Part shown: positions 1 to 64,000 of the stretch, one piece after another
How the letters are laid out: every line of letters begins with the position of its first letter
Numbering within the stretch: position 1 is the stretch's first letter
Assembly: GCA_030691865.1 (NCBI GenBank)
Contig: JAUYDL010000029.1
Span: forward strand, 4,721 to 68,720
Direction: 5' to 3'
Source: Candidatus Omnitrophota bacterium
GTDB taxonomy: Bacteria; Omnitrophota; Gorgyraeia; Gygaellales; Profunditerraquicolaceae
Length of the DNA stretch: 64,000 nucleotides
The notes under the pieces: generated by a model
Told to the model about the DNA's origin: nothing
Databases searched by the model: none
What the model saw: only the letters and a program-made list of their open reading frames with translations
Translations under genes and position numbers: made by a program

Positions 1-3000
1 ATCCGTCTGCTGCTGAATAAGAAAATCATAACGTTTCTTTAGTTCATCATACTCTTCAATCGCCACCAGATTAACCGTGCCGTAGGAATCTAACTTCCTC
101 TTTAATTCGCTGATCTCTGCAGATAACGCCTCTTGGTCTAATTCTATAAGCGGCTCTGTTAAAAGGCCTAGATCAACCTTATAAGCCGAAGACATCCTCT
201 CTTTAATCGTGGTATAGCGATAATCCAAATCCTTATCCAGCATCTCTAAATCATGCAGACGGTTCTTTATCTGATCCAATTGTTTACGGTCAGCCTCAAT
301 CTTTTTTACCACCCCGGCCGCGCCGTAAGATACCTCATTATACTTAAGCTCAATTTCCTCCAGGGAAGTTTTTTTCTGCTCTATCTGGATTTGGCCTTGT
401 TTATTCGTATTCTGACATTCCGTAATTTCAACCTTTAAAATCTCCTGGCGCTCTTTGGCCTCGCTAATCTGCCGCTGGATATTTTCCAGGCTCGCCTTAT
501 CCTGCGCATAAGTTTGATCTAGGATCTTTAAAGTTGCCGCATCAGAACTAAAACGCCTATTCAGAGCTTCAATTTCAGTCTTAGTTTGGGTAATAAAAAC
601 TAAAACCTCCTCGCGTAACTTACTATTTAAAGAGATGGCATCCTCTTCTTGCACGATTGCATCCTGCCTTTGCCTCTCTTGATTATTTAAATCCAGAAGC
701 TGATTCTGGGCGCTGTCCAAATTTTGCTGGATAGCAGAAATCTCCCGCGCTACATCAGCCAGCTCCATTACAATCACATCCTCTTCTTCTTTAATTTTGT
801 CAAACTGTTCCGCAATCGCAGTGTGGTGGGATTCTTTGTTAGCCAAAGCAATCTCGTAGTTACGTAACTCCAGCTCCAGGCCCGCAGACATCTTATTTAA
901 TTCCGAAATACAGGCCTGCCGCAGCACCATTCTATTTCTTAACTCACCGAGATTCTCTTTTAGCCTGGCAATCTTTTCATTAATTTTCTGCGTATCTAAT
1001 TCAATGGGCTTAGCCTCTCCGCTTATTTTAAAAGCGGCAGTGCTCAAAGCCAGACGATCCTGTAGACTTAAAGGCAGCTGATTCTGGATCTTTACCACCA
1101 GGCCCGTTAAATTCTCATTAGGCATTTTGTCCAGAAAAATGACGGCATTTGACGACTCGCCGATACCATCATATTTGCTCTTTAATTTCTCTAAAAATTC
1201 TTTATGCGAAACTAAAGTGAGCTTTTCATTTCCCAGGTTCACAATCTCTTTATTAATTTTCTCTAAATTTAACCCCTCCTGCGCAAGGCTTGCCTTGACA
1301 TCAGAAATCCTCTGCTTAAATTCAGCTACTTGCGCTGCCGTATCCTCTAATTCCTGAGTAACTTTGGCTAAAGCCTCTTGGGTAATTACCTTATCCTCAT
1401 AAACCTTGGCCTTTTCTATCCCCAACCTCTTTTTGCGTGCCAGAAAGACCTGATGCTTGGAATTAAAATCTCCGATTTGGTTATTGGTATTAGAAATTGC
1501 GGTTTCTAAATCTAGAATTATTTTTTTACATTCAGCTATTAAGCCAAGGGAATTCTTTATACTGGCGCCCAGCTTATCAATCTCCTCTTGGCTTCCTGCC
1601 AAGCTGGCTTGCTTGACTTCTATATTCTGCTTAAGGTTAGCGTACTCGCCACGAACCTGCTGTAATTTTTCTTCATCCTGAACGAGTTTAGCGGCCGCCT
1701 GGTCAATTTGCCCCTCTAAAACCTGGTTATTCTGCATTAATTCATCAATGTGTTGCTGATTAAAATTGATGTGCTCATTATTACGTACTAAACTATTTTC
1801 CAGATTAAGCATCTGGCTGCGCGCCTCCATCATCGCTTCCCCTAAACTTTTTAGCTCTGACTGACGATTGGCAATTTTTGCCTCTTGCTGGGCAATTAAT
1901 TCTATTAAAGAAGATTCCTCTTTTCCTAAATCCTTCAATTGCCCAACAATCCCATTTTTCTCTTCCAACAAATTCTTCTTATCCAGAGTGGCTAAATCTA
2001 TCTCTTTTAATTTTAATTCTTCAAAAACTTCTTTATACCGACGCGCTTTGTTGGCCTGGCGTTCCAGGGAACCAATCTGACGTTTGACCTCCGCAACAAT
2101 ATCATTTACACGCAAGAGATTCTGCTCTGTCTCATCCAGCTTACGCGTGGTTTCTCTCTTCTGGGCTTTATACTTACTTATTCCGCTGGCTTCATCAAAA
2201 ACCACCCGGCGGTCTTCCGGCCGGGAACTTAACACCAAATCAATTTTCCCCTGGGCAATGATCGAATAACTCTCCGCCCCTACACCTGTACCTAATAACA
2301 AATCCAGGATATCCTTAAGCCGCACAGTTGCTTTATTCAACATATACTCGCTTTCCCCTGATCTAAAAAGCCTGCGGGTAATAAGCACCTCCGGATTGTT
2401 CAGATTAAAAAAACGGCTGGTATTATCAAAAGCCAGGCTTACCTCGGCCATACTTAATGGCTCCTTTTGATCCGTGCCATTAAAGATAACATCCAGCATC
2501 TCAGAGCCACGCAATGATTTTGCGGATTGTTCACCCAAGACCCAACGGATAGAATCAAAAATATTGCTATTATGCACGACAATATCCTGAGCAACAAAAT
2601 TATGGTTACCAAATATTGACAAGTCATAAACCCATTTCGGAGACTTAATTTTCTTTATTCCCACAATCTCATCCCAATAAATATCCGAATTTGCCAGGCG
2701 CTTTAAATACTCAAAAATTGCCTTTGCGGCACCGATAATCTCAGCATGTTCAGATATTATACTTAAAGCTTCAAGCAACCCCTGGCGCGAAGGCAAGCAT
2801 CTATTTTCGTAATAGCTGGCTAACTTAGGTGATAATTTTCTAAATCTTTTAACTTTAAGCCCTGATAATTTGACCAAGATCTTAAAAATAGCGTTAACCT
2901 CAGGGATAAGGTCATGATTTGGATTACTCTTGCCCTGATAACTTCTTATTTGCGCCAATTTATCTGATTTTCTCCCCACAAAACTTAGTTTAGCGGCAAG

Positions 3001-4317
3001 CCTTTTTGTATTTTCATAACCATAAATGTAAACAGAATAGTAAGCTCTCTTTGTTTTCTTCTTCGAATTTGTAGCGGCTTTCATCTTCAGCCTGATTACT
3101 GAATTAACCCCTAACCTGAGTAACAAGCTGCTTAAACCCTGCGCCAGCTCCTTGGAAGCGGTTGAATACTCAAAATATACTGCATCTTTCGTGCAAACGA
3201 ATCCATCGCCTTCAAACAAAGCAGAGATAAAACTCACTACTACATCTTCAGAGCAACCGAATAACTGAGGCGGTATGACCTTTTCTTTTGATACGCTCCC
3301 AACCTTAAAATTAAAAGCTGCCTCAAGAAATTTAGCTAGCGCCGCGGAGAAAATAATTACATCGCTGGTTCCTCCGGTTTTATAATGGAACTCTTTTGCC
3401 TCAACGCCGAATCCGGCTTTCGCGCACCAGATATATTCATCCAGGATAGCCCTCTCTTCATTAACAAACCAAGCCTGGTTACCTTTATTTGACCTTCCTT
3501 CCGCGATTAAATAGCCTAAGAATTTCGCCACCTGAGAGTTAATTTCTGAAGGAATATTTATCCTGCCGCAACTGCGGGATTTCAAGGTTTTGGCAAAATC
3601 CGGGATCTCTTCTGCCTTGCTTTCAGTAAAAATCTGCATAAAATTAGCAACATTCATTGCCTGGCCTGACAATGCGCATTTAACCGCAAGGCTACCCTTT
3701 CCATTACTGCCAACAGCATGCTTTATAATAAATTCAGCAAATTGTTCAGAATAAGGTATATAAAGCAAATCTTCAGCTCTTATACTTTTGTAAATATGCA
3801 TTAAATCAAGCTTGTTATTTGTTTGGATATTTGGTAATTGACGCGGAACAGAAATTCTTAACCCCTTGCTTAATTCTTCAGCTTTAAGCTCAACCAAACT
3901 TCCATTTTTAATCGTAAAAAACGGATGGTAATGCGTAGTGGTAACTTTTTTCCCTGAGCGAGTCTGAATCTCAAGCAAATAATCCGGTGCTTCTTTTTTT
4001 ACAAAAGCAAAAACCGGTTTTGGCTCAAGTTTAAAAGTTTCAGGATTTAAAGAAAGTACGCGGACATTCAAAGGGTTTTCAAAAGAGGTATAGCCGTCTG
4101 TATTCTTTTCAACGCGAGATGCTCTTTCAATTGTCTCTTCAACAAGCTCTCCGATTTTAACCTGCAAGCCATTATCCAAAGTAACCAGTGAATCATACTG
4201 CAGGCACTTCCCGCAGCCATTTGGGCCGACTACCGCCGTAATCCCCGGTTCAAAGTTAATGGTAGTCTTATCGCAAAATGATTTAAAACCAATAAGCTCT
4301 AATCTTTTAAAATACAT
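1..4317 (-). CDS. smc: Chromosome segregation protein SMC, precursor containing an intein. The N-terminus is at 4317 and the 3' end lies beyond window position 1.
   Basis: Manual minus-strand translation from the ATG at 4317-4315, preceded by an AGGAGG RBS, gives MYFKRLELIGFKSFCDKTTINFEPGITAVVGPNGCGK. After the intein the extein resumes with SNIFDSIRWVLGEQSAKSLRG...AQGKIDLVLSSRPEDRRVVFDEASGISKYK. A long coiled coil follows, then ...GTVNLVAIEEYDELKKRYDFL at the window start. I found no stop in this frame, whose codon tops are divisible by 3. The ORF track omits it because it runs off the window edge. Confidence 0.85.
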   Translation of the reverse strand, partial: MYFKRLELIGFKSFCDKTTINFEPGITAVVGPNGCGKCLQYDSLVTLDNGLQVKIGELVEETIERASRVEKNTDGYTSFENPLNVRVLSLNPETFKLEPKPVFAFVKKEAPDYLLEIQTRSGKKVTTTHYHPFFTIKNGSLVELKAEELSKGLRISVPRQLPNIQTNNKLDLMHIYKSIRAEDLLYIPYSEQFAEFIIKHAVGSNGKGSLAVKCALSGQAMNVANFMQIFTESKAEEIPDFAKTLKSRSCGRINIPSEINSQVAKFLGYLIAEGRSNKGNQAWFVNEERAILDEYIWCAKAGFGVEAKEFHYKTGGTSDVIIFSAALAKFLEAAFNFKVGSVSKEKVIPPQLFGCSEDVVVSFISALFEGDGFVCTKDAVYFEYSTASKELAQGLSSLLLRLGVNSVIRLKMKAATNSKKKTKRAYYSVYIYGYENTKRLAAKLSFVGRKSDKLAQIRSYQGKSNPNHDLIPEVNAIFKILVKLSGLKVKRFRKLSPKLASYYENRCLPSRQGLLEALSIISEHAEIIGAAKAIFEYLKRLANSDIYWDEIVGIKKIKSPKWVYDLSIFGNHNFVAQDIVVHNSNIFDSIRWVLGEQSAKSLRGSEMLDVIFNGTDQKEPLSMAEVSLAFDNTSRFFNLNNPEVLITRRLFRSGESEYMLNKATVRLKDILDLLLGTGVGAESYSIIAQGKIDLVLSSRPEDRRVVFDEASGISKYKAQKRETTRKLDETEQNLLRVNDIVAEVKRQIGSLERQANKARRYKEVFEELKLKEIDLATLDKKNLLEEKNGIVGQLKDLGKEESSLIELIAQQEAKIANRQSELKSLGEAMMEARSQMLNLENSLVRNNEHINFNQQHIDELMQNNQVLEGQIDQAAAKLVQDEEKLQQVRGEYANLKQNIEVKQASLAGSQEEIDKLGASIKNSLGLIAECKKIILDLETAISNTNNQIGDFNSKHQVFLARKKRLGIEKAKVYEDKVITQEALAKVTQELEDTAAQVAEFKQRISDVKASLAQEGLNLEKINKEIVNLGNEKLTLVSHKEFLEKLKSKYDGIGESSNAVIFLDKMPNENLTGLVVKIQNQLPLSLQDRLALSTAAFKISGEAKPIELDTQKINEKIARLKENLGELRNRMVLRQACISELNKMSAGLELELRNYEIALANKESHHTAIAEQFDKIKEEEDVIVMELADVAREISAIQQNLDSAQNQLLDLNNQERQRQDAIVQEEDAISLNSKLREEVLVFITQTKTEIEALNRRFSSDAATLKILDQTYAQDKASLENIQRQISEAKERQEILKVEITECQNTNKQGQIQIEQKKTSLEEIELKYNEVSYGAAGVVKKIEADRKQLDQIKNRLHDLEMLDKDLDYRYTTIKERMSSAYKVDLGLLTEPLIELDQEALSAEISELKRKLDSYGTVNLVAIEEYDELKKRYDFLIQQQTD
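2569..4206 (-). mobile_element. Intein of 546 aa inserted in the SMC Walker-A P-loop, carrying a two-motif LAGLIDADG homing endonuclease.
   Basis: Block A reads CLQYDSLVTLDNGLQVKIGELV directly after GPNGCGK. Block B reads GKKVTTTHYHPFF. The LAGLIDADG motifs are KFLGYLIAEGRSN and FISALFEGDGFV. Block F reads WVYDLSIFGNHNFVA and block G reads DIVVHN, followed by the +1 Ser of the extein (SNIFDSIRW). I translated the full stretch codon by codon and found no stop. Confidence 0.8.
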
Positions 4318-4330
4318 GTTTTTAATCCTC

Positions 4331-4516
4331 CTAATGTGGTTGCGACTGCTGTCCGTCAAGCCAATCATCAATTTTATCTTTTTTAAAACGCCATTGCCCG
4401 ACCAGCTTTAGCGCAGGTATCTTATTATGCTTTAACCAGTCATAAATAGTCCGACGGGTAACCTTTAAATAATCCGCCAGATCTTCTATAGTCATTAAAT
4501 TACTATTTACCATCAT
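4331..4516 (-). CDS. Small HTH DNA-binding protein of the excisionase/MerR-like HTH_17 family.
   Basis: The 61-aa product carries ...TIEDLADYLKVTRRTIYDWLKHNKIPALKLVGQWRFKKDKIDDW, a typical excisionase-family HTH. It ends 13 nt upstream of the smc start. Confidence 0.6.
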   Translation of the reverse strand: MMVNSNLMTIEDLADYLKVTRRTIYDWLKHNKIPALKLVGQWRFKKDKIDDWLDGQQSQPH

Positions 4517-4723
4517 ACTCTCCGAAAGACCTCCTGAATTTTATGTTTGCATTATAAACAAAAGAATAATTTTTGTCAAGGAGAATCTTTACATTCTTTA
4601 ACATATGGATACAAATAAGTGCAATATAAGGCAGATTCCTGCAAAACATATCATTGAGCAGTGTAGACAGTGTACGTAACCCTATATTCATCAGTTAGTT
4701 CTGTAAGAAATACTATTCTAAAT

Positions 4724-4780
4724 AAAGGGGACGGTTCTATTTTTTGAAACAAAAAATGAGCAAAAAATAGAACCGTCCCC
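4724..4780. repeat. REP/MITE-like palindromic element, copy 1. It probably acts as an intrinsic terminator after etfA.
   Basis: AAAGGGGACGGTTCTATTTTTT-loop-AAAAATAGAACCGTCCCC, with T/A runs on both sides. It abuts the etfA stop at 4789. Confidence 0.8.
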
Positions 4781-4788
4781 ATTATTTT

Positions 4789-5991
4789 TTATTTACGGAA
4801 AGCTACTTTGAAAGCTTGAGTTAAAGCAGGAATGACCTGAAAAAGATCACCGACAATCCCATAAGTGGCTACCTTAAAAATCGGGGCTTCGGGATCTTTA
4901 TTAATCGCCACAATAATCTTTGAGGATTGCATGCCTACAAGATGTTGAATCTGGCCGCTTATTCCGCAGGCAAAATAAATCTTAGGGCCCACCGTGCGTC
5001 CGGTCTGGCCGACCTGATGTGAATAAGGTATCCATCCGGCGTCAACTGCCGCGCGGCTGGAACCAATTGCTGCCCCTAAAACATGGGCCAAATCTTCTAA
5101 TAGTTTAAAATTTTCCGGCCCACCCATTCCGCGGCCTCCGGAAACAATAATATCTGCTTCGGATAAATTTACCGTAGACTCAATCTCTTCAATAATATCT
5201 AAGAGCTTAGTCCGCGAAAAATAAAGCGCTTGATCAAAACTTTCTTTAATAATTTTCCCCTTTCGTTTTTTATCCGCTGCCATCGGCGCAAATACTTTAT
5301 GCCTGACGGTAGCCATTTGCGGACGGTAAATCGGAGAAATAATTGTCGCCATGATATTGCCGCCGAAAGCCGGGCGTGTCTGCAATAAAATCTTTTTATC
5401 CGGGTCAATATCCAGGCCCGTACAGTCTGCGGTTAAGCCGGCTTTGATATTGATCGCCACGCGCGAAATCAGGGATCGGCCGATATTGGTGGCACCACAC
5501 AAGAAAATCTCAGGCTTATACTTCTTGACCAACTCCACTAAAATATTAGTATAGGGCTCATCCTGAAAATTGGCTAGCTCTGGAGCTTCCACCAGATAAA
5601 TATTATCCGCTCCGCAAAAAATCAGCTCATCTAACTGGTCTTCTAATTTATTGCCAATCAGAACTCCGCTGACGTTAGTATTTAATTTTTTCGCCAACTC
5701 CTGGGCCTTGCCTAATAATTCGTACGAAACCGATTGCACCCGGCTATTTTTCTGCTCGATAAAAACCCAAATTCCCCTATAATCTTCTACACAGGAATTT
5801 GGTGCTGCCGTCTCTAACTTCTCTAGCAGCACCGCGTTAAATATACAGGCATCTTGGCAAGCGCCGCAAAGAGTACATTTTTGTAAATCAATTACCGCCT
5901 TCTTGTCCATCATTCGGATGGCATCAAACGGGCAGGCCTTTACGCAAAGAGTGCAACCCGTACATTTCTCAATAATAATGGAAATCGGCAT
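4789..5991 (-). CDS. etfA: Electron transfer flavoprotein alpha subunit with an N-terminal 2x[4Fe-4S] ferredoxin domain (FixB-like).
   Basis: The N-terminus holds CTGCTLCVKACP and CTLCGACQDAC cysteine clusters. The ETF alpha FAD-binding C-terminus follows (...GISGQIQHLVGMQSSKIIVAINKDPEAPIF). Confidence 0.85.
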   Translation of the reverse strand: MPISIIIEKCTGCTLCVKACPFDAIRMMDKKAVIDLQKCTLCGACQDACIFNAVLLEKLETAAPNSCVEDYRGIWVFIEQKNSRVQSVSYELLGKAQELAKKLNTNVSGVLIGNKLEDQLDELIFCGADNIYLVEAPELANFQDEPYTNILVELVKKYKPEIFLCGATNIGRSLISRVAINIKAGLTADCTGLDIDPDKKILLQTRPAFGGNIMATIISPIYRPQMATVRHKVFAPMAADKKRKGKIIKESFDQALYFSRTKLLDIIEEIESTVNLSEADIIVSGGRGMGGPENFKLLEDLAHVLGAAIGSSRAAVDAGWIPYSHQVGQTGRTVGPKIYFACGISGQIQHLVGMQSSKIIVAINKDPEAPIFKVATYGIVGDLFQVIPALTQAFKVAFRK

Positions 5992-5993
5992 CT

Positions 5994-6776
5994 TTAATTA
6001 ACCTCGTCTTTGATCAACTCCACCAGCTGCTTAGTAATATCAGAAATCTCGCCCTTAAGTATCTGGCCACCGACTCTGGGCGTAGGAGTAAAAATTTTTA
6101 CAACCTGAGTAGGCGAACCACACAGCCCAATCTGTTGCGGGTCTAACCGTAACTCCTTTTGGGTAAGCGTAGTAATCTTAGCCGACTTTGCGCGCATTAA
6201 ACCTCTTAATGAAGGAATCCTGGGTTCATTAATCTCTTTGACTACGGTCAAAAGCGCAGGAAGCGAAGTCTGGATAATTTCAAAGCCTTCTTCCATCATC
6301 CTCTCTACACGCATTATCTTATCGGTTGCTTCTTCTATTTTCTTGACATAAGTTACCTGCGGGATATTCAAATGCGTGGATATTCCCGGACCAACCTGCG
6401 CTGTATCTCCGTCTGAAGCCTGCTTGCCGCAAATAATCAAATCAAACTCGCCCAGTTTTTTAATCGCGCCGGCCAAAGTATAGCTGGTTGCCCAGGTATC
6501 ACTTCCGGCAAAAGCACGGTCACAAACTAAATATCCTTCATCAGCCCCCAGGGAAATTGCTTCGCGCAAAGCGCTATCCGCTTGCGGCGGCCCCATTGTC
6601 AGAACAGAAACCTTACCCCCGAATCTTTCCTTAAGCCGGATAGCCTCTTCAATGGCATACATATCAAAAGGATTGATAATCGACTTAACCCCTTCGCGTA
6701 TCAGCGTATTGGTTTCAGGATTGATTCTTACTTCGGTAGTCTCAGGAACTTGTTTGATACAAACGATAATATGCAT
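5994..6776 (-). CDS. etfB: Electron transfer flavoprotein beta subunit.
   Basis: MHIIVCIKQVPETTEVRINPETNTLIREGVKSIINPFDMYAIEEAIRLKE is the classic EtfB N-terminus. Confidence 0.85.
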   Translation of the reverse strand: MHIIVCIKQVPETTEVRINPETNTLIREGVKSIINPFDMYAIEEAIRLKERFGGKVSVLTMGPPQADSALREAISLGADEGYLVCDRAFAGSDTWATSYTLAGAIKKLGEFDLIICGKQASDGDTAQVGPGISTHLNIPQVTYVKKIEEATDKIMRVERMMEEGFEIIQTSLPALLTVVKEINEPRIPSLRGLMRAKSAKITTLTQKELRLDPQQIGLCGSPTQVVKIFTPTPRVGGQILKGEISDITKQLVELIKDEVN

Positions 6777-6795
6777 AGATCCTTCGTCGTTCTTC

Positions 6796-6829
6796 GGGGA
6801 CGGTTCTCTTAAAAAAGAGAACCGTCCCC
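6796..6829. repeat. REP-like element, copy 2, a short-loop variant lying between bcd and etfB.
   Basis: GGGGACGGTTCTCTTAAAAAAGAGAACCGTCCCC, located inside the bcd-etfBA gene string. Confidence 0.75.
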
Positions 6830-6834
6830 TGATT

Positions 6835-7986
6835 TTATTTAACCATCTCCTTAATCAACTTCAAGGCAATAATCCCGCGTTGCACCTGATTGGTACCCTC
6901 ATAAATCTGGGTAATTTTAGCATCCCGCACATATTTTTCAATCGGATAATCCTTCATGTAACCATAACCGCCGAATAACTGCAAGGCATCCACCGTAACC
7001 TTCATCGCCACATCCGAAGCATACATCTTAGCCATGGCTGATTCTTTAGCCACATCCTTGACTCCGGCATCCACCATTCTAGCAGTAGCATAAACTAAAC
7101 CGCGCGCTGCCTCAACTTCCGTAGCCATATCCGCCAGCATCCATTGAATCCCCTGGAAACTAGAGATAGGTTTACCAAACTGCACTCTTTCATGCACATA
7201 TTTAACCGCCAGTTCCAGAGCTCCTTGAGCAATACCTAATGCCTGGGCAGCTACTCCAGGCCGCGACATATCAAAAGTCCTCATGGTAACAATAAAACCC
7301 ATCCCTTCCTTAGCCAATAAATTTTCCGCAGGAATTTTACAATCCGTAAAAATTAACTCTCGTGTACTTGATGCGCGGATTCCGAATTTATCTTCTTTTT
7401 TGCCAAAACCAAAACCCGGGGTGCCCTTTTCTACGATAAACGCCGAAGCCCCGCGCGCCCCTTTGTTCTTATCCGTCATGGCAATGACCACGTAAGTCTC
7501 AGCATCGCCACCATTGGTAATAAAATGCTTTAAACCATTTAGAATATAATGGTCACCTACTTTTTTAGCGGTAGTCTTAATTGCTGAAGCGTCGCTTCCG
7601 GCTTCCGGTTCAGTAATAGCAAAAGCCGCAACTTTTTTACCACTAGCTAAAGCCGGCAAATATTTTTTCTTCTGTTCAACGGTACCGAATAGGACAATCG
7701 GAAACGTTCCCAAAGCACTAGCAGCATAGCAGACCGCAATACCACCGCAAGCGCGAGAAAATTCTTCAGTGGCTAAACATAAGTTAAATACGCTAGTCGC
7801 AAATCCGCCATACTCCTGGGGAACAAACAGGCCGAACATATCCGACTCAGCCATCACCTTCAACACCTCCCAGGGGTATTCTTCGCTGATATCATATTTA
7901 GCCGCAACCGGACGAATCTTCTCTTCGGCGATCTTATGCGCCAAATCCTTGATCATTTTCTGTTCTTCAGTCAACAAATAATCCAT
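6835..7986 (-). CDS. bcd: Acyl-CoA (butyryl-CoA) dehydrogenase.
   Basis: 383 aa with MDYLLTEEQKMIKDLAHKIAEEKIRPVAAKYD... and ...QIYEGTNQVQRGIIA at the C-terminus, an ACAD-family protein. Confidence 0.85.
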   Translation of the reverse strand: MDYLLTEEQKMIKDLAHKIAEEKIRPVAAKYDISEEYPWEVLKVMAESDMFGLFVPQEYGGFATSVFNLCLATEEFSRACGGIAVCYAASALGTFPIVLFGTVEQKKKYLPALASGKKVAAFAITEPEAGSDASAIKTTAKKVGDHYILNGLKHFITNGGDAETYVVIAMTDKNKGARGASAFIVEKGTPGFGFGKKEDKFGIRASSTRELIFTDCKIPAENLLAKEGMGFIVTMRTFDMSRPGVAAQALGIAQGALELAVKYVHERVQFGKPISSFQGIQWMLADMATEVEAARGLVYATARMVDAGVKDVAKESAMAKMYASDVAMKVTVDALQLFGGYGYMKDYPIEKYVRDAKITQIYEGTNQVQRGIIALKLIKEMVK

Positions 7987-8085
7987 CTCTCCTCCTCATT
8001 GTTAAACCCTAAATTCTAAACTCTTCCCGCTAAAGCAGGAAGGGTTTCGAGTTTAGGGTTTAAATTTTAACATATAAATTTGTTT

Positions 8086-8535
8086 TTACAAGGATTTTAA
8101 CAGCGCAATCTCTTGGCAGTTGGGGAATTTACAACAGTTAATGCACTCCGCCCAAATCTTATGCGGGAGAGCCTCATGCTTAATCTTTTTAAAACCTATT
8201 TTTTTAAAAAAATCCGGCTTATAAGTGAGCACAAAGATCTTTTTTGCCCCCATCAGGCGAGCTTCGGCAAGACAGGCCGAAACCAAATCATGCCCCAAAC
8301 CCTTTCCTTGCTTATTTTTAGCAACGGCTAAAGACTTAATCTCCGCTAAATCATCCCAGGAAATATGCAAGGCAGCGCAGCCGGATATCTTGCCCCTATC
8401 TTCATAAACCCAAAAATCGCGGATATTCTCATAAAGCTCATTGAGCGAACGCGGCAACATCACATCCTGCTTGGCAAAATAGCCAATCAGCTCTTGAATT
8501 TGTTTAATATCTTTTATTCTGGCTTTTCGGATCAT
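8086..8535 (-). CDS. GNAT-family N-acetyltransferase (small, ArgA-like).
   Basis: 149 aa with the GNAT core ...AVAKNKQGKGLGHDLV.... It overlaps the glgC start by 4 nt. Confidence 0.6.
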   Translation of the reverse strand: MIRKARIKDIKQIQELIGYFAKQDVMLPRSLNELYENIRDFWVYEDRGKISGCAALHISWDDLAEIKSLAVAKNKQGKGLGHDLVSACLAEARLMGAKKIFVLTYKPDFFKKIGFKKIKHEALPHKIWAECINCCKFPNCQEIALLKSL

Positions 8536-9755
8536 TTGATTTCCGTGCCTTTGGCCACCACAACAATTCCCGATTCACTGACAAAAAACTTCTTCTTATC
8601 TTCTTCCAAATTAAAACCAATAACCATTCCCTGCGGTATACTCACATCTTTATCAATAATCGCCCGTTTAATTTTAGCGTGCCTGCCTACATTAACACTC
8701 TCCATTAAAATTGAATCATAGACCTCAGAGAAACTATTGATCCGGACATTCGGTGACAGTATGGAACGCTGCACCCGGCCGCCGGAAACTACGCAACCCT
8801 CCGAAACTATGGAATCAAGCACCAACCCCACCCTTCCTTCTTCTTTCTCTCCGGAGTGCACTGTTTTTACCGGAGGATACTGTTCCTGGAAGGTTCGAAT
8901 TAACCACTCCTGATCATAAAGATTAAACGTAGGATTAACCTGGATTAACTCCATATTTGCCTCGTAATAAGCATCAATGGTCCCGATATCCCGCCAATAC
9001 TCCTGGCTCTTATCCTTATTACGAAAATTATAAGCCGAGATCTTCATCCCTTTTTTTAACATCTGCGGGATAATATCTTTGCCAAAATCATGCGAGGATT
9101 TGCTATTCTTAGCATCCTCCAATAATTCCTGCATTAGTACCTTCTGATTAAATACATAAATCCCCATTGAGCCAAAAATCTTATCCGGTTTTCCGGGAAT
9201 AGTTTTAGGATTTGCCGGCTTTTCCTGAAAACCGGTAACCCGGCCCTGAGCATCTGCATCCACCACGCCCAGATGTTTAGATTTAGACTTATCGATCTCA
9301 ACCACCCCCACCGTCAGATCCGCGTTTTGCTCACGGTGCACATCGATCATAGAATAATAATTCATTTTATAGATATGGTCGCCGGCTAAAATCAAAACCT
9401 CATCCGGACGGTCCATTTCTAAAGTATAAAGATTCTGATAAATCGCATCCGCAGTGCCCATGTACCAGGAATCTCCGATACGCTGCTGCGCGGGAAGCAG
9501 CTCGATAAACTGGCCTAGTTCCGAAGGAAGAAAATTCCAACCCAAACGGATATGTTTTTGCAAGGAAGCGGATTTATACTGGGTAAGGATATAAATCTTG
9601 CGCATCCCTGAATTAATACAGTTACTTAAAGTAAAATCAATAATCCGGTAAATGCCCCCAAAAGGAACTGCAGACTTAGTGCGGTCTTTGGTTAAAGGCA
9701 ACAGCCGCTCGCCTTTTCCACCGGCCATAATAAAGGTTAAAACTTTACGCATCAT
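8532..9755 (-). CDS. glgC: Glucose-1-phosphate adenylyltransferase.
   Basis: The N-terminus reads LTFIMAGGKGERLLPLTKDRTKSAVPFGGIYRIIDFTLSNCINSG. Confidence 0.85.
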   Translation of the reverse strand: MMRKVLTFIMAGGKGERLLPLTKDRTKSAVPFGGIYRIIDFTLSNCINSGMRKIYILTQYKSASLQKHIRLGWNFLPSELGQFIELLPAQQRIGDSWYMGTADAIYQNLYTLEMDRPDEVLILAGDHIYKMNYYSMIDVHREQNADLTVGVVEIDKSKSKHLGVVDADAQGRVTGFQEKPANPKTIPGKPDKIFGSMGIYVFNQKVLMQELLEDAKNSKSSHDFGKDIIPQMLKKGMKISAYNFRNKDKSQEYWRDIGTIDAYYEANMELIQVNPTFNLYDQEWLIRTFQEQYPPVKTVHSGEKEEGRVGLVLDSIVSEGCVVSGGRVQRSILSPNVRINSFSEVYDSILMESVNVGRHAKIKRAIIDKDVSIPQGMVIGFNLEEDKKKFFVSESGIVVVAKGTEIK

Positions 9756-10351
9756 TTAAGAAACGCTCCAATTATACCGTGCCTGATCATCATCACCGCG
9801 ATCGCCGCCAGCAATATATACATTATCTTAGAATATGCCCGTGTGCCGTTGGGGCCGATCACCTTCATTATCGTATCAGCCTTAACCAAAGTAATCCAGA
9901 CAAAAAACATATTTAATACTACTGCCACTAGGGTAGCCAGGGCGCCAAAACTGTTCATCATCATCAGCGTGGTAGTCAAAACCGCTGGCCCGGTAATTAA
10001 TGGTGTACCCAGGGGGAATACGCCCATGTCTTTATCATGAGAACTTGTTAATACGCTTTTCTGAGCACCCGGCAATAAAAGACGTACTGAAATAACAAAT
10101 AAAAGCGCGCCACCGGCAATCTGAAAATCAGGGATAGTTATACCTAAAAGCGAAAAAACCCACCGACCTATGAACATAAAAATAATCGCTACCGCCGTAG
10201 CAGTAGCAATCGCGTCTAAAATTATCTTATGCCTCTGAGTTTTTGAGGAACCCTCAACCAGAGATAGAAAAATAGGAATATTGGCAATCGCATCCACTGC
10301 CACAAACAGCGGAATAAAGCTAAGTATATAGGGTTTCAGCGCTTCCATCAT
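9752..10351 (-). CDS. MarC-family (UPF0056) integral membrane protein.
   Basis: 199 aa, about six transmembrane segments, MarC-like composition. Confidence 0.55.
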   Translation of the reverse strand: MMEALKPYILSFIPLFVAVDAIANIPIFLSLVEGSSKTQRHKIILDAIATATAVAIIFMFIGRWVFSLLGITIPDFQIAGGALLFVISVRLLLPGAQKSVLTSSHDKDMGVFPLGTPLITGPAVLTTTLMMMNSFGALATLVAVVLNMFFVWITLVKADTIMKVIGPNGTRAYSKIMYILLAAIAVMMIRHGIIGAFLK

Positions 10352-10409
10352 AATTTATTATTATATAGAATAGTCAGTAAAATGGCAATAGAAAAAATCG
10401 ATTTAAAAT

Positions 10410-10457
10410 AAAGGGGACGGTTCTATTTTCCGTATTAAAATAGAACCGTCCCCTTTT
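10410..10457. repeat. REP-like element, copy 3.
   Basis: AAAGGGGACGGTTCTATTTTCCGTATTAAAATAGAACCGTCCCCTTTT, lying between the MFS stop and the marC start. Confidence 0.8.
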
Positions 10458-10460
10458 ATT

Positions 10461-11606
10461 CTATTCAATCTTATTAATGAGGAATAAGCAAAGAAAGCTG
10501 GTTAATGCGGATAAGACTATCAACCATTTTAAGCCCACCAGAGGAAGTAGGAATGCGCCGGATAAATTACTGCTTACTCCGGCTAAATTATTTATACTAC
10601 ATAAAAGCGCAAATGAAGTTGCCTCTAACCCGCGAACCGAGTGGCGGGCCATAAAATCCATAACCATCAAAAATATAAACATCCCCAAGAAACTATAAAC
10701 CACATCATAAGCTACTGCGGTTACCGGAGTATAATATAGGTAACTTAAGGTAGTTAATCCTCCCAAAAACACTGAATAATACAGCCACTTCTTAATATTT
10801 ATCTTTTGGCTAAATTTGTAATAAAGTAATGCCCCAATAACCCCAAACACCGTGCTAATCGTGCCTAATGTCCCGATCCACATCTTGCCCCATTTAAAAC
10901 TATCCCGCTGAATAAAAAATAACGGGGTGCCAAAAGATGGAGAGTATTTATACAAAAATATAAATAAACCGATAATCAATATTTTCTTATCACTAAAAAG
11001 TCTTTTTAGGTCCGTAAACAAGGTTGAATGCTTCTTCTCTGTTTTTTCTTCTTGATAAAAATACGCCGGCAGGCCAACCAATAAATAAATCGGAACCAAA
11101 CATAAGAAACCTACTTGATAACCCCATTTCTGGGCGATAAAAGCTCCGCCGATTCCGGTAAATAACCCGGCAATTAAAATTGAAATCCATTGAATGCTCT
11201 GAATCTTCCCGGTGGCCTGGTATTTCTTGCCTTCCACGCACATAATTCCATCAACCGCCACATCACGAAAAGCGGCATTGCCGGAACTAATGATCAGTAA
11301 TGCCACCAAGATAAAAAGCGGCAGATGCATTAAACCTAAAAATAAAACAAAAATTATATCCAGCGCTAAAGAAATAAATATCCAGGCTCGTTTACTAAAT
11401 AAATTATCGATAAGATAACCAATCAACGGCTTAACCAGCCAGGCAAAGGTAGTCAGGCTGCCGATAAGCATGATTTTTTCAGGAGAAAAATTCAGGGTCT
11501 CTTTAAGATAATAAAATAACCCTTGGGCCGGCAGGCCTTCTATGCCTTGCGTAAAATAAACCGCGCTACTTAGAGCAAATATCCAAAATAGTTTTTTATT
11601 CTTCAT
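10461..11606 (-). CDS. MFS-type transporter, folate-biopterin (BT1)-like.
   Basis: 381 aa with about 12 transmembrane segments. The N-terminal region resembles BT1-family transporters. Confidence 0.5.
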   Translation of the reverse strand: MKNKKLFWIFALSSAVYFTQGIEGLPAQGLFYYLKETLNFSPEKIMLIGSLTTFAWLVKPLIGYLIDNLFSKRAWIFISLALDIIFVLFLGLMHLPLFILVALLIISSGNAAFRDVAVDGIMCVEGKKYQATGKIQSIQWISILIAGLFTGIGGAFIAQKWGYQVGFLCLVPIYLLVGLPAYFYQEEKTEKKHSTLFTDLKRLFSDKKILIIGLFIFLYKYSPSFGTPLFFIQRDSFKWGKMWIGTLGTISTVFGVIGALLYYKFSQKINIKKWLYYSVFLGGLTTLSYLYYTPVTAVAYDVVYSFLGMFIFLMVMDFMARHSVRGLEATSFALLCSINNLAGVSSNLSGAFLLPLVGLKWLIVLSALTSFLCLFLINKIE

Positions 11607-11615
11607 ATTAAAAAT

Positions 11616-11675
11616 AAAGGGGACGGTTCTATTTTTCCTGCGTCCATTTCTAGAAAAATAGAACCGTCCCCTTTT
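11616..11675. repeat. REP-like element, copy 4. It probably terminates the gap-pgk-tpiA-secG operon.
   Basis: AAAGGGGACGGTTCTATTTTT-CCTGCGTCCATTTCTAG-AAAAATAGAACCGTCCCCTTTT, 9 nt downstream of the secG stop. Confidence 0.8.
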
Positions 11676-11683
11676 ATTTAATT

Positions 11684-11998
11684 TTATTGAACTCCTGCTG
11701 CATCCGGTTTAACTGTTTCTGCTGGCAAGATTACTGCGGGCTTTGCAGTACGCACATCGCGCATTAATGACTTACTCTGCTTAACCGATAAAACTGCCAA
11801 AGCTAAACAAGTTATGAAGAAAACAACCGACATAATCGTGGTTATACGCGTAAGAAAAACACTGGTCTTGGTTCCAAACATCGACTCTACCCCGGCAAAA
11901 CTTTCTACTAAGCCGGCGCCTCTTCCGCGCTGAATTAAAACTAATCCGATTAAAACTACACAAGCAGTCACATGAATTATAATCAAAAATGTCATCAT
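11684..11998 (-). CDS. secG: Preprotein translocase subunit SecG.
   Basis: 104 aa with LIGLVLIQRGRGAGLVESFAGVESMFGTKTSVFLTRIT. It sits directly downstream of tpiA, the conserved tpiA-secG arrangement. Confidence 0.75.
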   Translation of the reverse strand: MMTFLIIIHVTACVVLIGLVLIQRGRGAGLVESFAGVESMFGTKTSVFLTRITTIMSVVFFITCLALAVLSVKQSKSLMRDVRTAKPAVILPAETVKPDAAGVQ

Positions 11999-12762
11999 TT
12001 TACAACCTCGCTGGTTCGAGTAACGATTGCACTAAAACTATCCACCTTTAAGCTTGCCCCGCCCACCAAAGCACCGTCCACATCCGGTTTACCGATTAAC
12101 TCCGCAATATTTTCAGGCTTCACACTTCCGCCATACTGGATTCTAATACTACCGGCCACTTCTTCCCCATACATCTTTCTTAATAAATCACGGATATATT
12201 TATGCACTTCCTGCGCTTGATCGCTAGTAGCAGTCTTACCCGTACCAATTGCCCAAACCGGCTCGTAAGCAATCACAGTTTTGATCATATCTAGAGCGCT
12301 AATATCCGCTAGGCTACCTTGAATATGATTTTGGATAACTTTAAAGGTATTGCCCGATTCTCTTTCCTGCAGATTCTCCCCCACGCAAATAATCGGAGTC
12401 AACCCATGCTTTAAGCAGGCTTTAATTTTTTTATTTACAGTCTCATTAGTATCGCCGAAAAACTGCCTGCGTTCAGAGTGCCCGACAATAACATACTGGC
12501 AACCCGCATCCTTAAGCATAACCGCAGAAACCTCTCCTGTAAAAGCACCCTCATCCTGCCAATAGATATCCTGAGCGCCTATGGTTATATTACTATCTTC
12601 CAAATCATCCGCCAAATACGCCAGTAATGTATAAGCGGGACAAATTACGATATCCACATTTTCTATTTTATAAAGTTCTCTTTTTAAGGCAACCGCTAAT
12701 TCCTGGCCGTCTTTAATCGTTTTGTACATCTTCCAGTTTCCAGCGATAATTAATTTTCTCAT
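11995..12762 (-). CDS. tpiA: Triosephosphate isomerase.
   Basis: MRKLIIAGNWKMYKT...VICPAYT...VIVGHSERR...IAYEPVWAIGTGKTAT. Confidence 0.9.
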   Translation of the reverse strand: MRKLIIAGNWKMYKTIKDGQELAVALKRELYKIENVDIVICPAYTLLAYLADDLEDSNITIGAQDIYWQDEGAFTGEVSAVMLKDAGCQYVIVGHSERRQFFGDTNETVNKKIKACLKHGLTPIICVGENLQERESGNTFKVIQNHIQGSLADISALDMIKTVIAYEPVWAIGTGKTATSDQAQEVHKYIRDLLRKMYGEEVAGSIRIQYGGSVKPENIAELIGKPDVDGALVGGASLKVDSFSAIVTRTSEVVK

Positions 12763-13955
12763 TTGTCCGTAAGCGCGGCAATCCCGGGTAAAGTTTTACC
12801 CTCCAAGAACTCCAGGCTTGCCCCTCCTCCAGTTGAAATATGCGACATCTTATCTTCTAAATTAAATTTAGCAATCGCGGCTGCCGTATCCCCTCCGCCG
12901 ATTATCGAAGTAGCCTTTAGGCCTGAGATAAATTTAGCCACCTCCAGCGTCCCTTTGCTAAAAGCATCCATCTCAAAAATTCCTAAAGGCCCGTTCCAAA
13001 CAATGGTTTTAGCCAAACTTAATTTATCTTCAAATAACTTAATTGTCTTAGGCCCGATATCCACGGCGATTTTACCGGCCGGTATATCAGGACCCACTAT
13101 TTCGGTTTTAGCCGCCGGATCAATATTATCCACCACTACGTGGTCAATAGGTAAAAGAATCGCTTTATTTAATTTTTTAGCTTGCTCTAAAATCGATCTA
13201 GCTAAATCTAGCTTTTCTTTTTCCAGCCGAGAATTGCCAATCTCTATGCCTTGGCTTTTTAGAAAAGTATAGGCCATACCACCGCCGACAATAATCGCAT
13301 CACACTTAGGAAGCAGATTTTGAATAACCCCGATTTTATCCGATACCTTGGCTCCACCTAAAATAACCATAAACGGTTTTTGGGGATTACTAACCGCGCC
13401 ACCTAAATATTTAATCTCTTTCTCTAAAAGAAATCCCGCGGCAGATTTTAAGAAATGCGTAACACCTTCGCAAGAAGCATGCGCCCGATGCGCCGTACCA
13501 AAAGCATCATTAACAAAAATATCCGCCAAGCTAGCTAACTTTTTGGCAAAATTTGCATCATTTGCTTCTTCTTCGGCGTGGAAACGTAAATTCTCCAGCA
13601 AAATTACTTTTTTTTTAGAATTATCGATTTCCTGTTTGATACTATCGCCAACACAATCATTAAGAAATAATACATCCTGCCCGAGCAGCTCTTTTAAACG
13701 CGCGGCTACCGGTTTGAGGCTGTATTTAGCCACCGCTTTGCCATCCGGCCGGCCTAAATGGCTCATAATTACTAATTTTTTGGCCCCCTTCTTTAAAATA
13801 TATTTTAAAGTAGGCACCGTTGAGCGAATGCGCGTGTCATCAGTAATATTAAGGTTGGCATCCTGCGGCACATTAAAATCCGCCCGCACTAATACTGTCT
13901 TGTTTTTTAAATCGATATCTTTTAAGGTTAATTTCGCCATCTCTTCTTCTTCCAC
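12759..13955 (-). CDS. pgk: Phosphoglycerate kinase.
   Basis: VLVRADFNVP... MSHLGRP... AVSNPQKPFMVILGGAKVSDKIGVI... WNGPLGIFE. Confidence 0.9.
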   Translation of the reverse strand: MEEEEMAKLTLKDIDLKNKTVLVRADFNVPQDANLNITDDTRIRSTVPTLKYILKKGAKKLVIMSHLGRPDGKAVAKYSLKPVAARLKELLGQDVLFLNDCVGDSIKQEIDNSKKKVILLENLRFHAEEEANDANFAKKLASLADIFVNDAFGTAHRAHASCEGVTHFLKSAAGFLLEKEIKYLGGAVSNPQKPFMVILGGAKVSDKIGVIQNLLPKCDAIIVGGGMAYTFLKSQGIEIGNSRLEKEKLDLARSILEQAKKLNKAILLPIDHVVVDNIDPAAKTEIVGPDIPAGKIAVDIGPKTIKLFEDKLSLAKTIVWNGPLGIFEMDAFSKGTLEVAKFISGLKATSIIGGGDTAAAIAKFNLEDKMSHISTGGGASLEFLEGKTLPGIAALTDK

Positions 13956-14028
13956 AAGGAGGACACCCGCGCAATACCAATCAGCGCGGGGTGCCTTTCC
14001 GAATATTTAAGCTACAATTGACTAAACC

Positions 14029-15081
14029 TTATAGCCCCTTCTTAGCAATATACTCGCACAAATCCACTACCCGATTAGAATAACCCCACTCATTGTCATA
14101 CCAGGCCAGCACTTTAACAAAATCATCCTGAATAATCTTGGTAATCTTAGCATCCACTACCAAGCTTAATGCGCAATGATTAAAATCAATTGAAACTACC
14201 GGATCCTCAGTATATCCAAGTATCCCCTTCATTGCGCCTTCGCTAGCTGCTTTAAAAGCAGCATTCAATTCTTCAACCGTAGCTTTTTTTGCCAACATTA
14301 CGGTTAAATCTACTACTGAAACATTTGGCGTAGGAACACGAATGGCAAAACCATCCAGCTTACCTTTTAATTCCGGGATTACTAACGAAATTGCCTTAGC
14401 CGCACCTGTAGAGGTAGGAATCATCGAAACGGCAGCAGCGCGTGCGCGGCGTAAATCCGAGTGCGCCATATCCTGCAACTTCTGGTCATTAGTATAGGAA
14501 TGTATCGTAGTCATCAGGCCTTTAACAATCCCCCAATTATCCTGCATCACCTTGGCCACGGGTGCAAGACAATTAGTGGTACAAGAAGCATTGGAAATCA
14601 CGTGATGATTTTTAGGGTCATATTTTGATTCGTTCACTCCCAGAACAATGGTTATATCTTCCCCTTCAGCCGGAGCAGAAATAATAACTTTCTTAGCACC
14701 TCCCTTGGTGATATGATTCTCTGCGCCTCGCACTGTTTTGCCCTTCTTATTCACTCCGTCATGCTTAATGGTAAATAATCCGGTAGACTCCACAACGATC
14801 TCTACCCCTAAATCTTTCCAGGGTAACGCTGCAGGATCCGTTTCCTTTAAAACTTTAATCGCTTTACCGTTAACCGAAATTACATCAAGCGCGGTTGCCT
14901 TAACCTCACCGTTAAAGCGTCCATGCACAGAATCATATTTAAAAAGATAGGCGTTGCTCTTGGCATCCGTCAAATCATTAATTGCCACTAGCTCTATATC
15001 TTTACTATTCTTCTCTAAAATAGCCCGGGCCACTAAACGGCCAATCCTGCCAAAACCATTGATCCCCACTTTAACAGCCAT
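14029..15081 (-). CDS. gap: Glyceraldehyde-3-phosphate dehydrogenase.
   Basis: [13 protein letters not shown]... [10 protein letters not shown]... WYDNEWGYS. Confidence 0.9.
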
Positions 15082-15196
15082 TTGACTCCTCCTCTTATTA
15101 TAGTTTTTTGCTTTCGTGCTACATCCTATCTACTAACTACTACCTACCTGCCTGACGGCAGCCAGGGCAGGCAGGCTAACTACCCTATATTTATGT

Positions 15197-16198
15197 TTAG
15201 TCTTTTACGGCTTTTAAATACTGCGCGGCTAATTCAGGCGAGGTTGGATCAAGATAAAAACCAGTTCCCCACTCAAAACCCGCCACCTCAGTTAAACGCG
15301 GCATAATTTCAAGATGCCAATGGTAATACTCTACGCCGGCATCGCCATTAATCGGCGCAGAATGAATTATATAATTATATGACAAATTTACAAATACTTT
15401 TTTTAATTTCGCTAAAGTGTACTTTAAAATCTTGGCCAGCGCCACAATCTCTTCAGCTGACATATGGTAGAAATAACCGCTATGCTGCTTAGGAAAAATC
15501 ATAATCTCAAATGGAAACCGGGAAACAAAGGGGCAAAATGAAATGAAATACTTATTTTCTAAAATCACCCTCTCCTTATCCTGGACCTCCTGACGAATAA
15601 TATCGCAGAATATACAACGCTCCCGGTAATTATAATAATTTTGCGCTCCATGAATCTCCTCCAGCACATTTTTGGGTACCATCGGCAAGGCGACTAATTG
15701 CGTATGCGGATGCTCCAGGGAAGCCCCGGCTGCTGCGCCATAATTACGAAAGACCATAATATATTTAAAACGGCTATCTCTTCTTAGATCCGCTGCGCGC
15801 ACACAACACATCTTCACGTAACTTTCGATTTCCTGCGGCAGGAGATCCGAGATATCTTTATTATGATACGGGCTCTCAATTAAAACTTCATGCGCACCGA
15901 TACCGTTGGACATATCATAAATACCTAATCCCCGACGGTCAAGCTCACCTTCAATCTGTAAAACGGGAAATTTATTGGCTACCACGCGTACCTGCCAACC
16001 GGGAGTATTCGCCCCTGTGCCCGGATCGCGAAAACAACTTATTTCAGGCGGGGTCATAAATTCATTGCCATAACAAAACGGGCATAAACCTCCGTCGGGA
16101 ATATACTGCTCATATTTAAAATCTCCCGGTTTCTTCGGATGAACCGTATCCACGATCACCCAGCGGCCAACCACCGGATCTCTTCTTAATTCACCCAT
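15197..16198 (-). CDS. galT: Galactose-1-phosphate uridylyltransferase (HIT-family class I GalT).
   Basis: CPFCYGNE Zn site and the HPHTQ (His-Pro-His) catalytic motif. Confidence 0.75.
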   Translation of the reverse strand: MGELRRDPVVGRWVIVDTVHPKKPGDFKYEQYIPDGGLCPFCYGNEFMTPPEISCFRDPGTGANTPGWQVRVVANKFPVLQIEGELDRRGLGIYDMSNGIGAHEVLIESPYHNKDISDLLPQEIESYVKMCCVRAADLRRDSRFKYIMVFRNYGAAAGASLEHPHTQLVALPMVPKNVLEEIHGAQNYYNYRERCIFCDIIRQEVQDKERVILENKYFISFCPFVSRFPFEIMIFPKQHSGYFYHMSAEEIVALAKILKYTLAKLKKVFVNLSYNYIIHSAPINGDAGVEYYHWHLEIMPRLTEVAGFEWGTGFYLDPTSPELAAQYLKAVKD

Positions 16199-17224
16199 CT
16201 ATATTTTAACCTCTCTTAAAAATTTAGCTGTATCTTCAGGCGGAAGCGGACAGATATAAAAACCCGTTCCCCATTCAAAACCCGCCACCTTAGTTAAACG
16301 CGGCATAATCTCGATATGCCAATGGTAATCCTGATCAATAGTCTTCCAGTAGCCCACCTTCTGCCGGCGAAAAGGCGCGGTATGAATGAGATAATTATAA
16401 TCCGGGTCATTCAATCCTATCTTTAACTTTAAAAGCACAGCTTTAAGCACGCGGGCTAGATTTCTCCTGGACTCCGCATCCATACAGGTATAATCACTGC
16501 AATGCTTCTTAGGTAAAATCCAGGTCTCAAAAGGAAACCGCGCGGCAAACGGGCTAACCGCAACAAAACCATCAAAATCTAAAATCACGCGTTCCTTTTG
16601 CGCCAATTCCTGTTTAATTAAATCGCAAAAAACGCAGCGCTCATGATAATCGTAATATTGACGCGCCCCAACCAGCTCTTCTTTTACGCGTTTAGGAGTA
16701 ACTGGTGTGGCAATCAATTGCGATCGCGCATGCCTGATCCCGCCGCCACCTGAACCTTTACCGTAATTTTTAAATACTAAAACATATTTAAACCGGCTGT
16801 CCCTCTCCAAATCCACTAATCTATCAGAATAGCAATTAAGCACTCTGGTAATCTGCTCTTCGCTTAAATCCGCCATATTGGCGATATGCTGATTCGTCTC
16901 AATCACAACCTCATGCGCACCTACGCCATTCATTACATCATAAATGCCGTTTCCACGACGATCTAAATCACCTTCAACCCTTAAAAATGGGGAAATGCTA
17001 GGAACTACGCGCAAATCCCAACCCGGGCCATTACGCGTAGAATTACGCGGTCGGATAGCATAAATTTCAGGGGGAGTATTTCCTTCCCTACCTTCACAAA
17101 ATGGGCAGGCCAACTGATCTTCCTGATCTTTGAGTTGGCCGACAAATTGATCAGGGCGCCGTGCGCGTTCGGTGGAGATAATTACCCACCTACCTATAAT
17201 CGGATCTTTCCTTAATTCTGGCAT
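16199..17224 (-). CDS. GalT paralog whose His-x-His nucleophile motif is replaced by His-Ala-Arg.
   Basis: CPFCEGRE Zn site is retained. The motif IRHARSQLIATP aligns to EHPHTQLVALP of the neighbouring copy. Confidence 0.65.
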   Translation of the reverse strand: MPELRKDPIIGRWVIISTERARRPDQFVGQLKDQEDQLACPFCEGREGNTPPEIYAIRPRNSTRNGPGWDLRVVPSISPFLRVEGDLDRRGNGIYDVMNGVGAHEVVIETNQHIANMADLSEEQITRVLNCYSDRLVDLERDSRFKYVLVFKNYGKGSGGGGIRHARSQLIATPVTPKRVKEELVGARQYYDYHERCVFCDLIKQELAQKERVILDFDGFVAVSPFAARFPFETWILPKKHCSDYTCMDAESRRNLARVLKAVLLKLKIGLNDPDYNYLIHTAPFRRQKVGYWKTIDQDYHWHIEIMPRLTKVAGFEWGTGFYICPLPPEDTAKFLREVKI

Positions 17225-17225
17225 A

Positions 17226-17262
17226 GAAAGTAATTATAACAGAACTCCTAAAAGTTGCAACA
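17226..17262 (-). promoter_or_regulatory. Sigma70-like promoter TTGCAA-N16-TATAAT, ending 8 nt before the ATG of the GalT paralog. It may give a leaderless or near-leaderless transcript.
   Basis: The minus strand reads TTGCAACTTTTAGGAGTTCTGTTATAATTACTTTCTATG. No Shine-Dalgarno is visible. Confidence 0.3.
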
Positions 17263-17358
17263 AGTTTATAACATCCCGTCATTGCGCGAAACGAAGCGAC
17301 CGAGGGCGAAATGCCCGAGGAAGTGCCGAGCCCATCCGGGCGAGGCCAATCTCGTAAA

Positions 17359-18393
17359 CTATTTATTTTTCCTTAATAGGCGTTTAGCGGCTTTCCGCTC
17401 AATCATTTTTACCGAGCGATCAAAATCGCTGTCTTTTGCATCGCAGGCTTTGATCCTTTTGAGATTAAATTTATCATATTGTACTTCCGCATGCCCAAGC
17501 GCAAGCTCATGAGATATCTTGCCTGCATGAGCGAGAATTTCCCGCTCATTAAGCGACAAAAATCCGTCAAGCTTTTTAATCCAGTCCTTCATATACATGG
17601 GGGTACGGCGCATCGCCTGGCCTTCGGCGAAAATCAGATATTGCTCTACGAGATTGTTGAGCGCCAAAAGTTCTTGTCCATAAAGATAATTCTTCGCGAT
17701 GGCGACATCGTGTTTGCGAACTTTAGCGCCTCGCCAGCTGGTAAGCCCCATGTTCGTCTTTGAGCTGTCAGCGCGTTCGCGTATAATTTCCGCGGCTGTT
17801 TTGCCACTGATTGCCCAATGCATTTTATTCTGCACCGTTTTAAAGAAGTCAATGCTGATTTCCAATGCAGGATTGTAATCTACGCTAGTAGCATAAATGT
17901 CCGTTATCTTCTGATAGAACCGGCGCTCGGAGGTACGAATATCCTGAATACGCCGGACAACCTCATCAAAATAATCAAAGGGTTGATCGGGATTTTTAAG
18001 CCGTTCGTCATCAAGCACAAAACCTTTTACAATATATTCCCGCAAATGCTGGGTTGCCCATTGACGAAACCGCGTGGCGATATGTGATTTAACACGATAT
18101 CCAACAGAAATAATCACATCAAGATTATAATATTCAATTTTTCTTTTGACCGGCCGCGTACCTTCTATTTGAACTGTCAAGAATTCCTTGACAGTTGCCT
18201 TAGGTATTAATTCTCCTTCTTCGTAAATATTTTTAACATGGACGCTGATGTTCTGCTTAGTAGTCTGAAATAGTTCCGCCATCAACTGCTGAGTCAGCCA
18301 GACCGTCTCATTTTGAAAACGAACATCAATTTTAATTTTTCCGTCTTCAGTCTGATAAATTATCAACTCGGACTTATTTTCTTTATTTTCCAC
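17359..18393 (-). CDS. RhuM-family (virulence-protein RhuM-like) protein.
   Basis: The N-terminus reads IIYQTEDGKIKIDVRFQNETVWLTQQLMAELFQTTKQNISVHVKNIYEEGEL, characteristic of the RhuM family. Confidence 0.6.
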   Translation of the reverse strand: MENKENKSELIIYQTEDGKIKIDVRFQNETVWLTQQLMAELFQTTKQNISVHVKNIYEEGELIPKATVKEFLTVQIEGTRPVKRKIEYYNLDVIISVGYRVKSHIATRFRQWATQHLREYIVKGFVLDDERLKNPDQPFDYFDEVVRRIQDIRTSERRFYQKITDIYATSVDYNPALEISIDFFKTVQNKMHWAISGKTAAEIIRERADSSKTNMGLTSWRGAKVRKHDVAIAKNYLYGQELLALNNLVEQYLIFAEGQAMRRTPMYMKDWIKKLDGFLSLNEREILAHAGKISHELALGHAEVQYDKFNLKRIKACDAKDSDFDRSVKMIERKAAKRLLRKNK

Positions 18394-18513
18394 TGGTTAA
18401 CTCCTTTTCTAACTTTTCAAGAAGTTATCTTTCATCTAGTTTGCCATAACCTTAGATTGCTTCGCCCCGCCTGCGGCGTGGCCCGCAATGACCGGAACCC
18501 GCAATGATGCAAA

Positions 18514-19458
18514 CTATTTATTCTTCCCTAAAATTTCACCTGCGGCAAGCTTATGCCCGATAATAAAATTCTGTGCCGACATACGCTTTCCCGCTTCCAG
18601 CTGCAGCTCTTTAATTTCTAAAAAACCTCTTGCGCAAGCCACAACAATACCATGCTTGTCCGCCCTGATCACTTCACCAACTGAAGGCTTATGGCTAGGG
18701 AATATCGGTAGGACTTGCGCCTGAAATATCTTAAGCAACTTCTTGCGATAACTGGTAAATGCCCCCGGCCAGGGGATAACCCCTTTTATCTGGTTATGAA
18801 TATTCACGGCAGAAGTATCCCAATCAATTAAACCGATCTCTTTTTTCATCTTTGGGGCATAGACAACCTTATCTTCATCTTGTTCCACCAAACGATAATC
18901 CCGGTTATCAATAATCACCAACACCTCCATTAAAAGCTGGGCTCCGCATTGACTCAGTTTCTCTTCTAAACTAACCGCAGTATCCCGATCTTCGATTTTT
19001 ATTTCCTTCTGCATAATTACCGGGCCGGAATCCATCTTTAGAGTTACATAGATAATCGTAATCCCGGTTTTCTTTTCCCCATTAATTATCGCCCAGTTAA
19101 TCGGAGCCGCCCCCCGGTAACGCGGCAGAAGCGAAGCGTGGATATTAATCGGCATAATCTTGGGAATATCTAAGATCTCTTGAGACAATATCTGGCCATA
19201 GGCGACGATTACAAAAAGATCCGCATCCAGGCTCTTTAAAAATTTTACGCTTTCTTTACTATTGATATTTTCCGGCTGAAAAGTTTTAAGCCCGGCGGCA
19301 ATAGCCGTGTTTTTAACATCGGTAGCCGCTAACTGTAAATGCCGGCCTTTCTGTTTATCCGGCTGGGTAACCACACAGGCCAACTCATGCTGGCTTTTAA
19401 TTAAAACCTCAAGAACCGAAACACCAAAATGTGCACTTCCGAAGAATATTATTTTCAT
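18514..19458 (-). CDS. fmt: Methionyl-tRNA formyltransferase.
   Basis: MKIIFFGSAHFGV... NIHASLLPRYRGAAPINWAIINGEKKTGITI. Confidence 0.85.
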   Translation of the reverse strand: MKIIFFGSAHFGVSVLEVLIKSQHELACVVTQPDKQKGRHLQLAATDVKNTAIAAGLKTFQPENINSKESVKFLKSLDADLFVIVAYGQILSQEILDIPKIMPINIHASLLPRYRGAAPINWAIINGEKKTGITIIYVTLKMDSGPVIMQKEIKIEDRDTAVSLEEKLSQCGAQLLMEVLVIIDNRDYRLVEQDEDKVVYAPKMKKEIGLIDWDTSAVNIHNQIKGVIPWPGAFTSYRKKLLKIFQAQVLPIFPSHKPSVGEVIRADKHGIVVACARGFLEIKELQLEAGKRMSAQNFIIGHKLAAGEILGKNK

Positions 19459-19459
19459 C

Positions 19460-21304
19460 TTAGATAGGGTCTACATCCACCGTCACTATTATACCTGAAA
19501 AATGCCCTTCTTTTAAGTGTAATTTTAAAAAATGGCTGGCTTTCTCTACGTTAGGCGCGCGCATTAATATCTGATAATAAAAATTCTCCCGCAATTTAGC
19601 CGGTTGCCCGGGATTAAGGGAGAGCATTTTTATACTGCTTGTCTTAATCTTATTTAATTTTTCAAATAAATCACAAGCAGACTGCTTAACCTTTTCCAAA
19701 CTTTCCCCTCTTAATCTAACCAGGATCATATGTTTAAAAGGTGCAAAGTTTAGCTGTTTGCGTTGTTTTAATTCCTCTTTATAAAACAACCTTGAATCAT
19801 TCTTAATCAAAGCCTGAAAGCAATGATGGTTAACATTAGCGCTTTGAATAATTATCGACTTAGATGTTAAACTAACTAACCCCATCAGCAGATTAAAAGT
19901 TTTCTCAGCAGCGCGAAAATCCACCCGGTTAAGCGAATTATCTATCGCCAAAACCCCTATTAAATCAAAATTTATTTCCTGGTGTTTAATTACCGAGCTG
20001 GTAGCAACAAAAATATCCACATTCATACGCGCCTGTGGGAAAATTCTCGCCAGTTCGCTTTCTACCTTTTCTGTGCCGATACCTGAATATTTAATATAAC
20101 CGGCATTACAATGTGGACAGATTTTAGGCACCGGCATTTTAAAATTGCAATGATGACATTTTAATTTATCATCATCAAAATGAAATACCAGATTAATATT
20201 GCAGCGCGGACATTTCAAAGCCACCTGGCAATTATGACAAGCAACCGTGGTAGCAAAACCTTTGCGATTAATCACCAATAAGACCTTACCTTTTTCAGCC
20301 AGGGCCATCTGTATCGCATCCAGCAAAAACTTTGAAAACATGGATTTGTTTTTTCTTTCCGCATAAGCCAGCCGGCGCACATCGATAACCTTAACAAGCG
20401 GGTAAGCCAGTTTTGAAGGAATAACTTCAAGATCCAGTTTACCTTTTTGCAACAGATAAAAACTTTCCAAAGATAAACAATGACTGCCCAGAATAACTCC
20501 TGAACCCTGAATCTGTGCGCGCATCAATCCAACTTCCCGGGCATGATAATGCGGAACCTGCTCCTGCTTATAAACCTGATCCTCTTCTTGGTCGATAATC
20601 ATCAACCCCAGATTATTCACGCAAGAGAAAATACTTGAGCGCGTACCGGCCACCACGCAGTAATCTGCTTGTCTGATTTTTTCCCAAATCTCCAGTTCAT
20701 TAGGCTGTTTGCGGAAGGAGATAAAAACTTCTTTCCCCAAACTCTTCTCCAATTTCTCTTTTACCCTTTCCACTGCTGCGATATTACTGCACAGAATAAT
20801 TACCGACTTTTTAGCCGCCAGAACTTTCTTAATCTCCCTTAGGTAAACCGGTATTCGGTCAAACCCCTGAACAAAAAGGGGACGTTTCCCTTTCTCAAGA
20901 GAAAGGGGACGGTTCTCTTTTTCTGAAACCTTATTAAGAGAACCGTCCCCCTGATTTAAGTCTTTCCCCTTCCTCAACTCATCCGGTAACGCCGCTTCAA
21001 TTGCCTCTCCCCAGGAACAACAATAATATTCCGCCAGCTCCTTAGTCAACTGAAGCATCGAATCATCCAAGATCGGGAATAAATCAATAACCGAGATAAT
21101 CTCTTTTAATTTTTTGATTTTAGTTTTATTATTTAATTCTACTACGTAGGCAACTTCTTTTTTGTTGCGGAAATTTACCCAAACTCTTGCTCCAATGTTA
21201 ACTTTGGCTTCCAGGCCCACCGGAACAAGGTAATCAAACGGGCCATCAATCGGCAGGCCCAACACCACATTAGCGTATAACACTAGCCAACTCCTTACAA
21301 GCAA
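19460..21304 (-). CDS. priA: Primosomal protein N' (PriA) homolog with degenerate helicase motifs and an in-frame REP-derived insertion.
   Basis: The N-terminal domain (GLPIDGPFDYLVP) and the Cys4 zinc fingers (CHNCQVALKCPRC... CHHCNFKMPVPKICPHC) match PriA. Where GVTGSGKTEVYL is expected it reads GFDRIPVYL. DEEH is replaced by DQEE, SAT by SHC, and QVAGRAGR by GLVSLTSK. Confidence 0.8.
   Translation of the reverse strand: MLVRSWLVLYANVVLGLPIDGPFDYLVPVGLEAKVNIGARVWVNFRNKKEVAYVVELNNKTKIKKLKEIISVIDLFPILDDSMLQLTKELAEYYCCSWGEAIEAALPDELRKGKDLNQGDGSLNKVSEKENRPLSLEKGKRPLFVQGFDRIPVYLREIKKVLAAKKSVIILCSNIAAVERVKEKLEKSLGKEVFISFRKQPNELEIWEKIRQADYCVVAGTRSSIFSCVNNLGLMIIDQEEDQVYKQEQVPHYHAREVGLMRAQIQGSGVILGSHCLSLESFYLLQKGKLDLEVIPSKLAYPLVKVIDVRRLAYAERKNKSMFSKFLLDAIQMALAEKGKVLLVINRKGFATTVACHNCQVALKCPRCNINLVFHFDDDKLKCHHCNFKMPVPKICPHCNAGYIKYSGIGTEKVESELARIFPQARMNVDIFVATSSVIKHQEINFDLIGVLAIDNSLNRVDFRAAEKTFNLLMGLVSLTSKSIIIQSANVNHHCFQALIKNDSRLFYKEELKQRKQLNFAPFKHMILVRLRGESLEKVKQSACDLFEKLNKIKTSSIKMLSLNPGQPAKLRENFYYQILMRAPNVEKASHFLKLHLKEGHFSGIIVTVDVDPI
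20875..20951. repeat. REP-like element, copy 5, inserted in-frame inside priA.
   Basis: GGGGACGTTTCCCTTTCTCAAGAGAAAGGGGACGGTTCTCTTTTTCTGAAACCTTATTAAGAGAACCGTCCCCC. It encodes ...GDGSLNKVSEKENRPLSLEKGKRPL..., which is absent from canonical PriA. Confidence 0.7.
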
Positions 21305-22361
21305 ACGGCTTTTTAATCTCCCTAATCCTTTGCCTTAACTCCAGGATTTTTTGCGGATTGTTTTTTAAATCCAAAACAAAATTTTTTATTTCCTCGATGT
21401 TTTTAGGGCTTACTACAATACCATATTCTGCTAAAGCTTCTACATTAGCTGTTTCCTGACCCGGGATAGCGCTAATAAATATCACCGGCAATTCCATAAT
21501 CAATACCTCGGTAATTGTAGCGCCTCCGGGCTTTGTAACTATACAATCAGAAACCGCCATTAATTCTTGAGCGTTATCCACAAACCCAAAGACTTTCACA
21601 TTCTCTAAATTTCGCTTTTGCAGGCGGGCAAAAAGTTTTTTATTTCTTGCGCAAACTACCAGCACCTGTGCCTCACACATAAGGCTTTCGGAAATTTCCT
21701 CAAGCGGCCCGGAACCAAATGATCCGGTCATAAGCAAAACTGTAAAACTATTTGGATTTATCCCAAATTTTTCTGCCAACTGAGCTCTATTTTGAGTTTT
21801 AACAAAACTAGGGCTAAACGGGATACCGGAAGCCTGAATTTTTTGTTCCTCTACCCCCATATTTAATAATTTATCCTTGGTTAACCTTGAGGCAACAACA
21901 TAAAGATCCGTGCCGTTTGAAACCCAAAACGGATGCACCCCGAAATCTGTAATTACCGTAATCAGTTTTGCCTGAACTTTATTTCTTAGTTTTAAATTGG
22001 CGGCCAGCTCCGAATTTAGAAAATGCGTAGAAATAATAAAATCAAACTCCTCTTTAATCAGATAATTCACGAACTTACGGAAGCTAAAATAATTTACAAT
22101 TAAAGAAGATTTACGGCTAATCCAGCGGGTCAACTTAAATTCAGTCATCCAAAAAAATAACCCCCAAAGCCAGGTGGCATAATTTACTAAAAACGGATAT
22201 CCGGAATTATAGCAAAAGCGTAAAATTGGATTGCCAAAAGGAAGGATGTCTACCAGCTTAAGTTTTAGGTCCTGGCGATTGTTTTTTAAATAATCATATG
22301 CTGCCTCAGCTGCCCTGCGATGGCCGGCACCTGCTGAAACATAAGTAACTAATACTTTCAT
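21270..22361 (-). CDS. GT28-family glycosyltransferase (MGDG-synthase/UgtP/MurG-like).
   Basis: MKVLVTYVSAGAGHRRAAEAAYDYL...; the C-terminal half shows a MurG-like GT-B fold. It overlaps the priA start by 35 nt. Confidence 0.6.
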   Translation of the reverse strand: MKVLVTYVSAGAGHRRAAEAAYDYLKNNRQDLKLKLVDILPFGNPILRFCYNSGYPFLVNYATWLWGLFFWMTEFKLTRWISRKSSLIVNYFSFRKFVNYLIKEEFDFIISTHFLNSELAANLKLRNKVQAKLITVITDFGVHPFWVSNGTDLYVVASRLTKDKLLNMGVEEQKIQASGIPFSPSFVKTQNRAQLAEKFGINPNSFTVLLMTGSFGSGPLEEISESLMCEAQVLVVCARNKKLFARLQKRNLENVKVFGFVDNAQELMAVSDCIVTKPGGATITEVLIMELPVIFISAIPGQETANVEALAEYGIVVSPKNIEEIKNFVLDLKNNPQKILELRQRIREIKKPFACKELASVIR

Positions 22362-22380
22362 AATCTTACCTGTTGAAATA

Positions 22381-22435
22381 AAAGGGGACGGTTCTATTTT
22401 TACCGAGTCGAGTTCTAGAAAAATAGAACCGTCCC
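22381..22435. repeat. REP-like element, copy 6.
   Basis: AAAGGGGACGGTTCTATTTTTACCGAGTCGAGTTCTAGAAAAATAGAACCGTCCCC. Confidence 0.8.
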
Positions 22436-22438
22436 CAT

Positions 22439-22981
22439 TTATTTTTTAATCAGAAATTCCGCTGCTGCCAGGAGATCTTTAAACACAAAATCCGGCTTTG
22501 CTTCCCAGTTCTTTTGATTAGATAATTTCTCTTTGCCGGAAAGAATAAGAACGGATTTAGCGCCCACGGCATGAGCAGTCAGCACATCGCGTATAGTGTC
22601 ACCCACAAAATATGCTTCTTTTAGGTTAACCTTAAATTCCCGCGCGGCTTTCTTAAGCAAACCCGGTTTGGGCTTGCGGCAGCTACAGCATGCCTCTTTG
22701 CGATGCGTACAATAATAAACTTTAGTAATTTTGCCGCCTGCTTGCTCAATATCCTCAAGCATCTTAGTAGTTATGCTATCTAAGGTCTTTTGAGCGTAAG
22801 CCCCTTTACCTACTCCTGCCTGATTGGAAGCCACAAAAATTTTATACCCTGCCTTACTCAACAATGCAATTGCTTGCTTTGCACGCGGCAGAAACCTAAA
22901 CTTCCTGAGCGAAGTTACATACAATCTATCGCCAGGATATTTGTTTATTACACCGTCTCTATCTAGAAACACAATCTTCAT
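22439..22981 (-). CDS. gmhB: D-glycero-D-manno-heptose 1,7-bisphosphate phosphatase (HAD-IIIA).
   Basis: MKIVFLDRDGVIN... and CxCRKPKPGLL, with the HAD motifs. Confidence 0.75.
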   Translation of the reverse strand: MKIVFLDRDGVINKYPGDRLYVTSLRKFRFLPRAKQAIALLSKAGYKIFVASNQAGVGKGAYAQKTLDSITTKMLEDIEQAGGKITKVYYCTHRKEACCSCRKPKPGLLKKAAREFKVNLKEAYFVGDTIRDVLTAHAVGAKSVLILSGKEKLSNQKNWEAKPDFVFKDLLAAAEFLIKK

Positions 22982-23065
22982 AGTTCTATAATTTTACTCA
23001 GTTAACGGGTGACTTGGGTATTTTCGAAGCGCGTCAGCGCTAGAAAATACCCAAGACAGGCCCCG

Positions 23066-23821
23066 TTAACAGTATTTATCTTTGTTTTGCATCTCTCTAA
23101 ACTTACAGTAACTCAATATCTGATACAGTGTGTCAAAGAAAGCAATAATAAACCCATACATACCATCCTTATACGCCTTCTTCCTAATATATCTTCTAAA
23201 GAAACGATCTTGCGCTCTCCAGATAGCCCACAGTAGTGTCATCTTGCGCCCGGTTTTAATCCACTTTTGGGCTTCCAGAGTTGACTGACGATTAACGCTA
23301 TTTAAGAAATGCTCCAGATCCGGATAGCCCCGATGAATAATATCAGATTTTAAATGCCCGCACGCGCCATCAATGAAAGCCCGCGGATGCACCTGGGCCT
23401 CCTCATATTTAAATTTATCTTTTTGAAAAAGCCGCACCTTAGAAGCCGGATACCAGCCGCCATATCTTACCCAGTAATTGCTGATAAAGTTGCGCAGTGG
23501 GATATCATAAGCCACAAAATCCCCGGACTCAATCGCCTGCTGGATCTCTATTCTTAACTCCGGAGTAACCACTTCATCCGCATCCAGGCTCAAAACCCAT
23601 TGGTTTTTTGCCTGCGCATACCCCCAATTCCGGTGTTTACCCTCAATATCCATCTTACGGAAAAAAATCCTGGCATTATATTTCTTTACGATCTCCACTG
23701 TCTTATCCGTACTCTCATCATCCACCACAATAATCTCATCCGCCCATTTCACTGACTCCAGACACGCCGCGATACAAGACTCTTCATTTTTTGTTAAAAT
23801 CATCACCGATAACTTAGCCAT
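23066..23821 (-). CDS. GT2-family glycosyltransferase (LPS-core type).
   Basis: LSVMILTKNEESCIAACLESVKWADEIIVVDDESTD. Confidence 0.7.
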   Translation of the reverse strand: MAKLSVMILTKNEESCIAACLESVKWADEIIVVDDESTDKTVEIVKKYNARIFFRKMDIEGKHRNWGYAQAKNQWVLSLDADEVVTPELRIEIQQAIESGDFVAYDIPLRNFISNYWVRYGGWYPASKVRLFQKDKFKYEEAQVHPRAFIDGACGHLKSDIIHRGYPDLEHFLNSVNRQSTLEAQKWIKTGRKMTLLWAIWRAQDRFFRRYIRKKAYKDGMYGFIIAFFDTLYQILSYCKFREMQNKDKYC

Positions 23822-23841
23822 TAACTTTCTCCTTGATAAAT

Positions 23842-23895
23842 GGGGACGGTTCTATTTTTCTAGAACTCATTTGCGGAAAAAATAGAACCGTCCCC
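23842..23895. repeat. REP-like element, copy 7, with its loop in inverted orientation.
   Basis: GGGGACGGTTCTATTTTTCTAGAACTCATTTGCGGAAAAAATAGAACCGTCCCC. The loop is the reverse complement of the loop in copies 4, 6 and 8. Confidence 0.8.
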
Positions 23896-23897
23896 AT

Positions 23898-25019
23898 TTA
23901 TTTAAACTCCTTCACAGATTGGATAATATAATCTTTTTCTTCGCCGGTTAAATCCGGATAAATAGGTAAAGTAAATGTCTGTTTTGCCGCCTTCTCAGCT
24001 TGCGGAAAATCACCGGCCTTATATCCTAAGTATTTAAAACATTTCTGCAGATGCAAGGGAACCGGATAAAATATGCGAGAGTCAATACCTTTTGCCTGCA
24101 GATGCTCCACAAAGGCCTTATTTGAAACTGGCGCCCTTAAAGTATACTGATGATAAATATGCGTGGAGTAAACAGGCACAATTGGCAACTTAATATCCAG
24201 CCCGGCTAAATTCCTATTATAATACTGAGCAACTTGTTGTCTGGACTTATTCCAAAGGTCTAAATATTTTAACTTGATATCAAGTACGGCCGCCTGAATG
24301 GTATCCATGCGATTATTGCGGCCCAAAACCAAATGATAATATTTATTTTTATTCCCCTGATTACGCAAAATCTTTAGTTTTTCAGCAACAGCTTTATTAT
24401 TCGTCAAAACTAACCCCGCATCGCCAAAAGCTCCCAGATTCTTACCCGGATAAAAACTCACTGCCCCGCAATCGCCCATAGTGCCGGCTTTCTTACCCTG
24501 ATATTCCGCCCCAAATGCCTGCGCCGTATCCTCAACAACTTTAATTTTATGCTTACGCGTCAGCTTTAAAATCCCATCCATATCCGCGCACGCTCCATAA
24601 AGATGCACCGGGATAATCGCCTTAATCTTAAACGGCATGCGCCGATTCTTCCTGCTTAATATCCTCTCTATACTTTTAAGTGAAATATTATAAGTATCTT
24701 CATCAATATCCGCAAAAACCGGCCGCGCCCCGATATTGGCCACTGCACCTGCCGTAGCATAATAAGTAAATGCCGGGCAAATTACCCCGTCCCCGGCTTT
24801 AATCCCCAACGCCAGCAAGGACAAGCTTATCGCGTCAGTACCGTTAGAGACCCCAATGGCATATTTTGCACCGGAATATTCAACAACATGCCGCTCAAAT
24901 TTATCCACCCCGGCTCCCAATATAAAACTCGTATTGTCAATTACCTCTTTAATTGCCGCATCTAACTCCTGGCGAATTGGCGCAATTTGTTTCTTAAGAT
25001 CTAACGCAGATATTTTCAT
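23898..25019 (-). CDS. DegT/DnrJ/EryC1/StrS-family PLP-dependent sugar aminotransferase.
   Basis: 373 aa with an AAT-I fold and a Lys-containing motif. The closest family resemblance is to ArnB/PseC/perosamine-synthetase-type enzymes. Confidence 0.8.
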   Translation of the reverse strand: MKISALDLKKQIAPIRQELDAAIKEVIDNTSFILGAGVDKFERHVVEYSGAKYAIGVSNGTDAISLSLLALGIKAGDGVICPAFTYYATAGAVANIGARPVFADIDEDTYNISLKSIERILSRKNRRMPFKIKAIIPVHLYGACADMDGILKLTRKHKIKVVEDTAQAFGAEYQGKKAGTMGDCGAVSFYPGKNLGAFGDAGLVLTNNKAVAEKLKILRNQGNKNKYYHLVLGRNNRMDTIQAAVLDIKLKYLDLWNKSRQQVAQYYNRNLAGLDIKLPIVPVYSTHIYHQYTLRAPVSNKAFVEHLQAKGIDSRIFYPVPLHLQKCFKYLGYKAGDFPQAEKAAKQTFTLPIYPDLTGEEKDYIIQSVKEFK

Positions 25020-25033
25020 CTTTCTCCTGCAAT

Positions 25034-25090
25034 AAAAGGGGACGGTTCTATTTTTCCCGAGTCCAGTTCTAGAAAAATAGAACCGTCCCC
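25034..25090. repeat. REP-like element, copy 8.
   Basis: AAAAGGGGACGGTTCTATTTTTCCCGAGTCCAGTTCTAGAAAAATAGAACCGTCCCC. Confidence 0.8.
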
Positions 25091-25101
25091 TTTTATTTTA
25101 T

Positions 25102-26172
25102 TTAACTTAATAACCTTGCCGCTGCATCAAACACCGCATCAACACTAACCTGCCTCAAACACTCCCTATCCTTTTCACAAGCCGGCATACGGAAATTCTT
25201 ATAACACGGCCGACAATCCATATCCCATTTTAAAACTACATGGTTCCTATTCTCAGGATACGGCCCATAAACCAGCTCGCTTACCGGGCCAAATATCGAA
25301 ACTGTCTTTACCCCCAAAGCCGCTGCCATATGCATCGGCCCGCCATCATTAGTAATCAGCAAATTACAATTTTTAATTACTGCCGGCAAAATCTCTAAGC
25401 TTGTTTTACCCACCAAATCTATCGGCTTATTGACCATGGCATGCACGATTACCTCTGCAATCTTTCGCTCTGATTCATCTCCCAAGATTACCACTTTGGC
25501 GCCGCACTTATCAATCAACTTATTCGCTACTTGGGCAAACTTTAATGCCGGCCAATGCTTTATCGCGGCATCCTTACCCCAACTACCGCCGGCACCGGGG
25601 AAAATACTAATAACACAATCAGTTTCTTCGATTCCAACTGAAGCCAAAATATTTTTTGCCTTCAATTCATCGTTTAAAAGAACGGTCAAAAACAGATTTT
25701 TATCATTAACCGGAATATTTAAGAATTTAAGCAGCTCTAAATAATACTCCACCACATGCTTATCATGATAACCATCCAGATCAACACGCTCAGTAAGAAA
25801 CCTACCCCTCCCCTTATAATTGAATCCAATCCGCTTCCTAATCCCGATTATTTTTGCCAATAGACTATAGCGGTGATCAAGAGAGAAATCAAGACAAATA
25901 TCAAAATGCTCTTTTTTTATCTCCCAAATGAGTCTAATGGCGCTCCATAATCCCTTAAAAAAAGACTCCTGATAAATTTTCTTAAGGTCCCCACGCGAAA
26001 GAGCAAAAACTTTATTAATTTGGGGGTTGTTTTCCAGAATCGGCTTAACCCGCAAATTTGACCAGTAACCGATAAAACTATCCGGATGCTGTCGCTTCAG
26101 CGCCTTGATTACCGGTGTGGTAAATAAAACATCCCCAATGCCGAAAGGATTAATAATTAATATTTTTTTCAT
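25102..26172 (-). CDS. ADP-heptose:LPS heptosyltransferase (GT9).
   Basis: MKKILIINPFGIGDVLFTTPVIKALKRQHP... with the GT9 C-terminal domain. Confidence 0.75.
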   Translation of the reverse strand: MKKILIINPFGIGDVLFTTPVIKALKRQHPDSFIGYWSNLRVKPILENNPQINKVFALSRGDLKKIYQESFFKGLWSAIRLIWEIKKEHFDICLDFSLDHRYSLLAKIIGIRKRIGFNYKGRGRFLTERVDLDGYHDKHVVEYYLELLKFLNIPVNDKNLFLTVLLNDELKAKNILASVGIEETDCVISIFPGAGGSWGKDAAIKHWPALKFAQVANKLIDKCGAKVVILGDESERKIAEVIVHAMVNKPIDLVGKTSLEILPAVIKNCNLLITNDGGPMHMAAALGVKTVSIFGPVSELVYGPYPENRNHVVLKWDMDCRPCYKNFRMPACEKDRECLRQVSVDAVFDAAARLLS

Positions 26173-26849
26173 ATGAGGACGTCGGCCAAATCCGATTGAT
26201 CGCTATCTTTCAACACATCAATAATTCTCTTGCGTAATTTAGGAGAAAAACCTATAAAGAAAAACTTCAATTTATCTGCTTCACCTTTATCAAGCAATGC
26301 CCTTATAATCCTAATTGCCATATCTAAGTCTTTGATCTTTTTGTCCTTTTTTGGCCGCCTTTCTGATACAATCAACTTATGTAAAGCAAAAAGGGCAGGA
26401 TGAGGCAAATTAATTCTAATGTCCTCAACTACAATATTTATAAGTTTCGCTGTAAGTAAATTAAGAAGCCTTAAGGGTTGAGCATTAATCCCAAGCTGGC
26501 CCAATTTATAAGGCTTATTTAAACCCGCGCCTTTCTCTGTTACCAGAAACTCCAGAATAAGCTCAGGATGATATAATTGGATATAACCGTCAGACCCCTT
26601 AAAATCAATAACAAAACCAAGCCCATCCAACAATTTTTCAATATCAATTTTGTTTTTTATTACAAGTGGCAGGGGAACAAATAAATCAAGGTCTCTTGTT
26701 GTTATAGAAGTGACATACTCTACATCTGAAAAATATTCTTTATAGAAAGGAACACACCAACTCCCAACAAGAACTAAATGTTTTAATATGCCGGAACTAT
26801 CCAGTCTTTTTAAGACTTCAACGCATAATTTATACTGGCTGCTTTCCAC
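26169..26849 (-). CDS. Pol-beta-fold nucleotidyltransferase (AbiEii/GSU2403-like), the toxin-like partner of the upstream small ORF.
   Basis: LVLVGSWCVPFY...TRDLDLFV fits the hG[GS]...[DE]h[DE]h pattern. The protein is a paralog of the 31180..31971 product. It overlaps the upstream ORF by 20 nt. Confidence 0.5.
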   Translation of the reverse strand: MESSQYKLCVEVLKRLDSSGILKHLVLVGSWCVPFYKEYFSDVEYVTSITTRDLDLFVPLPLVIKNKIDIEKLLDGLGFVIDFKGSDGYIQLYHPELILEFLVTEKGAGLNKPYKLGQLGINAQPLRLLNLLTAKLINIVVEDIRINLPHPALFALHKLIVSERRPKKDKKIKDLDMAIRIIRALLDKGEADKLKFFFIGFSPKLRKRIIDVLKDSDQSDLADVLI

Positions 26850-27159
26850 GTAAAGTACTCCGTAAAAACTTAATCTGTTTATTTAGTTTGCTTAAAGACT
26901 TACGGTAACTCGCGCGTTTAGACTGCAAAGACTTATATTTTCTAACTTCATCAGGCGAAAGCTTGCCCTTATAATTGTATAGAAACTTACCATTATGCCT
27001 TTGAACTAAATAAAAATAATAGTGTCCTTTAATTTTTTTACGGGCGAGACACCACTTAGGAAGCTTATCAAGTTCCTCTATATATCTTTTTTTCATACGC
27101 AGAGAGTTACCCAATTCTTCTGACAACACACCCTTAATTAAGCCTTTCATATAGCACAC
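26830..27159 (-). CDS. Small basic protein, a putative antitoxin or regulator partner of the nucleotidyltransferase.
   Basis: 109 aa and Lys/Arg-rich. It is translationally coupled to the NTase gene and has a palindromic operator immediately upstream. Confidence 0.4.
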   Translation of the reverse strand: MCYMKGLIKGVLSEELGNSLRMKKRYIEELDKLPKWCLARKKIKGHYYFYLVQRHNGKFLYNYKGKLSPDEVRKYKSLQSKRASYRKSLSKLNKQIKFLRSTLRGKQPV

Positions 27160-27163
27160 TCCT

Positions 27164-27205
27164 GTTAACCAACAATGTATATAATAATATATATTGTTGG
27201 TTAAC
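27164..27205. promoter_or_regulatory. Perfect 13-bp inverted repeat flanking an AT-rich promoter-like core; a putative autoregulatory operator.
   Basis: GTTAACCAACAAT-gtatataataatatat-ATTGTTGGTTAAC, lying 5 nt upstream of the ORF start at 27159. Confidence 0.45.
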
Positions 27206-27261
27206 TTATGTCAATTAATAATAAACCCCTATTAACAGGATGGTAAAGTCAAATTGGGCAA

Positions 27262-28644
27262 TTACCTTTTAAAATCATCTTCGAATCTTTCAATATCATC
27301 CTCAGCTAGATAATTTCCTGTTTGCACCTCCACAATTCTCAAGGTCTGATTAGTGGTATTTTCTAAGCGATGCTTTTTGCCTTTGGGTATATAAATGCTC
27401 TGGTTGCTATGCACCAGGGAAACTCCCCGGCCGCTTACCACCTTGGCCATACCGGAAACCACTACCCAATGCTCAGCGCGGCTTTTATGCCGCTGTAAAC
27501 TTAAACGTTTATGCGGCGTAATTTCAATAAGTTTAATCTTAAAATCGATGCCTTGCTGTAAAACCGTAAATGATCCCCACGGCCTTCTCTCCGTTAAATG
27601 CACCAGGTGCTCTTTACGGTTTAACGACTTCATCAGGCCCACCAACTTCTTAACATCTTGGGTCCTACCCCTATCACAAACCAACAGGGCATCCGGAGTA
27701 TCCGCGATAATCGTATCTTTAATGCCAATGGTCGAAACCAGCCGATTACCCTTTGAGAATACACACACGCCTTGACTATCTAAATTCAGAGCATCGCCAC
27801 TAACAATATTTCCCTTTTTGTCTTTCGGGAAGATTTCCGATAAAGCCTCCCAACTGCCTAAATCCGTCCAGTAAAAATCAGCAGGAATAAGCGCGATACG
27901 CTTAGAATGCTCCATAATTCCATAATCAACAGATATAGCATCAATTCTCGGCCAAATCTTAGGAATATCATTTACTGAATTAATCAGCCGCAGGTTAGTA
28001 TACAATCCGGGTAAATATTTTTTAACCTCTTCCAGTAAAACCGAAGCCTTCCAGATAAACATCCCGCTGTTCCAGAAAAATTTCTTGTTCTTAAAATATT
28101 CCTTTGCCTTATTTAAATCCGGCTTTTCCAGAAACTTCTCGACTTCCCAATAACCATCTTTTTTTTTATCTACTTTTATATAACCATAACCTATAGATGG
28201 CGCACTGGGTTTAATGCCCAGCGTAACCAAAAGATTATTTTTAGCGCAAGCGATTGCTTTTTTAAACGTCCTCTTAAAATTCTCAATATTCTTAATATAA
28301 TGGTCAGAAGGCAAAACCAAAAGCACCGCATCTTTATCAATCCGGCTGATTAATTTTGCGCACAACCCCACTGCCGGAGCAGTATTCTTGCCCTGCGGCT
28401 CTAAAATTATATTCTTATCCGGAATGCGAAACTTGGTAATCTGGGCTTTAACTTCATAAAAATAAATTTTATTGGTAATAATATAAGTATGCGCCGGGTC
28501 CACCACGCCTTTTAATCGCTGGATGGTCGACTGCAACAAGCTCTCCTGGCCAATAATTTTCATAAACTGCTTTGGCTCAAGCTCGCGTGAAAACGGCCAA
28601 AACCTGCTTCCTACTCCACCGGCTAAAATAACAGCGTATGTCAT
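27262..28644 (-). CDS. manC: Mannose-1-phosphate guanylyltransferase / mannose-6-phosphate isomerase (bifunctional, with a cupin C-terminus).
   Basis: MTYAVILAGGVGSRFWPFSRELEPKQF... and a C-terminal cupin (...HRLENTTNQTLRIVEVQTG). Confidence 0.85.
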   Translation of the reverse strand: MTYAVILAGGVGSRFWPFSRELEPKQFMKIIGQESLLQSTIQRLKGVVDPAHTYIITNKIYFYEVKAQITKFRIPDKNIILEPQGKNTAPAVGLCAKLISRIDKDAVLLVLPSDHYIKNIENFKRTFKKAIACAKNNLLVTLGIKPSAPSIGYGYIKVDKKKDGYWEVEKFLEKPDLNKAKEYFKNKKFFWNSGMFIWKASVLLEEVKKYLPGLYTNLRLINSVNDIPKIWPRIDAISVDYGIMEHSKRIALIPADFYWTDLGSWEALSEIFPKDKKGNIVSGDALNLDSQGVCVFSKGNRLVSTIGIKDTIIADTPDALLVCDRGRTQDVKKLVGLMKSLNRKEHLVHLTERRPWGSFTVLQQGIDFKIKLIEITPHKRLSLQRHKSRAEHWVVVSGMAKVVSGRGVSLVHSNQSIYIPKGKKHRLENTTNQTLRIVEVQTGNYLAEDDIERFEDDFKR

Positions 28645-28720
28645 TTCTCAAACTCCTATCTTAGAGACTGTCCCTAAGCTTTCCATCATTCGTTAAACCA
28701 CATCTTTATTAAGTACGAGA

Positions 28721-29581
28721 TTACGGCTTTTTCAAAATCTCGTTAAACCGCTCAAAAACTTTATCGAGGTTGAAACTCTCACCTACCCGGATAACAGGTA
28801 TCAATTCTGTTTCTATCTGCTTGTGAAGCAATTCTTTTGATTGTTGATCCAAACCGAAATTATGAGAATAATTCGCTCTGTATTTCTCAGCTTCAAGCTT
28901 CTTTTTGAATATGGAAAGGAAGTGCCTGTCTTTAAAGTCAAACTTGGCTTCCGATATAAACCATAAGTCATAATAGTCGCGAATTGCCACATCTTTTCTT
29001 GTGATTGCGGCTTTGAGTTTTTCTGCCACGGCCTCGTTTAATGTAAGCGATAATATCTTATTTTTAGGAATTAAATCCTCTCCCGTAAATGGGTCCTTAT
29101 AAAAATGCGTGATTACATTATGAACGGGCTTGTCGATAGGAGTTTGCCTGAGTGAAATTTCTAGTTTTATCTTCTCATCCTTTCCTGAGATAAATGACGG
29201 ATAGAAAATGTTGAACACATACTGAGTAGAATTATTAAATCCTTCTCCTTCAGGCCTTTCACTTTTTAACTCCAGTAGTTTCAGCAATTCTGGCATCTTT
29301 TCTCTTATTGGGGTGATTGCACGGGATCGCCTAGAACGGGTTTGGAGGCCTTCAGGGTTAAAGTATGTAAAGTCAATGTCTTCGCTTAACCTGTGATAGT
29401 TAAGGTGAATCTTATTTAAAAGCGTCCCGCCTTTAAAAACGATTTTATCGCTTAAATGTGATTCGACGCTGTTTAAGATAAGCGTTAAATAATAATCTTT
29501 TTCGATGGTCTCGAGCCTAAAGTTATATTTTTCCGCAATAAACGGTATTATTTTCTCAAGCTTATCCCTATCCATTGACAA
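28721..29581 (-). CDS. AbiEii-family nucleotidyltransferase toxin (type IV TA / abortive infection, DUF1814-like).
   Basis: IEKDYYLTLIL...IVFKGGTLLNKIHLNYHRLSEDIDFTY. Confidence 0.75.
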   Translation of the reverse strand: MSMDRDKLEKIIPFIAEKYNFRLETIEKDYYLTLILNSVESHLSDKIVFKGGTLLNKIHLNYHRLSEDIDFTYFNPEGLQTRSRRSRAITPIREKMPELLKLLELKSERPEGEGFNNSTQYVFNIFYPSFISGKDEKIKLEISLRQTPIDKPVHNVITHFYKDPFTGEDLIPKNKILSLTLNEAVAEKLKAAITRKDVAIRDYYDLWFISEAKFDFKDRHFLSIFKKKLEAEKYRANYSHNFGLDQQSKELLHKQIETELIPVIRVGESFNLDKVFERFNEILKKP

Positions 29582-30356
29582 TAATTCTCCATCTTTTATC
29601 AGTTTTGCCTTTTTTTGCCTCTGTATCGTATAAGAAAGAATGCCCTTTTATTCCCGCGTCGACTTTGCTAAGCAGTCTTTGGGACACTCCAAGCCTTTCC
29701 AGGAAATATCCCATACGCCTGCGAATGATACAAACGGGATATCGCGCGACATAATCCACGAAGACTGCCATATCCATATTGCTAAGCTGTTCAGTTAAAA
29801 TACTAAATCCTTTTTTCACACCATAAAAATCAAACGCGTCTATCAACGCGCGTTCCTTAGAAGCAAAAACAATATCCTCCTTATCTATTCTGCGCGTTTC
29901 CAAGCCATACATTCTATTGGGCAGCACCTTGATAAGCTTATACCTGATACCGCCAACTTTTTTCTCAAGTGAATATTTTTCATTCACTACATGTATCATT
30001 TGCGCGACTTGATCGGTAAAGCCATATGAATTAAAAACGCTGGAGTATCCTATATAATAATTCGCTCCTCTGGCTAACGCTTTTGCAATCACATATTCGT
30101 TACCCGCCCACTTGCCTCCGGGAGCTTTCATCGGAATAAACAAATACACATTTTTGACAATATTCCTTAACCTATTTTTAATCAAAAGCCGCCTGATAAG
30201 ATAGTCCACCTTGCTTTCATCGTCATAGAAAGAAATAATATCCGCGCGAGTATAGACCTCTTTACCCTCATACTCTAACCTAGCCAAAAGGCCTATTTCG
30301 TTCGGAGTAAGCCCATTATATTTGTTTACTTTTGGTTTCATATTTCTGCCTCCCAA
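29568..30356 (-). CDS. AbiEi-family antitoxin / transcriptional regulator.
   Basis: 262 aa with an N-terminal wHTH-like region and ...IVFASKERALIDAFDFYGVKKGF.... It overlaps abiEii by 14 nt. Confidence 0.65.
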   Translation of the reverse strand: MGGRNMKPKVNKYNGLTPNEIGLLARLEYEGKEVYTRADIISFYDDESKVDYLIRRLLIKNRLRNIVKNVYLFIPMKAPGGKWAGNEYVIAKALARGANYYIGYSSVFNSYGFTDQVAQMIHVVNEKYSLEKKVGGIRYKLIKVLPNRMYGLETRRIDKEDIVFASKERALIDAFDFYGVKKGFSILTEQLSNMDMAVFVDYVARYPVCIIRRRMGYFLERLGVSQRLLSKVDAGIKGHSFLYDTEAKKGKTDKRWRIIVNG

Positions 30357-30374
30357 TGCACTTATCTAAAACTA

Positions 30375-30416
30375 AAAATAATATACTCTTGAGTGGGTTA
30401 TTTGTCAATAAATATT
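30375..30416 (-). promoter_or_regulatory. Sigma70-like promoter TTGACA-N17-TATATT upstream of the abiEi/abiEii pair.
   Basis: The minus strand reads ATTTATTGACAAATAACCCACTCAAGAGTATATTATTTTTAG. A GGGAGG RBS sits before the start. Confidence 0.35.
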
Positions 30417-30486
30417 GTTGCAGTAATTATCCTTCCAGGACTCTTCTTTACAATAATAACCACAGACGGAATTATCGTTAATTATT

Positions 30487-31176
30487 TTATAGCCTGCCCG
30501 GTGTTCCTCCGTATAAGTCCAAAGTTAAATCTGATTGCCAATATTCCTTAGTATCAACATTCATTATGGTAAGTTTCCCTGACCATCCGGCTCCGGTATC
30601 AATATTCCAAACATTACACACATGAATCGGTTGAAAAGTATTATAAAGTTCAGTTGGTGTATGACCGACAAAGATATCCTTGTATCGGCCCAATTTACAG
30701 TTGCGCCCCTCTGCTTGCATCTTCCACGCCATATCAAGAAGCCTCCTATCCCAAACCAATGTTTGCGCGCTATGACTCGAAAGCGATATGTCCGGATTAA
30801 ACCCGCCATGCACGAAAACCTGATCATCACGCTCAATCCAAAGATGTCCGCTCTTTAGAAAATCGATGTGTGCCTTCGGCATAGGGCCACCGTTATATGA
30901 CGCTATTGTTCGATCACCGCCTTGACTCGTCCATATCTCCGGCTTATCCCCGCGCAAAGCCCAATCCAGAGCCCACATATCATGGTTACCAATAACCAAA
31001 TTGCAGTGTTTAACCTTTAAAAGCTCATCGATGCTTTGCTTGACATCCGGATAACCATCACACACGTCACCTAAAACGATTAAGCGATCTTGCTTGTAAT
31101 CAAATTTCGAGCGTTCAAAACACTGCATTAGCGCCTTGTAAGCGCCATGAATATCACCAATAGCGTATGTCTTCAC
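30487..31176 (-). CDS. Calcineurin-like metallophosphoesterase (PPP-family Ser/Thr phosphatase-like).
   Basis: MKTYAIGDIHGAYKAL...LIVLGDVCDGYPD...VIGNHDMWA. Confidence 0.75.
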   Translation of the reverse strand: MKTYAIGDIHGAYKALMQCFERSKFDYKQDRLIVLGDVCDGYPDVKQSIDELLKVKHCNLVIGNHDMWALDWALRGDKPEIWTSQGGDRTIASYNGGPMPKAHIDFLKSGHLWIERDDQVFVHGGFNPDISLSSHSAQTLVWDRRLLDMAWKMQAEGRNCKLGRYKDIFVGHTPTELYNTFQPIHVCNVWNIDTGAGWSGKLTIMNVDTKEYWQSDLTLDLYGGTPGRL

Positions 31177-31179
31177 TCA

Positions 31180-31971
31180 TCAATCCTTTGCAATGCTTCT
31201 CTTGAGCCTCTTAAATCTATCAAATATGTCTTGGCGCACATCATGGATATATTCATCAGGACCGTTTTCCTGTTCTACCAAAAGACAGCCTCGACTTGAA
31301 ACCCTTTCAAAAAACTTGTTTATATTATCCGGGACGCCCATTAAATACCCTTTTTCTCTGTACTGGGATATTTCCTTCAAAATCAAGTCAATATCAGGCG
31401 CGTACCGCAAGATGAAGTACATATAATACAAATCTTTAGCCTGTTTTTCCTTGTTCTCCCTATCGATAAAAGTCGCTCCCTTGTGATACAAAAAAGCTGA
31501 CGGTTTCGGACAATTAATAAGATAGCCTTTGTTCTTTTTCATAGCGTAAATGTTTATCGATATCCGGTGTTTTAAGAGGAAATCAAATTTGTCGATTTTA
31601 TTTATTTGTATCTGCTGGCCTACCATTTTCTCGATCGCCTTGATATCCGCGGTAGGATAAGTAATAAACTCTACCGGGACTTTTTCTTTATACAGCACAA
31701 CAGGAAACATCCTGTCCATCTTCAGATGACGTTCTTTGTAATCCAAAGAAGAAAGTGTTTCAAAAATTGTCTTTGAATAATCTCCGGTAACGGATTGATC
31801 TACGCCAAAATCTATATCAACCGTAGTCACCGGATTTCTGACGGATGTTTTCCAAATAAAATTTGAATAGATATACGGCATCCATCCACCGACAAGCGTG
31901 AGGTCAGGAAGATAATCACGCATGTCTTCAAGCACGTTAAAAAACACTGCTTCAATTTTTTCAAGATTCAT
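31180..31971 (-). CDS. Pol-beta-fold nucleotidyltransferase, a paralog of the 26169..26849 product (AbiEii/GSU2403-like).
   Basis: LTLVGGWMPYIY...TTVDIDFGV. It overlaps the upstream regulator gene by 11 nt. Confidence 0.5.
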   Translation of the reverse strand: MNLEKIEAVFFNVLEDMRDYLPDLTLVGGWMPYIYSNFIWKTSVRNPVTTVDIDFGVDQSVTGDYSKTIFETLSSLDYKERHLKMDRMFPVVLYKEKVPVEFITYPTADIKAIEKMVGQQIQINKIDKFDFLLKHRISINIYAMKKNKGYLINCPKPSAFLYHKGATFIDRENKEKQAKDLYYMYFILRYAPDIDLILKEISQYREKGYLMGVPDNINKFFERVSSRGCLLVEQENGPDEYIHDVRQDIFDRFKRLKRSIAKD

Positions 31972-32656
31972 ACAAACCCGTCCCCTTCTCTTCTAAAACT
32001 TTTTTCAGATAATCAGCGTGCTCGCGCCCGCGGGGCTTATAATTATAGAGGTCTAAATAAAGCTGCAAATTAGAAACAACCTTATATCCCTTTATTGCCT
32101 GAGCGCCATAAAATACGCTCTTCTTGTAATGCGGGCGAATAATATGAATGTTCCCACCTCTTACAAGCTCCTTTAAATCAAGTTGTTGGCGTAACTCGAG
32201 AACATCCTTTTTCCAGTCTTCAGGTTCCAAATACAGGCATACCTGATCCGTTACTACAAAAGAAGTTACCAAATTGGCGCCAGAATGGAGTGTGAACGCG
32301 TATTGTTTGTCTTTCAGATAATCTTTAAGCTTCGGTAAAATATTTTTATCTGGAGAATAATAGGTATCGACTTCGTTTAATTCAAAGCGGTACTCTGTTA
32401 CCCAATCGCTGATTAGCTCATCTATATTCGTAAGAAGCGCATAGCTATTCGGCCCACGTTTGACCCGCTCGATGTAGCCCTTTTTTGCCATGGTTTCAAG
32501 CGCTCCTTGTGCCAACCCAATGCTCACCCCATTATCTCCTGTAAAGTCGCGCGTAACCCATTTCTTCTGTGGATCAGACAGCATCTTCCTCAAGATAAAA
32601 GTCGCTTTATCAGCAAAAATATTTTTCATATTCGTTGGGTTATTCATAATGTTCAC
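31961..32656 (-). CDS. wHTH regulator, AbiEi-like antitoxin partner of the 31180..31971 nucleotidyltransferase.
   Basis: 231 aa with an N-terminal wHTH-like region (SIGLAQGALETMAKKGYIERVKRG). It is coupled to the NTase gene. Confidence 0.45.
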   Translation of the reverse strand: MNIMNNPTNMKNIFADKATFILRKMLSDPQKKWVTRDFTGDNGVSIGLAQGALETMAKKGYIERVKRGPNSYALLTNIDELISDWVTEYRFELNEVDTYYSPDKNILPKLKDYLKDKQYAFTLHSGANLVTSFVVTDQVCLYLEPEDWKKDVLELRQQLDLKELVRGGNIHIIRPHYKKSVFYGAQAIKGYKVVSNLQLYLDLYNYKPRGREHADYLKKVLEEKGTGLYES

Positions 32657-32710
32657 TCCTTCTTAATGTTCATTGATTAGTAAACAATATATACCCAGTG
32701 AACATTAATG
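32656..32710. promoter_or_regulatory. Three direct repeats of TGAACATTA, spaced about 22 bp apart. The first overlaps the start codon; a putative operator for the 231-aa regulator.
   Basis: The minus strand reads GTGAACATTAATG ... AATGAACATTAAG ... GTGAACATTATG(start). Confidence 0.4.
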
Positions 32711-32736
32711 TCAAACGTTTTTATTACATGCTCTTT

Positions 32737-32804
32737 TCCCCACGGCCCCCAGCGCCGCGCCTCCACCTTCCCGCTCCACCTTCTAAAATAACTTCGTATG
32801 TCAT
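32737..32804 (-). pseudogene. Chimeric gene-fragment scar: a manC 5' end of about 10 codons fused to heptosyltransferase 3'-end-like sequence.
   Basis: The minus strand ATGACATACGAAGTTATTTTAGAAGGTGGAG matches the manC start ATGACATACGCTGTTATTTTAGCCGGTGGAG. The adjoining CCCCACGGCCCCCAGCGCCGCGC matches 33838-33862. Confidence 0.45.
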
Positions 32805-32904
32805 AAAAATTGATTATATCATGCTCAACTCAAAAATCACATATCTAAGCATGAAATCCAACTATCCTTTTTTTTAAGGTCACAATTTGTGACCTTAAAG
32901 ATTC

Positions 32905-33085
32905 TACCTCTCCCCACGGCCCCCAGCGCCACGCGGTTTTGCCCGGCAGGTCATTCCTGAACAACGCCACCACCGGCATCCCCACGACGCAACAGCCAAA
33001 TGCATCGGCCCACTGTCGCAACTCACCAGTACCCTGCACTGCGTAAAAATCTGCGCTAACTCTACTAAAGTAGTCTTATTAAGAT
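32905..33085 (-). pseudogene. Degenerate duplicate, roughly 80% identical, of the 3' end of the GT2-GT9 heptosyltransferase gene.
   Basis: 32911-33010 aligns to 33838-33940. The 64-aa ORF 32845..33039 encodes VALFRNDLPGKTAWRWGPWGE, compared with PVIALFRNDLPGKTAQRWGPWGEG at the C-terminus of the 33751..35355 product. Confidence 0.5.
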
Positions 33086-33150
33086 GATTCTATCTTGATG
33101 ATCGTGACAATTCTGGTTTGGATTATACAAAAAAATACAATCGGGAATAA

Positions 33151-33543
33151 TTATACACTCAGTTCGCGGGGAATAAAGTCTATGCTGAGTCTTGCTCTTA
33201 AGGCCGCGGCAAGCCTCGCAAGGGTTTTGAGATTAATGCGTGCATTTCTTAAATCCTCCAAGCGCGAGATGGTCTGTTGGGTAGTGTTAACTTTTTTTGC
33301 TAATTCTGCCTGGCTTAAATGCCTCATTTGCCTTAGCTGAGTGATCTTGTAGCCTATTTGCAGCCTTGCCACTTCTTCGTCGTAGGCTTTTCTAAACCCA
33401 GGGCTCTTTCTAAGCTCTTCTTCAATATGCTGGTTTATTGTTTTGGGAACTATTATTTTTCTTTTCATAAGAATCACCTCTATAGACTCTTCAACTGGCC
33501 GTTTATTTCTTTCGTCCTCGTAGTATATGGCTTTCTTTTTCAT
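33151..33543 (-). CDS. XRE-family HTH transcriptional regulator.
   Basis: The C-terminus reads ITQLRQMRHLSQAELAKKVNTTQQTISRLE. Confidence 0.65.
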   Translation of the reverse strand: MKKKAIYYEDERNKRPVEESIEVILMKRKIIVPKTINQHIEEELRKSPGFRKAYDEEVARLQIGYKITQLRQMRHLSQAELAKKVNTTQQTISRLEDLRNARINLKTLARLAAALRARLSIDFIPRELSV

Positions 33544-33565
33544 ACTGACTCTTTAGCCTACTTAA

Positions 33566-33596
33566 AATATACGCTATTTGTGGTGTAATGTCAAGA
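33566..33596 (-). promoter_or_regulatory. Sigma70-like promoter TTGACA-N17-TATATT for the XRE gene.
   Basis: The minus strand reads CTTGACATTACACCACAAATAGCGTATATTTT, about 25 nt upstream of the start at 33543. Confidence 0.35.
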
Positions 33597-33694
33597 TAAA
33601 ATTACATCTTATTTAATGTATGATAACACCAGTCGCGCGCAATCTTTTCAGCATCCTCTTTCTATTACAACAGACGCAACAAGAGACGAAATCT

Positions 33695-33733
33695 AACTAA
33701 AATAAAAGAGCCGAATCTATTAGATCCGGCCCC
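33695..33733 (-). terminator. Rho-independent terminator after the GT2-GT9 fusion gene.
   Basis: The minus strand reads GGGGGCCGGATCTAATAGATTCGGCTCTTTTATTTT: a 10-bp stem with one mismatch, followed by a T-run. Confidence 0.4.
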
Positions 33734-33750
33734 CAAAGATAATCCCAACT

Positions 33751-35355
33751 CTATATTATTCTTTCTTTAATCCTGCAAAGTACTTCCTCAACGCTTATAT
33801 CCTCTAAATTACTCTTCTCTATAACTATATGCCCCTCTCCCCACGGTCCCCAGCGTTGCGCGGTTTTACCCGGCAAATCATTCCTGAACAACGCTATCAC
33901 CGGAGTCCCCACAGAGGCAGCCAAATGCATCGGCCCGCTATCCCCTGAAACAACTAAACTGCCACGTTTCAATAATGCCGCTAATTCCACTAAACTTGTC
34001 TTATTAATCAAATCTATAGTCCCTAAGGGGACTGTCCCCAAAGGGGACTGTCCCCGATCTTCAACTCTTCCCACAAGCACAACCTTCACTTTCATCTCCT
34101 GTATAATTCTCTGCGCTAATTCGCCAAACCGCTCAATTGGCCACTGTTTAACCGGATCACTGGTAAAAGGATGGATGATTACAATTTTTTGATTAATAAA
34201 ATATTTATATAAATTATCATTTACTTTAATCGCTAGTGACAAATCCTGCGTTTTTGCCCCCAGCAACCCTACCAACTCCAAATTACAATCTACCTCATGC
34301 CGGCTACCTTGATGCTTGGTATCTTTTAATTTATGGGTAAGCAAAAACCCCCATTTCCTATCATAACCCACACGCACAGGGATGCCCGCTAAAAAAATAC
34401 TCTGATGTGCTTCTTTAGTAGGATTTAGGACAACACAGAGATCAAACCTGTGCTTCCTTAATCCTTTCCTGATTTGGTCCCAAACTACTACCTGATCAAC
34501 ACATTCCACCGCAGTCGCCAACTCACTAACTGTAGAATTTACCGCTAAAGTAAGCTCTGCCTGCGGATATCTCTCTTTCAACGCCCGAATAGCCGGAATA
34601 TTCAACAAAAACTCTCCAAACCGGTCATTACGTATGACGAGTATTCTCTTGATCATGGAACACCCCACGGGCAAGCCCGTGGTACCTAAATTTACCCCCT
34701 GACGTATAATAGCTTGCCCATCCAGTGACATCCCCCGAAGCAGTTCTTTCTTCGCATTCATCTGCGAAGGGGGATAGAAAATAGGCACTTCCATTACGCG
34801 CATTTTTTTTCTTAAGGCTTTAGTTAAAATCTCAAACGCAGTATCCGCGCCTTTTAATTCCGGCGCTAAATTTAAAAAACTTTCCCTGCGCATAAGCTGA
34901 CAATGCGTAAACCAGTCATACAACTTAACACCAAATAGAATATTTAATATCAGGGTTGAGAAATAATTTTTAACTTTCGCCAACCCCGAGGTCCCTTGAT
35001 GCATTTTGCTAAAACGTGCACCCAGAACGATATCCGCCCCTGAATCCTTGATCGCCCCCAAAAGCTTAAGATAATTACCAGGGTCATACCTTAAGTCCCC
35101 ATTCTGGATGAGAATAAATTCACCGGTGGCATTCTGTAACCCCGTGCGCACCGCAGCCGCCTTTCCGCGATTACTGACATGGTGGATAACCTTTAAGCTA
35201 TTAAGAGAAAGCCCCCTTAAGATTAACTCAGTATTATCCTTAGAGCAATCGTTAACCACGATAATCTCTTTCTCAACAGAAAGATTGCTAACCTTATTGA
35301 TTACTGCTTCAATAGTTTTCTCTTGATTATAAACCGGCAAAATTACAGAAATCAT
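33751..35355 (-). CDS. Bifunctional fusion of a GT2 glycosyltransferase (N-terminus) and a GT9 heptosyltransferase (C-terminus).
   Basis: The N-terminus reads MISVILPVYNQEKTIEAVINKV...IIVVNDCSKDNT (GT2). From about residue 235 it reads ILVIRNDRFGEFLLNIPAIRALKERYP... (GT9, RfaF/WaaC-like). Confidence 0.7.
   Translation of the reverse strand: MISVILPVYNQEKTIEAVINKVSNLSVEKEIIVVNDCSKDNTELILRGLSLNSLKVIHHVSNRGKAAAVRTGLQNATGEFILIQNGDLRYDPGNYLKLLGAIKDSGADIVLGARFSKMHQGTSGLAKVKNYFSTLILNILFGVKLYDWFTHCQLMRRESFLNLAPELKGADTAFEILTKALRKKMRVMEVPIFYPPSQMNAKKELLRGMSLDGQAIIRQGVNLGTTGLPVGCSMIKRILVIRNDRFGEFLLNIPAIRALKERYPQAELTLAVNSTVSELATAVECVDQVVVWDQIRKGLRKHRFDLCVVLNPTKEAHQSIFLAGIPVRVGYDRKWGFLLTHKLKDTKHQGSRHEVDCNLELVGLLGAKTQDLSLAIKVNDNLYKYFINQKIVIIHPFTSDPVKQWPIERFGELAQRIIQEMKVKVVLVGRVEDRGQSPLGTVPLGTIDLINKTSLVELAALLKRGSLVVSGDSGPMHLAASVGTPVIALFRNDLPGKTAQRWGPWGEGHIVIEKSNLEDISVEEVLCRIKERII
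34027..34055. repeat. In-frame tandem copies of the palindrome GGGGACTGTCCCC, which look like collapsed REP cores.
   Basis: GGGGACTGTCCCCAAAGGGGACTGTCCCC encodes GTVPLGTVPLG inside the GT2-GT9 fusion. Confidence 0.5.
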
Positions 35356-35370
35356 TTTTATTACTCCTAT

Positions 35371-36606
35371 TTAAATTTTTTCGATTTCTCTATCCGAAAT
35401 TTTTCCTAACGCCAGACCCAAGCCAATCAAAAACCAAAAAATCATCACTAAACGCGCGTAATAAAGGCTAGTTTCGGTAAGCCCATTAATCAGATACGCT
35501 ATAATCGCCGCAAAAACAGATACGGATAAAGCCTTTAAAAAAGGATCTGTATTCCTCTTAAAAGCTAACCAAATAGACTTAAGAACAAAGAACAAAAAGA
35601 TCAAAAATGTTCCCAAGCCAAGCAGCCCCATCTCACCACCCATCTGCAAAAAGCTATTATGCGCGTAAATAGTATCCGGCGTCTCCATTCTAGCTTCAGC
35701 CACTGCGGTCTTATATTTACCATAATTCTTTGAAAAAGTATTAATCCCCACACCAATAAACGGATGTTCACCAATCATATGCACAGTATTACGGTAAATA
35801 CTCATCCTTACTTCATCAGTCAACAAAACCATCGGATTATAGTTAACACTCTTAGCCCACACTTTGATATTTTTAGGCATCACAAAAGGATAAATTAAAA
35901 GTAATAAAATAAGCCCCAAAGTTATAATCTTATTCTTCCTGACTAAACTCAAGAAAAGCACACTTACAAAAAGCCCCAAGCCTGCCCCGCGCGATAAAGA
36001 AAGATAAACGCCCAAGCTGCCAATTAATGCAGCACAAGAAAAGAAAACCCTGTTCTTTAATTTTGAGGAGAACAGGGCCAATCCGACAATAACTGGAGTT
36101 AATCCAGTAAGATATACCCCCATAGCATTACAGCCCGGGAAAGACGCTGTCGCGCGCGCCAAACCAATGTTCCCGTTAAGAGGATTTCCGCGTATAAAAT
36201 CCCTTCCCGAAAATAACTGCCAAAGAGCATCAATGCCGATAAGGGAAATAGCGCAAGCCACAGAAATGGCAATTCTCTTAAAATGTTCTCTATCTTTAAT
36301 ACTCTCACTGCACACCAGAAAGATTAAAAAAGCTTTAAATAATTTAACCATTCCATTTAGGCTATTGCTCATGCTAACTGAGTTTATAAAAGAAAGTATG
36401 CCAATAAACATGAACACCCCAAAAATTATAACTGGCAGAGAAAGAAAGCACAGCTTTTCTTTCTTTATTATCTTTTCAATTAAAAACGCGCCAATCATAA
36501 TCCCAATAACCGTATTCGCCACCCCCGGCGCAATCGCCACCGAAACCGGCAACAAAATAATCCCCCAATAAACAATCTTTCCCATTATTTTAACGAACTT
36601 TTGCAC
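35371..36606 (-). CDS. O-antigen ligase (WaaL-like) polytopic membrane protein.
   Basis: 411 aa with about 10-12 transmembrane segments and a Wzy_C-like periplasmic loop region. It sits in an LPS-core context. Confidence 0.6.
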   Translation of the reverse strand: MQKFVKIMGKIVYWGIILLPVSVAIAPGVANTVIGIMIGAFLIEKIIKKEKLCFLSLPVIIFGVFMFIGILSFINSVSMSNSLNGMVKLFKAFLIFLVCSESIKDREHFKRIAISVACAISLIGIDALWQLFSGRDFIRGNPLNGNIGLARATASFPGCNAMGVYLTGLTPVIVGLALFSSKLKNRVFFSCAALIGSLGVYLSLSRGAGLGLFVSVLFLSLVRKNKIITLGLILLLLIYPFVMPKNIKVWAKSVNYNPMVLLTDEVRMSIYRNTVHMIGEHPFIGVGINTFSKNYGKYKTAVAEARMETPDTIYAHNSFLQMGGEMGLLGLGTFLIFLFFVLKSIWLAFKRNTDPFLKALSVSVFAAIIAYLINGLTETSLYYARLVMIFWFLIGLGLALGKISDREIEKI

Positions 36607-36668
36607 TATTTATCTCCTTCCAACCCGTCATTGTGAGGCGCCGCAGCGCCGAATCAATCTCGCTTTCA

Positions 36669-37439
36669 TTAATACCCTCTCTTCTCTCTCCTCAAGATAT
36701 TATAATATCCCGATAACTTAGCCCAAAAGCTAAACAACTTATTCGTATCAGAATTGGTTACTTTGATTCTTTTAAGCTCATACACATCGCGGTTAAACTT
36801 AGCAAATCCGCGATTTGTCGTACAGGCGCCTTTATAACCTGCCTGCATAACTAATTTTTTTGCTTTCTCATTAAACCCACCGGAAGGATAACAAAAATAA
36901 TCTACCGGCAGGCCTATTTTCTCTTCAATCGCCTTCTTTGAGCCAGCTATCTCCTCAAACGCAGCCTTTTCATCTTTCACAACCCCAAGATAAAAATGCG
37001 TTTTGGTATGTCCCCCGAAAGCTATATTATCTTTAGACATAGCGATAACCTCATCCCAATTTAAAAATCCTTTTCCTATATAATCAGTTACAAGGAATAT
37101 AGTTGCCGGAAAACCAAACTTTTTCAAAACCGGATATGCATATTGAAAATTATCTTTATATCCATCATCAATAGTAATTACTATCTTGTTCCTTTTAAAA
37201 GACTTTTTATCTTTTATGCTTCTAACTAATTCATCTAAAGTTATGACTTCATAACCATTTTTCTTAATAAACGCCATCTGTTTAATAAAATTCTCAGGTT
37301 TAACAAAAAAACCCCCCTCCCCATACCCAATGCTATGATACACCAAAATAGGTACAGTGTACCTTGGAGTAAACCAAAAAAAATAAAAAGCTCCCAAAAT
37401 AATAATCAAAGAAAATAATGTTAAAAGTAATTTTTTCAT
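36669..37439 (-). CDS. Polysaccharide deacetylase (NodB homology domain).
   Basis: ITIDDGYKDNFQYAYPVLKKFGFPATIFLV, with an N-terminal TM anchor. Confidence 0.75.
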   Translation of the reverse strand: MKKLLLTLFSLIIILGAFYFFWFTPRYTVPILVYHSIGYGEGGFFVKPENFIKQMAFIKKNGYEVITLDELVRSIKDKKSFKRNKIVITIDDGYKDNFQYAYPVLKKFGFPATIFLVTDYIGKGFLNWDEVIAMSKDNIAFGGHTKTHFYLGVVKDEKAAFEEIAGSKKAIEEKIGLPVDYFCYPSGGFNEKAKKLVMQAGYKGACTTNRGFAKFNRDVYELKRIKVTNSDTNKLFSFWAKLSGYYNILRREKRGY

Positions 37440-37457
37440 ATAAATACAAACACTTTA

Positions 37458-39518
37458 CTACAACAAAATCTTATAGATCCGAGCTAACGAGTTACTAAAA
37501 ACTAATTTGAAAGATTCAGCATGTCCAGATGCCCAATCATCTTCTATGGGGAATTTCTTTAAATCATTGGATTCGTTATTTAATTTATGCGGAAGGGCAA
37601 TAAATAAGTAATCCACCTTATCTTTTCTTAGATTATTTAACCAGCTGCCATAATTTTTTTCCTTACGATAAAGGCCATCAGCATAAAAATGCGCCAGCGG
37701 AGGCTTATCATTCACCGAAACATATAACACGCTGTTTTTTAGCTTACTTCCAAAAAATGGATAAAACTCACTGCGTCCAGTATAAGCAATTTTCATTCCA
37801 CTACCGGTATTTTCATTAAGCCATTTCCAAGCGCGGCCAATATCAACCTGCGCTGATTCCTTTCCTTTAAAGGATATCGCATAACGATTAAATTCTTCTC
37901 TGTTGTATTTCTCGTTTAAAATAAATAAAACAACAAAAGTAATAATAACCATCACTAACAACGCCTTTAGTGAAAGTATGTTTCTAAGATTGCGCATTAA
38001 ACTCTTTCTAAAAATAAATGCAATAGCAAATAACAATAAAGCTAACAAAAATGAGAAGATTAATTCATTTCTTTTTGCCAATTCAGCCGCTGAACTAAAT
38101 ATGCAGATAAAACCTAAAAAGGTTAGATATTTTTTACCGTATTTAAATTTATCTAAAAATACTGCCACAGCGATCAACCCTATACCTAAATACGGAAATA
38201 AATACCTTATCCACAGAGCTTTAATGACAAAAAAATACATACAAAACATTATTAACGGCAGCATAAATAACAAAATATATTCAATACTATAATTAAACTT
38301 GCGCTTAAAGAATGTGGCCACGATAAAGGGTATTATGGTCCCTGGAATAACAAAAGCAATAAACTGTAAACCCAGCCCTTCGCTAAAAAACATATCCTTA
38401 ACGCTAAACTGTTCCCAAGGAATAAATAGCCTGCTAAAACCGGCTTTATCGATAATCCCAGGGAAGATTGTCCTGCCAAACAATGATACCGAAACCGGAT
38501 ACAATGGATTCCCCGTAAGAATAAATGTTCTAAAGTAGCTAAATGATCCAAAAATAAAAAACGTAGCCGCAACAACAGAAAGAACAAAAAATAAACTTCT
38601 ATAATTTTCTTTCTTGGCATTGCTGATTATAAAATAGGCAGCTAAAGGCAACAATGTAACTGACCAAAAAACATTTAAAATCTTGGTTCCAACAAATATC
38701 CCTAATGTAACCCCTAAAATAAGAGCGTTTTTGTAATTGAATTTCTTGTTCAAAATTAATAAATAATTTAAAACCATCAAAAATAAAGCAGCGCACATAA
38801 CATCAATCTGCGTGCCATTCCTGATTTGCTTAAACACATTAGGTATAATGGCCCATAAAAAACTAACCAACAAAGCCGTGTTGTTTTTTAGAGAGTACTT
38901 TCTTAATATTGAATATATAGCCAATATGCCCAATAGATAAAATACAGCCTGCCCGACATCAGCGATAAAAGCATTTTTAAGCGGAAGCATCCACCAAAAA
39001 AACAATAGCTCAGCATTCATAGGATAGTAGGTTAAAGCGGTCAAATCTGCTGAGATTGGCCAAGCACCAAAAACAGAGATCGGATTTATAAGGTTACCGT
39101 TCTTTAACCAAAAGGCAGGAAAACTAAGATGATACTGATGGCTCTCCGGGCAAATCGGAGGATTAATAAGATTGACCCAAAGCTTTATAATAAAAAAACC
39201 CAAAAATATCGCTATTGCTAAAAGCAATATCTTATTTTCAAATATAAAATTTACCTTAGGTATTTTAAATTCAAAACGCGGTTTTCTCCGAGTAAATAGA
39301 TACACTATTAAAAACACCGTTAAATGTAAAAAAATAACATTTGGTAGATAAAGTATCTGCGAGAGTCCCAAAAATAATTCTACAATAATAACCTGGGCAA
39401 AAAAAAGTGTAAACCACGAAAGACAAAAATCCGCCAACGTCTGTTGTAAAAATAAAATAGAACTAAAATAATAAGAACTCAATCCCACTAAAGCATTAAG
39501 TAAAATAAATACTACCAT
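37458..39518 (-). CDS. Large polytopic membrane protein, a putative GT-C-fold glycosyltransferase (ArnT/PMT/YfhO-like).
   Basis: 686 aa with many transmembrane helices. It lies adjacent to a polyprenyl-phosphate-type GT2 gene. Confidence 0.4.
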   Translation of the reverse strand: MVVFILLNALVGLSSYYFSSILFLQQTLADFCLSWFTLFFAQVIIVELFLGLSQILYLPNVIFLHLTVFLIVYLFTRRKPRFEFKIPKVNFIFENKILLLAIAIFLGFFIIKLWVNLINPPICPESHQYHLSFPAFWLKNGNLINPISVFGAWPISADLTALTYYPMNAELLFFWWMLPLKNAFIADVGQAVFYLLGILAIYSILRKYSLKNNTALLVSFLWAIIPNVFKQIRNGTQIDVMCAALFLMVLNYLLILNKKFNYKNALILGVTLGIFVGTKILNVFWSVTLLPLAAYFIISNAKKENYRSLFFVLSVVAATFFIFGSFSYFRTFILTGNPLYPVSVSLFGRTIFPGIIDKAGFSRLFIPWEQFSVKDMFFSEGLGLQFIAFVIPGTIIPFIVATFFKRKFNYSIEYILLFMLPLIMFCMYFFVIKALWIRYLFPYLGIGLIAVAVFLDKFKYGKKYLTFLGFICIFSSAAELAKRNELIFSFLLALLLFAIAFIFRKSLMRNLRNILSLKALLVMVIITFVVLFILNEKYNREEFNRYAISFKGKESAQVDIGRAWKWLNENTGSGMKIAYTGRSEFYPFFGSKLKNSVLYVSVNDKPPLAHFYADGLYRKEKNYGSWLNNLRKDKVDYLFIALPHKLNNESNDLKKFPIEDDWASGHAESFKLVFSNSLARIYKILL

Positions 39519-39522
39519 CGCC

Positions 39523-41049
39523 TTACCTTTCCTCTCTAAGCCATATTCTTTTTACTGATCGAAGATTTTCTAACCAACCATTATAGCGTTTAAATAAGAT
39601 TAAGCGCAACATTTTTATGGCCGTCCTAGCGGAAGATATAAAATTATTTGAAAATTTTGATGCCCCCATGATTCTAGCATGATAAGGAACGGGCACCTCA
39701 ATAACCCGTTGCCAGGCATTAAGCAATTCAATGATCATTTCCGGAGAAAATTCAGGGCCTTTTCCGGTTAAAGAACCAGATATTTTCTTATATGATTCCT
39801 GCCAAATACAACGAAAGGTACAACCCACATCCGTAAAACGTGATTTACGATTCCACCAAAGCAAGGTAATTATACCTCCAAAAAGAATATTTCCCATTCT
39901 TTGAAAAAAAGGCATATTCGCGCCATATTCAATATATTGCCAATAGGTCCTGGTGCCAATAACCGCATCCGCATTTTTTATATACAAAAGCAATTTTTCA
40001 AGATCTTCCGCTCGAAATGTACCATCGGCCTCAACTACAACTAGTATATCCGCATCAGAACGATCCAAACCTTTCTTTATCGCGTCACCATAGCCATTGA
40101 GCGGCTCAGAATAAACTAATGCTCCTGCCCTTCTAGCCTTTGCCGCAGTACCATCGGCAGAATTATTATCCATAACAATGACCTGCCTGCAAACAGGTAA
40201 AAAATTCTTAACCACATATTCTATTGACTCCACTTCATTCCAAGCCGGAATAATTACATCGATTGTAAAACTATTCCAGCGTTTTTGGCGAATAGACCTT
40301 TTCATCTTATATACATCACTACGATTATTTATATTCACATATCCGCCATAAAATTCATGTCCAATAATCGGTCCACATCCTTGGGCAGATACAAGATTAA
40401 AAAGATTGATAAAATTAATTACACTAGCGCTAGCAATATTTTCTTTAGCTAATTCCGCCAGCCGGCTTTTTGCGCAAATAAATCCTAGCCCAAAATAAAC
40501 CGAAGTTATGCTCGCCGGTTTTTCTTTCACCTGTTTAACTATTTTAGTATTTTCATCAAAATCTACTGAATAATTATTAAAATATTCATCTGGAAAATCA
40601 TACTTCTTCAATCCACAACATATAGAAAAGTCAATAGAGCTTTGCACAAATTTTGCAAAAGGCAGATGATCTTCTCCTCCATAATACTCATCACCCAACA
40701 CCGAAACAAACATCTCATCTTTATTCAAGTATGGGACTATGGCAGCGTAACCAGCAATTAAACCTTTCGCTATCTGATTATCCGCTATAGTAATAAATTC
40801 GATCCTAGATTTTAACCCTTTAATTTTACTTAAAACATCGCGTATCATTTCAGAGTTGTAACCAACTAAAACATACAACGTCTCAAGATTAAACGCATTA
40901 TCCAAGAGCCTTACATTTCTAACAATAAGCGGCTCATTATCTACAACCAGCATAGTTTTTGAAATTTTCTTACTATAAGGCAGAAAACGTGTTCCTCTGC
41001 CCGCAGCCATAATAAAACCCTTACTTATTTTTCTTATATTTTCAAGCAT
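39523..41049 (-). CDS. Fusion of a sugar-1-phosphate nucleotidyltransferase (N-terminus) and a GT2 polyprenyl-phosphate glycosyltransferase (C-terminus).
   Basis: The N-terminus reads MAAGRGTRFLPYSKKISKTML (NTP_transferase). From about residue 255 it reads FTIDVIIPAWNEVESIEYV...VIVMDNNSADGT (GT2, ArnC/DPM1-like). Confidence 0.7.
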   Translation of the reverse strand: MLENIRKISKGFIMAAGRGTRFLPYSKKISKTMLVVDNEPLIVRNVRLLDNAFNLETLYVLVGYNSEMIRDVLSKIKGLKSRIEFITIADNQIAKGLIAGYAAIVPYLNKDEMFVSVLGDEYYGGEDHLPFAKFVQSSIDFSICCGLKKYDFPDEYFNNYSVDFDENTKIVKQVKEKPASITSVYFGLGFICAKSRLAELAKENIASASVINFINLFNLVSAQGCGPIIGHEFYGGYVNINNRSDVYKMKRSIRQKRWNSFTIDVIIPAWNEVESIEYVVKNFLPVCRQVIVMDNNSADGTAAKARRAGALVYSEPLNGYGDAIKKGLDRSDADILVVVEADGTFRAEDLEKLLLYIKNADAVIGTRTYWQYIEYGANMPFFQRMGNILFGGIITLLWWNRKSRFTDVGCTFRCIWQESYKKISGSLTGKGPEFSPEMIIELLNAWQRVIEVPVPYHARIMGASKFSNNFISSARTAIKMLRLILFKRYNGWLENLRSVKRIWLREER

Positions 41050-41050
41050 A

Positions 41051-42451
41051 TTATCTAAAGAATGAAATTATTTTTTGTAAAATAATACTAGCATGAGATA
41101 TTGTCCTTATATTTCTAAGATTATGTAAAATTATTTTTGGTCTCAAATAAAATCTTAAAAAAAACCAACGATACCAATAACGTAACTGCTTATCAGTTAG
41201 TTTCGGCGGAATATAAGAAAAGTTCCCATATTGCATCTTATTAGAAATAATATCTTTTTCGCTAATTTCTCCACTAGCAATTAATCTATCTGTAATCGGA
41301 GTGCCCGGTAAAGGAATAAATCTAGTTAAGCTTATCCTGACTAAAGGTAGAGACGAAACAAACTTTATAGTCCTACGCAATGTTGCTAAGGTCTCCAGCG
41401 GATAACCCACCATAACAAAACCAATTATATCAATTCCATGTGCATAGATAAGTTTTATTTTTTCTGTTATCATCTCTAAGCTTATCCCCTTGCCGATATC
41501 TTTTAATATTTCAGGATCCCCGGATTCAATCCCCACCGCAACTTCATAGCAACCGGATTCTTTCATAGCGACAAGTAACTTTTCATCTAAAGTATCTAAC
41601 CGCAGCCCATTAGGACAGGTCCATAATAAATCCAAACGCCGTTTAATCAATTCATTAGCAAACTCTAAAGCCGCACTGTTAGGAAAAGTAAAATTATCAT
41701 CTATAACCTGAAATTCCCTAAGACCGTACTTATTCTTTAGATATTCTAATTCATCAACCACGCTAACCGGATCTCTTCTCCTGACCTTGTAACCGGTAAT
41801 ATTCCTGCTCCCGCAAAAAGAACAACGATACGGACAGCCCCGCGATATCATAATTGGCAATACCGGCAACCTTCTATAAAAAAATCCATGTACTGCATTA
41901 CCATATAGCCGAGGATTAAGTTCATCCCAATCCGGCGAGCCGATAGCATCAAGATCCTCAACATACTCATGATGAGATACTAATATCTCATCATTTTCTC
42001 TCCAGGCAAGATTAGGAATTTGCTCTAATGAGCTTTTATCCATCCTCCCGCTATTAAACAACTCCAGAAGCCTTACAACTGCCACCTCCCCTTCTCCGAC
42101 AACCAGGAAATTAACTTCTTTTAGCAAATTAAATACAGATTTAGGATTTGAAGAAGGCGCCGGCCCGCCAATAATTATCGGAATATCCAAAGACTCTTTT
42201 CGCACTGCCCGGACATATTCTTTAATTTTCCCCAGGTCCATGTCAAAAGCCTGAAAACCTATAAATCTGTAATCCTTAATTAATATATGCTTAAATAATT
42301 CTTCCGGCAAAACTCCTAAAACATTACAATCAAAAATACGTACAGTAAAACCATTCTTTTTAACGTAATTAGCGATAAACCCTAATCCTAATGGCGGAGT
42401 GTATTGAAGATTATAGCTGCTCAAAGGTTTAATTAATAATAAATCGTACAT
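41051..42451 (-). CDS. Cobalamin-binding (class B) radical SAM enzyme.
   Basis: An N-terminal B12-binding-like domain, then CPYRCSFCGS (CxxxCxxC). Confidence 0.75.
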   Translation of the reverse strand: MYDLLLIKPLSSYNLQYTPPLGLGFIANYVKKNGFTVRIFDCNVLGVLPEELFKHILIKDYRFIGFQAFDMDLGKIKEYVRAVRKESLDIPIIIGGPAPSSNPKSVFNLLKEVNFLVVGEGEVAVVRLLELFNSGRMDKSSLEQIPNLAWRENDEILVSHHEYVEDLDAIGSPDWDELNPRLYGNAVHGFFYRRLPVLPIMISRGCPYRCSFCGSRNITGYKVRRRDPVSVVDELEYLKNKYGLREFQVIDDNFTFPNSAALEFANELIKRRLDLLWTCPNGLRLDTLDEKLLVAMKESGCYEVAVGIESGDPEILKDIGKGISLEMITEKIKLIYAHGIDIIGFVMVGYPLETLATLRRTIKFVSSLPLVRISLTRFIPLPGTPITDRLIASGEISEKDIISNKMQYGNFSYIPPKLTDKQLRYWYRWFFLRFYLRPKIILHNLRNIRTISHASIILQKIISFFR

Positions 42452-42452
42452 G

Positions 42453-43850
42453 CTAATACCGTTTAAGAAATAAATTGAATGATCTTTTAACCTTGTTCAA
42501 TGTTTTTGCCAGCCTCTTGCTTCCCAAAACCTTCTTCTGGACTAATGCAACCGGAATTAAATCCCAAAAATATTTAACGGTATAAGAGATTTTAATTCCG
42601 CAATGATTCACTAACTTTCGCCATCTATTTAAAGTCTTCATACTATGTTCTCTAGTATAATAATAGACATCTCCACTTTTAACCCAGATCTTGGCATCAA
42701 ATTTATTTTCCTTAATTAAATCGGAATAAACTTTGGTTCCCGGAAGCACATAAAGCATCGAAGCCCCCGCTCCATGCGTTGACCTTATGTTAGCATTGGC
42801 GTAATCCACTGTTTCTTTTATCGTTGCCTCGGTTTCACCGGGAGTCCCCACACAGAAAAATGCCGAAGTAGTCATCTTGTCCGTAAACTTAGCGCAGATA
42901 TCAAAAGCGGTTTTAACCAATTCCCGGGTAATCTTTTTATTTATTTTACCAAGTATATTCTCGGATAAAGTTTCTACTCCCCAGGTTATATGCCTACATC
43001 CTGAATCCGCCAATTTAGCCACCATCTCTTCATTCACCGGAGTAACTCTACAGGAAATCGCATATTCTATATCTAGTTTTTTTAACACCTCTGTAATCTT
43101 AATCGTCCTATCTATTCCCAGATTAAATGTATCATCGTGAAAAAAAATACGCTTTGCCCCCATTCTTTTCACATATTCCACTTCCTGAGCTATTCTTTCA
43201 GGGGAATTCATCCGCACGTTTTGCCCCCAAAAAGATGAGGTGGAACAAAACGAGCAGTTGACCGGACAGCCCCGCGAAGTTATTAAGTATGCGAGCTTCT
43301 TTTGCCTAATTTCTTCTGCAGCGTAAGAATAATCCGGTAAAGCTAATTCATCTAGATCCTTAACCAGTCCAAAAACTCTGTTGGATAAAAAACCCTTATC
43401 CTTATCTTTGTATACTAAACCACTAATAGTTGATAGGTCCCCGCCTTGCTTGAGAGCCTGGCAAAGCCCAGGCAATGACCTCTCTCCTTCAGACTGAATT
43501 ATAAAATCTAAATCATGGTAAAAATATTTAAAAGTCTGTTCATAAAGAGTAGCCGGATGAACTCCGCCCAGCACAACCAAGATCTTCCTATCTATTTTCT
43601 TTATTTGTCTTAATAGCTTAAACGCGCCCCAACGGTTAAAAGAATTAAATGATATCCCGACCAAATCCGGCTTTTTAGTCCTAACTGTAGATAAAAATAA
43701 CCTAATACTCGGATTAAATTCTTTTCCATTATAATTATAAATATCGACTTCATGCTGCTTATTTAAGGAAGCTGAAAGATACCCTAGGCCCAAAGGATAA
43801 CCTTTTAAATTTAACTCTGAAGTTGGAGGATAAACCAGGGCTATTTTCAT
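42453..43850 (-). CDS. Cobalamin-binding (class B) radical SAM enzyme.
   Basis: An N-terminal B12-binding-like domain, then CPVNCSFCST. Confidence 0.75.
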   Translation of the reverse strand: MKIALVYPPTSELNLKGYPLGLGYLSASLNKQHEVDIYNYNGKEFNPSIRLFLSTVRTKKPDLVGISFNSFNRWGAFKLLRQIKKIDRKILVVLGGVHPATLYEQTFKYFYHDLDFIIQSEGERSLPGLCQALKQGGDLSTISGLVYKDKDKGFLSNRVFGLVKDLDELALPDYSYAAEEIRQKKLAYLITSRGCPVNCSFCSTSSFWGQNVRMNSPERIAQEVEYVKRMGAKRIFFHDDTFNLGIDRTIKITEVLKKLDIEYAISCRVTPVNEEMVAKLADSGCRHITWGVETLSENILGKINKKITRELVKTAFDICAKFTDKMTTSAFFCVGTPGETEATIKETVDYANANIRSTHGAGASMLYVLPGTKVYSDLIKENKFDAKIWVKSGDVYYYTREHSMKTLNRWRKLVNHCGIKISYTVKYFWDLIPVALVQKKVLGSKRLAKTLNKVKRSFNLFLKRY

Positions 43851-43858
43851 TTTAAAGA

Positions 43859-44578
43859 TTAGTTTTTACACACGCAGACAAAATCCGAAGCAACCTTAAG
43901 ATTAGACCGGGTAAGCCTAAAATCATTAATATTTATAATCTTGTAGAACCTCTTTACCGGATTAATCCCATCCGGTAAAAATTTAAAAATTCCGCTTTTC
44001 TTAAGCCTTAAATAAAAATAATGCCTGGGGCTTAAATGCAGGCCATAGATTGTAACTTCTTTAAATACTCTTAACAAAGTCTCTCGCAGCTCTTCTAGCC
44101 TAAACTCTTTACAATGCGCAAGATTCTTTTTATAAGTTTTAGGCGATTTCATAACTTTATCTAAATTCAAAGTCGACAAATACAGCGTTCCTTTATCTTT
44201 TAGCACTCTTCTTAACTGATTAAGGTATACCGGAATTAACTCCTCCGGAATATGCTCAATTACTTGAAAAGAACAAACGATATCAAATTCCTGGTTTTTA
44301 AACTCCAATTTCAAAGCATCCATCGCTAAATACTTTAGATTATCAGCTTTATATTTCTTTTGCGCAGACAATACGACTTCAGATTCATAATCCACACCCT
44401 GAACAAACTTAGCCCTTTCGGCTAAAAAAGCACAACCATACCCATCCCCACAGCCAACATCAAGCACAGATTTACCAAGCACATTATCTTTGATAAAAGA
44501 ATAAACCTTAAGGTGCTGTAAATAAAAACTACGATCAGTCTCTTCAGGAATTATTCTTGTCTCGATCTTCTTAAGCAT
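43859..44578 (-). CDS. Class I SAM-dependent methyltransferase.
   Basis: VLDVGCGDGYGCAFLAERA, motif I. Confidence 0.75.
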   Translation of the reverse strand: MLKKIETRIIPEETDRSFYLQHLKVYSFIKDNVLGKSVLDVGCGDGYGCAFLAERAKFVQGVDYESEVVLSAQKKYKADNLKYLAMDALKLEFKNQEFDIVCSFQVIEHIPEELIPVYLNQLRRVLKDKGTLYLSTLNLDKVMKSPKTYKKNLAHCKEFRLEELRETLLRVFKEVTIYGLHLSPRHYFYLRLKKSGIFKFLPDGINPVKRFYKIININDFRLTRSNLKVASDFVCVCKN

Positions 44579-45278
44579 TTTTTCCTAACCAAAATTTTAC
44601 CTTTAATATCGTCCACAGCGCGGGAATCATATCCGTGGCCTTAACCGTTTTACCTTCTTTATGTGTCCGGGGCTTGTAATAGACAGGAATCTCCCCGGTT
44701 TTATATCCACCCTTGCAAAGTTTACTTACCAACTCAAATGCAAAAGCCTGGCTACTAGCCTTACAGTTAAGTTTCTTTAAAACATTGATTTTAATTAAGT
44801 TTGTGCCGATAATATCAGTAAAATGTTTTCCGTACAACAGATTTATGAAAAATGTTGCGATAATCGTCCCCAGCCAAAAAGGCCTTTCTTTGATCAATTC
44901 TATGTTTGAGGTATTCACCCTACCTAAAAGGCGTGAACCAAAAACAACATCCAGGCCTTCATTTTCCATTTTATCTATCATTTTTAAGGCATCTTCCATC
45001 TTGTATTCCAGATCCGCACCAGGCCCATAAACATAATCGCCTTGCGCCAGGCATATTCCTTCCCAGCCCGAATATCCGGCACCCATATTTTTAGAGTGGA
45101 GAATTATTTTAAGCGTTTTGTCATCCTTTAAACCATCCAATATTTCTTTTGTACCGTCAGTTGAGCAGTTATCTATAACAATTATTTCCTTATCAATCTT
45201 TAATACCTTAGCTTCTTGGATGGCTTTTAAGATTGTCAGTTTTTCATTAAAGCAACCTATAATAATTGTCAGTTTCAT
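44571..45278 (-). CDS. GT2 glycosyltransferase (DPM1/GtrB-like).
   Basis: MKLTIIIGCFNEKLTILKAI...IIVIDNCSTDGT. Confidence 0.7.
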   Translation of the reverse strand: MKLTIIIGCFNEKLTILKAIQEAKVLKIDKEIIVIDNCSTDGTKEILDGLKDDKTLKIILHSKNMGAGYSGWEGICLAQGDYVYGPGADLEYKMEDALKMIDKMENEGLDVVFGSRLLGRVNTSNIELIKERPFWLGTIIATFFINLLYGKHFTDIIGTNLIKINVLKKLNCKASSQAFAFELVSKLCKGGYKTGEIPVYYKPRTHKEGKTVKATDMIPALWTILKVKFWLGKNA

Positions 45279-46585
45279 ATTGTCATTCTGAAAAAATTAT
45301 GTAAAATCCTCTCTACATAAGATAACATTGGCTTGGTAAGCCCCGGATAAACTCCTATCCAAAACAGATTATTCATAACTAAATCGGTGTTTTTTAAATT
45401 TCCTAACACTCGATGTTTTATATTTTTATAAGCCGGCTGCTTAAGTAAGTTCCCTCCAAATAACATTCTGGTGACAATCTTATTACTTTCAAGATAATTA
45501 ACAATCTCTGCCCTTTTAAACGGCACATTTTCCTTAACCAGAATAGGAAAACCAAACCAGCTTGGATCAGAATACATCTGCGCCTGTGGCAGTATAAAAT
45601 AATCGTTATATTTCTCAAAAATTTTATATAAGAATTTAAAGTTTCTTTTCCTTGCGTCAATAAAACCGGGTAGTTTTTCCAGTTGCGCGCAGCCGATAGC
45701 CGCCTGCATATCGGTAACCTTTAAGTTATATCCAATATGCGAATACACATACTTATGGTCATAGCTATAGGGCAAATCGCCAAACTTTTGCTTAAATCTC
45801 ATTTTACAAGTATCATCATGCCCCGGTTCACACCAACAATCTCTCCCCCAATCACGAAAAGACATTATTATCCTTCTTAATAACGGATTATTAGTTAAAA
45901 CCGCTCCGCCCTCTCCCATGGTCAAATGGTGAGGTGGGTAGAAACTACAAGTAGAGATATCACCAAATGTTCCAGTATATCTACCCTTATATTTGGATCC
46001 AAGACTATCGCAATTATCCTCAAGCCACCATAATTTATGTTTCTTTACTATCTGATTAATCTTATTAATATTTACCGGATTCCCCAACGTGTGCGCCGTA
46101 AAAATCGCCTTTGACTTTTTAGTAATCGCTTTTTCTATTTTTTCTGCCTGTATATTATATGTTCCCATCTCTACATCAATGAATACGGGCACAAGGTTAT
46201 TCTGTAGAATCGGATTAAGCGTTGTCGGAAAACCGCAAGCAGTAGTAATTACTTCATCTCCGGGTTTTAATTGCCTTTCCTTTAACAGCGGCGAAGTCAA
46301 TGCGGAAATTGCTAATAGGTTTGCCGATGAGCCTGAATTTGTAAGTAAACAAGATTTAACGCCTAAGAAACTTCCAAGCTTCTCCTCAAACATAGCAGCG
46401 TATCTTCCTGCAGTTAGCCAAAAATCAAGAGATGCATCAACTAAATTTATTAATTCCCTGGAATCATAAACTCTGCCGGCATAATTAATTGTATTTTCAC
46501 CAGAAATAAATTTTTTTTCTTTCGCTTCGGATTTATACAGCTTTTCAATTAATTTAAATATCTTTTTTCTGATTTTATTTTTCAT
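45275..46585 (-). CDS. DegT-family PLP/PMP-dependent enzyme, RfbH/DdhC-like (CDP-6-deoxy-4-keto-hexose 3-dehydrase type).
   Basis: 436 aa, with length and N-terminal region (GENTINYAGRVYDSRELINLVDASLDFWLTAGRY) typical of RfbH/E1. It sits in a CDP-sugar context with rfbF/rfbG-like genes. Confidence 0.7.
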   Translation of the reverse strand: MKNKIRKKIFKLIEKLYKSEAKEKKFISGENTINYAGRVYDSRELINLVDASLDFWLTAGRYAAMFEEKLGSFLGVKSCLLTNSGSSANLLAISALTSPLLKERQLKPGDEVITTACGFPTTLNPILQNNLVPVFIDVEMGTYNIQAEKIEKAITKKSKAIFTAHTLGNPVNINKINQIVKKHKLWWLEDNCDSLGSKYKGRYTGTFGDISTCSFYPPHHLTMGEGGAVLTNNPLLRRIIMSFRDWGRDCWCEPGHDDTCKMRFKQKFGDLPYSYDHKYVYSHIGYNLKVTDMQAAIGCAQLEKLPGFIDARKRNFKFLYKIFEKYNDYFILPQAQMYSDPSWFGFPILVKENVPFKRAEIVNYLESNKIVTRMLFGGNLLKQPAYKNIKHRVLGNLKNTDLVMNNLFWIGVYPGLTKPMLSYVERILHNFFRMTI

Positions 46586-47656
46586 TTAATCAATAAAGTC
46601 CTCTTTTGTAAACACCTCAGAATAAAGCACTGGAAGTGGTTTACCGTATATTTTCTTAATTTCATAATCATTAATAAATTTTCTGTCCTCCGCAATAAGA
46701 CAGGTATCAATATAATTTTTAAAGTATTTAATCTTCATCCCCCGTTGAATAATATCTTTTAACGACTCTTCAAAGAAGTTCCCCAATGAAACATGAATAT
46801 ACGGACATGGCATAACATCACCATATTTTGTGATAGATACCATTCTTTTTACCGCTATGCAACCCAAATTAAGGCCATACGCTGGAGTTAGATGTGTGAA
46901 TACATTATATTTTTTTTCCAGTTCGCGCATATACTCCATATCATCTTTACTAATAAGGACATTGTAATTCCCTTCCCATGCCCCGACAGGTTTGGCGTAT
47001 GTTACAAATACCCCCACTCCTTTTTTCTTCGCAAATTCCAGGAATTCAATAAATTCCTGCGACCTAACCCTTTGTTTGGTAACTACAGTCGCCAATATGA
47101 TATTTAGTCCTGCATCCAGACATGCATCGATTGCTTTTATCGCTCTTTCATGCGAACCGGCTTTACGCCTGAATTCATCGTGCTCAGTTGCAGAAAGGCT
47201 GTCCAGGCTTAGTTGAATCTTATCTAACCCTATATTCTTTAAATGTTTTGCTTTTTTAGCATCTAAAAACCATCCATTAGTGTCTGAGGTTATATAAAAC
47301 TTCTGCGGGTCAATCGCCTTGACTATATCATCAAAATCAGGAAAAACTAATGGCTCCCCGCCAGTAATTACAATATGCGCTAAGCCCATTTCGTCAGCTT
47401 GCCGCGAAAGCTCCTTTACATCCTTAATCGTAAAGAACCTGCTCCCGTTTTTACCCCGCAGCTTAGTTATATCGCAATGCTGACAGGCAAAATTACATGT
47501 ATAGTCGTATTGAAATTGTAATATAGCTACACTTTCTCCCCGCTTGATTTTTTCATCATATTTCATAATCTTCTCATAAACATACGGCTTTTCTTTTTTC
47601 AGAAGTTTTCTTTTTTCGTTTTCTTCCGGTTTTAATTGCCCTTGTTGAGCCATCAT
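46586..47656 (-). CDS. Radical SAM enzyme (CxxxCxxC), possibly with a twitch/SPASM-like C-terminus.
   Basis: YDYTCNFACQHCD, with additional C-terminal cysteines. Confidence 0.7.
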   Translation of the reverse strand: MMAQQGQLKPEENEKRKLLKKEKPYVYEKIMKYDEKIKRGESVAILQFQYDYTCNFACQHCDITKLRGKNGSRFFTIKDVKELSRQADEMGLAHIVITGGEPLVFPDFDDIVKAIDPQKFYITSDTNGWFLDAKKAKHLKNIGLDKIQLSLDSLSATEHDEFRRKAGSHERAIKAIDACLDAGLNIILATVVTKQRVRSQEFIEFLEFAKKKGVGVFVTYAKPVGAWEGNYNVLISKDDMEYMRELEKKYNVFTHLTPAYGLNLGCIAVKRMVSITKYGDVMPCPYIHVSLGNFFEESLKDIIQRGMKIKYFKNYIDTCLIAEDRKFINDYEIKKIYGKPLPVLYSEVFTKEDFID

Positions 47657-47660
47657 GATA

Positions 47661-49334
47661 TCAATCTCCTAAGCTAAACGAAAGACTAAACATCTCTGCA
47701 TATTTACGCCAAAAAGGTTTTTCTGTTATAATTGCCTTTGCGGTATCCATGTATTGTCGCGCTTTTTCCAGATTACCAAGTTTCTCGTAGCATTCTGCGG
47801 CATAGTAATATGCGATAGCATGGTCGCTTTTCGCTCTTATTGCATTCTCAAATCCTTTCAATGCCATTTCGTAATTTCCCAGGCGGAAGTCGCTGTTATA
47901 TACAAAATTAAGCTCCAAATTTAAGATATATGCCATTTCCTGTATATATTCAGCGGTAAAATCTTCGGTTTCGACAACCGCTTTTTTATAATTGGTATCA
48001 GTAATCCGGCCTTTAAAATAATTTTTTTTAAGGCAGATATCGTACATTTCACTTCCTACAAGAGGAGTGGCAACATTAATTCTAAACCAGTTTGCATAGA
48101 TAGTTTTCAAAAAAATTCTTGAATCCTCAATATCCTGTTTTGTTTCACCAGGCAACCCGATTAAAATATTAACATCAGAATATATTCCAACTTCACGGCA
48201 ATCGTTAATTACACCTTTAATTATAGAAAGGTTAAGCGGTTTGTGCATTATTTCCTTTAAAACCCTTTTGCTTCCTGACTCAACCGACAAAACAAGCTGA
48301 TTAACGCCTACCCTTTTAAAAGCTTCAAGCATTCCCCTGTCAAGAACATAAAGAGCCAATGAATTTGGAAAAAAAGCTGTTAACTGCAATTCCTTAAGTA
48401 TATCAATGATTTCATAAACCCTTTGTTTATCCGCCATTAAGTGATCATCCTGAAAAATAATTGTCTTCGTACTGTATTGGTCTCTAAGGCGTTTAAAATC
48501 CTCTTTGATTCTGGGTAGGCTATAATAACGCATCTTTTTGCCGTGTACCGTGTGTGATGAACAAAAACAACAATTAAAAACACAACCTCTAGAAGTCATC
48601 GCAACTAAATTTTGCTTTTTTCCGGTGACAGAAAGGTAAGCTGCTATTGTTGGGTTTGTTCGATAATCGTCTATTTCCAAAATGTCAAAATCATAAAAAG
48701 GAATTTCATCAAGGTCTTCTATATAATCATGCCTGAATGACTCCTTGTTTTCAGTTTTTCTCCGCGTAATCCACGATGGATTTTCTTCAAGGTACTGCAA
48801 TTTATCATCGGCTTTGACAAGGCCTAACAAAGGCTTTTCGCCTTCACCGTAGCAAAGGGTATCAAAACATATACTATCTCTAAAAATTTCATTATACATA
48901 TTTGTTGGCACACCGCCACCGGCAACTATCATAGCATTCGGAAATATACCGCGGCAGCACTGCGCAATATCCAGCATACTTTGATATAACGGAGTAAATA
49001 ATGCGGATATCCCTACTATGCTCGGGGCATAATCAACCCACGTTGGCGATGAAAGAAATCCTTGGAAAAAACCAGCAAAAGAAGAAAATTCGAAGCTTTT
49101 TATTTTATTTAAAACACAGTTAAAATCAATAAGTTTCGCTTGGGTTTCAGTATACTTTTTCAGATACGCACTCAAAGATATTATACCTAAAGGCATGTCT
49201 GTAATTACAGCTCCGAAGGTACCTGATTTCTTTGACACTGCTTTTACATTGTAAGGGGGATTGACAAAATCGTCATAATTAATATTCGGCGGGACTATAA
49301 ACAATATTCTATCCATATATTGCCTTATCAACAA
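47661..49334 (-). CDS. Cobalamin-binding radical SAM enzyme with a C-terminal TPR-like region.
   Basis: A B12-binding-like N-terminus, CVFNCCFCSS, and C-terminal TPR-like repeats. Confidence 0.7.
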   Translation of the reverse strand: MLIRQYMDRILFIVPPNINYDDFVNPPYNVKAVSKKSGTFGAVITDMPLGIISLSAYLKKYTETQAKLIDFNCVLNKIKSFEFSSFAGFFQGFLSSPTWVDYAPSIVGISALFTPLYQSMLDIAQCCRGIFPNAMIVAGGGVPTNMYNEIFRDSICFDTLCYGEGEKPLLGLVKADDKLQYLEENPSWITRRKTENKESFRHDYIEDLDEIPFYDFDILEIDDYRTNPTIAAYLSVTGKKQNLVAMTSRGCVFNCCFCSSHTVHGKKMRYYSLPRIKEDFKRLRDQYSTKTIIFQDDHLMADKQRVYEIIDILKELQLTAFFPNSLALYVLDRGMLEAFKRVGVNQLVLSVESGSKRVLKEIMHKPLNLSIIKGVINDCREVGIYSDVNILIGLPGETKQDIEDSRIFLKTIYANWFRINVATPLVGSEMYDICLKKNYFKGRITDTNYKKAVVETEDFTAEYIQEMAYILNLELNFVYNSDFRLGNYEMALKGFENAIRAKSDHAIAYYYAAECYEKLGNLEKARQYMDTAKAIITEKPFWRKYAEMFSLSFSLGD

Positions 49335-49342
49335 TCATAATA

Positions 49343-50479
49343 TTAAACAACTTCCAATCCAAAATCCCTCAATATAGAAACTTTAATATTTCTACCATAC
49401 TTCTGTTGTATAATCCCTGCCACTTCATCTGAGTAACTGGCAGCCATAACAATAACAGCATCTACCGGGTCTGATTCAAGCGCGTCGGGAGAAACTATTG
49501 GGATATGTGTGGCTGGCGTATATTTACCCTGTTTAAATGGTGCAGAGTCAACGACATACCTGATTTTACCGGCTAAATCCATTAAAGAGATAACTGCGAG
49601 CGCCTGATGTCCGGCTCCCCATATCGCCACCTTTTTACCCTTAAAACGACGGATATATTTTTCCACTCCATTCTTAATTTGTACTTGATATTTATGAAAA
49701 TCCGATATATCCAATTTTATTCTTTTTCTTACAATAGCGGAAATTATGTAGTCATGCCAAACTTCATTACAGCTAATAACATCAAAACCATTCAGCTTTA
49801 ACAGGGCATTCAGAGTTTCCTTGGAAAAATAAAACAGGTGATCTCCTATGAATTCAGAAAAAAGCTTTTTTCGCAAAATCATATCAAAATTCGGGACCTC
49901 AATCAGCCCTACAGCATTATCTGTCAAATTATTATATATACCCCTCAAGGTAGAATTTGGCTCCGGAAGATGCTCAAGAAAGCTTAAAATGAAAAATGCT
50001 TCAAATGGAGCGTATTTTAATTGAGCAGCGCTGTTCTGAATAAATCCTTTTGAAACCTTTAGCCTGCTTTTGACACACTCTGCCACGGACTCGCCTGAAT
50101 ACTCCAAGCCATAGGCATCCACGCCAAATTTATTCATAATGGACAGGGATTCTCCACGTCCACAGCCAATCTCAATAATTCTTTTATTTTTAAGCGAAAA
50201 ATCTTTTACAAAACTACCAAATTGCCTTTGCCGAAAACTCTTCATCTCATTTGAGATTCCGCAGGCGCGTATAACCTGTCTATAATAAGGCACTGGCTCG
50301 CTATTTAACTGCGCCAACCCGCAGCCTGAACACTGACAGAGTTCCAGATTAATTCCTTTATCGCTTCCAAGCGACTTTAAATCCGGTAAAAATTGAGCGG
50401 CCTTTGGCATATTTTTGTAGCGCAGCAATGGCACTTTAAAAAATTTGTTACCACATACCCTGCATTTTTTTATTGGCAT
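49343..50479 (-). CDS. Zn-ribbon + SAM methyltransferase + C-methyltransferase C-domain (TylCIII/NDP-hexose C-methyltransferase-like).
   Basis: CRVCGNKF...CQCSGCGLAQL Zn ribbon, then IIEIGCGRGESL (motif I). Confidence 0.6.
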   Translation of the reverse strand: MPIKKCRVCGNKFFKVPLLRYKNMPKAAQFLPDLKSLGSDKGINLELCQCSGCGLAQLNSEPVPYYRQVIRACGISNEMKSFRQRQFGSFVKDFSLKNKRIIEIGCGRGESLSIMNKFGVDAYGLEYSGESVAECVKSRLKVSKGFIQNSAAQLKYAPFEAFFILSFLEHLPEPNSTLRGIYNNLTDNAVGLIEVPNFDMILRKKLFSEFIGDHLFYFSKETLNALLKLNGFDVISCNEVWHDYIISAIVRKRIKLDISDFHKYQVQIKNGVEKYIRRFKGKKVAIWGAGHQALAVISLMDLAGKIRYVVDSAPFKQGKYTPATHIPIVSPDALESDPVDAVIVMAASYSDEVAGIIQQKYGRNIKVSILRDFGLEVV

Positions 50480-50488
50480 AAAATACTC

Positions 50489-52870
50489 CTACTCCTGCCG
50501 ATACGTAAAAATAGAAAGTAAGGCAATAAAATAAAAACAAGCGCTTCCAATTAATACTAAATTAAATCCGAATGACATAGCAATCATGATTGCTGCAATC
50601 GAAGCAATAACCGAAGCAGAACCATTTATCGCCCAAGCCCAAGGGACCAAACTACCGTCTTTGGTAGAAATAAGCCTTAGGCCAAGAGGAAAAGCAAAAC
50701 CCATAAAATAAGAAATGGGGGCTACGACCATAGTCACAATACCAATACGAAACCACAGGGACGATAACAGAAAAAGATTTGACAAAAAAGGCATAAGTTT
50801 AACAAGGATAAGTATAAAAATGCCGCAGATAAACACAAGTGCCATTATCCATTGCTTTAGATGCTTCTTTATTAAACCCGAAGATAGGCTTCCAAACCCC
50901 GCTCCAGCCAAAATTGCCGGTATAACTACTGCCATTGAATAAATAGGGCTGCCTAAAAAAAGAACAAACTTTTGCAAAATGCCCATTTCAAGGAGCATGA
51001 ATGCAAAACCAATTGAGAAAAAATAAAAACAGGTAAAAAGGCCTAAATTCGATATGCTGGCTCTTTTTCTTGTAAACATAAGCGGTAGCAAAACAAGGAT
51101 GAGAGATAAAACTGATGCGTGTAAAAAAAGAAATGACAAAACAAAAATGTGCCACACCCCTCTTATGCTATTGAAATATGCTGACGTCCATGGTGCTGAC
51201 GGCTTTATTTGCAAGGGGCCCTTTCTATTGTAGTGATAAAAAAAAGGAATATCATCGGTACTCGGCGTAACATCAAATTCATATTTGTTATAAAACTCGC
51301 TTTCGGTATTGCTATCAGAATATTTAGCCAGGCTCACAAAAGGCTCCATGTAATTTCGCTGGCCCTCACTAACAACAGCGATGTCAGGATACCAAATTTC
51401 CAGCCTATTTGATTTGCAAAATTGAATGAGCTTTTCCTTCTCTGCCCGACTAAAAGGTTTCGTCTTAAAAATTACATTCCCTACTGTCTTATTCTGAGAG
51501 GCTATAACAACTATGTGCTCGCTCGGCCTTTTATATCCTTTCTCTCGGCATGCCGCAAGGGCTATTGAGAAGACACGTAACGCTTCTTTTGGTTTTTCTG
51601 GATAGGCCCATCTGCCTATCTGAATATAACCGGTATCCGTTAAATGGTCCAGATAATCAATAAAAGCTTCTTTGGTATAAAGAAAACTGTCAGAAAGTGT
51701 ATAGGCTCCTGTTGAAAGCGCAAGAAAACTATCAGTATAATATAATATTATAGCGTCATATTTATATGGCGATCTCCTTACAAAACTCCTTCCGTCTTCT
51801 ACAAAGAGGTTTATGTTATTATAAGAAAAGACATTGTTGATCTGATCTGAAAATTTCTCTCTTATTAAATACGCTGTTGTCGGATTAATCTCTACCGCAT
51901 CAACTATTTTCGCAGAATTAAATACTGCTGTAAGAACATCAAATCCACCTCCAGCTCCAATAACAAGCACTCGCTCTGGCGCAACATCGGCCAAAACATA
52001 GGCTGCATTTCTATCAACAAATGTTGTTCGTAATAAATCCCGTGATAAAGCAGGGCTATAAAACCAAGCCATCGCGTCTCCATCCATAACTATATATTTA
52101 AATCCCGGTGCCTTTTTATACGATATAACATCAATACGGGAAATCGGGTTCCATTTTGTGTATTCAACCTCTGTATCCTCCTGAAACACGGTCCAAAATT
52201 GCTTGTGCTTTTCTGGTAAGATGTTATGAAAGATGGAGTCTTCCGGGAAAGCAAGTATCAATATTAAAAAAATGGGCCAAATTAAAATAGCTCTTTTATG
52301 TTTATGAAGTTTATGCTGGAGGTTTATATATAATAGCGGGGCTATACTTAAAAGCGAGGTTATAGTTACTAAGTGTGAGGCTCCTATTGGGCCAATGGAC
52401 ACAATAAAAAATAAACATCCTAAACTAGACCCAATTAAGTTAAAAAAATAAATTTTTGCTGTTATGCCAGGAAAACGCATAAACGAGCCCCCGATTGCTA
52501 ACCCAGCAAAAAAATACGGCAACATAAGTATTAAATATGTTGCCATCAGTCCAAAAATTATCTTTGGATTAGGCGATAATGCGAACGTATCTATAATTGG
52601 GTAATATCCGTACTTAGACGAAATAAAGACTGAGATAGATAAACCTATAAGACAAAACGCATAAAAAGATTCATCGGAAAGATTTTTTAATTTGTTTGAT
52701 AAAAATAATACCGTACCGCTTGTTGCAAATCCCAGTAACGCCATAGTTATTACAATATAGACAAAATGATACCATAATGCTACGGATAGGATGCGTATTT
52801 GCAGAAGCTGTAATTCCAGCGTCACCGCGGAGGTAACCAAGACTATAAAAAACAGCAATCTTCTTGACAT
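50489..52870 (-). CDS. Polytopic membrane protein with an embedded spermidine-synthase-like (PABS) methyltransferase-fold domain.
   Basis: 793 aa. About 8 N-terminal and about 6 C-terminal transmembrane segments flank VLVIGAGGGFDVLTAVFNSAKIVDAVEINP. Confidence 0.55.
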   Translation of the reverse strand: MSRRLLFFIVLVTSAVTLELQLLQIRILSVALWYHFVYIVITMALLGFATSGTVLFLSNKLKNLSDESFYAFCLIGLSISVFISSKYGYYPIIDTFALSPNPKIIFGLMATYLILMLPYFFAGLAIGGSFMRFPGITAKIYFFNLIGSSLGCLFFIVSIGPIGASHLVTITSLLSIAPLLYINLQHKLHKHKRAILIWPIFLILILAFPEDSIFHNILPEKHKQFWTVFQEDTEVEYTKWNPISRIDVISYKKAPGFKYIVMDGDAMAWFYSPALSRDLLRTTFVDRNAAYVLADVAPERVLVIGAGGGFDVLTAVFNSAKIVDAVEINPTTAYLIREKFSDQINNVFSYNNINLFVEDGRSFVRRSPYKYDAIILYYTDSFLALSTGAYTLSDSFLYTKEAFIDYLDHLTDTGYIQIGRWAYPEKPKEALRVFSIALAACREKGYKRPSEHIVVIASQNKTVGNVIFKTKPFSRAEKEKLIQFCKSNRLEIWYPDIAVVSEGQRNYMEPFVSLAKYSDSNTESEFYNKYEFDVTPSTDDIPFFYHYNRKGPLQIKPSAPWTSAYFNSIRGVWHIFVLSFLFLHASVLSLILVLLPLMFTRKRASISNLGLFTCFYFFSIGFAFMLLEMGILQKFVLFLGSPIYSMAVVIPAILAGAGFGSLSSGLIKKHLKQWIMALVFICGIFILILVKLMPFLSNLFLLSSLWFRIGIVTMVVAPISYFMGFAFPLGLRLISTKDGSLVPWAWAINGSASVIASIAAIMIAMSFGFNLVLIGSACFYFIALLSIFTYRQE

Positions 52871-52873
52871 GCC

Positions 52874-53749
52874 TTATCTCCCCTTATTTTTTTCGATAAT
52901 CTGCTTATTTGAATCATACCAGTTATATAAAGCTTTAAGCGACTTATCAATCGGAGAAAACTTAAAATCTTTCAATTCATCCAAAATTAATGAATTATCC
53001 CCGCTATATTCTTGGCCAAGTCCTTCGGTTTTAATGATTATCTTCAATTTTTTACCGGATATTTTAGCAATTTTATCAGCTATACCCTTAAAATCGACAG
53101 TCTCCCCGGTGCATACGTTATAGACGTTCTTCCGGGGTTTGTTATCGATAAACCATTTTACGATTTTTACCAAATCATCAATATATAAGAAATCAAAGAA
53201 TTTATTTTGGTTAATACTAACGGGTAAGCCAAGAACAGCATTGCAGCAAGCATTTGGAATAAAACGAGTGCGCCAATCATCATATTTACCAAAAACGCCA
53301 AAAAGCCTAAGATTGTAAATATTGCTGCTTGACTGCGCGTATTTAGTCATTATATACTTTGAGAAACCGTATTGATCTTGCGGAACATGCTGGTTGAAAT
53401 ATTCTTCCTTCATCTTAGGTATCCAGTTTTCCCTGCCAAACTCCGCGCCCGAGCCAAAATAAATCATTTTTCCAAAATAATCCTTACATCTGGCAAGGTT
53501 AAAAAACATTTTCAAATTATTTTCCAGGACTTTTAAAGGATCTTTTATGGAATGTTTTGGCGCGGCGTCATAGGTAGCCGTATGGATAATTACATCAAAT
53601 GCGTTACTCTTTATATAATCAAAAATCTTCTGTGAGTCTAAAAGATTAAGTTCTCCACTATTTAAAGAAACAATATCGTATTCGCTATTTAATTGTTCAG
53701 ATAAATTTCGAGCAATAAATCCAGTTCCTCCGGTGATTAATATTTTCAT
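52874..53749 (-). CDS. NAD(P)-dependent sugar epimerase/reductase (SDR).
   Basis: MKILITGGTGFIARNL. Confidence 0.75.
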   Translation of the reverse strand: MKILITGGTGFIARNLSEQLNSEYDIVSLNSGELNLLDSQKIFDYIKSNAFDVIIHTATYDAAPKHSIKDPLKVLENNLKMFFNLARCKDYFGKMIYFGSGAEFGRENWIPKMKEEYFNQHVPQDQYGFSKYIMTKYAQSSSNIYNLRLFGVFGKYDDWRTRFIPNACCNAVLGLPVSINQNKFFDFLYIDDLVKIVKWFIDNKPRKNVYNVCTGETVDFKGIADKIAKISGKKLKIIIKTEGLGQEYSGDNSLILDELKDFKFSPIDKSLKALYNWYDSNKQIIEKNKGR

Positions 53750-55545
53750 GGTTCTTCTATGGGCTTTAGGATCATATTCGCCTTGAATTCTTTTCTATCT
53801 AAAAACGGCCAAAGGTCTTCCATGGGCTTTGAGACCATCTGGCCATCAGGTTTAGCTTCCGATGATACTTTAGGTTGAGTTAATAGATCAGGGTTTACCA
53901 TAACCTCGCATACAACCGGGCCGCGAGAATTAAGGATTAAATTAATTTTCTCTTTTAATTTTTGATGATTACTAAGTTTGAAAGTTTTCAAACCATAGGC
54001 CTTGGCTATTTTTAGCGTATCCGGCAAAGTCAAACCGCTTGAGGGGTCGCAACCTACTAGGCGCCCGCCAAAGAATTTTTGATGCGTGGCCCTAATTGAT
54101 GCATAGGCATTATTGTTTAAAACAAATACCTTAATTGGTAACTGATACCTTTTTAATAATTCTAATTCCTGAATATTATGCTGTAATCCTCCGTCTCCTA
54201 CTAAACAAATAGTCCGCCTCTTACCGCTGGCAATACAGGCGCCGATACTCGCCGGCAAGCCAAACCCCATCGCTCCTAAACCCGGAGAATTAAAGATTCT
54301 CTGCCCCTGTTTAACTTTGAATGTTTGCATGGTTATCTCACTACAGCTGCCAGAACTGCCCGGGACAATTAGATCATCCTTAGTTAGCAATTCAGACAAT
54401 GTATCCACCAAAACATAAGTATTCAGGAATTTCTTTTCTTGTTTAAATTCAGCTAAAACAACCGGATATTTTTTCTTCCAAGACTGACACCTATTTAACC
54501 ATTTTTCAGTATCTAAATTTATTTGATTAGCTTTAATTAAAAGGGCATTTAAAAATCTTGCGGCATCTAGATTAAACTTTATATCGATTTTAGTTGCGAT
54601 CTTTTCTATCTCATACTCATCAATATCAACAATAACTTTTCTGGCTGCTCTGGCAAAATTGCCATAATTATAGGCAACTTGCGCCACATCTAACCTTGCG
54701 CCAATACAAATTATCAAATCCGCGTTTTGCTGGGCAAAGTTTGCACCACGTTGTCCGACAGAACCCGGCCGGCCAACATATAAAGGATGATCCTGCGGCA
54801 AAATATCTAAAGATCTCCAGGTGGTTAATACCGGAATTCTTGTTTCTTTAATTAACTTTTTAAACTGGTTAATCCCCTTAGCCAATCTAATGCCATTACC
54901 GGCTAAAATAATCGGCCGCTTAGATTGATTAATTAATTTTATCAGCCGATTGATTTTATTATTTAGGCGTTTTTCTTTACTGATCTGTTTTGGCTTAATA
55001 AATTCTTTTAATTTATTTTTATCAATCATTGCTCCCTGAACATCCAGCGGTATATCCAGCCAGACCGGCCCCATTCTTCTTTCGCGAGCGTAATAAACAG
55101 CTTTATCTAAATGGTACTTTATATCTTTAGGCTCCATAATCGTAGCTGCGTATTTAGTAATGGGCTTAACTAATGAAACGATGTCTACTTCTTGGGGCCC
55201 AATTTGACGCACCCCCTTACCAAGCATTAAATCCGCTTTTTTAACTTGCCCTGAAATAATCAAAACAGGGGTAGATTCAATCCAAGAAGCAGCCACCCCG
55301 GTAATAGCATTGGTTCCACCCGGCCCAGTCGTTACTAAAGCCGCTCCAATGTTACCGGTATATTGACTATAAGCATCCGCGGCAATTGCGCAGGCCTGTT
55401 CATGCAAATTAACAACAAACTTTAATTTCTTATTTCTGCCTAAAGAATCCACCAGATGCATGCACCCGCCGCCTGGCAGCATAAAGATATTTTTTACGCC
55501 TAAACCGGCAATATACCCCATTACATAATCAGATAATTTAATCAT
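53746..55545 (-). CDS. Thiamine-diphosphate-dependent enzyme (acetolactate-synthase-like; YerE-type candidate).
   Basis: 599 aa with N-terminal, central and C-terminal ThDP-binding domains (...GPGGTNAITGVAASW..., ...GDGGLQHNIQEL...). Confidence 0.8.
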   Translation of the reverse strand: MIKLSDYVMGYIAGLGVKNIFMLPGGGCMHLVDSLGRNKKLKFVVNLHEQACAIAADAYSQYTGNIGAALVTTGPGGTNAITGVAASWIESTPVLIISGQVKKADLMLGKGVRQIGPQEVDIVSLVKPITKYAATIMEPKDIKYHLDKAVYYARERRMGPVWLDIPLDVQGAMIDKNKLKEFIKPKQISKEKRLNNKINRLIKLINQSKRPIILAGNGIRLAKGINQFKKLIKETRIPVLTTWRSLDILPQDHPLYVGRPGSVGQRGANFAQQNADLIICIGARLDVAQVAYNYGNFARAARKVIVDIDEYEIEKIATKIDIKFNLDAARFLNALLIKANQINLDTEKWLNRCQSWKKKYPVVLAEFKQEKKFLNTYVLVDTLSELLTKDDLIVPGSSGSCSEITMQTFKVKQGQRIFNSPGLGAMGFGLPASIGACIASGKRRTICLVGDGGLQHNIQELELLKRYQLPIKVFVLNNNAYASIRATHQKFFGGRLVGCDPSSGLTLPDTLKIAKAYGLKTFKLSNHQKLKEKINLILNSRGPVVCEVMVNPDLLTQPKVSSEAKPDGQMVSKPMEDLWPFLDRKEFKANMILKPIEEP

Positions 55546-56123
55546 AATAATCTATTTATTTCTGCCAAAGCAGCTGTAACTGATAAATTGCTCTTATTCC
55601 AAGGTTTGCCCACTAATATGCCTCTTATCCCTAATTCTTTGGCCTGGCGGATATTTTCTTCGCTATCCTCAACCAAAACATCAATTTTATTTAGCCATTT
55701 TAAATAATCAGCTTTAGTATTACCATAATTCGGTGCCTGCTCATTTACCCTTAGTGATGGAACAAAATTAAAGCTCCTGATCCATTTGCCAAAGTTCCTC
55801 ATAACCCAATCAGCGGATATGTGCGCTGCTTTTATTGGAACAAAGGTTAAAGCAATATGCCTTGCCTTATCTCCAAACTCTTCAAACCATGCCAATACTT
55901 CCGGATCAGGTTTTATTTCAGAATATGCTTTTGATAATCTAAAACTATCTAAAGATGATAAATATTCTTCTTTAGTGCTCCTGATAATACGTTCTGGGGT
56001 ATTTTCCGTTATTTGTTCAAAATTGACTTTACAATCAGGATGTTCAGGCAACCACTTATTAACCAACCAACAGCGCATTAAATCATTTAATATGTCATCC
56101 ACATCCCAAACGATAGTTATCAT
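55542..56123 (-). CDS. HAD-superfamily phosphatase (5'(3')-deoxyribonucleotidase-like).
   Basis: N-terminal IVWDVDDILNDL (DxDx motif). Confidence 0.35.
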   Translation of the reverse strand: MITIVWDVDDILNDLMRCWLVNKWLPEHPDCKVNFEQITENTPERIIRSTKEEYLSSLDSFRLSKAYSEIKPDPEVLAWFEEFGDKARHIALTFVPIKAAHISADWVMRNFGKWIRSFNFVPSLRVNEQAPNYGNTKADYLKWLNKIDVLVEDSEENIRQAKELGIRGILVGKPWNKSNLSVTAALAEINRLL

Positions 56124-56136
56124 TAATCAATGGCCT

Positions 56137-57672
56137 TTACTTTATTGCTTCGTATAGCCAATCCGACCTAAAGGTCATCTGGGTTTTTCTGTCTTTATTA
56201 CTTGATATTGTTTTATCCTCATAAAAAGAATCGTCTTGATAATGCGTTGTGGATACTTCTTCAAAAATAACTCCTTCTTTAGAAGAGAAATCGTGATTTA
56301 CGCCCCTTTCCACTGTCAACATACCGCCGGCTTTAAGTAATTTGACTTCCTTGCCAATCGTAACATCCATGCTTCCGTATAAAACCTGAAATGTCTCTTC
56401 TTTTTTAACATGATAATGAAAAGGGTGCTTTTGCCCGGGTAACATGATAATAAGTTTTTTGCAATATTCACGATTAATACAATTTAAGATAGCCGCTCCC
56501 CATTCTTCATACCTATCTATCCCGTAATGGTGAGACAATTCCAAATCAATCTTTTCAGGTAAAGCTATATGGCTTTTTAAAATCACCTCTTTTAATTCTT
56601 TAATAATCTTGAGGACCTTTTCACGTAAATTTCTTATTTTTAAATCATTAAAATTGACGGCTGCGTTAGCCTTTAAGTTTCTATCAAGAATATATTCTAT
56701 ATATTTGGATATATCATTGGCAACGAGCTGACCTTCTTGACAAGGTATCGCATAAAAAACATAATCTTTGGTTAACTTTTCTCCTAGCTTTAGGTCAACC
56801 TTGGCAAATACCCCTCTTTTTAGCCCTTTCAAATCATTTCTTTCTTTTTCGGTTATCAGATATCGGCCTTCTTCAACACCATCCATTTGATAAGCATCTT
56901 GTGCGGCGCCAAGCCATTTATCTATTTGGCTAGGGACAGAAGAATAAGCGTTTATCGAGTACTTTTTCGACTCAATAACAACATGCCTTTCAAAAACTTT
57001 TGCCCCTTTAGCAATGGCAATTTTTATGGAATCTATATTATCGGGTTCTTCGTGCGTAGAAAAACCAACCGCGATACCCGGATAACGCTCTCTTAATAAA
57101 TCAATCTGGTTTAACTGAAGATTATCCCTTTTGGTTGGATACTCACCTACACAATGCATAATACAAAGATTCTTATTCCTGTGTTCGAAGAAGGTAACCA
57201 CCTGATCGATCTCTTCTAATGTAGCGCTTGCCGTAGATGCTATTATCGGCAAATCAGTTTGGGCTATTCTTTCTAATAACGGCCAATCAGTAAAAGAACA
57301 GCTGCCGATTTTTATAACACTGAAATCATGTTTTTCTATTAGGTCTACGGATTTTTCATCAAAAGGCGTGCAAATCGGCATAAAGCCTGCGCTACAGATC
57401 TCATCTTTGAGCGCCTTAAGTTCCTTTTCACTTAAACGAGTTTCTTCGAAACGCTTAACGTATTTAATATCTGCCCTGCCCTTGGAATCCGGATGAATAA
57501 AAGTATCTAAGTTTCTGTATTGAAGCTTGAAACCAAATTTAAAATCATATTTTTTACAGGCTTTGCCTATCTCTCTAATAATATTGATTCCGTGCTTTAA
57601 ATCTCCGGAATGGTTATTGGCCAATTCAAATATGAATAATTTATTAAATATTGATGCCTTAAGCATAAACAC
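56137..57672 (-). CDS. NeuB-family (sialic/pseudaminic acid synthase-like) aldolase fused to a C-terminal cupin-like domain.
   Basis: LANNHSGDLKHGINIIREIGKA... (NeuB) and a C-terminal HPFHYHVKKEETFQVLYGSMDVTIG (cupin-like). Confidence 0.65.
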   Translation of the reverse strand: MFMLKASIFNKLFIFELANNHSGDLKHGINIIREIGKACKKYDFKFGFKLQYRNLDTFIHPDSKGRADIKYVKRFEETRLSEKELKALKDEICSAGFMPICTPFDEKSVDLIEKHDFSVIKIGSCSFTDWPLLERIAQTDLPIIASTASATLEEIDQVVTFFEHRNKNLCIMHCVGEYPTKRDNLQLNQIDLLRERYPGIAVGFSTHEEPDNIDSIKIAIAKGAKVFERHVVIESKKYSINAYSSVPSQIDKWLGAAQDAYQMDGVEEGRYLITEKERNDLKGLKRGVFAKVDLKLGEKLTKDYVFYAIPCQEGQLVANDISKYIEYILDRNLKANAAVNFNDLKIRNLREKVLKIIKELKEVILKSHIALPEKIDLELSHHYGIDRYEEWGAAILNCINREYCKKLIIMLPGQKHPFHYHVKKEETFQVLYGSMDVTIGKEVKLLKAGGMLTVERGVNHDFSSKEGVIFEEVSTTHYQDDSFYEDKTISSNKDRKTQMTFRSDWLYEAIK

Positions 57673-57685
57673 CTCTTCTTAAATA

Positions 57686-58426
57686 TTATATATCAATACA
57701 AAGCCCATCTCTGGCGGCTATCGTGTGCTTAAAAATCTTGCGAGCGAATTCTTTAGCTGATCTTATATCGCTTTCTTTTAGGTAAACGCCGGAATCAAAA
57801 TGCGCCAAAAATAATTTCTTGACTTTCCCCTGCTTAGCGATCAAAGCAGCCTGTTGGGGATTAAGATGCGGCCAATGGTTATCAATTTTACCCGGAGGCA
57901 AAGATGACTCAGTGATCAAAATATCCGCTCCTTTAGCTAATAGATCAAGATTCCTACAAGGCCCGGTATCCGTACAAAAAACTATCGCTTTATTATCTGC
58001 AAATACCCGGTATCCATAACAAGTGCCAATGTGACGGAGTTCTTTGTATTCAATATCTACCGGCAGCTTTAAATTATTCGAAAATTCATTTACCATTAGC
58101 TTTGTCTTAAGCTTGTTAACCGGCATTGAATAAGGGGCATTGATAATAACCTTAAATAACCTCTTTACCCCCTTGGGGCCAAAAACCTTAATTCCCTGGA
58201 TAAAATTAAATTTAGCTAAAGCGTGTAATCCGATGATATGGTCTAAATGGAAATGGCTAAGTAAAACTATGATTGGCTTATTTTCTTTTATATATTGATC
58301 AAGCTTATAGAATCCGCCCCCGGCGTCAAAAACAATATAAGCCTGATTCGTATCCAGCAAAATACAAAGCGTATTGCCTAGGGCCGTATCATACCAACCG
58401 CTTGTTCCTAAGAAATGTAGTTTCAT
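57686..58426 (-). CDS. MBL-fold metallo-hydrolase.
   Basis: HFHLDHIIG. Confidence 0.7.
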   Translation of the reverse strand: MKLHFLGTSGWYDTALGNTLCILLDTNQAYIVFDAGGGFYKLDQYIKENKPIIVLLSHFHLDHIIGLHALAKFNFIQGIKVFGPKGVKRLFKVIINAPYSMPVNKLKTKLMVNEFSNNLKLPVDIEYKELRHIGTCYGYRVFADNKAIVFCTDTGPCRNLDLLAKGADILITESSLPPGKIDNHWPHLNPQQAALIAKQGKVKKLFLAHFDSGVYLKESDIRSAKEFARKIFKHTIAARDGLCIDI

Positions 58427-59406
58427 GCCTGATTAAAATATTCCGCGTACCATTTGCCAGTTTTGCGAAGGCCTTCTCTTAGGCTATAGCTAGGCTTCCA
58501 GCCTAAAATGCGTCGGGCTTTTGCGGAAGAAAGATACTGTTTTTTTATTTCATATCTAGCTGTATTTATGATTTTATAATTTAATTTCTTTGCGCCGGGA
58601 TAAAATTTACCGATTTCCTTTAATAGTTTAATTACCGTCACCGGCTTCTCATCACTTAAATTAAAAGCTTCTCCGAAGAGTTTGCGCCTGGTCAATAGCT
58701 CAGCTATCCGAATATAACCAGCGACGATATCATCAATGTAAACATAATCGCGCACAAACTTTCCATCGCTGCGTATCTTTAATTTTTTATTTAAAACCAA
58801 ACTTCGCATGGCATCCGGTATAAGCCGGCTGAAATTAAAATCTCCCGGGCCGTATATATTGCCGCACCTGGTGATTGCTACCGGTAAATTATAGGTGTGC
58901 GCGTAAGTATAAGCGATCAGGTCAGCGCAGCTTTTAGACACGTCATAAGGGTGATTACCTTGTAATGGCGCATCTTCCTTATATGGTAAATTTTTATGGG
59001 CTCCGTATGCCTTATCGCTTGAAGCGATAATAATTGACTGAATATTTTTAGAATTCCTGCATGCTTCCAGAATATTCCAGGTGCCTTCGATATTCGCGGA
59101 AAAAGTCTTTAATGGATTAAAATGGCATTTACCTACAATCGCCTCAGCTGCCAGATGGAATACCAGATTAATTTTATTTTTATTTATAATCCTTTCAACT
59201 AATTTATAATTAACTACGCTGCCTTTAATTACAGCGATCTTCCCATAGTCAGCTTTAGTTAAAACAGTCTTTTTCCTTCTGACCTTGATATCTAAACCAA
59301 ATATTTTTGCACCCGAAGAGGCAAGCGCCTTAGTAAGATTAGAACCCAGAAATCCCTCAAAACCTGTAATTAATACTTTTTTGCCTTTCCAAAATTTATT
59401 ATTCAT
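58423..59406 (-). CDS. NDP-sugar 4,6-dehydratase (CDP-glucose 4,6-dehydratase RfbG-like).
   Basis: FWKGKKVLITGFEGFLGSNL...; the SDR YxxxK motif is present. Confidence 0.65.
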   Translation of the reverse strand: MNNKFWKGKKVLITGFEGFLGSNLTKALASSGAKIFGLDIKVRRKKTVLTKADYGKIAVIKGSVVNYKLVERIINKNKINLVFHLAAEAIVGKCHFNPLKTFSANIEGTWNILEACRNSKNIQSIIIASSDKAYGAHKNLPYKEDAPLQGNHPYDVSKSCADLIAYTYAHTYNLPVAITRCGNIYGPGDFNFSRLIPDAMRSLVLNKKLKIRSDGKFVRDYVYIDDIVAGYIRIAELLTRRKLFGEAFNLSDEKPVTVIKLLKEIGKFYPGAKKLNYKIINTARYEIKKQYLSSAKARRILGWKPSYSLREGLRKTGKWYAEYFNQA

Positions 59407-59415
59407 TACTCCTGC

Positions 59416-60192
59416 TTAATCCTTCCATTTTTTCCATGGCGCTTTACCCTCATCCCAGGACGCCTCTAACTCAGATCTGTCTCTTAATGTATCCATACAC
59501 TTCCAAAAACCATTGTGCTTAAATGCGGCTAGCTGTTTAGCATCCGCCATATCTTTTAAAGAATCAAATTCCCACACAGTTTCATCTCCACTGATATAAT
59601 TAAAAACTTCCGGCTCAAGCACAAAAAATCCACCGTTAATCCAAGAGCCATCGCCTTTGGGTTTTTCAAGAAAAGAATTAACCACCCCTGCTTCTTTCAT
59701 GCTTAAAGCGCCAAACCTTCCGGCAAGCTGCACAGCGGTAACGGTCGCGGATTTTCCGCTGGCTTTATGAAACTTCACCAACTCTTTAATATTAACATCA
59801 CTCACCCCATCGCCATAGGTCATCATAAATGTTTCATTGCCTATGTATTTACGAATACGTTTTAGGCGGCCACCAGTCATTGTTTCAAGCCCGGTATCAA
59901 CCAGGGTAATCTTCCACGGCTCAGATGATGTGGTGTGAACCTTAACCTCGTTTTTCTTTAAATCAATGGTAACGTCGCTCATATGCATAAAATAATGCGA
60001 GAAATATTCTTTCAGCATATAGCTTTTATATCCCAGGCAGATAATAAAATCATTAAAGCCAAAATGGGAATACATCTTCATAATATGCCAAATAATCGGC
60101 TTGTTGCCAATTTCCACCATCGGCTTAGGAATATTAGTAGTTTCCTCGCTAAGCCTCGTCCCTCTGCCACCTGCTAAAATGACTACTTTCAT
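59416..60192 (-). CDS. rfbF: Glucose-1-phosphate cytidylyltransferase.
   Basis: MKVVILAGGRGTRLSEETTNIPKPMVEIGNKPIIWHIMKMYSHFGFNDFIICLGYK. Confidence 0.85.
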   Translation of the reverse strand: MKVVILAGGRGTRLSEETTNIPKPMVEIGNKPIIWHIMKMYSHFGFNDFIICLGYKSYMLKEYFSHYFMHMSDVTIDLKKNEVKVHTTSSEPWKITLVDTGLETMTGGRLKRIRKYIGNETFMMTYGDGVSDVNIKELVKFHKASGKSATVTAVQLAGRFGALSMKEAGVVNSFLEKPKGDGSWINGGFFVLEPEVFNYISGDETVWEFDSLKDMADAKQLAAFKHNGFWKCMDTLRDRSELEASWDEGKAPWKKWKD

Positions 60193-60202
60193 CTGCCCTC
60201 CC

Positions 60203-61594
60203 TTAAGATGCTTCCTGAGCCAATCTTCTCATCTGGCCTGTCATATACAGCGGTAATGTTAATACCTTATCGCATAAGGATAGCTTCTCCTGCGAAAAAC
60301 GTATACCAAACGGAGGCTTCTTTTCTTTTATAAATAGTTTTAACGATTTAAGCGTGCCCGTTTTACCTGCTTTAACCTCCACCGGCAATATTAGAGAATC
60401 TAACGCCACAACATAATCAACCTCTGCTGAACTATTTTTTTTATCACGCGCCCAAAAAAACAGCCCGCGCTCTAAATAACTATCAGTTTGAGCCCTTAAT
60501 TCCTGGCCAATAAACTGCTCTGTTACGGCGCCGGCGTTAATCTGAATAAAATCATTCGTTAGTGTAAGCTTGGTTTGCAGGCCACAGGCATTCTGCATTA
60601 GGCCTACATCAAGAAAGTTTAATTTAAATTTCATTTCATTAATTTGCGCTTCCAAAGGAAGCCCTGAAGCGGCAGTCGCGTATACCGGATAAATAATACC
60701 GGCTAATTTTAAAAGGTTAAGTGCCTGTTTAATATCCCTTGATTTGCTGTCCGGATCAATATTCGAATACTTGATGCGATCCCCAACCAGGCGCGGAGCT
60801 TCATCTAATACCTTTTGCAAATATTTATGCTCGGAAGATTTAGCGTATTTCCCAAAATCACTCCGATACGTTTGAAGCAATGAATTCTGGATTCGCTGAC
60901 AATTTAAAAAATTCTTGCTTTCTAGATACTCTTTAACTACAGCCGGCATGCCCCCCACAATAAGGTATATCCGCAACAGATCCAACAATTTCTTATGCAC
61001 CGCGCCATCGATTACGCTATTCAAGCTTATCTGGCCCAAATAATGACGCAACTGCTCATTCCCCGAAGCCGTTAAAAACTCAAGCCATGATAAAGGCTCA
61101 AGATATATAAACTGAACTCTGCCTACCGGCATTCTAAAATTTGAATTGTTAAGGGCAAATTCCATCAATGAACCTGCCCCGATAACAGCAAGTTTATTGT
61201 ACTTTTCCTTGAAATACCGCAGAGCCATTATCGCGTTTGGGCATTCCTGTATCTCATCAAGAAAAAGCAATGTTTTCCCTGCTTCTATGGTTTGACCCGT
61301 AAGCAACTGCAATTTATTAATAATCTCAATAGGATCAAGCGTAGTGAAACACTGCTTAAGTTCAGGCCTAAATTCGAAGTTGACGACAACTAAATTTTTG
61401 AATGCCTTCTTCCCAAACTCTTCTACAATATAACTCTTGCCTACTTGCCGCGCGCCTCGCAATAATAAGGGCAACCTATCAATACGCTCTTTCCAATTAA
61501 ATAAATCATTCTCTATATCTCTTTTCATAGTATATCCTTTCCAACTATGGCTAATATCCAAGGATATAATATAACAATTTTGGCTATAATACAA
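60203..61594 (-). CDS. AAA+ ATPase with a C-terminal DUF4143-type domain (COG1373).
   Basis: LLLRGARQVGKSYIVEEF (Walker A). Confidence 0.6.
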   Translation of the reverse strand: MYYSQNCYIISLDISHSWKGYTMKRDIENDLFNWKERIDRLPLLLRGARQVGKSYIVEEFGKKAFKNLVVVNFEFRPELKQCFTTLDPIEIINKLQLLTGQTIEAGKTLLFLDEIQECPNAIMALRYFKEKYNKLAVIGAGSLMEFALNNSNFRMPVGRVQFIYLEPLSWLEFLTASGNEQLRHYLGQISLNSVIDGAVHKKLLDLLRIYLIVGGMPAVVKEYLESKNFLNCQRIQNSLLQTYRSDFGKYAKSSEHKYLQKVLDEAPRLVGDRIKYSNIDPDSKSRDIKQALNLLKLAGIIYPVYATAASGLPLEAQINEMKFKLNFLDVGLMQNACGLQTKLTLTNDFIQINAGAVTEQFIGQELRAQTDSYLERGLFFWARDKKNSSAEVDYVVALDSLILPVEVKAGKTGTLKSLKLFIKEKKPPFGIRFSQEKLSLCDKVLTLPLYMTGQMRRLAQEAS

Positions 61595-61632
61595 GGTAAA
61601 TCGGACATTTCCTTATTAGATGAGTTCATATT

Positions 61633-62865
61633 TTACACTTCACCTTTTTGCTCTGAATCAAACTTAGAATACAAGGCAACCGTCAATCCCAACACAACCC
61701 AAAAAAGAAAGCTCAGCTGAAAAGAATACAGATGGACTTCAAAAAAACTGTGCACCAAGAATCCCAACAATCCCGCAGTTAGGCCAACCAAAAGAAAATA
61801 GTTTAGCGACCTGGCAGCACTTAAGCTCACTTTAATACTTCGATAAAAAACATACCCCACAAACAAAAGAAAACACAATAAAGAAAAAATCCCTGACTCA
61901 GCCCACATCTGAAGATAGCAATTGTGTGCATAATAAGTACCGAAATTATTAGTGTAGAAAGCACAGTAATCCATAAAAGTTCCAACCCCCTTACCGAGAA
62001 AAGGATTTTCTTTAATCATTCCCCAAGCACCGTGAGAAAGAATAAATCTATTGCTATCCCCTCTATTCCGAAAGAAAAATAAAGCAAACCCTATTAACGG
62101 CACACAGAAAACATAGCTAAATGAAAACAAAACCCAAAATACTTTTTTCAAACGGCAATAATTAGTTAACAGGGTTACAAAAATTAAACCTGATATAATA
62201 CCTAACCACCCACCTCTGCAAAGAGTCCAAAAAGAAGACAGAATAAGCATGGCGGTAATCAAAAGAAGGCACAATTTGGCCACAAGGCCATGGTTTGGCT
62301 TCCTATAGCCAAAGCCATAACCAAAACCAAAACTCAAAACAATAGGAATAACACAGCTTAAATACGCTGCCAAACCATTTTGATTTTTAAAAGGGCCTAT
62401 ACTAGGTACCGAAAAACCACCTGAAACTCTCCCTCTCAAGAATTCAAACCCAAGAAACTTTTGCGTAAAAACTGTAAGCCCCACCAATGTTGCGCTGAAC
62501 AAAAAAACATACACTGCCTTAACAATGCGCCTAGCATCCTGGAATGTATCAATTATTGCCCAAAGAAACAAAGGAAACCGGCCCCATTTCATAAAAAGCA
62601 CTTTTAAACTTTTACCAACTAACGGCCCGCTGTTAAGCAGCGATAAATCCATAAAAACAAAAAAAGCCAAAAGAAATAAAAACAACACCTTATTAGCTTT
62701 TATACTGGTAAAATCCGGGGACAAAATCTTCTTAATCAAAAAGAATACGATTGCCATGCCGGCAAAAGTCCCAATCATGGTTATAGAAATGGGGATGGAA
62801 AAAATCACCCCGTAAATCAAATATTCAACTGCTACGTCTAAAAATCTTAATATTTTTAATTTCAT
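61633..62865 (-). CDS. O-antigen polymerase/ligase-like polytopic membrane protein (Wzy-like).
   Basis: 410 aa with 10 or more transmembrane segments. Confidence 0.5.
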   Translation of the reverse strand: MKLKILRFLDVAVEYLIYGVIFSIPISITMIGTFAGMAIVFFLIKKILSPDFTSIKANKVLFLFLLAFFVFMDLSLLNSGPLVGKSLKVLFMKWGRFPLFLWAIIDTFQDARRIVKAVYVFLFSATLVGLTVFTQKFLGFEFLRGRVSGGFSVPSIGPFKNQNGLAAYLSCVIPIVLSFGFGYGFGYRKPNHGLVAKLCLLLITAMLILSSFWTLCRGGWLGIISGLIFVTLLTNYCRLKKVFWVLFSFSYVFCVPLIGFALFFFRNRGDSNRFILSHGAWGMIKENPFLGKGVGTFMDYCAFYTNNFGTYYAHNCYLQMWAESGIFSLLCFLLFVGYVFYRSIKVSLSAARSLNYFLLVGLTAGLLGFLVHSFFEVHLYSFQLSFLFWVVLGLTVALYSKFDSEQKGEV

Positions 62866-64000
62866 AGCGATATTATCTCATGCAATTTCTTAACCGTTCC
62901 CAGCCCATCCATTACATTTACTATCCTTTCTAATTCTTTTATTTTACGCCTTAATACCCGCGGGTCAAAATAATCCGACTGGGCAATATAGATCTTATCC
63001 GCCTTAGTAGCTTTATCCTTTTCGCTATTTAACAAGGTCTCCTCAAAAAGTTTCTCTCCCGGCCGCAGGCCAATAAATTTTATCTTTATGTCTTCTTCAG
63101 GCACCAGGCCATGAAGAGAAATCAACTCTTTTGCCAAATCCAATATCTTAATCTGCTCCCCCATATCCAAAATAAATATCTCTCCTGCCTTGCCCATGGC
63201 CCCGGCCTGCAAAACAAGCTGGCTTGCCTCATTAATACTCATAAAGTATCTTTTAACTTCAGGATGAGTTAATGTTACGGGGCCGCCTTCTTCAATCTGT
63301 TTCTTAAATAAAGGGACAACGCTTCCATCAGAACCTAATACATTTCCAAACCTAACCGCCATAAATTTAGTCTTACTCATTTTAGCCTTAGACTGCAAAA
63401 CCATCTCCGCTATCCTTTTGGTAATACCCATCACACTTGTCGGGTTTACCGCTTTATCCGTAGAAATAAGAATAAACCTTTCTACCTTGTAATGATCCGA
63501 GGCGTAGATAAGGTTTCGGCTTCCAATAATATTATTCTTTACCGCTGACACAGGATTCTCTTCCATAAGGGGGACATGCTTATGGGCTGCCGCGTGGAAT
63601 ACAACTTGCGGCTTATAAAGCGAAAACACACTCTTCAGCAGGCCTATATCTTTTATATCCCCGATTATAGTTCTAAACTTAATCTGGGGGTATTTTGTCA
63701 AAAATTCAATCCCTAAATAATAAACATCATTCTCATTATGGTCAAATAACAAGATCTCCCTGGGGCTAAAATTCACTATTTGCCTGCAAAGAGCTGAACC
63801 TATCGAGCCGCCCGCGCCGGTAACCAAAACTACCTTCCCGGATAGGTAACCCTTAATCTCATTTTCATTGATATTAACTGTCTCTCTGCCAAGAAGATCT
63901 TCCGGCTTAACATCTCTGGGCTTAACTTCTAAATCGCCATTGAGTATCTTTTGTAAGCCCGGAACTATCCGGATTTTTACAGAAGGTATTTGGCAATTTG
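62862..64000 (-). CDS. Polysaccharide biosynthesis protein CapD/PglF/WbpM-like NDP-sugar 4,6-dehydratase. Partial: the N-terminus lies beyond the window end.
   Basis: GKVVLVTGAGGSIGSALCRQI... The frame is open upstream of the reported Met as far as position 64000. Confidence 0.75.
   Translation of the reverse strand, partial: NCQIPSVKIRIVPGLQKILNGDLEVKPRDVKPEDLLGRETVNINENEIKGYLSGKVVLVTGAGGSIGSALCRQIVNFSPREILLFDHNENDVYYLGIEFLTKYPQIKFRTIIGDIKDIGLLKSVFSLYKPQVVFHAAAHKHVPLMEENPVSAVKNNIIGSRNLIYASDHYKVERFILISTDKAVNPTSVMGITKRIAEMVLQSKAKMSKTKFMAVRFGNVLGSDGSVVPLFKKQIEEGGPVTLTHPEVKRYFMSINEASQLVLQAGAMGKAGEIFILDMGEQIKILDLAKELISLHGLVPEEDIKIKFIGLRPGEKLFEETLLNSEKDKATKADKIYIAQSDYFDPRVLRRKIKELERIVNVMDGLGTVKKLHEIISL

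What the first reader, a model, noticed from the sequence alone, without database searches (positions are those of the whole stretch)
19460..21304. PriA homolog with degenerate Walker A, DEEH and motif VI; a predicted helicase-dead primosome protein
Aligned by eye to E. coli PriA, the protein keeps the N-terminal DNA-binding region, the VYL/GTRS/YHAR helicase-core landmarks and the Cys-rich zinc-binding region. Several catalytic motifs are altered: GVTGSGKTE becomes GFDRIP (Walker A lost), DEEH becomes DQEE, SAT becomes SHC, and the QVAGRAGR arginine finger is absent. The protein has only 614 residues. It is either an ATPase-inactive PriA that acts as a scaffold or loader only, or a decaying gene.
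Basis: partly seen in the sequence, partly recalled or inferred. Interest (0 to 1): 0.55.

Follow-up and report, generated by a model that had tools for sequence, protein, structure and literature searches.

The report
Motor-dead PriA replication-restart protein, Omnitrophota
This is the replication-restart protein PriA of a Candidatus Omnitrophota bacterium that has lost the sequence motifs for its ATP-driven helicase motor yet is kept under strong selection in hundreds of species, a second, independent natural case after the Deinococcus PriA 'pseudohelicase'.

Summary
The minus-strand ORF 19460..21304 (true start probably GTG 21283, 607 aa) is a PriA ortholog. It passes TIGR00595 and has 3'BD, Cys-rich and C-terminal Pfam domains; its predicted fold matches PriA structures. 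It has no DEAD or Helicase_C hit. Motifs I, II, III, V and VI are degenerate; the motif IV segment and winged-helix region are missing. Walker Lys aligns to Arg, as in inactive E. coli K230R.

It is not decaying: dN/dS is 0.10-0.18, like neighbouring fmt. The motif-less form occurs in about 75 clusters (50% identity) and in all 80 inspected of 390 GTDB species loci.

Omnitrophota also encode intact PriA (about 666 aa) and intermediates. All occupy the same slot (HAD, MGDG-synthase, priA, fmt), so they are positional orthologs. At equal fmt divergence the 3'BD is equally conserved; the motif I-Ia segment falls from 72% to 11% identity.

Best explanation: an ATP-independent fork-recognition and helicase-loading scaffold. 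Loss of ATPase is inferred, not assayed. A second intact priA elsewhere in the genome could not be excluded. I found no report of this for Omnitrophota: a new member of a known kind, moderate interest.

The parts
19460..21283 (-). priA ortholog with degenerate helicase motifs. The probable true CDS is 607 aa from GTG 21283; the mechanical ORF extends to TTG 21304 (614 aa). Residue numbers below use the 614-aa ORF.
21291..21296 (-). AAGGAG Shine-Dalgarno, 7 nt upstream of the GTG start at 21283
   Evidence: read directly from the sequence
20984..21271 (-). 3' DNA-binding domain (aa 12-107). The pocket residues equivalent to Ec D17, Y18 and K61 are kept as D24, Y25 and K67.
   Evidence: Pfam PF17764, E=2.5e-27. 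Y25 is invariant and D24 nearly invariant across the deep clade.
20879..20983 (-). Short low-confidence linker (aa 108-142) in place of the roughly 90-residue winged-helix domain of E. coli PriA
   Evidence: pLDDT below 50 for residues 118-139
20417..20878 (-). RecA-like lobe 1 (aa 143-296). The fold is retained but the ATP site is degenerate.
   Evidence: AF2 pLDDT about 90; Foldseek matches PriA structures 8fak and 6dcr
20849..20872 (-). Remnant of motif I / Walker A (aa 145-152, VQGFDRIP). Arg150 stands at the position of the Walker lysine.
20579..20593 (-). Remnant of motif II / Walker B (aa 238-242, DQEED instead of DEEHD)
20534..20572 (-). Aromatic-rich loop / motif IIa (aa 245-257, YKQEQVPHYHARE), conserved. 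P251 and Y253 are invariant in the clade.
   Evidence: Its role in contacting the fork junction is from PMC5175346.
20474..20488 (-). Remnant of motif III (aa 273-277, GSHCL instead of GSATP)
19742..20416 (-). RecA-like lobe 2 (aa 297-521), lacking the roughly 25-residue motif IV segment
20108..20239 (-). Cys-rich region (aa 356-399). All four CxxC pairs are present and all eight Cys are invariant.
   Evidence: Pfam PF18319, E=7.9e-10
19970..20005 (-). Remnant of motif V (aa 434-445, ATSSVIKHQEIN)
19859..19882 (-). Remnant of motif VI (aa 475-482, GLVSLTSK). Both arginines are lost and the loop is shortened.
19466..19741 (-). PriA C-terminal domain (aa 522-613)
   Evidence: Pfam PF18074, E=5.8e-12
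18514..19458 (-). fmt (methionyl-tRNA formyltransferase), 1 nt downstream of priA. This is the conserved syntenic partner.
21270..22361 (-). MGDG-synthase-like glycosyltransferase. Its end overlaps the priA start. This is the conserved upstream neighbour.

Best explanation
This gene is the PriA ortholog of a Candidatus Omnitrophota bacterium, and probably its only one. It has become a pseudohelicase.

Mechanism, largely inferred by homology:
- The 3'BD pocket, the aromatic-rich loop on lobe 1, the two-zinc Cys-rich region and the C-terminal domain still recognise abandoned replication forks or D-loops.
- These parts serve as a platform that recruits the replicative helicase DnaB, directly or through a loader, to single-stranded lagging-strand template.
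- The two RecA-like lobes are kept only as a structural and DNA-binding scaffold. They can no longer bind or hydrolyse ATP, so the protein cannot unwind a duplex lagging arm.

What is shown here: identity as PriA, absence of the motifs, purifying selection, clade-wide conservation, and positional orthology with intact PriA.

What is inferred: lack of ATPase, DNA binding, partner recruitment, and the absence of a second copy.
For: Identity as PriA:
- TIGR00595 scores 353.9 bits against a cutoff of 230.
- Pfam finds the 3'BD, CRR and CTD.
- PDB PriA chains match at E=2e-60.
- The AF2 model (pTM 0.72) matches PriA structures 8fak, 6dcr and 4nl4 at E=1e-36 to 1e-34; the next fold is Mfd at 3e-8.

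Motor loss:
- There is no Walker A, and R150 stands at the K230 position.
- Walker B is DQEE. Motif III is SHC. The motif IV segment is deleted. The motif VI arginines and loop are lost.
- E. coli K230R alone abolishes ATPase and helicase activity yet supports primosome assembly and near-wild-type growth (PMC5778457; PMC4504706).

Not decay:
- dN/dS is 0.10-0.18 for priA, against 0.09-0.15 for fmt and 0.11-0.22 for the upstream gene.
- All 120 closest relatives, about 75 clusters at 50% identity and all 80 GTDB species loci inspected, of 390 matched, keep the frame and lack the motifs.

Selective retention:
- Deep-clade invariant residues are Y25 and R40 (3'BD), P251 and Y253 (ARL), all 8 Cys, and CTD residues. 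None lies in the P-loop.
- At equal fmt divergence, 3'BD identity is 0.49 against 0.51 for an intact pair, while the motif I-Ia segment is 0.11 against 0.72.

Orthology:
- Intact forms (L004 on complete chromosome CP070780.1, and L089), an intermediate (L088) and degenerate forms all lie in the slot HAD, MGDG-synthase, (UDG), priA, fmt.
- A crude NJ tree places the degenerate forms in one clade, reached through a grade of intermediates from intact Omnitrophota PriA.

Precedent: D. radiodurans PriA lacks ATPase and helicase activity but binds forks and DnaB.
Against: - No biochemistry exists for this protein, so loss of ATPase is inferred from motifs only.
- Whole genomes could not be scanned, so a second, intact priA elsewhere in the same genome is not excluded.
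- The partner proteins of Omnitrophota (DnaB, DciA or DnaC, SSB) were not identified, and none lies in the window.
- AF2 confidence is only moderate for lobe 2 and low for much of the CTD.
- The CRR and CTD are also less conserved than in intact lineages (0.38 vs 0.71 and 0.33 vs 0.48). Some partner-binding function may therefore have changed as well.
- The tree is a simple NJ tree without support values, and the domain-wise comparison rests on single pairs.
Confidence: 0.7

Rival explanations
1. It is a neofunctionalised paralog. The genome also carries an intact PriA elsewhere that performs replication restart, and this protein has a different DNA-binding or regulatory role.
For: Omnitrophota as a phylum encode both intact and degenerate PriA types. 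Whole genomes of degenerate-type organisms could not be searched.
Against: - Intact, intermediate and degenerate forms occupy the same syntenic slot next to fmt in their respective genomes.
- There is one copy per assembly among the 80 GTDB loci, and no tandem copy within the 4 kb flanks.
- There is no second priA in the 64-kb window.
- No contig length is shared between the lists of degenerate-bearing and intact-bearing contigs. This is weak evidence.
- The existence of intermediates fits gradual decay of a single-copy gene.
Confidence: 0.1
2. It is still an ATPase or translocase that uses non-canonical residues, for example Arg150 in place of the Walker lysine.
For: An Arg at the Walker-Lys position is the commonest residue in the clade (52%). 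The second Glu of DEEH is 96% conserved. The RecA-like fold of lobe 1 is predicted with high confidence.
Against: - K230R abolishes ATPase in E. coli PriA (PMC5778457). The same Lys-to-Arg change is found in the inactive D. radiodurans PriA.
- The P-loop glycines and the Ser/Thr are gone, and these positions are highly variable across the clade (11% identity in the motif I-Ia segment).
- Both motif VI arginines are lost, and a motif VI glycine is deleted in all 75 representatives.
- The catalytic Glu of Walker B is Gln in this protein.
Confidence: 0.05
3. It is a decaying gene on its way to being lost.
For: Catalytic motifs are lost, there are two internal deletions, and it evolves faster than intact PriA at equal organismal divergence (0.40 vs 0.62 identity).
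Against: - dN/dS of 0.10-0.18 equals that of the flanking fmt gene.
- There are no frameshifts or stops in the 120 close relatives or in the 80 GTDB species loci inspected.
- Many residues are invariant down to 30% identity, including all 8 Cys.
- The gene has a good Shine-Dalgarno and a start codon overlapping the upstream gene, as in its orthologs.
Confidence: 0.02

Closest known systems
Deinococcus radiodurans / Deinococcus-Thermus PriA pseudohelicase (Lopper, Boone & Morrow 2015, PMC4504706)
   Same: Both are PriA orthologs whose Walker A and Walker B depart from consensus, including Lys-to-Arg at the Walker lysine. The loss is shared by a whole lineage and is not a single mutant. The expected outcome is retained fork binding without ATPase or helicase activity.
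   Different: - The origin is independent: the nearest intact relatives are Omnitrophota PriAs in the same genomic slot.
- The decay goes further here. The whole P-loop is unrecognisable and variable, motif III is lost, the motif IV segment is deleted and the motif VI loop is deleted.
- Intact, intermediate and degenerate orthologs coexist within one phylum.
- The Deinococcus protein was assayed; this one was not. I did not align a Deinococcus sequence here.
E. coli PriA K230R (priA300) and K230A/D variants
   Same: Arg stands at the Walker-lysine position. These variants are the laboratory proof that a motor-dead PriA still assembles primosomes and supports the PriA-PriB restart pathway (PMC5778457).
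   Different: - Those are engineered single substitutions in an otherwise intact helicase with a WH domain and PriB/DnaT partners.
- priA300 fails in the PriA-PriC pathway and in Mu transposition.
- Here the change is natural, multi-motif and accompanied by deletions. No priB or dnaT was seen in the window, and the rest of the genome was not searched.
Canonical PriA replication-restart helicase (E. coli / K. pneumoniae; PDB 4nl4, 6dgd, 8fak)
   Same: Both have the 3'BD, two RecA-like lobes, the CRR with 8 Cys, the CTD, the aromatic-rich loop, and a gene position next to fmt.
   Different: This protein has no helicase motifs I, II, III, V or VI, no motif IV segment and no WH domain. It is about 120 residues shorter.
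E. coli PriA winged-helix deletion protein (PDB 6dcr)
   Same: It is the second-best structural match (E=7e-36). Both lack the WH domain.
   Different: 6dcr is an engineered deletion that keeps all helicase motifs. WH-less but motif-intact PriAs are also natural and common, including the intact Omnitrophota form (WH region 25-38 residues). WH loss is therefore not what makes this protein unusual.
Actinobacterial PriA-like 'primosome assembly protein PriA' (NCBIfam PRK14873 subfamilies)
   Same: From my own memory, not tested here: UniProt flags some actinobacterial PriA entries as lacking detectable helicase domains. If so, motif-poor PriAs exist in a third phylum. NCBIfam names some PRK14873 models 'primosome assembly protein PriA', without the word helicase.
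   Different: The query scores far below the cutoffs of these models (43-179 bits against cutoffs of 812-1147), so it is not a member.

Membership tests
PriA (primosomal protein N' / replication restart protein; TIGR00595) | Whole-protein profile score above the curated cutoff | tested here: met
   TIGR00595 scores 353.9 bits against a cutoff of 230.35. The lineage-specific PRK05580 equivalog models are all far below their cutoffs (for example 429 against 813).
PriA (primosomal protein N' / replication restart protein; TIGR00595) | N-terminal 3' DNA-binding domain with the 3'-end pocket (Ec D17, Y18, K61) | tested here: met
   PF17764, E=2.5e-27. D24, Y25 and K67 are conserved, and Y25 is invariant in the deep clade.
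PriA (primosomal protein N' / replication restart protein; TIGR00595) | Cys-rich region with four CxxC pairs (two Zn sites) inserted in helicase lobe 2 | tested here: met
   PF18319, E=7.9e-10. C356, C359, C365, C368, C383, C386, C396 and C399 are invariant. Zinc binding itself was not tested.
PriA (primosomal protein N' / replication restart protein; TIGR00595) | PriA C-terminal domain | tested here: met
   PF18074, E=5.8e-12. AF2 confidence is low for parts of it.
PriA (primosomal protein N' / replication restart protein; TIGR00595) | SF2 helicase motifs I (GxGKT), II (DExH), III (SAT), V and VI (QxxGRxGR) | tested here: not met
   All are degenerate. There is no PF00270, PF04851 or PF00271 hit, whereas intact Omnitrophota PriAs have them.
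PriA (primosomal protein N' / replication restart protein; TIGR00595) | Overall PriA fold (3'BD, two RecA-like lobes, CRR, CTD) | tested here: met
   Foldseek matches 8fak_H at E=1.1e-36 (TM 0.65), 6dcr and 4nl4. Non-PriA folds start at 3.5e-8.
PriA (primosomal protein N' / replication restart protein; TIGR00595) | Orthology with bona fide PriA (same genomic slot) | tested here: met
   The slot HAD, MGDG-synthase, (UDG), priA, fmt is shared with intact PriA on chromosome CP070780.1 and on JAQVUX01, and with the intermediate. fmt is immediately downstream in 71 of 80 loci.
PriA (primosomal protein N' / replication restart protein; TIGR00595) | Winged-helix DNA-binding domain between the 3'BD and the helicase core | tested here: not met
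   About 23 residues stand in place of about 89. It is also absent from many motif-intact PriAs, so it is not universally defining.
PriA (primosomal protein N' / replication restart protein; TIGR00595) | DNA-dependent ATPase, 3'-5' helicase activity, and primosome assembly | not testable with these tools
   This requires purified protein.
PriA pseudohelicase (Deinococcus-Thermus type, PMC4504706) | Walker A lysine replaced (Lys to Arg), with Walker A and B off consensus across the lineage | tested here: met
   R150 aligns to K230. Across 75 representatives the position is Arg in 52% and Lys in 11%. Walker B His is replaced by Glu or Asp. The description of the Deinococcus motifs comes from the paper.
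PriA pseudohelicase (Deinococcus-Thermus type, PMC4504706) | No ATP hydrolysis and no duplex unwinding in vitro; retained ssDNA and fork binding; binding to cognate DnaB | not testable with these tools
   These were shown only for the D. radiodurans protein.
PriA pseudohelicase (Deinococcus-Thermus type, PMC4504706) | Common descent with the Deinococcus-Thermus degenerate PriA | tested here: inconclusive
   The nearest intact relatives are Omnitrophota PriAs in the same slot, and a grade of intermediates links them. This argues for an independent loss. No Deinococcus sequence was included in the tree.

The most novel reading that the evidence does not exclude
Loss of the PriA motor in a large Omnitrophota radiation is adaptive and not merely tolerated. 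Under this reading:
- The recurrent Arg/Trp pair at the former Lys-Thr of the P-loop fills the nucleotide pocket.
- This rewiring goes together with other changes in DNA-maintenance gene content, for example the loss of the UDG gene that neighbours intact priA.
Probability: 0.12. Interest if true: 0.6.

Novelty: new member of a known kind. Interest (0 to 1): 0.4.

Why it matters
[quoted passage not shown] This finding adds a second, probably independent and much larger exception. The motif-less form was seen in all 80 inspected loci out of 390 species-level matches, and in about 75 sequence clusters at 50% identity.

Omnitrophota contain intact, intermediate and fully degenerate orthologs in the same genomic slot. 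That makes the phylum a natural comparative series for two questions: what makes the PriA motor dispensable, and which surfaces are truly needed for fork recognition and helicase loading. The surfaces that stay conserved here are the 3'BD pocket, the aromatic-rich loop, the CRR cysteines and the CTD core.

There is also a practical point. Databases label these proteins 'primosomal protein N'' or even 'replication restart helicase PriA', which overstates what they can do.

Tried and rejected
- **Rfam scan of the window:** no hits.
- **Exact look-up of the identical NCBI protein P0001:** not on record, so the window's own assembly could not be identified.
- **Names for the nearest intact representatives:** cluster look-ups gave almost none. 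A homolog search with P0156 was needed to show they are Omnitrophota.
- **Locus search with a 55-sequence deep alignment:** A 12-sequence alignment worked.
- **First Walker A regex (G.GK[ST]):** it wrongly flagged the intact Omnitrophota clade ('GITASGKTE') as motif-less in the tree labels. This was corrected to [AG]x4GK[ST].
- **Two 'Walker A' regex hits in GTDB loci (ACHNCGK[ST]):** these lie in the Cys-rich region and are coincidental.
- **Second priA in the window:** tblastn with E. coli and intact Omnitrophota PriA found only this gene.
- **Literature:** I found no paper on an Omnitrophota PriA in the held library, and none of the 'pseudohelicase' papers besides the Deinococcus one concerns PriA. 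A search for mycobacterial PriA motif loss gave nothing usable, so the actinobacterial parallel stays a recollection.
- **Matching contig lengths between intact-bearing and degenerate-bearing contigs** as a proxy for co-occurrence: no matches, but this test has little power.
- **Alignment artefact:** considered and rejected, because HMMER, MAFFT and the structure search all agree.
Full report
**1. What is in the sequence**

A minus-strand ORF runs 19460..21304 (614 codons from a TTG).
- A perfect AAGGAG lies at 21296..21291, 7 nt upstream of a GTG at 21283.
- The 100%-identical NCBI protein is 607 aa, and orthologs start 'VLYA...'.
- The real CDS is therefore most likely 19460..21283 (607 aa). 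Residue numbers below refer to the 614-codon ORF.
- The gene's start overlaps the end of an MGDG-synthase-like glycosyltransferase gene. fmt follows 1 nt downstream.
- Every ORF of 150 aa or more outside gene shadows is on the minus strand, and GC skew is uniformly negative.

**2. It is PriA**

- Pfam finds PriA_3primeBD (aa 12-107, E=2.5e-27), the PriA zinc ribbon / Cys-rich region (aa 365-391) and PriA_C (aa 522-613). It finds no DEAD, ResIII or Helicase_C.
- NCBIfam TIGR00595 scores 353.9 bits against a cutoff of 230.
- Solved PriA chains from K. pneumoniae and E. coli match at E=2e-60.
- An AlphaFold2 model (mean pLDDT 75, pTM 0.72, lobe 1 about 90) matches PriA structures 8fak_H, 6dcr and 4nl4 at E=1e-36 to 1e-34. 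The next fold, Mfd, is at 3.5e-8.

**3. The motifs are really gone**

HMMER and MAFFT against E. coli PriA taken from NC_000913 agree:

| Motif | E. coli PriA | This protein |
|---|---|---|
| I (Walker A) | GVTGSGKTE | (F)VQGFDRIP |
| II (Walker B) | DEEHD | DQEED |
| III | GSATP | GSHCL |
| IV segment | residues 508-533 | deleted |
| V | GTQMLAKGHHFP | ATSSVIKHQEINF |
| VI | QVAGRAGRAG | GLVSLTSK, with a deletion |
| Winged helix | residues 110-198 | about 23 disordered residues |

Register by register, the Walker lysine K230 aligns to Arg150. [quoted passage not shown] The same Lys-to-Arg change is present in the Deinococcus-Thermus PriAs (PMC4504706).

What is kept:
- the 3'-end pocket residues of the 3'BD (D24, Y25, K67)
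- 'GTRS'
- the aromatic-rich loop YKQEQVPHYHARE
- all eight cysteines
- 'GIGTEK'
- the CTD

**4. It is not a decaying gene**

- The 120 closest database relatives (68-83% identity, about 600 aa, many named Candidatus Omnitrophota) all lack a Walker A.
- Nei-Gojobori dN/dS against three orthologs is 0.10-0.16 (dS 0.65-1.6). This is indistinguishable from the flanking fmt (0.09-0.15) and the upstream glycosyltransferase (0.13-0.22).
- An exhaustive search of 1.84 billion cluster representatives returned, among the best 150, about 75 full-length proteins of roughly 600-640 aa at 30-50% identity. All lack motifs I and VI. Every named one is Omnitrophota.
- A scan of one genome per GTDB species matched 390 loci, and the best 80 were kept. 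These come from 80 distinct assemblies and are all Omnitrophota by name or, for several TPA bins labelled 'uncultured Planctomycetales', by their Omnitrophota-type priA. None has a Walker A or motif VI in the core. fmt is immediately downstream in 71 and the MGDG-synthase gene upstream in 74.

**5. What selection keeps and what it released**

Across 75 degenerate representatives:
- The Walker Lys position is Arg in 52% and Lys in 11%.
- The following Thr is Trp in 57%.
- The first P-loop Gly is Asp in 57%.
- The motif VI arginines are lost, and one motif VI Gly is deleted in 100%.
- The second Glu of DEEH is kept in 96%.
- The aromatic-rich-loop positions equivalent to Ec 333 and Ec 335 are Pro and Tyr in 100%.

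In a 55-sequence alignment reaching 30% identity, the invariant residues are Y25, R40, P107, P251, Y253, R262, G349, the eight Cys, G410, D455, R515, P522, R532 and R572. None is in the former ATP site.

Identity at matched organismal divergence (fmt 48-50% identical), for an intact pair and a degenerate pair:

| Region | Intact pair | Degenerate pair |
|---|---|---|
| Whole PriA | 62% | 40% |
| 3'BD | 0.51 | 0.49 |
| Lobe 1 | 0.69 | 0.27 |
| Motif I-Ia segment | 0.72 | 0.11 |
| CRR | 0.71 | 0.38 |
| CTD | 0.48 | 0.33 |

These are single-pair comparisons. The pattern is relaxation focused on the nucleotide site, with unchanged constraint on 3'-end recognition.

**6. Ortholog or paralog?**

Searching with the nearest motif-intact representative (P0156) showed that Omnitrophota also encode a canonical PriA of about 666-675 aa. 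It has DEAD, ResIII and Helicase_C hits and the motifs GITASGKTE, DEEHE and QVAGRAGRG.

Gene order at each class of locus:
- **Intact, complete 1.43-Mb chromosome CP070780.1:** HAD, epimerase, GT2, MGDG-synthase, UDG, priA, fmt.
- **Second intact locus:** the same order.
- **Intermediate form (662 aa; motifs I and VI lost, motif IV segment kept):** MGDG-synthase, UDG, priA, then fmt after a two-gene insertion.
- **Degenerate loci:** HAD, MGDG-synthase, priA, fmt, galT-like x2, gap.

The three classes are therefore positional orthologs. A crude NJ tree puts the degenerate forms in one clade, reached through a paraphyletic grade of 645-680-aa intermediates from intact Omnitrophota PriAs. Some intermediates retain motif I but not VI, and others the reverse. 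That is what relaxed selection on the whole ATPase function would produce.

I could not scan whole genomes, so an ectopic intact copy is not excluded. Three observations argue against it, the last only weakly:
- There is none in the 64-kb window.
- There is one locus per assembly among the 80.
- No contig is shared between the two lists.

**7. Mechanism**

These points are established elsewhere:
- Motor-dead E. coli PriA still assembles primosomes and supports the PriA-PriB pathway, but not PriA-PriC.
- D. radiodurans PriA has no ATPase or helicase activity, yet binds ssDNA and forks with near-E. coli affinity and binds DnaB.
- The aromatic-rich loop contacts the fork junction.
- In E. coli PriA the CRR swings to encircle a single-stranded lagging strand and licenses partner recruitment, whereas a duplex lagging strand must first be unwound (PMC13594977 abstract).

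These points are my inference for the Omnitrophota protein:
- It uses the CRR and CTD to recruit DnaB or its loader.
- It can act only on forks or D-loops that already expose single-stranded lagging-strand template. Any duplex remodelling is left to other helicases or is not needed.

I put about 0.85-0.9 on 'no ATPase or helicase activity' and about 0.7 on the whole statement.

**8. Comparison with the known, and novelty**

The concept of a PriA pseudohelicase is published for Deinococcus-Thermus. The field's review lists Deinococcus as the exception. I found no paper on Omnitrophota PriA in the held library.

From memory only: some actinobacterial PriAs are also flagged as lacking helicase domains. 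I did not test that.

This is thus a new member of a known kind. It is probably independent in origin and more extreme in its decay. It is unusually rich in species and comes with intact and intermediate orthologs in the same phylum. Interest is moderate (0.4): a PriA specialist would find it useful but not astonishing.

**9. Context**

The rest of the window holds:
- glycolysis genes (gap, pgk, tpi) and an acyl-CoA dehydrogenase/ETF set
- a long surface-glycan cluster with B12-radical-SAM enzymes
- several toxin-antitoxin-like pairs
- a RhuM-family insertion

No replication partner genes are present.

Noticed in passing
L004:9313-10017, L089:5342-5992, L088:5210-5929, compared with the window and 85 degenerate-type loci: A UDG-family (uracil-DNA glycosylase) gene sits between the MGDG-synthase gene and priA in both intact-PriA loci and in the intermediate locus. 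tblastn finds it nowhere in the window or in any of the 85 degenerate-type loci. This may be correlated loss of a DNA-repair neighbour, but only 3 loci represent the UDG-positive side.
   Followed up: partly
window 17359-18393 (-): A RhuM-family 'virulence protein' gene (Pfam E=2.8e-111) is inserted between fmt and the galT-like genes. It is absent from that position in the orthologous loci L002, L003, L005, L006 and L007. Local GC is slightly raised (0.454 against about 0.41).
   Followed up: partly
window 26169-26849, 28721-30356, 31180-32656 (-): AbiEii-toxin, AbiEi-antitoxin-like and NTP_transf_8 nucleotidyltransferase genes are scattered inside the glycan-biosynthesis region. They are probably type IV toxin-antitoxin or abortive-infection modules. 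Related AbiE or HEPN/NTase pairs occur at the equivalent place in L002 and L003.
   Followed up: no
window 37458-39518 (-) and 50489-52870 (-): Two large ORFs (686 and 793 aa) have no Pfam hit at E<=1e-5. They are embedded in a co-directional sugar-modification cluster that also holds three B12-binding radical-SAM genes (41051-42451, 42453-43850, 47661-49334), NeuB, a TPP enzyme and a DegT aminotransferase.
   Followed up: no
L002 compared with L003 (two NCBI assemblies, GCA_028715785.1 and GCA_028716245.1): priA is identical at the protein level, with only 5 synonymous differences (dS 0.013). The genes on either side differ much more (fmt dS 0.14, MGDG-synthase dS 0.37). This looks like a recent recombination patch covering priA.
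   Followed up: no
Representatives P0165, P0197, P0225, P0227, P0257 and others: The 645-680-aa intermediate PriAs lost motifs in different orders. Some keep GxGKT but lack motif VI, and others keep DEEH but lack motif I. This suggests several parallel decays after selection on the ATPase was relaxed. Only one of them carries a taxon name (Omnitrophota).
   Followed up: partly
L010, L034, L036, L037, L040, L041, L058, L064, L068, L070, L072, L079, L080, L085, L086: These genome bins are titled 'uncultured Planctomycetales' or 'Planctomycetales bacterium', yet they carry the Omnitrophota-type degenerate priA at 47-81% identity to the window's protein (the 80-locus synteny counts are). Their taxonomic labels are probably wrong or coarse.
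   Followed up: no
window 1-64000: Essentially all genes are on the minus strand, and GC skew is negative throughout (-0.06 to -0.29). The whole window therefore lies on one replichore with genes co-directional. GC drops from about 0.42 to about 0.36 after roughly 36 kb, where the glycan cluster begins.
   Followed up: no

Follow-up and report, generated by a model that had tools for sequence, protein, structure and literature searches.

The window, by which we mean the whole 64,000-nucleotide stretch of DNA from a Candidatus Omnitrophota MAG analysed here, carries within a surface-glycan locus a run of eight open reading frames, all on the minus strand, with the lengths, coordinates and 20-, 11- and 14-nt overlaps reported in a first-pass annotation of the sequence (Table 1). 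The motifs listed there (IEKDYYLTLIL, FKGGTLL, SEDIDFTY, LVG[GS]W and T.D[IL]D) are each found in the translations. The 20-nt and 11-nt overlaps are seen again in homologous pairs of other genomes, which excludes a chance overlap of reading frames. The island extends past the limit first assigned to it, to a right end at ∼33594, and an orphan HTH gene and pseudogene scraps lie in the added part. A promoter scan of the coding strand returned exactly four 11/12 matches, one of which precedes each cassette; no such match lies before the phosphatase gene or manC. The latter is a resident gene of the glycan operon and not mobile cargo, and cassettes now flank it on both sides.

Table 1. Features of the island, in window coordinates.
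Feature	Positions	Strand	Evidence or remark
Module 1 toxin candidate NT226, 226-aa PF12281 ("GSU2403 family") nucleotidyltransferase	26169-26849	-	PF12281 2.7e-20
Module 1 partner, 109-aa ORF, small basic protein	26830-27159	-	20-nt overlap with NT226
Module 1 promoter (TTGACA-17-TATATT) and palindromic operator	27164-27214	-	Promoter 11/12 match
Module 1 operator arms	27164-27182 and 27187-27205	-	19-nt, 95% complementary
manC	27262-28644	-	TIGR01479 2e-149; same-place orthologues in related loci 71-86% identical
Module 3 toxin, AbiEii (DUF1814) nucleotidyltransferase, 286 aa	28721-29581	-	PF08843 1.1e-30; PADLOC AbiEii 3.4e-39
Module 3 antitoxin/regulator AbiEi, 262 aa	29568-30356	-	PADLOC AbiEi 1.9e-42; 14-nt overlap with abiEii
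Module 3 promoter	30380-30408	-	TTGACA-17-TATATT, 11/12 match
Metallophosphoesterase, PPP family, 229 aa, third gene of module 2	30487-31176	-	PF00149 6e-13
Module 2 toxin candidate NT263, 263-aa PF12281 nucleotidyltransferase	31180-31971	-	11-nt overlap with regulator
Module 2 antitoxin/regulator, PF09952 (AbiEi_2/COG4861) type, 231-aa ORF	31961-32656	-	PF09952 9.7e-10
Module 2 promoter and operator	32648-32714	-	TTGACA-17-TATATT and four 9-nt boxes
Pseudogene scraps of ancestral GT9/manC junction	32737-33082	-	Direct repeats D1, D2, D5, D6
Second GT9 scrap	32737-32760	-	Part of pseudogene scraps
manC 5' fragment	32767-32804	-	Part of pseudogene scraps
Hairpin	32873-32899	-	Among pseudogene scraps
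GT9 3' fragment	32907-33082	-	Part of pseudogene scraps
Orphan XRE/HTH_3 regulator, 130-aa ORF	33151-33594	-	HTH_3 2.4e-9; weak HipB/HigA-like antitoxin matches
Strong promoter of orphan HTH gene	33566-33594	-	11/12 match

Three AbiEi/AbiEii-like pairs had been described. The 262 + 286-aa pair (cassette 3) is AbiEi/AbiEii by both PF08843 and PADLOC, with the regulator falling under the cutoff of NCBIfam TAA_AbiEi (4e-5) and reaching merely 0.1 with Pfam AbiEi_1. In the toxin, S-E-D-I-D occupies the phosphoacceptor and catalytic site, its S aligning with the T of R-S-T-V-D-I-D in PDB 9hlo_B. The enzymes of the two shorter pairs belong instead to PF12281; PF08843 gives an E of 0.057 for one and no match for the other, and PADLOC recognises cassette 3 alone. 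They are paralogues, as had been proposed (25% identity, pairwise E 6e-7, both above the PF12281 gathering score). One PF12281 enzyme follows a PF09952 regulator, and the other a 109-aa partner that has neither an AbiEi match nor a helix-turn-helix. PF12281 aligns with AbiEii by hhalign (E 8e-6), T-x-D-x-D lining up with S-x-D-x-D, and its invariant residues are G28, W30, T50, D52, D54, E101, H163, K164, R171, K176 and D180. The phosphoacceptor position corresponds to that of AbiEii T65-V-D-I-D (bioRxiv 10.64898/2026.01.19.700257), although catalysis by itself may account for the conservation of the Thr in T-x-D-x-D. NT263 has a MenT/AbiEii-type fold with an invariant T50-x-D52-x-D54, and PF12281 forms an uncharacterised branch of the MenT/AbiEii structural class.

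In cassette 1, NT226 scores 73.7 bits against PF12281 (cutoff 26.3), with no match in the PADLOC and NCBIfam searches. Its motifs G-[GS]-W, T-x-D-x-D, E, HK..R and K..D are invariant and common to the other PF12281 subfamily, and its homologues were found with the same partner upstream. Shine-Dalgarno spacing and the gene calls of homologues place the partner's start most likely at ATG 27150, giving a protein of 106 aa with a predicted helix, then a three-stranded sheet and then a long helix. This partner, for which no family match (AbiEi families included) and no helix-turn-helix were found, is novel and is presumed to act as antitoxin and autoregulator. The arms of the palindrome upstream co-vary in the L153, L161 and L087 homologues, as in GTTATACAACAA/TTGTTGTATAAC.

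The regulator of cassette 2 scores 39.4 bits against PF09952 (cutoff 21) and, by the same two lines of evidence, probably starts at ATG 32647 (228 aa). A PF09952 regulator lies immediately 5' of the nucleotidyltransferase in essentially all of the ∼60 loci having room for one; these loci span >10 phyla, and none shares the glycan context of the window. The operator consists of a 9-nt box, AATGTTCAC / GTGAACATT, in four copies, two per orientation, the last of which falls between the Shine-Dalgarno sequence and the ATG. Promoter/operator identity is 77-86% over the ∼60 loci, eleven of which keep the boxes (alignment A6), including Clostridia, Actinomycetota, Spirochaetales MAGs and an Asgard-labelled MAG. 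All three genes are under strong purifying selection across phyla, with identities of up to 94%.

The metallophosphoesterase had been placed between modules; it is rather the third gene of the 231 + 263-aa cassette, to which it is translationally coupled, as its GTG start lies 3 nt past the nucleotidyltransferase stop, it lacks its own promoter, and the arrangement recurs widely. The order regulator-NT263-phosphatase is also seen in L004-7 and in 10/59 species-level loci; since no more than these 10 of the 59 NT263-family loci carry the phosphatase, it is an accessory. In a reciprocal search from the phosphatase, the gene just 5' of it is a nucleotidyltransferase in 46 of 80 metagenome loci (27 PF12281, 19 PF08843), most often overlapping it by 4 nt; the upstream sequence is too short in 12 of the 80, and an AbiEii gene lies within 1.5 kb in 8 further loci. 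Close homologues thus located follow at least seven nucleotidyltransferase toxin lineages. A plain neighbour-joining tree of the phosphatase, which carries no support values, mixes the partner types. Every partner lineage inspected (close and distant NT263 subfamilies, the NT226 type, and AbiEii types of 304, 289 and 299 aa) keeps a Ser/Thr two residues ahead of the catalytic Asp. The phosphatase itself carries GDIHG, GDVCDG(Y) and GNHD, and in NCBIfam it matches PrpA-type Ser/Thr phosphatase over its full length (4e-17) and ApaH, both under cutoff. The Arg of the PPP motif GDxxDRG is missing, GDVCDG[YF] being invariant in nine sequences, so the substrate may be other than a phosphoprotein. 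In L089-92 and L111 the nucleotidyltransferase has decayed while the phosphatase persists beside the regulator, which suggests some toxin-independent function or recent decay.

Comparison with related Omnitrophota bears out the earlier view of a variable island within the glycan locus. L159 presents the empty site, an uninterrupted GT9-manC-heptosyltransferase series with 4-nt overlaps, and in other relatives these junctions hold other cargo: RhuM/Fic and Bro-N genes in L158; Fic, an AAA_14 gene and module 1 in L160; and module 1 with a different AbiE-type pair in L153, the latter occupying the junction of cassette 3. In L156 module 1 is present at a shifted position. Because one relative has an uninterrupted operon and others have different cargo, we read the stretch as an insertion hot spot, and the sequence comparison indicates that recombination recurs at the GT9/manC and manC/heptosyltransferase II junctions of this LPS-core/O-antigen operon. 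The identities of module 1 are incongruent with those of its flanks, since NT226 of L153 is 87% identical where the heptosyltransferase is 73% identical, and the close relatives L158 and L159 (heptosyltransferase 85% and 81%) both lack the module. Cassettes 1 and 2, the two that were traced, are spread across phyla.

We consider it probable that this hot spot holds three intact, independently promoted, self-regulated toxin-antitoxin cassettes of the MenT/AbiEii class, together with an orphan HTH regulator and debris. Each would encode a DNA-binding partner and then an overlapping nucleotidyltransferase of that class. By homology with MenT1, MenT3 and AbiEii, the enzymes would stop growth through nucleotide addition at tRNA 3' ends, the partner would repress the promoter and neutralise the toxin, and toxin release would abort phage infection or stabilise the locus. 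Neutralisation would probably come about by the partner inducing the toxin to phosphorylate itself on the invariant Thr/Ser that lies two residues ahead of the first catalytic Asp.

Alternatively, the cassettes may be selfish addiction modules that accumulate between conserved glycan genes, at a permissive site prone to recombination, and give no phage protection, their co-location with receptor-synthesis genes being a by-product of frequent locus exchange. We regard this as rather unlikely, although turnover and decay are seen in the pseudogene scraps, the orphan HTH gene and the decayed nucleotidyltransferases, the relatives' cargo includes Fic/Doc-type and RhuM genes typical of mobile DNA, and Streptococcus agalactiae AbiE gave no anti-phage phenotype in E. 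coli under the conditions of a 2026 preprint (bioRxiv 10.64898/2026.01.19.700257). Against it, AbiE first came to light through abortive infection and protects in its native setting (PMC3985639), and purifying selection on cassette 2 is strong. The selfish reading is compatible with the one we favour, host benefit being the sole difference.

Among known systems, AbiE (S. agalactiae, Lactococcus), first classed as type IV toxin-antitoxin and abortive infection and as type VII in the preprint, includes cassette 3 as a member, by its PF08843 toxin, AbiEi antitoxin, overlapping bicistron, own promoter and S-x-D-x-D at the phosphoacceptor. Cassettes 1 and 2 resemble AbiE in gene order and overlap, inverted repeats in the promoter, fold class and catalytic motif set; they differ in having PF12281 enzymes below the PF08843 threshold, cassette 1 also in a partner without a winged helix-turn-helix or AbiEi family match, and cassette 2, whose PF09952 partner is a winged-helix protein, in its third gene. 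The COG4861-COG4849 pairs of Dy et al. 2014 (PMC3985639) likewise place a regulator of the COG4861/PF09952 family before a predicted nucleotidyltransferase; the published partner is labelled DUF1814 (COG4849) and that of cassette 2 PF12281, two families that may overlap. Sequence identity to the MenAT toxins of Mycobacterium tuberculosis (MenT1, MenT3/TglT, MenT4) is only 11-14%, and the antitoxin families differ.

Autophosphorylation turns MenT and AbiEii toxins off, and the reactivating phosphatase has been named an open question (PMC7205606; bioRxiv 10.64898/2026.01.19.700257), which, taken with the recurrent linkage, makes the cassette 2 phosphatase a testable candidate. It may be the long-sought enzyme that switches toxins of this class back on. 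We therefore offer, as our most speculative step and as possible rather than probable, that it strips the toxin phosphate and re-arms stored toxin, in which case cassette 2 would be a three-part phospho-switch. The sole mycobacterial candidate, PstP, is a housekeeping PP2C that acts slowly and in trans, whereas cassette 2 encodes a PPP-family enzyme in the operon; the searchable literature yielded no AbiE system that encodes a phosphatase in its operon. Three-gene operons are known from KKP (kinase-kinase-phosphatase) of Pf prophages, HipBST and toxin-antitoxin-chaperone systems, and in KKP a phosphatase is likewise reported to counter phosphorylation inside a defence-related module (PMC11341870). 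There, however, the kinases are toxins and the phosphatase the antidote, whereas for cassette 2 we propose that phosphorylation keeps the toxin silent and that the phosphatase would activate it. A reactivating phosphatase constitutively co-expressed with its toxin would need extra control, and none is visible in the sequence.

Such co-expression would be easy for a harmless helper, and the phosphoesterase may instead be a repair enzyme or second antidote acting on nucleic acid or nucleotides, for example by trimming nucleotides on tRNA 3' ends, removing 2',3'-cyclic or 3'-phosphates, or hydrolysing Ap4A or a nucleotide product. In that role it would make leaky toxin activity less costly, much as DarG reverses DarT. 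The absence of the PPP Arg that contacts phosphoprotein substrates, a partial similarity to ApaH (NCBIfam 9e-20; PDB ApaH matches over the N-terminal 80 residues), and the fact that the partner toxins have a product class in common besides the phospho-site fit this reading, as do the phosphodiesterase and 2',3'-cyclic phosphodiesterase activities reported for lambda phosphatase (PMC2190708). We nevertheless judge it unlikely: the best full-length match of the family profile is the protein Ser/Thr phosphatase of lambda (1G5B, E 1.6e-12), with ApaH matching the N-terminal motifs alone, no exonuclease-type features were seen, and each inspected partner lineage retains the Ser/Thr before the catalytic Asp. 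With lambda phosphatase and E. coli PrpA/PrpB, the enzyme shares its size (∼220 aa) and the metal-binding motifs GDxHG, GNH[DE], HGG and GH; it differs in the Arg-less second motif and in lying inside toxin operons. Those of its homologues that lie on viral contigs, at 22-55% identity, do not adjoin nucleotidyltransferases.

That the two shorter enzymes serve the glycan pathway in a housekeeping role, for instance in sugar-nucleotide or lipid-linked nucleotidyl transfer, and are conserved because the LPS locus depends on them, as the first-pass annotation had allowed, is highly improbable and already contradicted: module 1 does sit at the manC/heptosyltransferase junction in L153, L160 and the window (nearby in L156), and its stop is coupled to the heptosyltransferase start (ATGA, from overlapping TGA and ATG), but the two closest relatives lack it with the operon intact, the same cassettes lie in unrelated contexts in other phyla (the module 1 pair in Elusimicrobia and other bacteria), its identities disagree with its flanks, NT226 has the fold class of MenT toxins and not of sugar nucleotidylyltransferases, and the module has its own promoter and co-varying operator.

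At the right end, blastn matches the GT9 scrap to the GT9 genes of L160, L158 and L159 at 81-83% identity and to the window's own GT534 at 76%; from their sequence, the junction scraps appear to be of foreign origin. A reading of the N-terminal 25 aa of the orphan HTH ORF as a toxin remnant found no support when checked. The orphan regulator itself may be the antitoxin left over from a type II module that has decayed.

An ORF listing reproduced every gene of the first-pass annotation, on the minus strand throughout, and homologous pairs elsewhere show the same overlaps as the pairs in the window. Shine-Dalgarno spacing and the gene calls on homologues suggest that two of the partners are slightly shorter than listed, with 106 aa from the ATG at 27150 and 228 aa from the ATG at 32647.

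Genes of the island in the window, with the overlaps between paired genes
Gene	Coordinates	Strand	Length	Remarks
Module 1 partner	26830-27159	minus	109 aa	20-nt overlap with NT226 gene
Module 1 enzyme NT226	26169-26849	minus	226 aa	
manC	27262-28644	minus		TIGR01479, 2e-149; normal GDP-mannose pyrophosphorylase/isomerase
Module 3 AbiEi	29568-30356	minus	262 aa	14-nt overlap with AbiEii gene
Module 3 AbiEii	28721-29581	minus	286 aa	
Metallophosphoesterase	30487-31176	minus	229 aa	
Module 2 regulator	31961-32656	minus	231 aa	11-nt overlap with NT263 gene
Module 2 enzyme NT263	31180-31971	minus	263 aa	

By gene content the island is of an ordinary kind, a predicted TA/defence islet at a hot spot, and two of its cassettes are putative new forms of the AbiE/MenAT kind. 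The first-pass annotation had seen three AbiEi/AbiEii-like pairs, of which the 262 + 286 aa pair stands: its toxin passes PF08843 (AbiEii/DUF1814; 107.7 bits, cutoff 22.5, E 1e-30), and the PADLOC matches are 3.4e-39 for AbiEii and 1.9e-42 for AbiEi. Judged by these models, module 3 is a true member of the AbiE systems. The label did not hold for the two shorter enzymes; NT263 reaches 13.8 bits (E 0.057) with PF08843 and NT226 has no match, so neither was filed as AbiEii, and PADLOC has no model for either. Both belong to PF12281 (NTP_transf_8, NCBI name "GSU2403 family"), which NT226 passes with 73.7 bits and NT263 with 44.3 (cutoff 26.3); homologues in the databases are annotated with this precomputed domain and NCBI name as well, and the two enzymes are 25% identical. 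The 231-aa partner, a regulator, belongs to PF09952 (AbiEi_2/COG4861; 39.4 bits, cutoff 21), and an AbiEi-family gene lies immediately upstream of, and overlaps, the enzyme gene in cassettes 2 (11 nt) and 3 (14 nt). No AbiEi model matched the 106-aa partner of cassette 1, so this cassette lacks a recognizable AbiEi. Across eight members of the partner's family, every Pfam score stayed below threshold, and its precomputed DUF6788 matches are weak; the module 1 analysis defines a new family of small partner proteins. Paralogy of the 109-aa and 231-aa partners was rejected, the two being unrelated in sequence, and a 109-aa ORF at L004, a homologous locus from another genome, proved unrelated to the 109-aa partner of the window.

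A literature search found no mention of PF12281, and PDB sequence searches with NT226, NT263 or the family profile gave nothing meaningful and no detectable solved structure. The structural link to known toxins came from fold comparison only, in which a PF12281 enzyme matched the fungal nucleotidyltransferase-like protein 5uvd (12.3), TglT/MenT3 (6j7n, 11.7), MenT1 (8an4, 11.2), MenT4 (6y56, 10.1), and JHP933 (4ok0, 9.3). As in the MenT/DUF1814 class, a Pol-beta nucleotidyltransferase core is joined to a family-specific C-terminal helical part, and a profile-profile comparison of PF12281 with an AbiEii alignment covers the catalytic core (83.7% probability, E 8e-6). Thirteen positions are invariant in the 36 sequences taken from both PF12281 subfamilies: G28, W30, Y35, T50, D52, D54, and E101, followed by N124, H163, K164, R171, K176, and D180. 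These residues reproduce the DUF1814 motif set of Dy et al. (PMC3985639), namely hG[GS]...DxD, a third carboxylate, K-x6-R (motif III), and +Dxx(D) (motif IV), with the second acidic residue of motif IV not conserved. T50, present in 36/36 sequences, lies two residues before the first catalytic Asp, and T50-x-D52-x-D54 aligns with R-S-T65-V-D-I-D of AbiEii (PDB 9hlo_B) and with S-E-D-I-D of the AbiEii in the window. The equivalent position is the phosphoacceptor in AbiEii, MenT1, and MenT3, and T50 is a candidate phosphoacceptor, a sequence feature that by itself is no demonstration of phosphorylation. Taken together, the fold, the profile match, the shared motifs, and the T-x-D-x-D correspondence argue that the PF12281 enzymes very probably work like MenT/AbiEii in spite of lying outside PF08843. 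An uncharacterised Pfam family with hundreds of members in many phyla would in this way be tied to the MenT/AbiEii toxin class.

The metallophosphoesterase had been described as sitting between modules, a placement that was not borne out. The gene begins with a GTG codon only 3 nt beyond the stop of NT263, and the order regulator-enzyme-phosphoesterase recurs in another genome (the homologous loci L004-7), where the phosphoesterase is 79% identical, and at 10 of the 59 loci of the NT263 family at species level, each of which is among the 30 loci of ≥67% identity. A reciprocal search of metagenome contigs with the phosphoesterase alone as the query yielded 80 loci of 69-91% identity, whose upstream genes were classified with local HMMs. 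Directly upstream is a PF12281 enzyme in 27/80 and a PF08843 AbiEii enzyme in 19/80; a further eight have AbiEii within 1.5 kb, 12 have too little upstream sequence, and at 14 no nucleotidyltransferase was found, five of these 14 keeping the regulator and a decayed enzyme gene. The usual overlap with the upstream enzyme gene is 4 nt. Dereplication at 98% leaves 61 phosphoesterase clusters, at least 45 of which are linked to a nucleotidyltransferase. The metallophosphoesterase belongs to module 2, in an arrangement that is general. At least seven lineages are represented among the enzymes it accompanies, namely two subfamilies of NT263, the NT226 type (together with the 106-aa protein), and AbiEii enzymes of 304, 289, 299, and 338 aa. 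In a neighbour-joining tree without support values, the partner types are thoroughly mixed, and the phosphoesterase of the window groups with copies behind NT226-type and AbiEii enzymes. Distant relatives on viral contigs never adjoin such enzymes. Among the loci collected, L089-L092 and L111 have an intact phosphoesterase and PF09952-type regulator with the nucleotidyltransferase cut to its last 33-45 codons, and may represent a toxin-less derivative or a phosphoesterase that is useful without the toxin. At L073 (2256-4687), a 338-aa AbiEii is followed by a tandem of a 182-aa Metallophos protein and a lambda-phosphatase-like gene.

The family profile of the phosphoesterase aligns over its full length with the lambda Ser/Thr phosphatase 1G5B (E 1.6e-12), and the match to ApaH is limited to the first 80 residues; scores with the NCBIfam PrpA and ApaH models are far below the equivalog cutoffs. 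The GDIHG, GNHD, HGG, and GH motifs are invariant, although the second PPP motif reads GDVCDG[YF] and is without the usual Arg of the PPP-family GDxxDRG. On these motifs and profiles, the protein is assigned to the PPP superfamily. MenT3/TglT, MenT1, and AbiEii are inactivated when a Ser/Thr beside the catalytic Asp is phosphorylated, the activity of AbiEii returns on dephosphorylation, and the in vivo phosphatase for these toxins was left open, with only housekeeping PP2C enzymes tried (PMC7205606, PMC11375011, bioRxiv 10.64898/2026.01.19.700257). The works on MenT3/TglT (2020) and AbiEii (2026 preprint) have these widespread toxins stored in a phosphorylated, inactive form and leave their reactivation open; the slow and non-specific action of housekeeping PP2C phosphatases is the sole kind seen. 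A translationally coupled phosphatase in several independent toxin lineages is a concrete candidate for this open question. Because the lambda-phosphatase-like gene is operon-encoded and compatible with many toxin lineages having that Ser/Thr, we tentatively suggest that it could be the dedicated reactivating phosphatase of MenT/AbiEii-class toxins, with rather less than even confidence. The phosphatase would strip the silencing phosphate from the Thr/Ser beside the catalytic aspartates, and regulator, nucleotidyltransferase, and phosphatase would form a three-component phospho-switch able to re-arm stored toxin without new synthesis. Given its exchange between no fewer than seven lineages of toxin, the phosphatase might serve as a generic activator plug-in for the toxin superfamily, and the PF12281 enzymes, if this is true, would be a new branch of tRNA-modifying toxins. 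The main alternative, that the phosphoesterase is a repair enzyme or second antidote acting on nucleic acid or nucleotides, is rather unlikely. We found no paper describing such a toxin-phosphatase operon in a literature coverage that was incomplete.

The island lies between a GT9 gene for heptosyltransferase II and a fused GT2+GT9 gene; farther out are genes for Wzy_C, polysaccharide deacetylase, B12-radical-SAM enzymes, a methyltransferase, GT2, and DegT; given this glycan-type content, the cell-surface polysaccharide setting claimed in the first-pass annotation is real. The GC content is no clear island marker (0.36-0.42 in the island vs 0.40-0.44 in the flanks), the window has no tRNA genes, and a scan that covered 24 ORFs from 25102 to 46585 showed no integrases or transposases. 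Related Omnitrophota contigs, gathered via homologues of NT226 and the heptosyltransferase, are syntenic from Wzy to PriA with flanks of 65-94% identity and differ exactly at the island. L159 (heptosyltransferase 81% identical) is empty, with GT9, manC, and heptosyltransferase genes uninterrupted and joined by 4-nt overlaps; L158 (85%) has Bro-N and RhuM/Fic genes and is without manC; L160 (80%) has Fic, an AAA_14 gene, and module 1; L153 (73%) has a different AbiEi_4+AbiEii pair before manC, together with module 1; and in L156 (65%) module 1 follows the heptosyltransferase gene and does not precede it. Variable content thus sits between conserved flanks, empty site included, as in a defence/TA island hot spot. 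The identity of module 1 is out of step with the flanks (NT226 87% in L153, 66% in L160), and distant homologues in unrelated contexts retain the partner and the 20-nt overlap. When species-representative genomes were scanned, module 2 appeared at 65 loci spread over more than ten phyla, many loci here being from MAGs or metagenome contigs whose taxonomic labels (an Asgard MAG is one case) may stem from faulty binning. Wherever the sequence extends far enough, the regulator comes before the enzyme. At these 65 loci there are no matches to manC or the heptosyltransferase, and GT534, the 534-aa GT2+GT9 protein of the window, is matched in L026 only, weakly (28%).

These comparisons mark the stretch as an insertion hot spot and the cassettes as mobile, and Omnitrophota surface-glycan operons serve for the exchange of such cassettes. 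Between 32737 and 33082 the spacer contains remnants of a GT9 gene (3′ end) and of manC (5′ end, the first 38 nt), together with a hairpin, all of which appear to be left over from the ancestral GT9/manC junction. The GT9 scrap is 81-83% identical to the GT9 genes of the relatives vs 76% to the window's own, which points to a probable import by homologous recombination through the conserved flanks. The hot spot and the mobility refute the reading of the enzymes as conserved glycan-pathway components, the sugar-nucleotide alternative entertained earlier for the nucleotidyltransferases, as do the empty site, the incongruent identities, and the unrelated contexts of distant homologues and of loci in many phyla. 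A phage origin is rejected, as no relatives of NT263 were found on IMG/VR contigs and the phosphatase relatives there are distant and away from nucleotidyltransferases. One NT263-family cassette is in a Promethearchaeia MAG (L048) with the same match coordinates and identities as the bacterial-bin L049 from the same study, and this Asgard occurrence may be a binning artefact and not a true archaeal one. At L095 (1-3821) and L132 (285-4421), which come from other metagenomes, an NT263-regulator-phosphoesterase module is immediately preceded by an NT226-type module, so that both kinds of PF12281 cassette tend to occur together elsewhere as well.

A consensus scan of the coding strand for TTGACA-17-TATATT gave exactly four 11/12 matches, one each before the HTH gene, the 231-aa regulator, AbiEi, and the 109-aa partner, and none before the phosphoesterase or manC. 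Each cassette is predicted to be an independent, self-regulated unit. Conserved repeat boxes overlap the promoters of cassettes 1 and 2 and are candidate autoregulation operators. The module 2 promoter region (32648-32714) holds four 9-nt boxes, AATGTTCAC/GTGAACATT, within 32648-32706, and is 77-86% identical across about 60 loci; the boxes are kept in an eleven-sequence alignment spanning Clostridia, Actinomycetota, Spirochaetales MAGs, and an Asgard-labelled MAG. The promoter of module 1 is overlapped by a palindrome (27164-27205) with 19-nt arms that vary concordantly between homologous loci, the pattern expected of an operator co-evolving with a DNA-binding protein. In the stretch 25102-28720, which runs from manC through the heptosyltransferase gene and beyond, the stop codon of NT226 and the start codon of the heptosyltransferase overlap as ATGA, as the manC stop does in the empty-site relative L159. 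With this overlap and no strong manC promoter, transcription of the LPS-core genes that follow the insertions may now start at the autoregulated promoters of the cassettes.

Directly after the terminator of the GT2+GT9 gene lies an orphan XRE/HTH_3 regulator with a strong promoter of its own (33151-33594), a 130-aa ORF whose HTH domain begins at about residue 60; an HMM scan of its first 25 aa, considered as an in-frame Gp49/HigB toxin remnant, found nothing. GT534 (33751-35355) is a single ORF, and its counterpart in L159 (7051-8625) is two adjacent genes, GT2 of 225 aa and GT9 of 281 aa, reflecting either a gene fusion in the window or a split in L159. A 686-aa glycan-locus protein without a Pfam domain (37458-39518) has a 35% identical counterpart at the equivalent place in L158. 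The short heptosyltransferase/DegT spacer contains a perfect 26-nt inverted repeat with a 15-nt loop (25031-25097), far longer than an ordinary terminator stem.

Follow-up and report, generated by a model that had tools for sequence, protein, structure and literature searches.

Certain integrative elements insert at the 3' end of a gene (for tRNA, tmRNA or a protein), for which they bring a substitute 3' end. An integron array is defined by its integrase IntI, an attI site and cassettes that lack promoters and are each terminated by attC. Displacement of C-terminal ends is described for rhs genes (Jackson et al. 2009, as cited in PMC5361080), and homology-facilitated illegitimate recombination (HFIR) is a model put forward for the effector-immunity arrays of T6SS and for rhs orphans (Kirchberger et al. 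2017, PMC5361080). HFIR itself is experimentally documented in Acinetobacter, Streptococcus pneumoniae and Pseudomonas stutzeri (de Vries & Wackernagel 2002; Prudhomme et al. 2002; Meier & Wackernagel 2003; all as cited in PMC5361080) and in Escherichia coli conjugation (PMC3240628). The defence hotspots cDHS1 and cDHS2 of Pseudomonas aeruginosa are flanked by core genes; transfer via the flanking homology has been proposed for them, and exchange scars are normally absent (Johnson et al. 2023, PMC10250203).

The locus described here lies in a 64-kb stretch of DNA from a Candidatus Omnitrophota bacterium, analysed as a whole and called the window. All genes of the region are on the minus strand, as are the fragments, the segments between them and the terminator-like hairpin; coordinates written with an arrow are in transcription order. 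As assigned by Pfam and PADLOC, the order is an O-antigen-ligase-like gene, a GT2-GT9 (heptosyltransferase-family) gene, a 130-aa “XRE” ORF, a gene fragment (FragB), a 100-nt spacer, a second, chimeric fragment (FragA), three genes with AbiEi_2, NTP_transf_8 and metallophosphoesterase domains, AbiEi, AbiEii and manC; past manC, Pfam places a 109-aa ORF with an NTP_transf_8 gene and then a second GT9 gene (GT9-2). The intact GT2-GT9 gene (33751-35355; Pfam GT2 and GT9 domains), called the resident GT9 below, is followed just past its stop codon by an intrinsic-terminator-like hairpin found in a terminator scan (33706-33734). The intact manC gene (27262-28644; Pfam) is of the GDP-mannose pyrophosphorylase / mannose-6-phosphate isomerase type. 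The resident GT9 and both fragments share a short core, the RRWGPWGE codons, which in the intact gene lies 88 nt upstream of the stop; its copies are at 33839-33861, 32912-32934 and 32741-32762, and the last ~25-30 GT9 codons are missing from both fragments. The best relatives of the GT2-GT9 and manC proteins are 82% and 89% identical, respectively. Searches of genome and metagenome contigs with the GT2-GT9 protein returned nothing above 82% and 79% protein identity, and exact-protein look-ups of GT2-GT9, XRE and manC found no record.

The junction between GT9 and manC was compared across 160 related Omnitrophota loci, fetched with GT9 as the anchor, all of which keep the order GT9, manC, GT9-2, aminotransferase, GT2. 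The junction is empty in about 30 relatives, the GT9 stop overlapping the manC start (ATGA) or the gap measuring 90 nt or less, and this overlap indicates that the two genes were adjacent and translationally coupled in the ancestor. Roughly as many relatives hold 0.7-2.6 kb of unrelated cargo at the same place: a methyltransferase (L002, L011 and L123), AbiEi/AbiEii (L009), an NTase with an XRE gene (L017 and L029), the modules of L009 and L017 stacked scar-free (L006), or a PilZ protein with a 66-aa ORF (L014). Such varied cargo makes the junction a hotspot, with the same core genes on its flanks and a site between them that is either empty or variably filled with TA and defence genes. The GT9 tails co-vary with this cargo and not with the gene body, across divergent bodies: tails of the ...DITV... 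type go with empty sites, those ending in KNIRYS at the stop codon with AbiE cargo, and those ending in EAVRRQxxKEKKx with methyltransferase cargo, L123 included. In addition, L123 and L002 share 40-67% identity in the body of the gene and 78-82% in the part that starts about 90 nt ahead of the core and takes in the tail and the cargo.

The resident GT9 is itself mosaic. By sliding identity its body is L001-like (87-93% identity), and the ~400 nt that lead up to its stop, starting at about 34110-34170, are similar to L002, L007 and L092, which are cargo-bearing alleles. The breakpoint falls ~360-420 nt before the stop codon (Fisher p 8e-10 to 2e-13 against five pairs of relatives); in the three-sequence breakpoint test, informative sites divide 103:30 upstream and 38:63 downstream of it (p 8e-10). 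By these patterns, the gene is a chimera, its 3' part coming from another lineage than its body. Taken together, the linkage of tail and cargo, the L123/L002 pattern and the mosaic gene indicate that alleles consisting of a GT9 3' end and its cargo are exchanged between lineages via crossovers in conserved GT9 sequence.

The cassettes of the region are promoter-to-stop units, with strong sigma-70-like promoters and ends at, or ~5 nt past, a stop codon. The three-gene cassette (30482-32729; AbiEi_2, NTP_transf_8 and metallophosphoesterase by Pfam) has its own promoter at 32714→32686, which agrees with the consensus at 11 of 12 positions. It is 85-94% identical in DNA to copies in L162-L166, from other metagenomes, the homology running from just upstream of the promoter (32729/32722) to 5 nt past the last stop (30482), and the flanks are unrelated in every genome. 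Between the resident GT9 and FragB lies a decayed higB(Gp49)-higA cassette (33151-33624), recognised by homology to L162 and by Pfam (Gp49/HTH, with an HTH_3 domain); its promoter at 33594→33566 also agrees with the consensus at 11 of 12 positions. Its higB is 328 nt shorter than that of L162, through a deletion at 33481/33480: positions 270-412 of L162 correspond to 33624→33481 (93%) and positions 741-1070 to 33480→33151 (87%). The 130-aa “XRE” ORF (33543→33151) is a fused frame within this cassette. The third set of cargo genes (28721-30356; PADLOC, Pfam AbiEii) pairs an AbiEi ORF (30356→29568, PADLOC E 1.9e-42) with an AbiEii ORF (29581→28721, E 3.4e-39); the adjacency of an AbiEi antitoxin/regulator and an AbiEii nucleotidyltransferase assigns them to a predicted AbiE system (type IV TA / abortive infection). 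Terminal repeats are absent from the higBA cassette (33624/33151) and from the three-gene cassette (32729/30482), and no attC-like inverted repeat was found at the cassette ends. A Pfam scan of all ORFs of 120 aa or more in the 64-kb window, those of the cassettes included, found no domain of an integrase, transposase or recombinase. Among the 160 GT9-anchored loci, no homologue of the window's cargo that could point to a donor occurs at the GT9|manC junction. The cassette between manC and GT9-2 sits scar-free at an ATGA overlap and recreates the ATGA, so some insertions in this region are precise.

FragB (32907-33085) is a frameshifted 3' fragment of a GT9 gene that ends in ...RWGPWGE. It is 75.7% identical to the resident GT9 (33834-34010) over 177 nt (E 7e-30 in the 64-kb window), with 86% identity over its 3' 79 nt and 70% over its 5' 90 nt, and a 2-nt insertion between these two parts breaks the reading frame. 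Its best DNA match is L123 (143/175 nt, 82%; E 1e-41). When the insertion is corrected, the encoded protein is 90% identical to L123 and 71% to the resident, two proteins that have just 53% identity to each other over GT9, and it shares the diagnostic residues of the L123 subtype (ELAQIF.QCRVLVSC). The differences between FragB and the resident are distributed 12/9/22 over the three codon positions, and this preference for third positions implies that FragB diverged as a working gene and was inactivated later. By these alignments FragB is foreign, of L123 type, and not a copy of the resident GT9.

On either side of FragB there is further sequence that does not belong to the intact genes. The 65-nt segment between the higA stop and FragB (33086-33150) matches nothing in any fetched locus; its 3' edge (about 33086-33100) is the junction J1, and no partners could be identified for J1 or for the deletion junction J2. 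On the other side, positions 32833-32906 hold the last ~18 codons, and 13 nt downstream, of an ORF like the 66-aa ORF of L014. This remnant of old cargo was recognised from the alignment of 32873→32833 with positions 3558-3598 of L014, colinear with the flanking matches, and ends in ...KKRIVGFHA before the stop codon where L014 has ...KKTIGFHT. A perfect palindrome, AAGGTCACAAATTGTGACCTT at 32878-32898, is located inside the remnant; the scan did not call this hairpin as a terminator, and Rfam gave only a sub-threshold chance hit for structured RNA in the spacer or hairpin. Three matches in the same order link the stretch 33082→32767 to the entire GT9-cargo-manC allele of L014, with which it is colinear: the 3' part of GT9 (130/176, E 6e-31), the end of the 66-aa ORF (33/41, E 2e-6) and the 5' end of manC (E 9e-11). 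This colinearity identifies the segment formed by FragB, the spacer and the manC half of FragA as the trimmed relic of a whole alternative hotspot allele.

FragA joins two pieces in the reverse of the native gene order, a manC 5' end followed by a GT9 core. The manC half (32767-32821) consists of the manC upstream region (TGATATAAT), in which the box TGATATAAT is retained at 32813-32821, and the first 38 nt of manC. Positions 32767-32804 match the start of the resident manC (28607-28644) at 32/38 (E 8e-7); the half matches L014 at 45/55 (E 9e-11) and L011 at 43/52, and these two matches extend 14-17 nt upstream of the ATG. The GT9 half is a 33-nt core piece (32730-32762, from the alignment) with the codons RRWGPWGKEH. 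Over 32725-32760 it matches 33826-33861 of the resident GT9 at 29/36 (E 4e-4), its core agrees with that of FragB at 23/24 (E 1e-5), and it fits L123 best (35/40, core 24/24), at a length too short to be diagnostic. The manC|GT9 joint falls within GGGAAGG, which occurs both in manC (GGAGTAGGAAGC) and in GT9 (CCCGGGAAGGCCG in L104), and the joint between GT9 and the three-gene cassette falls within TGTAA, common to GT9 (GGGCATATTGTAATCG in L123) and to the left end of the cassette (TATATAATGTAAACGC in L164); these microhomologies of 5-7 nt at the FragA junctions are weak evidence, the parental sequences being inferred from distant relatives. FragA and FragB are non-functional pseudogene scars. 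Duplicated pieces of the GT9 3' end or of the manC 5' end occur in none of the 160 related loci, and only this window has more than one RRWGPWG copy at the site.

A sequence-only reading of the window had already located both fragments. They are real and their similarities significant at these positions, the translations given for them are correct, and none of the 160 related loci carries the same scars. Its description needs adjusting in that the GT9 piece of FragA, taken for the very 3' end of the gene, does match GT9 but comes from 88 nt before the stop, and in that FragB does resemble the GT9 3' part, at 75.7% and not at ~80% identity. Two of its interpretations lack support: FragB, seen there as a diverged duplicate of the resident gene, is much closer in protein to the L123 type, and FragA, seen as a relic of the time when manC directly followed GT9, has manC-5' before GT9, an order that makes it a new illegitimate junction.

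The locus can be read as a tandem of three units. Unit 1 is the intact GT9 followed by the decayed higBA cassette; unit 2 is FragB, the old cargo remnant and manC-5'; and unit 3 is the GT9 core stub, the three-gene cassette, AbiEi/AbiEii and the intact manC. The history that we favour, with a probability of roughly 60%, is a serial displacement of the GT9 3' end by recombination that was anchored in GT9 and had an illegitimate joint at the other end. Ancestrally, the stop codon of GT9 overlapped the start of manC (ATGA); alternative alleles carry cargo between the 3' end of GT9 and the 5' end of manC. Two or more such alleles would have come in and recombined homologously on the GT9 side only, their far ends being joined illegitimately, at short microhomology, within the 3' region of the recipient's GT9; each event would thereby install a new GT9 3' end and push the previous stub and its cargo downstream. 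The first event may have joined position +38 of the donor manC to the recipient core, creating FragA, and in the second a sequence 65 nt beyond higA may have been linked to GT9 about 190 nt ahead of the core, creating the left edge of FragB. Unit 2 would afterwards have lost its tail and the greater part of its cargo through deletions, which would also have taken out most of higB. The process might be called “3'-end displacement” by HFIR.

We infer the order of these events, the side of the anchor and the route of DNA entry; for the anchor, the order of the junctions leads us to reason that a simple double crossover would yield both of them only if it was anchored on the GT9 side. As in a displacement array, the variable tail is linked to the cargo, the main gene is mosaic with its breakpoint upstream of the variable end, and stubs that bear the core follow in the same orientation, each succeeded by older cargo (FragB by the L014-like 66-aa remnant, the FragA core by the three-gene cassette). 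Against this, intermediate states are absent among the relatives, the closest of which have ~80% protein identity, and the end-points of the two GT9 stubs, just past WGPWGE, are no more than ~10-20 nt apart. A shared end-point is contrary to what independent illegitimate events would give, and could hint at a preferred site. On the main lines of the history the sequence-only reading had anticipated this result: manC once directly followed GT9, the TA, defence and XRE modules came in by recombination at the GT9 3' end, and the idea that the 3' end was reconstituted and older ends displaced is essentially right, given the ~400-nt foreign tail and the co-transfer of tails with cargo. It had also taken the divergence of the duplicate as consistent with att-like sequence borne by an element from a different host, and had proposed to look for an integrase or recombinase in the wider contig; the att-like reading lacks support, the ORFs of at least 120 aa in the 64-kb window having no such domain and the cores and cassette ends lacking the arrangement discussed below.

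The same scars might have been produced in the reverse sense, with manC as the anchor, or by a circularised GT9-3'-cargo-manC-5' fragment that entered through a single (Campbell-type) crossover. We reason that a circle closed at manC-5'|GT9 core would, after one crossover, give the same tandem, and J1 is equally compatible with either anchor. On topological grounds, however, an anchor on the manC side needs a duplication-type crossover to explain the FragA junction, and the foreign 5' segment that it would leave in manC was not seen by sliding identity: manC is L001-like over its full length, whereas GT9 has a clear foreign 3' segment. We regard this alternative as unlikely. Somewhat more doubtful still is an in-situ tandem duplication from the GT9 3' end to manC-5', followed by decay and by independent cassette insertions and deletions in each copy. 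The manC-5'|GT9-3' joint, with its microhomology, is exactly that of a tandem-duplication junction, and the cores of FragA and FragB differ at a single position of 24. FragB nevertheless carries L123 diagnostic residues and L123-like protein sequence, with a third-codon bias that misfits the neutral decay of a local copy; furthermore, unit 2 agrees in its cargo remnant and in its manC upstream region with the alleles of other lineages (L014, L011), not with the region upstream of the resident manC, and more independent events would be needed than for displacement. A role for the site itself was also considered, in which the ATGA overlaps and the GC-rich RWGPWGE core form a capture platform where promoter-to-stop TA and defence cassettes are inserted precisely. 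The mechanism could be recombinase-independent or use a recombinase supplied in trans, and the platform could be a functional analogue of an integron on a housekeeping gene. The common end-point of the stubs, the scar-free cassette at manC|GT9-2 and the scar-free stack in L006 fit this proposal, which we nonetheless consider improbable. A true integron cassette array was rejected: no integrase was found among the ORFs of at least 120 aa in the window, the cassettes have their own promoters and their ends show no attC-like repeat.

Site-specific integration at the GT9 3' end, with the three cores as att sites and an integrase since lost or acting in trans, appears very improbable, although several features recall it. 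Three direct copies of a GC-rich 23-24-nt core stand in a region of ~40% GC, the two fragment cores being almost identical; the GT9 similarity of both stubs stops within ~10-20 nt past the core; and the 3' end of the resident GT9 looks foreign. The core, however, encodes the conserved RWGPWGE motif and is equally similar in dozens of orthologues, so that its conservation follows from the protein. The order expected of attL and attR is not found either, since the first copy in line is intact and has its native tail, and the stubs behind it are followed by foreign sequence. The cores do not bracket the cassettes, and the higBA and three-gene units have sharp ends of their own and unrelated flanks elsewhere. 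In relatives whose junction is occupied, the GT9 tail is complete and the cargo lies past the stop codon of GT9 and not at the core. The stretch from FragB through the spacer to manC-5' is colinear with a chromosomal allele including its far flank, which an element with its own ends would omit. The least probable reading is an assembly artefact in which strain variants of the hotspot were concatenated through common GT9 and manC sequences. Omnitrophota genomes are metagenome-assembled, probably the window too, strain-variable hotspots are often broken or mis-joined in assembly, and the Logan contig L161 (SRR13727536) ends exactly at the FragB edge, 32905. That contig is 100% identical to the window over 32905→31802 (1104 nt), including the FragA junction, and a second assembler thus reproduces a junction that joins unrelated sequences with no common k-mer. 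Exact sharing between the repeats reaches ~20 nt at most, short of what a k-mer mis-join at the usual final k would require, and the fragments are truncated, frameshifted and internally deleted, unlike concatenated intact strain alleles.

Regarding the described systems, 3'-end displacement at this locus is closest to the orphan arrays of rhs, CDI and T6SS genes. As in these, a conserved body is joined to a variable 3' end to which the genes downstream are linked, incoming alleles recombine via the conserved part with no integrase, and older 3' stubs that bear the core lie downstream with their cargo, in the same orientation. The displaced gene here is, in contrast, a housekeeping glycosyltransferase whose short tail hitch-hikes and is not a toxin domain; the cargo consists of self-contained TA/Abi cassettes with their own promoters, not of cognate immunity genes; one junction carries the far flank (manC-5'); and the stubs are far more decayed. 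With HFIR the proposed process would have in common one homologous anchor, one illegitimate joint at a few bases of microhomology, and foreign DNA trapped beside a conserved gene, although HFIR is known from experiment and is here deduced from DNA sequence alone, in an uncultivated organism. The resemblance to cDHS1 and cDHS2 lies in fixed core flanks, a strain-variable defence/TA content and no obvious mobile-element machinery. The present site differs from those hotspots in being tiny (0-5 kb), in lying at a 4-nt stop/start overlap in an LPS or O-antigen operon, and in retaining the physical scars of exchange. As after the insertion of an integrative element, the target 3' sequence is duplicated and the target gene remains intact, but no integrase was found among the ORFs searched, the repeats are non-identical and do not delimit units, and the order and orientation of attL and attR do not fit.

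The locus preserves the scars of a build-up of TA and defence cassettes between core genes without mobile-element machinery, traces that are usually erased. It illustrates that the 3' end of a housekeeping gene can hitch-hike with cargo across deep lineages, that a 4-nt translational overlap can turn into a hotspot, and that members of the Omnitrophota, an uncultivated phylum, exchange alleles of envelope genes by recombination. The process is of a known kind, in an unusual lineage and at an unusual locus; it is no new type of mechanism, and the surprise is moderate to low. In annotation, FragA, FragB and the “XRE” ORF should be treated as pseudogene remnants, and the chimeric nature of the resident GT9 matters for any phylogeny that uses GT9. 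Finally, at the left of the window, an rRNA operon was considered for the ORF-poor stretch 1-4800 and rejected, as Rfam gave no hits there; a long SMC-like ORF takes up the stretch and continues past the left end of the window.

The open reading frame (ORF) at window positions 33151-33543, previously interpreted as an XRE regulator, joins the first ~21 codons of a higB toxin gene (Gp49 type) to a complete higA. It originated by a deletion that removed 328 nt in comparison with L162, a locus elsewhere that carries the window's three-gene cassette between unrelated flanks. The ORF is an orphan antitoxin, which remained once its toxin had been lost. The three-gene cassette itself, composed of AbiEi_2, NTP_transf_8 and metallophosphoesterase genes (30482-32729), is also present in L162-L166 and is a widespread, tightly conserved unit: the search returned 737 homologues, the best 120 of which are at least 72% identical. 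Outside the window it is embedded in toxin-antitoxin (TA)-rich islands. None of its three proteins was matched by PADLOC, and the cassette may therefore constitute a TA or defence system of three components that has not yet been described.

Stacking of modules at the GT9-manC junction is not unique to the window, since the related locus L006 contains the AbiEi/AbiEii module found in L009 followed by the NTase-XRE module found in L017 and L029. The two modules lie ~50 nt apart, with no gene-end scars, and stacking at this hotspot outside the window thus leaves no trace. An independently assembled Logan contig from SRR13727536 (L161), which corresponds to window 32905-31802, ends exactly at the boundary of FragB, the foreign GT9 3' fragment. 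Variants with different sequence upstream of 32905 may therefore coexist in the sample.

On the minus strand, manC is separated from the second GT9 gene by a second cassette, 1089 nt long (26173-27261). Its promoter region is palindromic, and it carries a 109-aa ORF along with an NTP_transf_8 gene. In every relative, manC shares an ATGA overlap with this second GT9 gene. The insertion is scarless: similarity to the relatives ends at the manC stop codon and restarts at the next ATG, the overlap being re-formed by the last gene of the cassette.

Regarding the region upstream of manC, cargo-bearing alleles contain a TGATATAAT box (window 32813-32821; ~3770 in L014 and ~11692 in L011) located only ~8 nt 5' of the ATG, a spacing that suggests a leaderless manC transcript. 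The resident manC has a conventional AGGAG ribosome-binding site instead. A near-palindrome, found 18 nt upstream of manC (28662-28680), is related to the perfect palindrome GGGGACTGTCCCC, two copies of which are located in frame inside the GT9 linker (34027-34055), where they encode the motif GQSP/GTVP. The number of these motifs varies among relatives at the same position of GT9 (L093, L007 and L009), and L017 contains a different 18-nt repeat at both the linker and the manC upstream positions (11179-11196 and 12805-12822). The linker repeats, which lie near the GT9 recombination breakpoint, look like REP-like elements tolerated within a coding region.

Elsewhere in the window, two lone accessory-type genes (17359-18393 and 60203-61594), one of the RhuM family (E 3e-111) and the other an AAA_14/DUF4143 ATPase, are found amid housekeeping and polysaccharide genes and may mark further single-gene insertions. 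The ORF-poor left end (1-4400) is a long SMC-like gene of >1469 aa that continues beyond the window. Just upstream of it, on the minus strand, a small ORF (~4331-4516) contains …RRTIYDWLKHNKIPALKLVGQWRFKK…, which we take to resemble an excisionase/MerR-type HTH, a putative family assignment.
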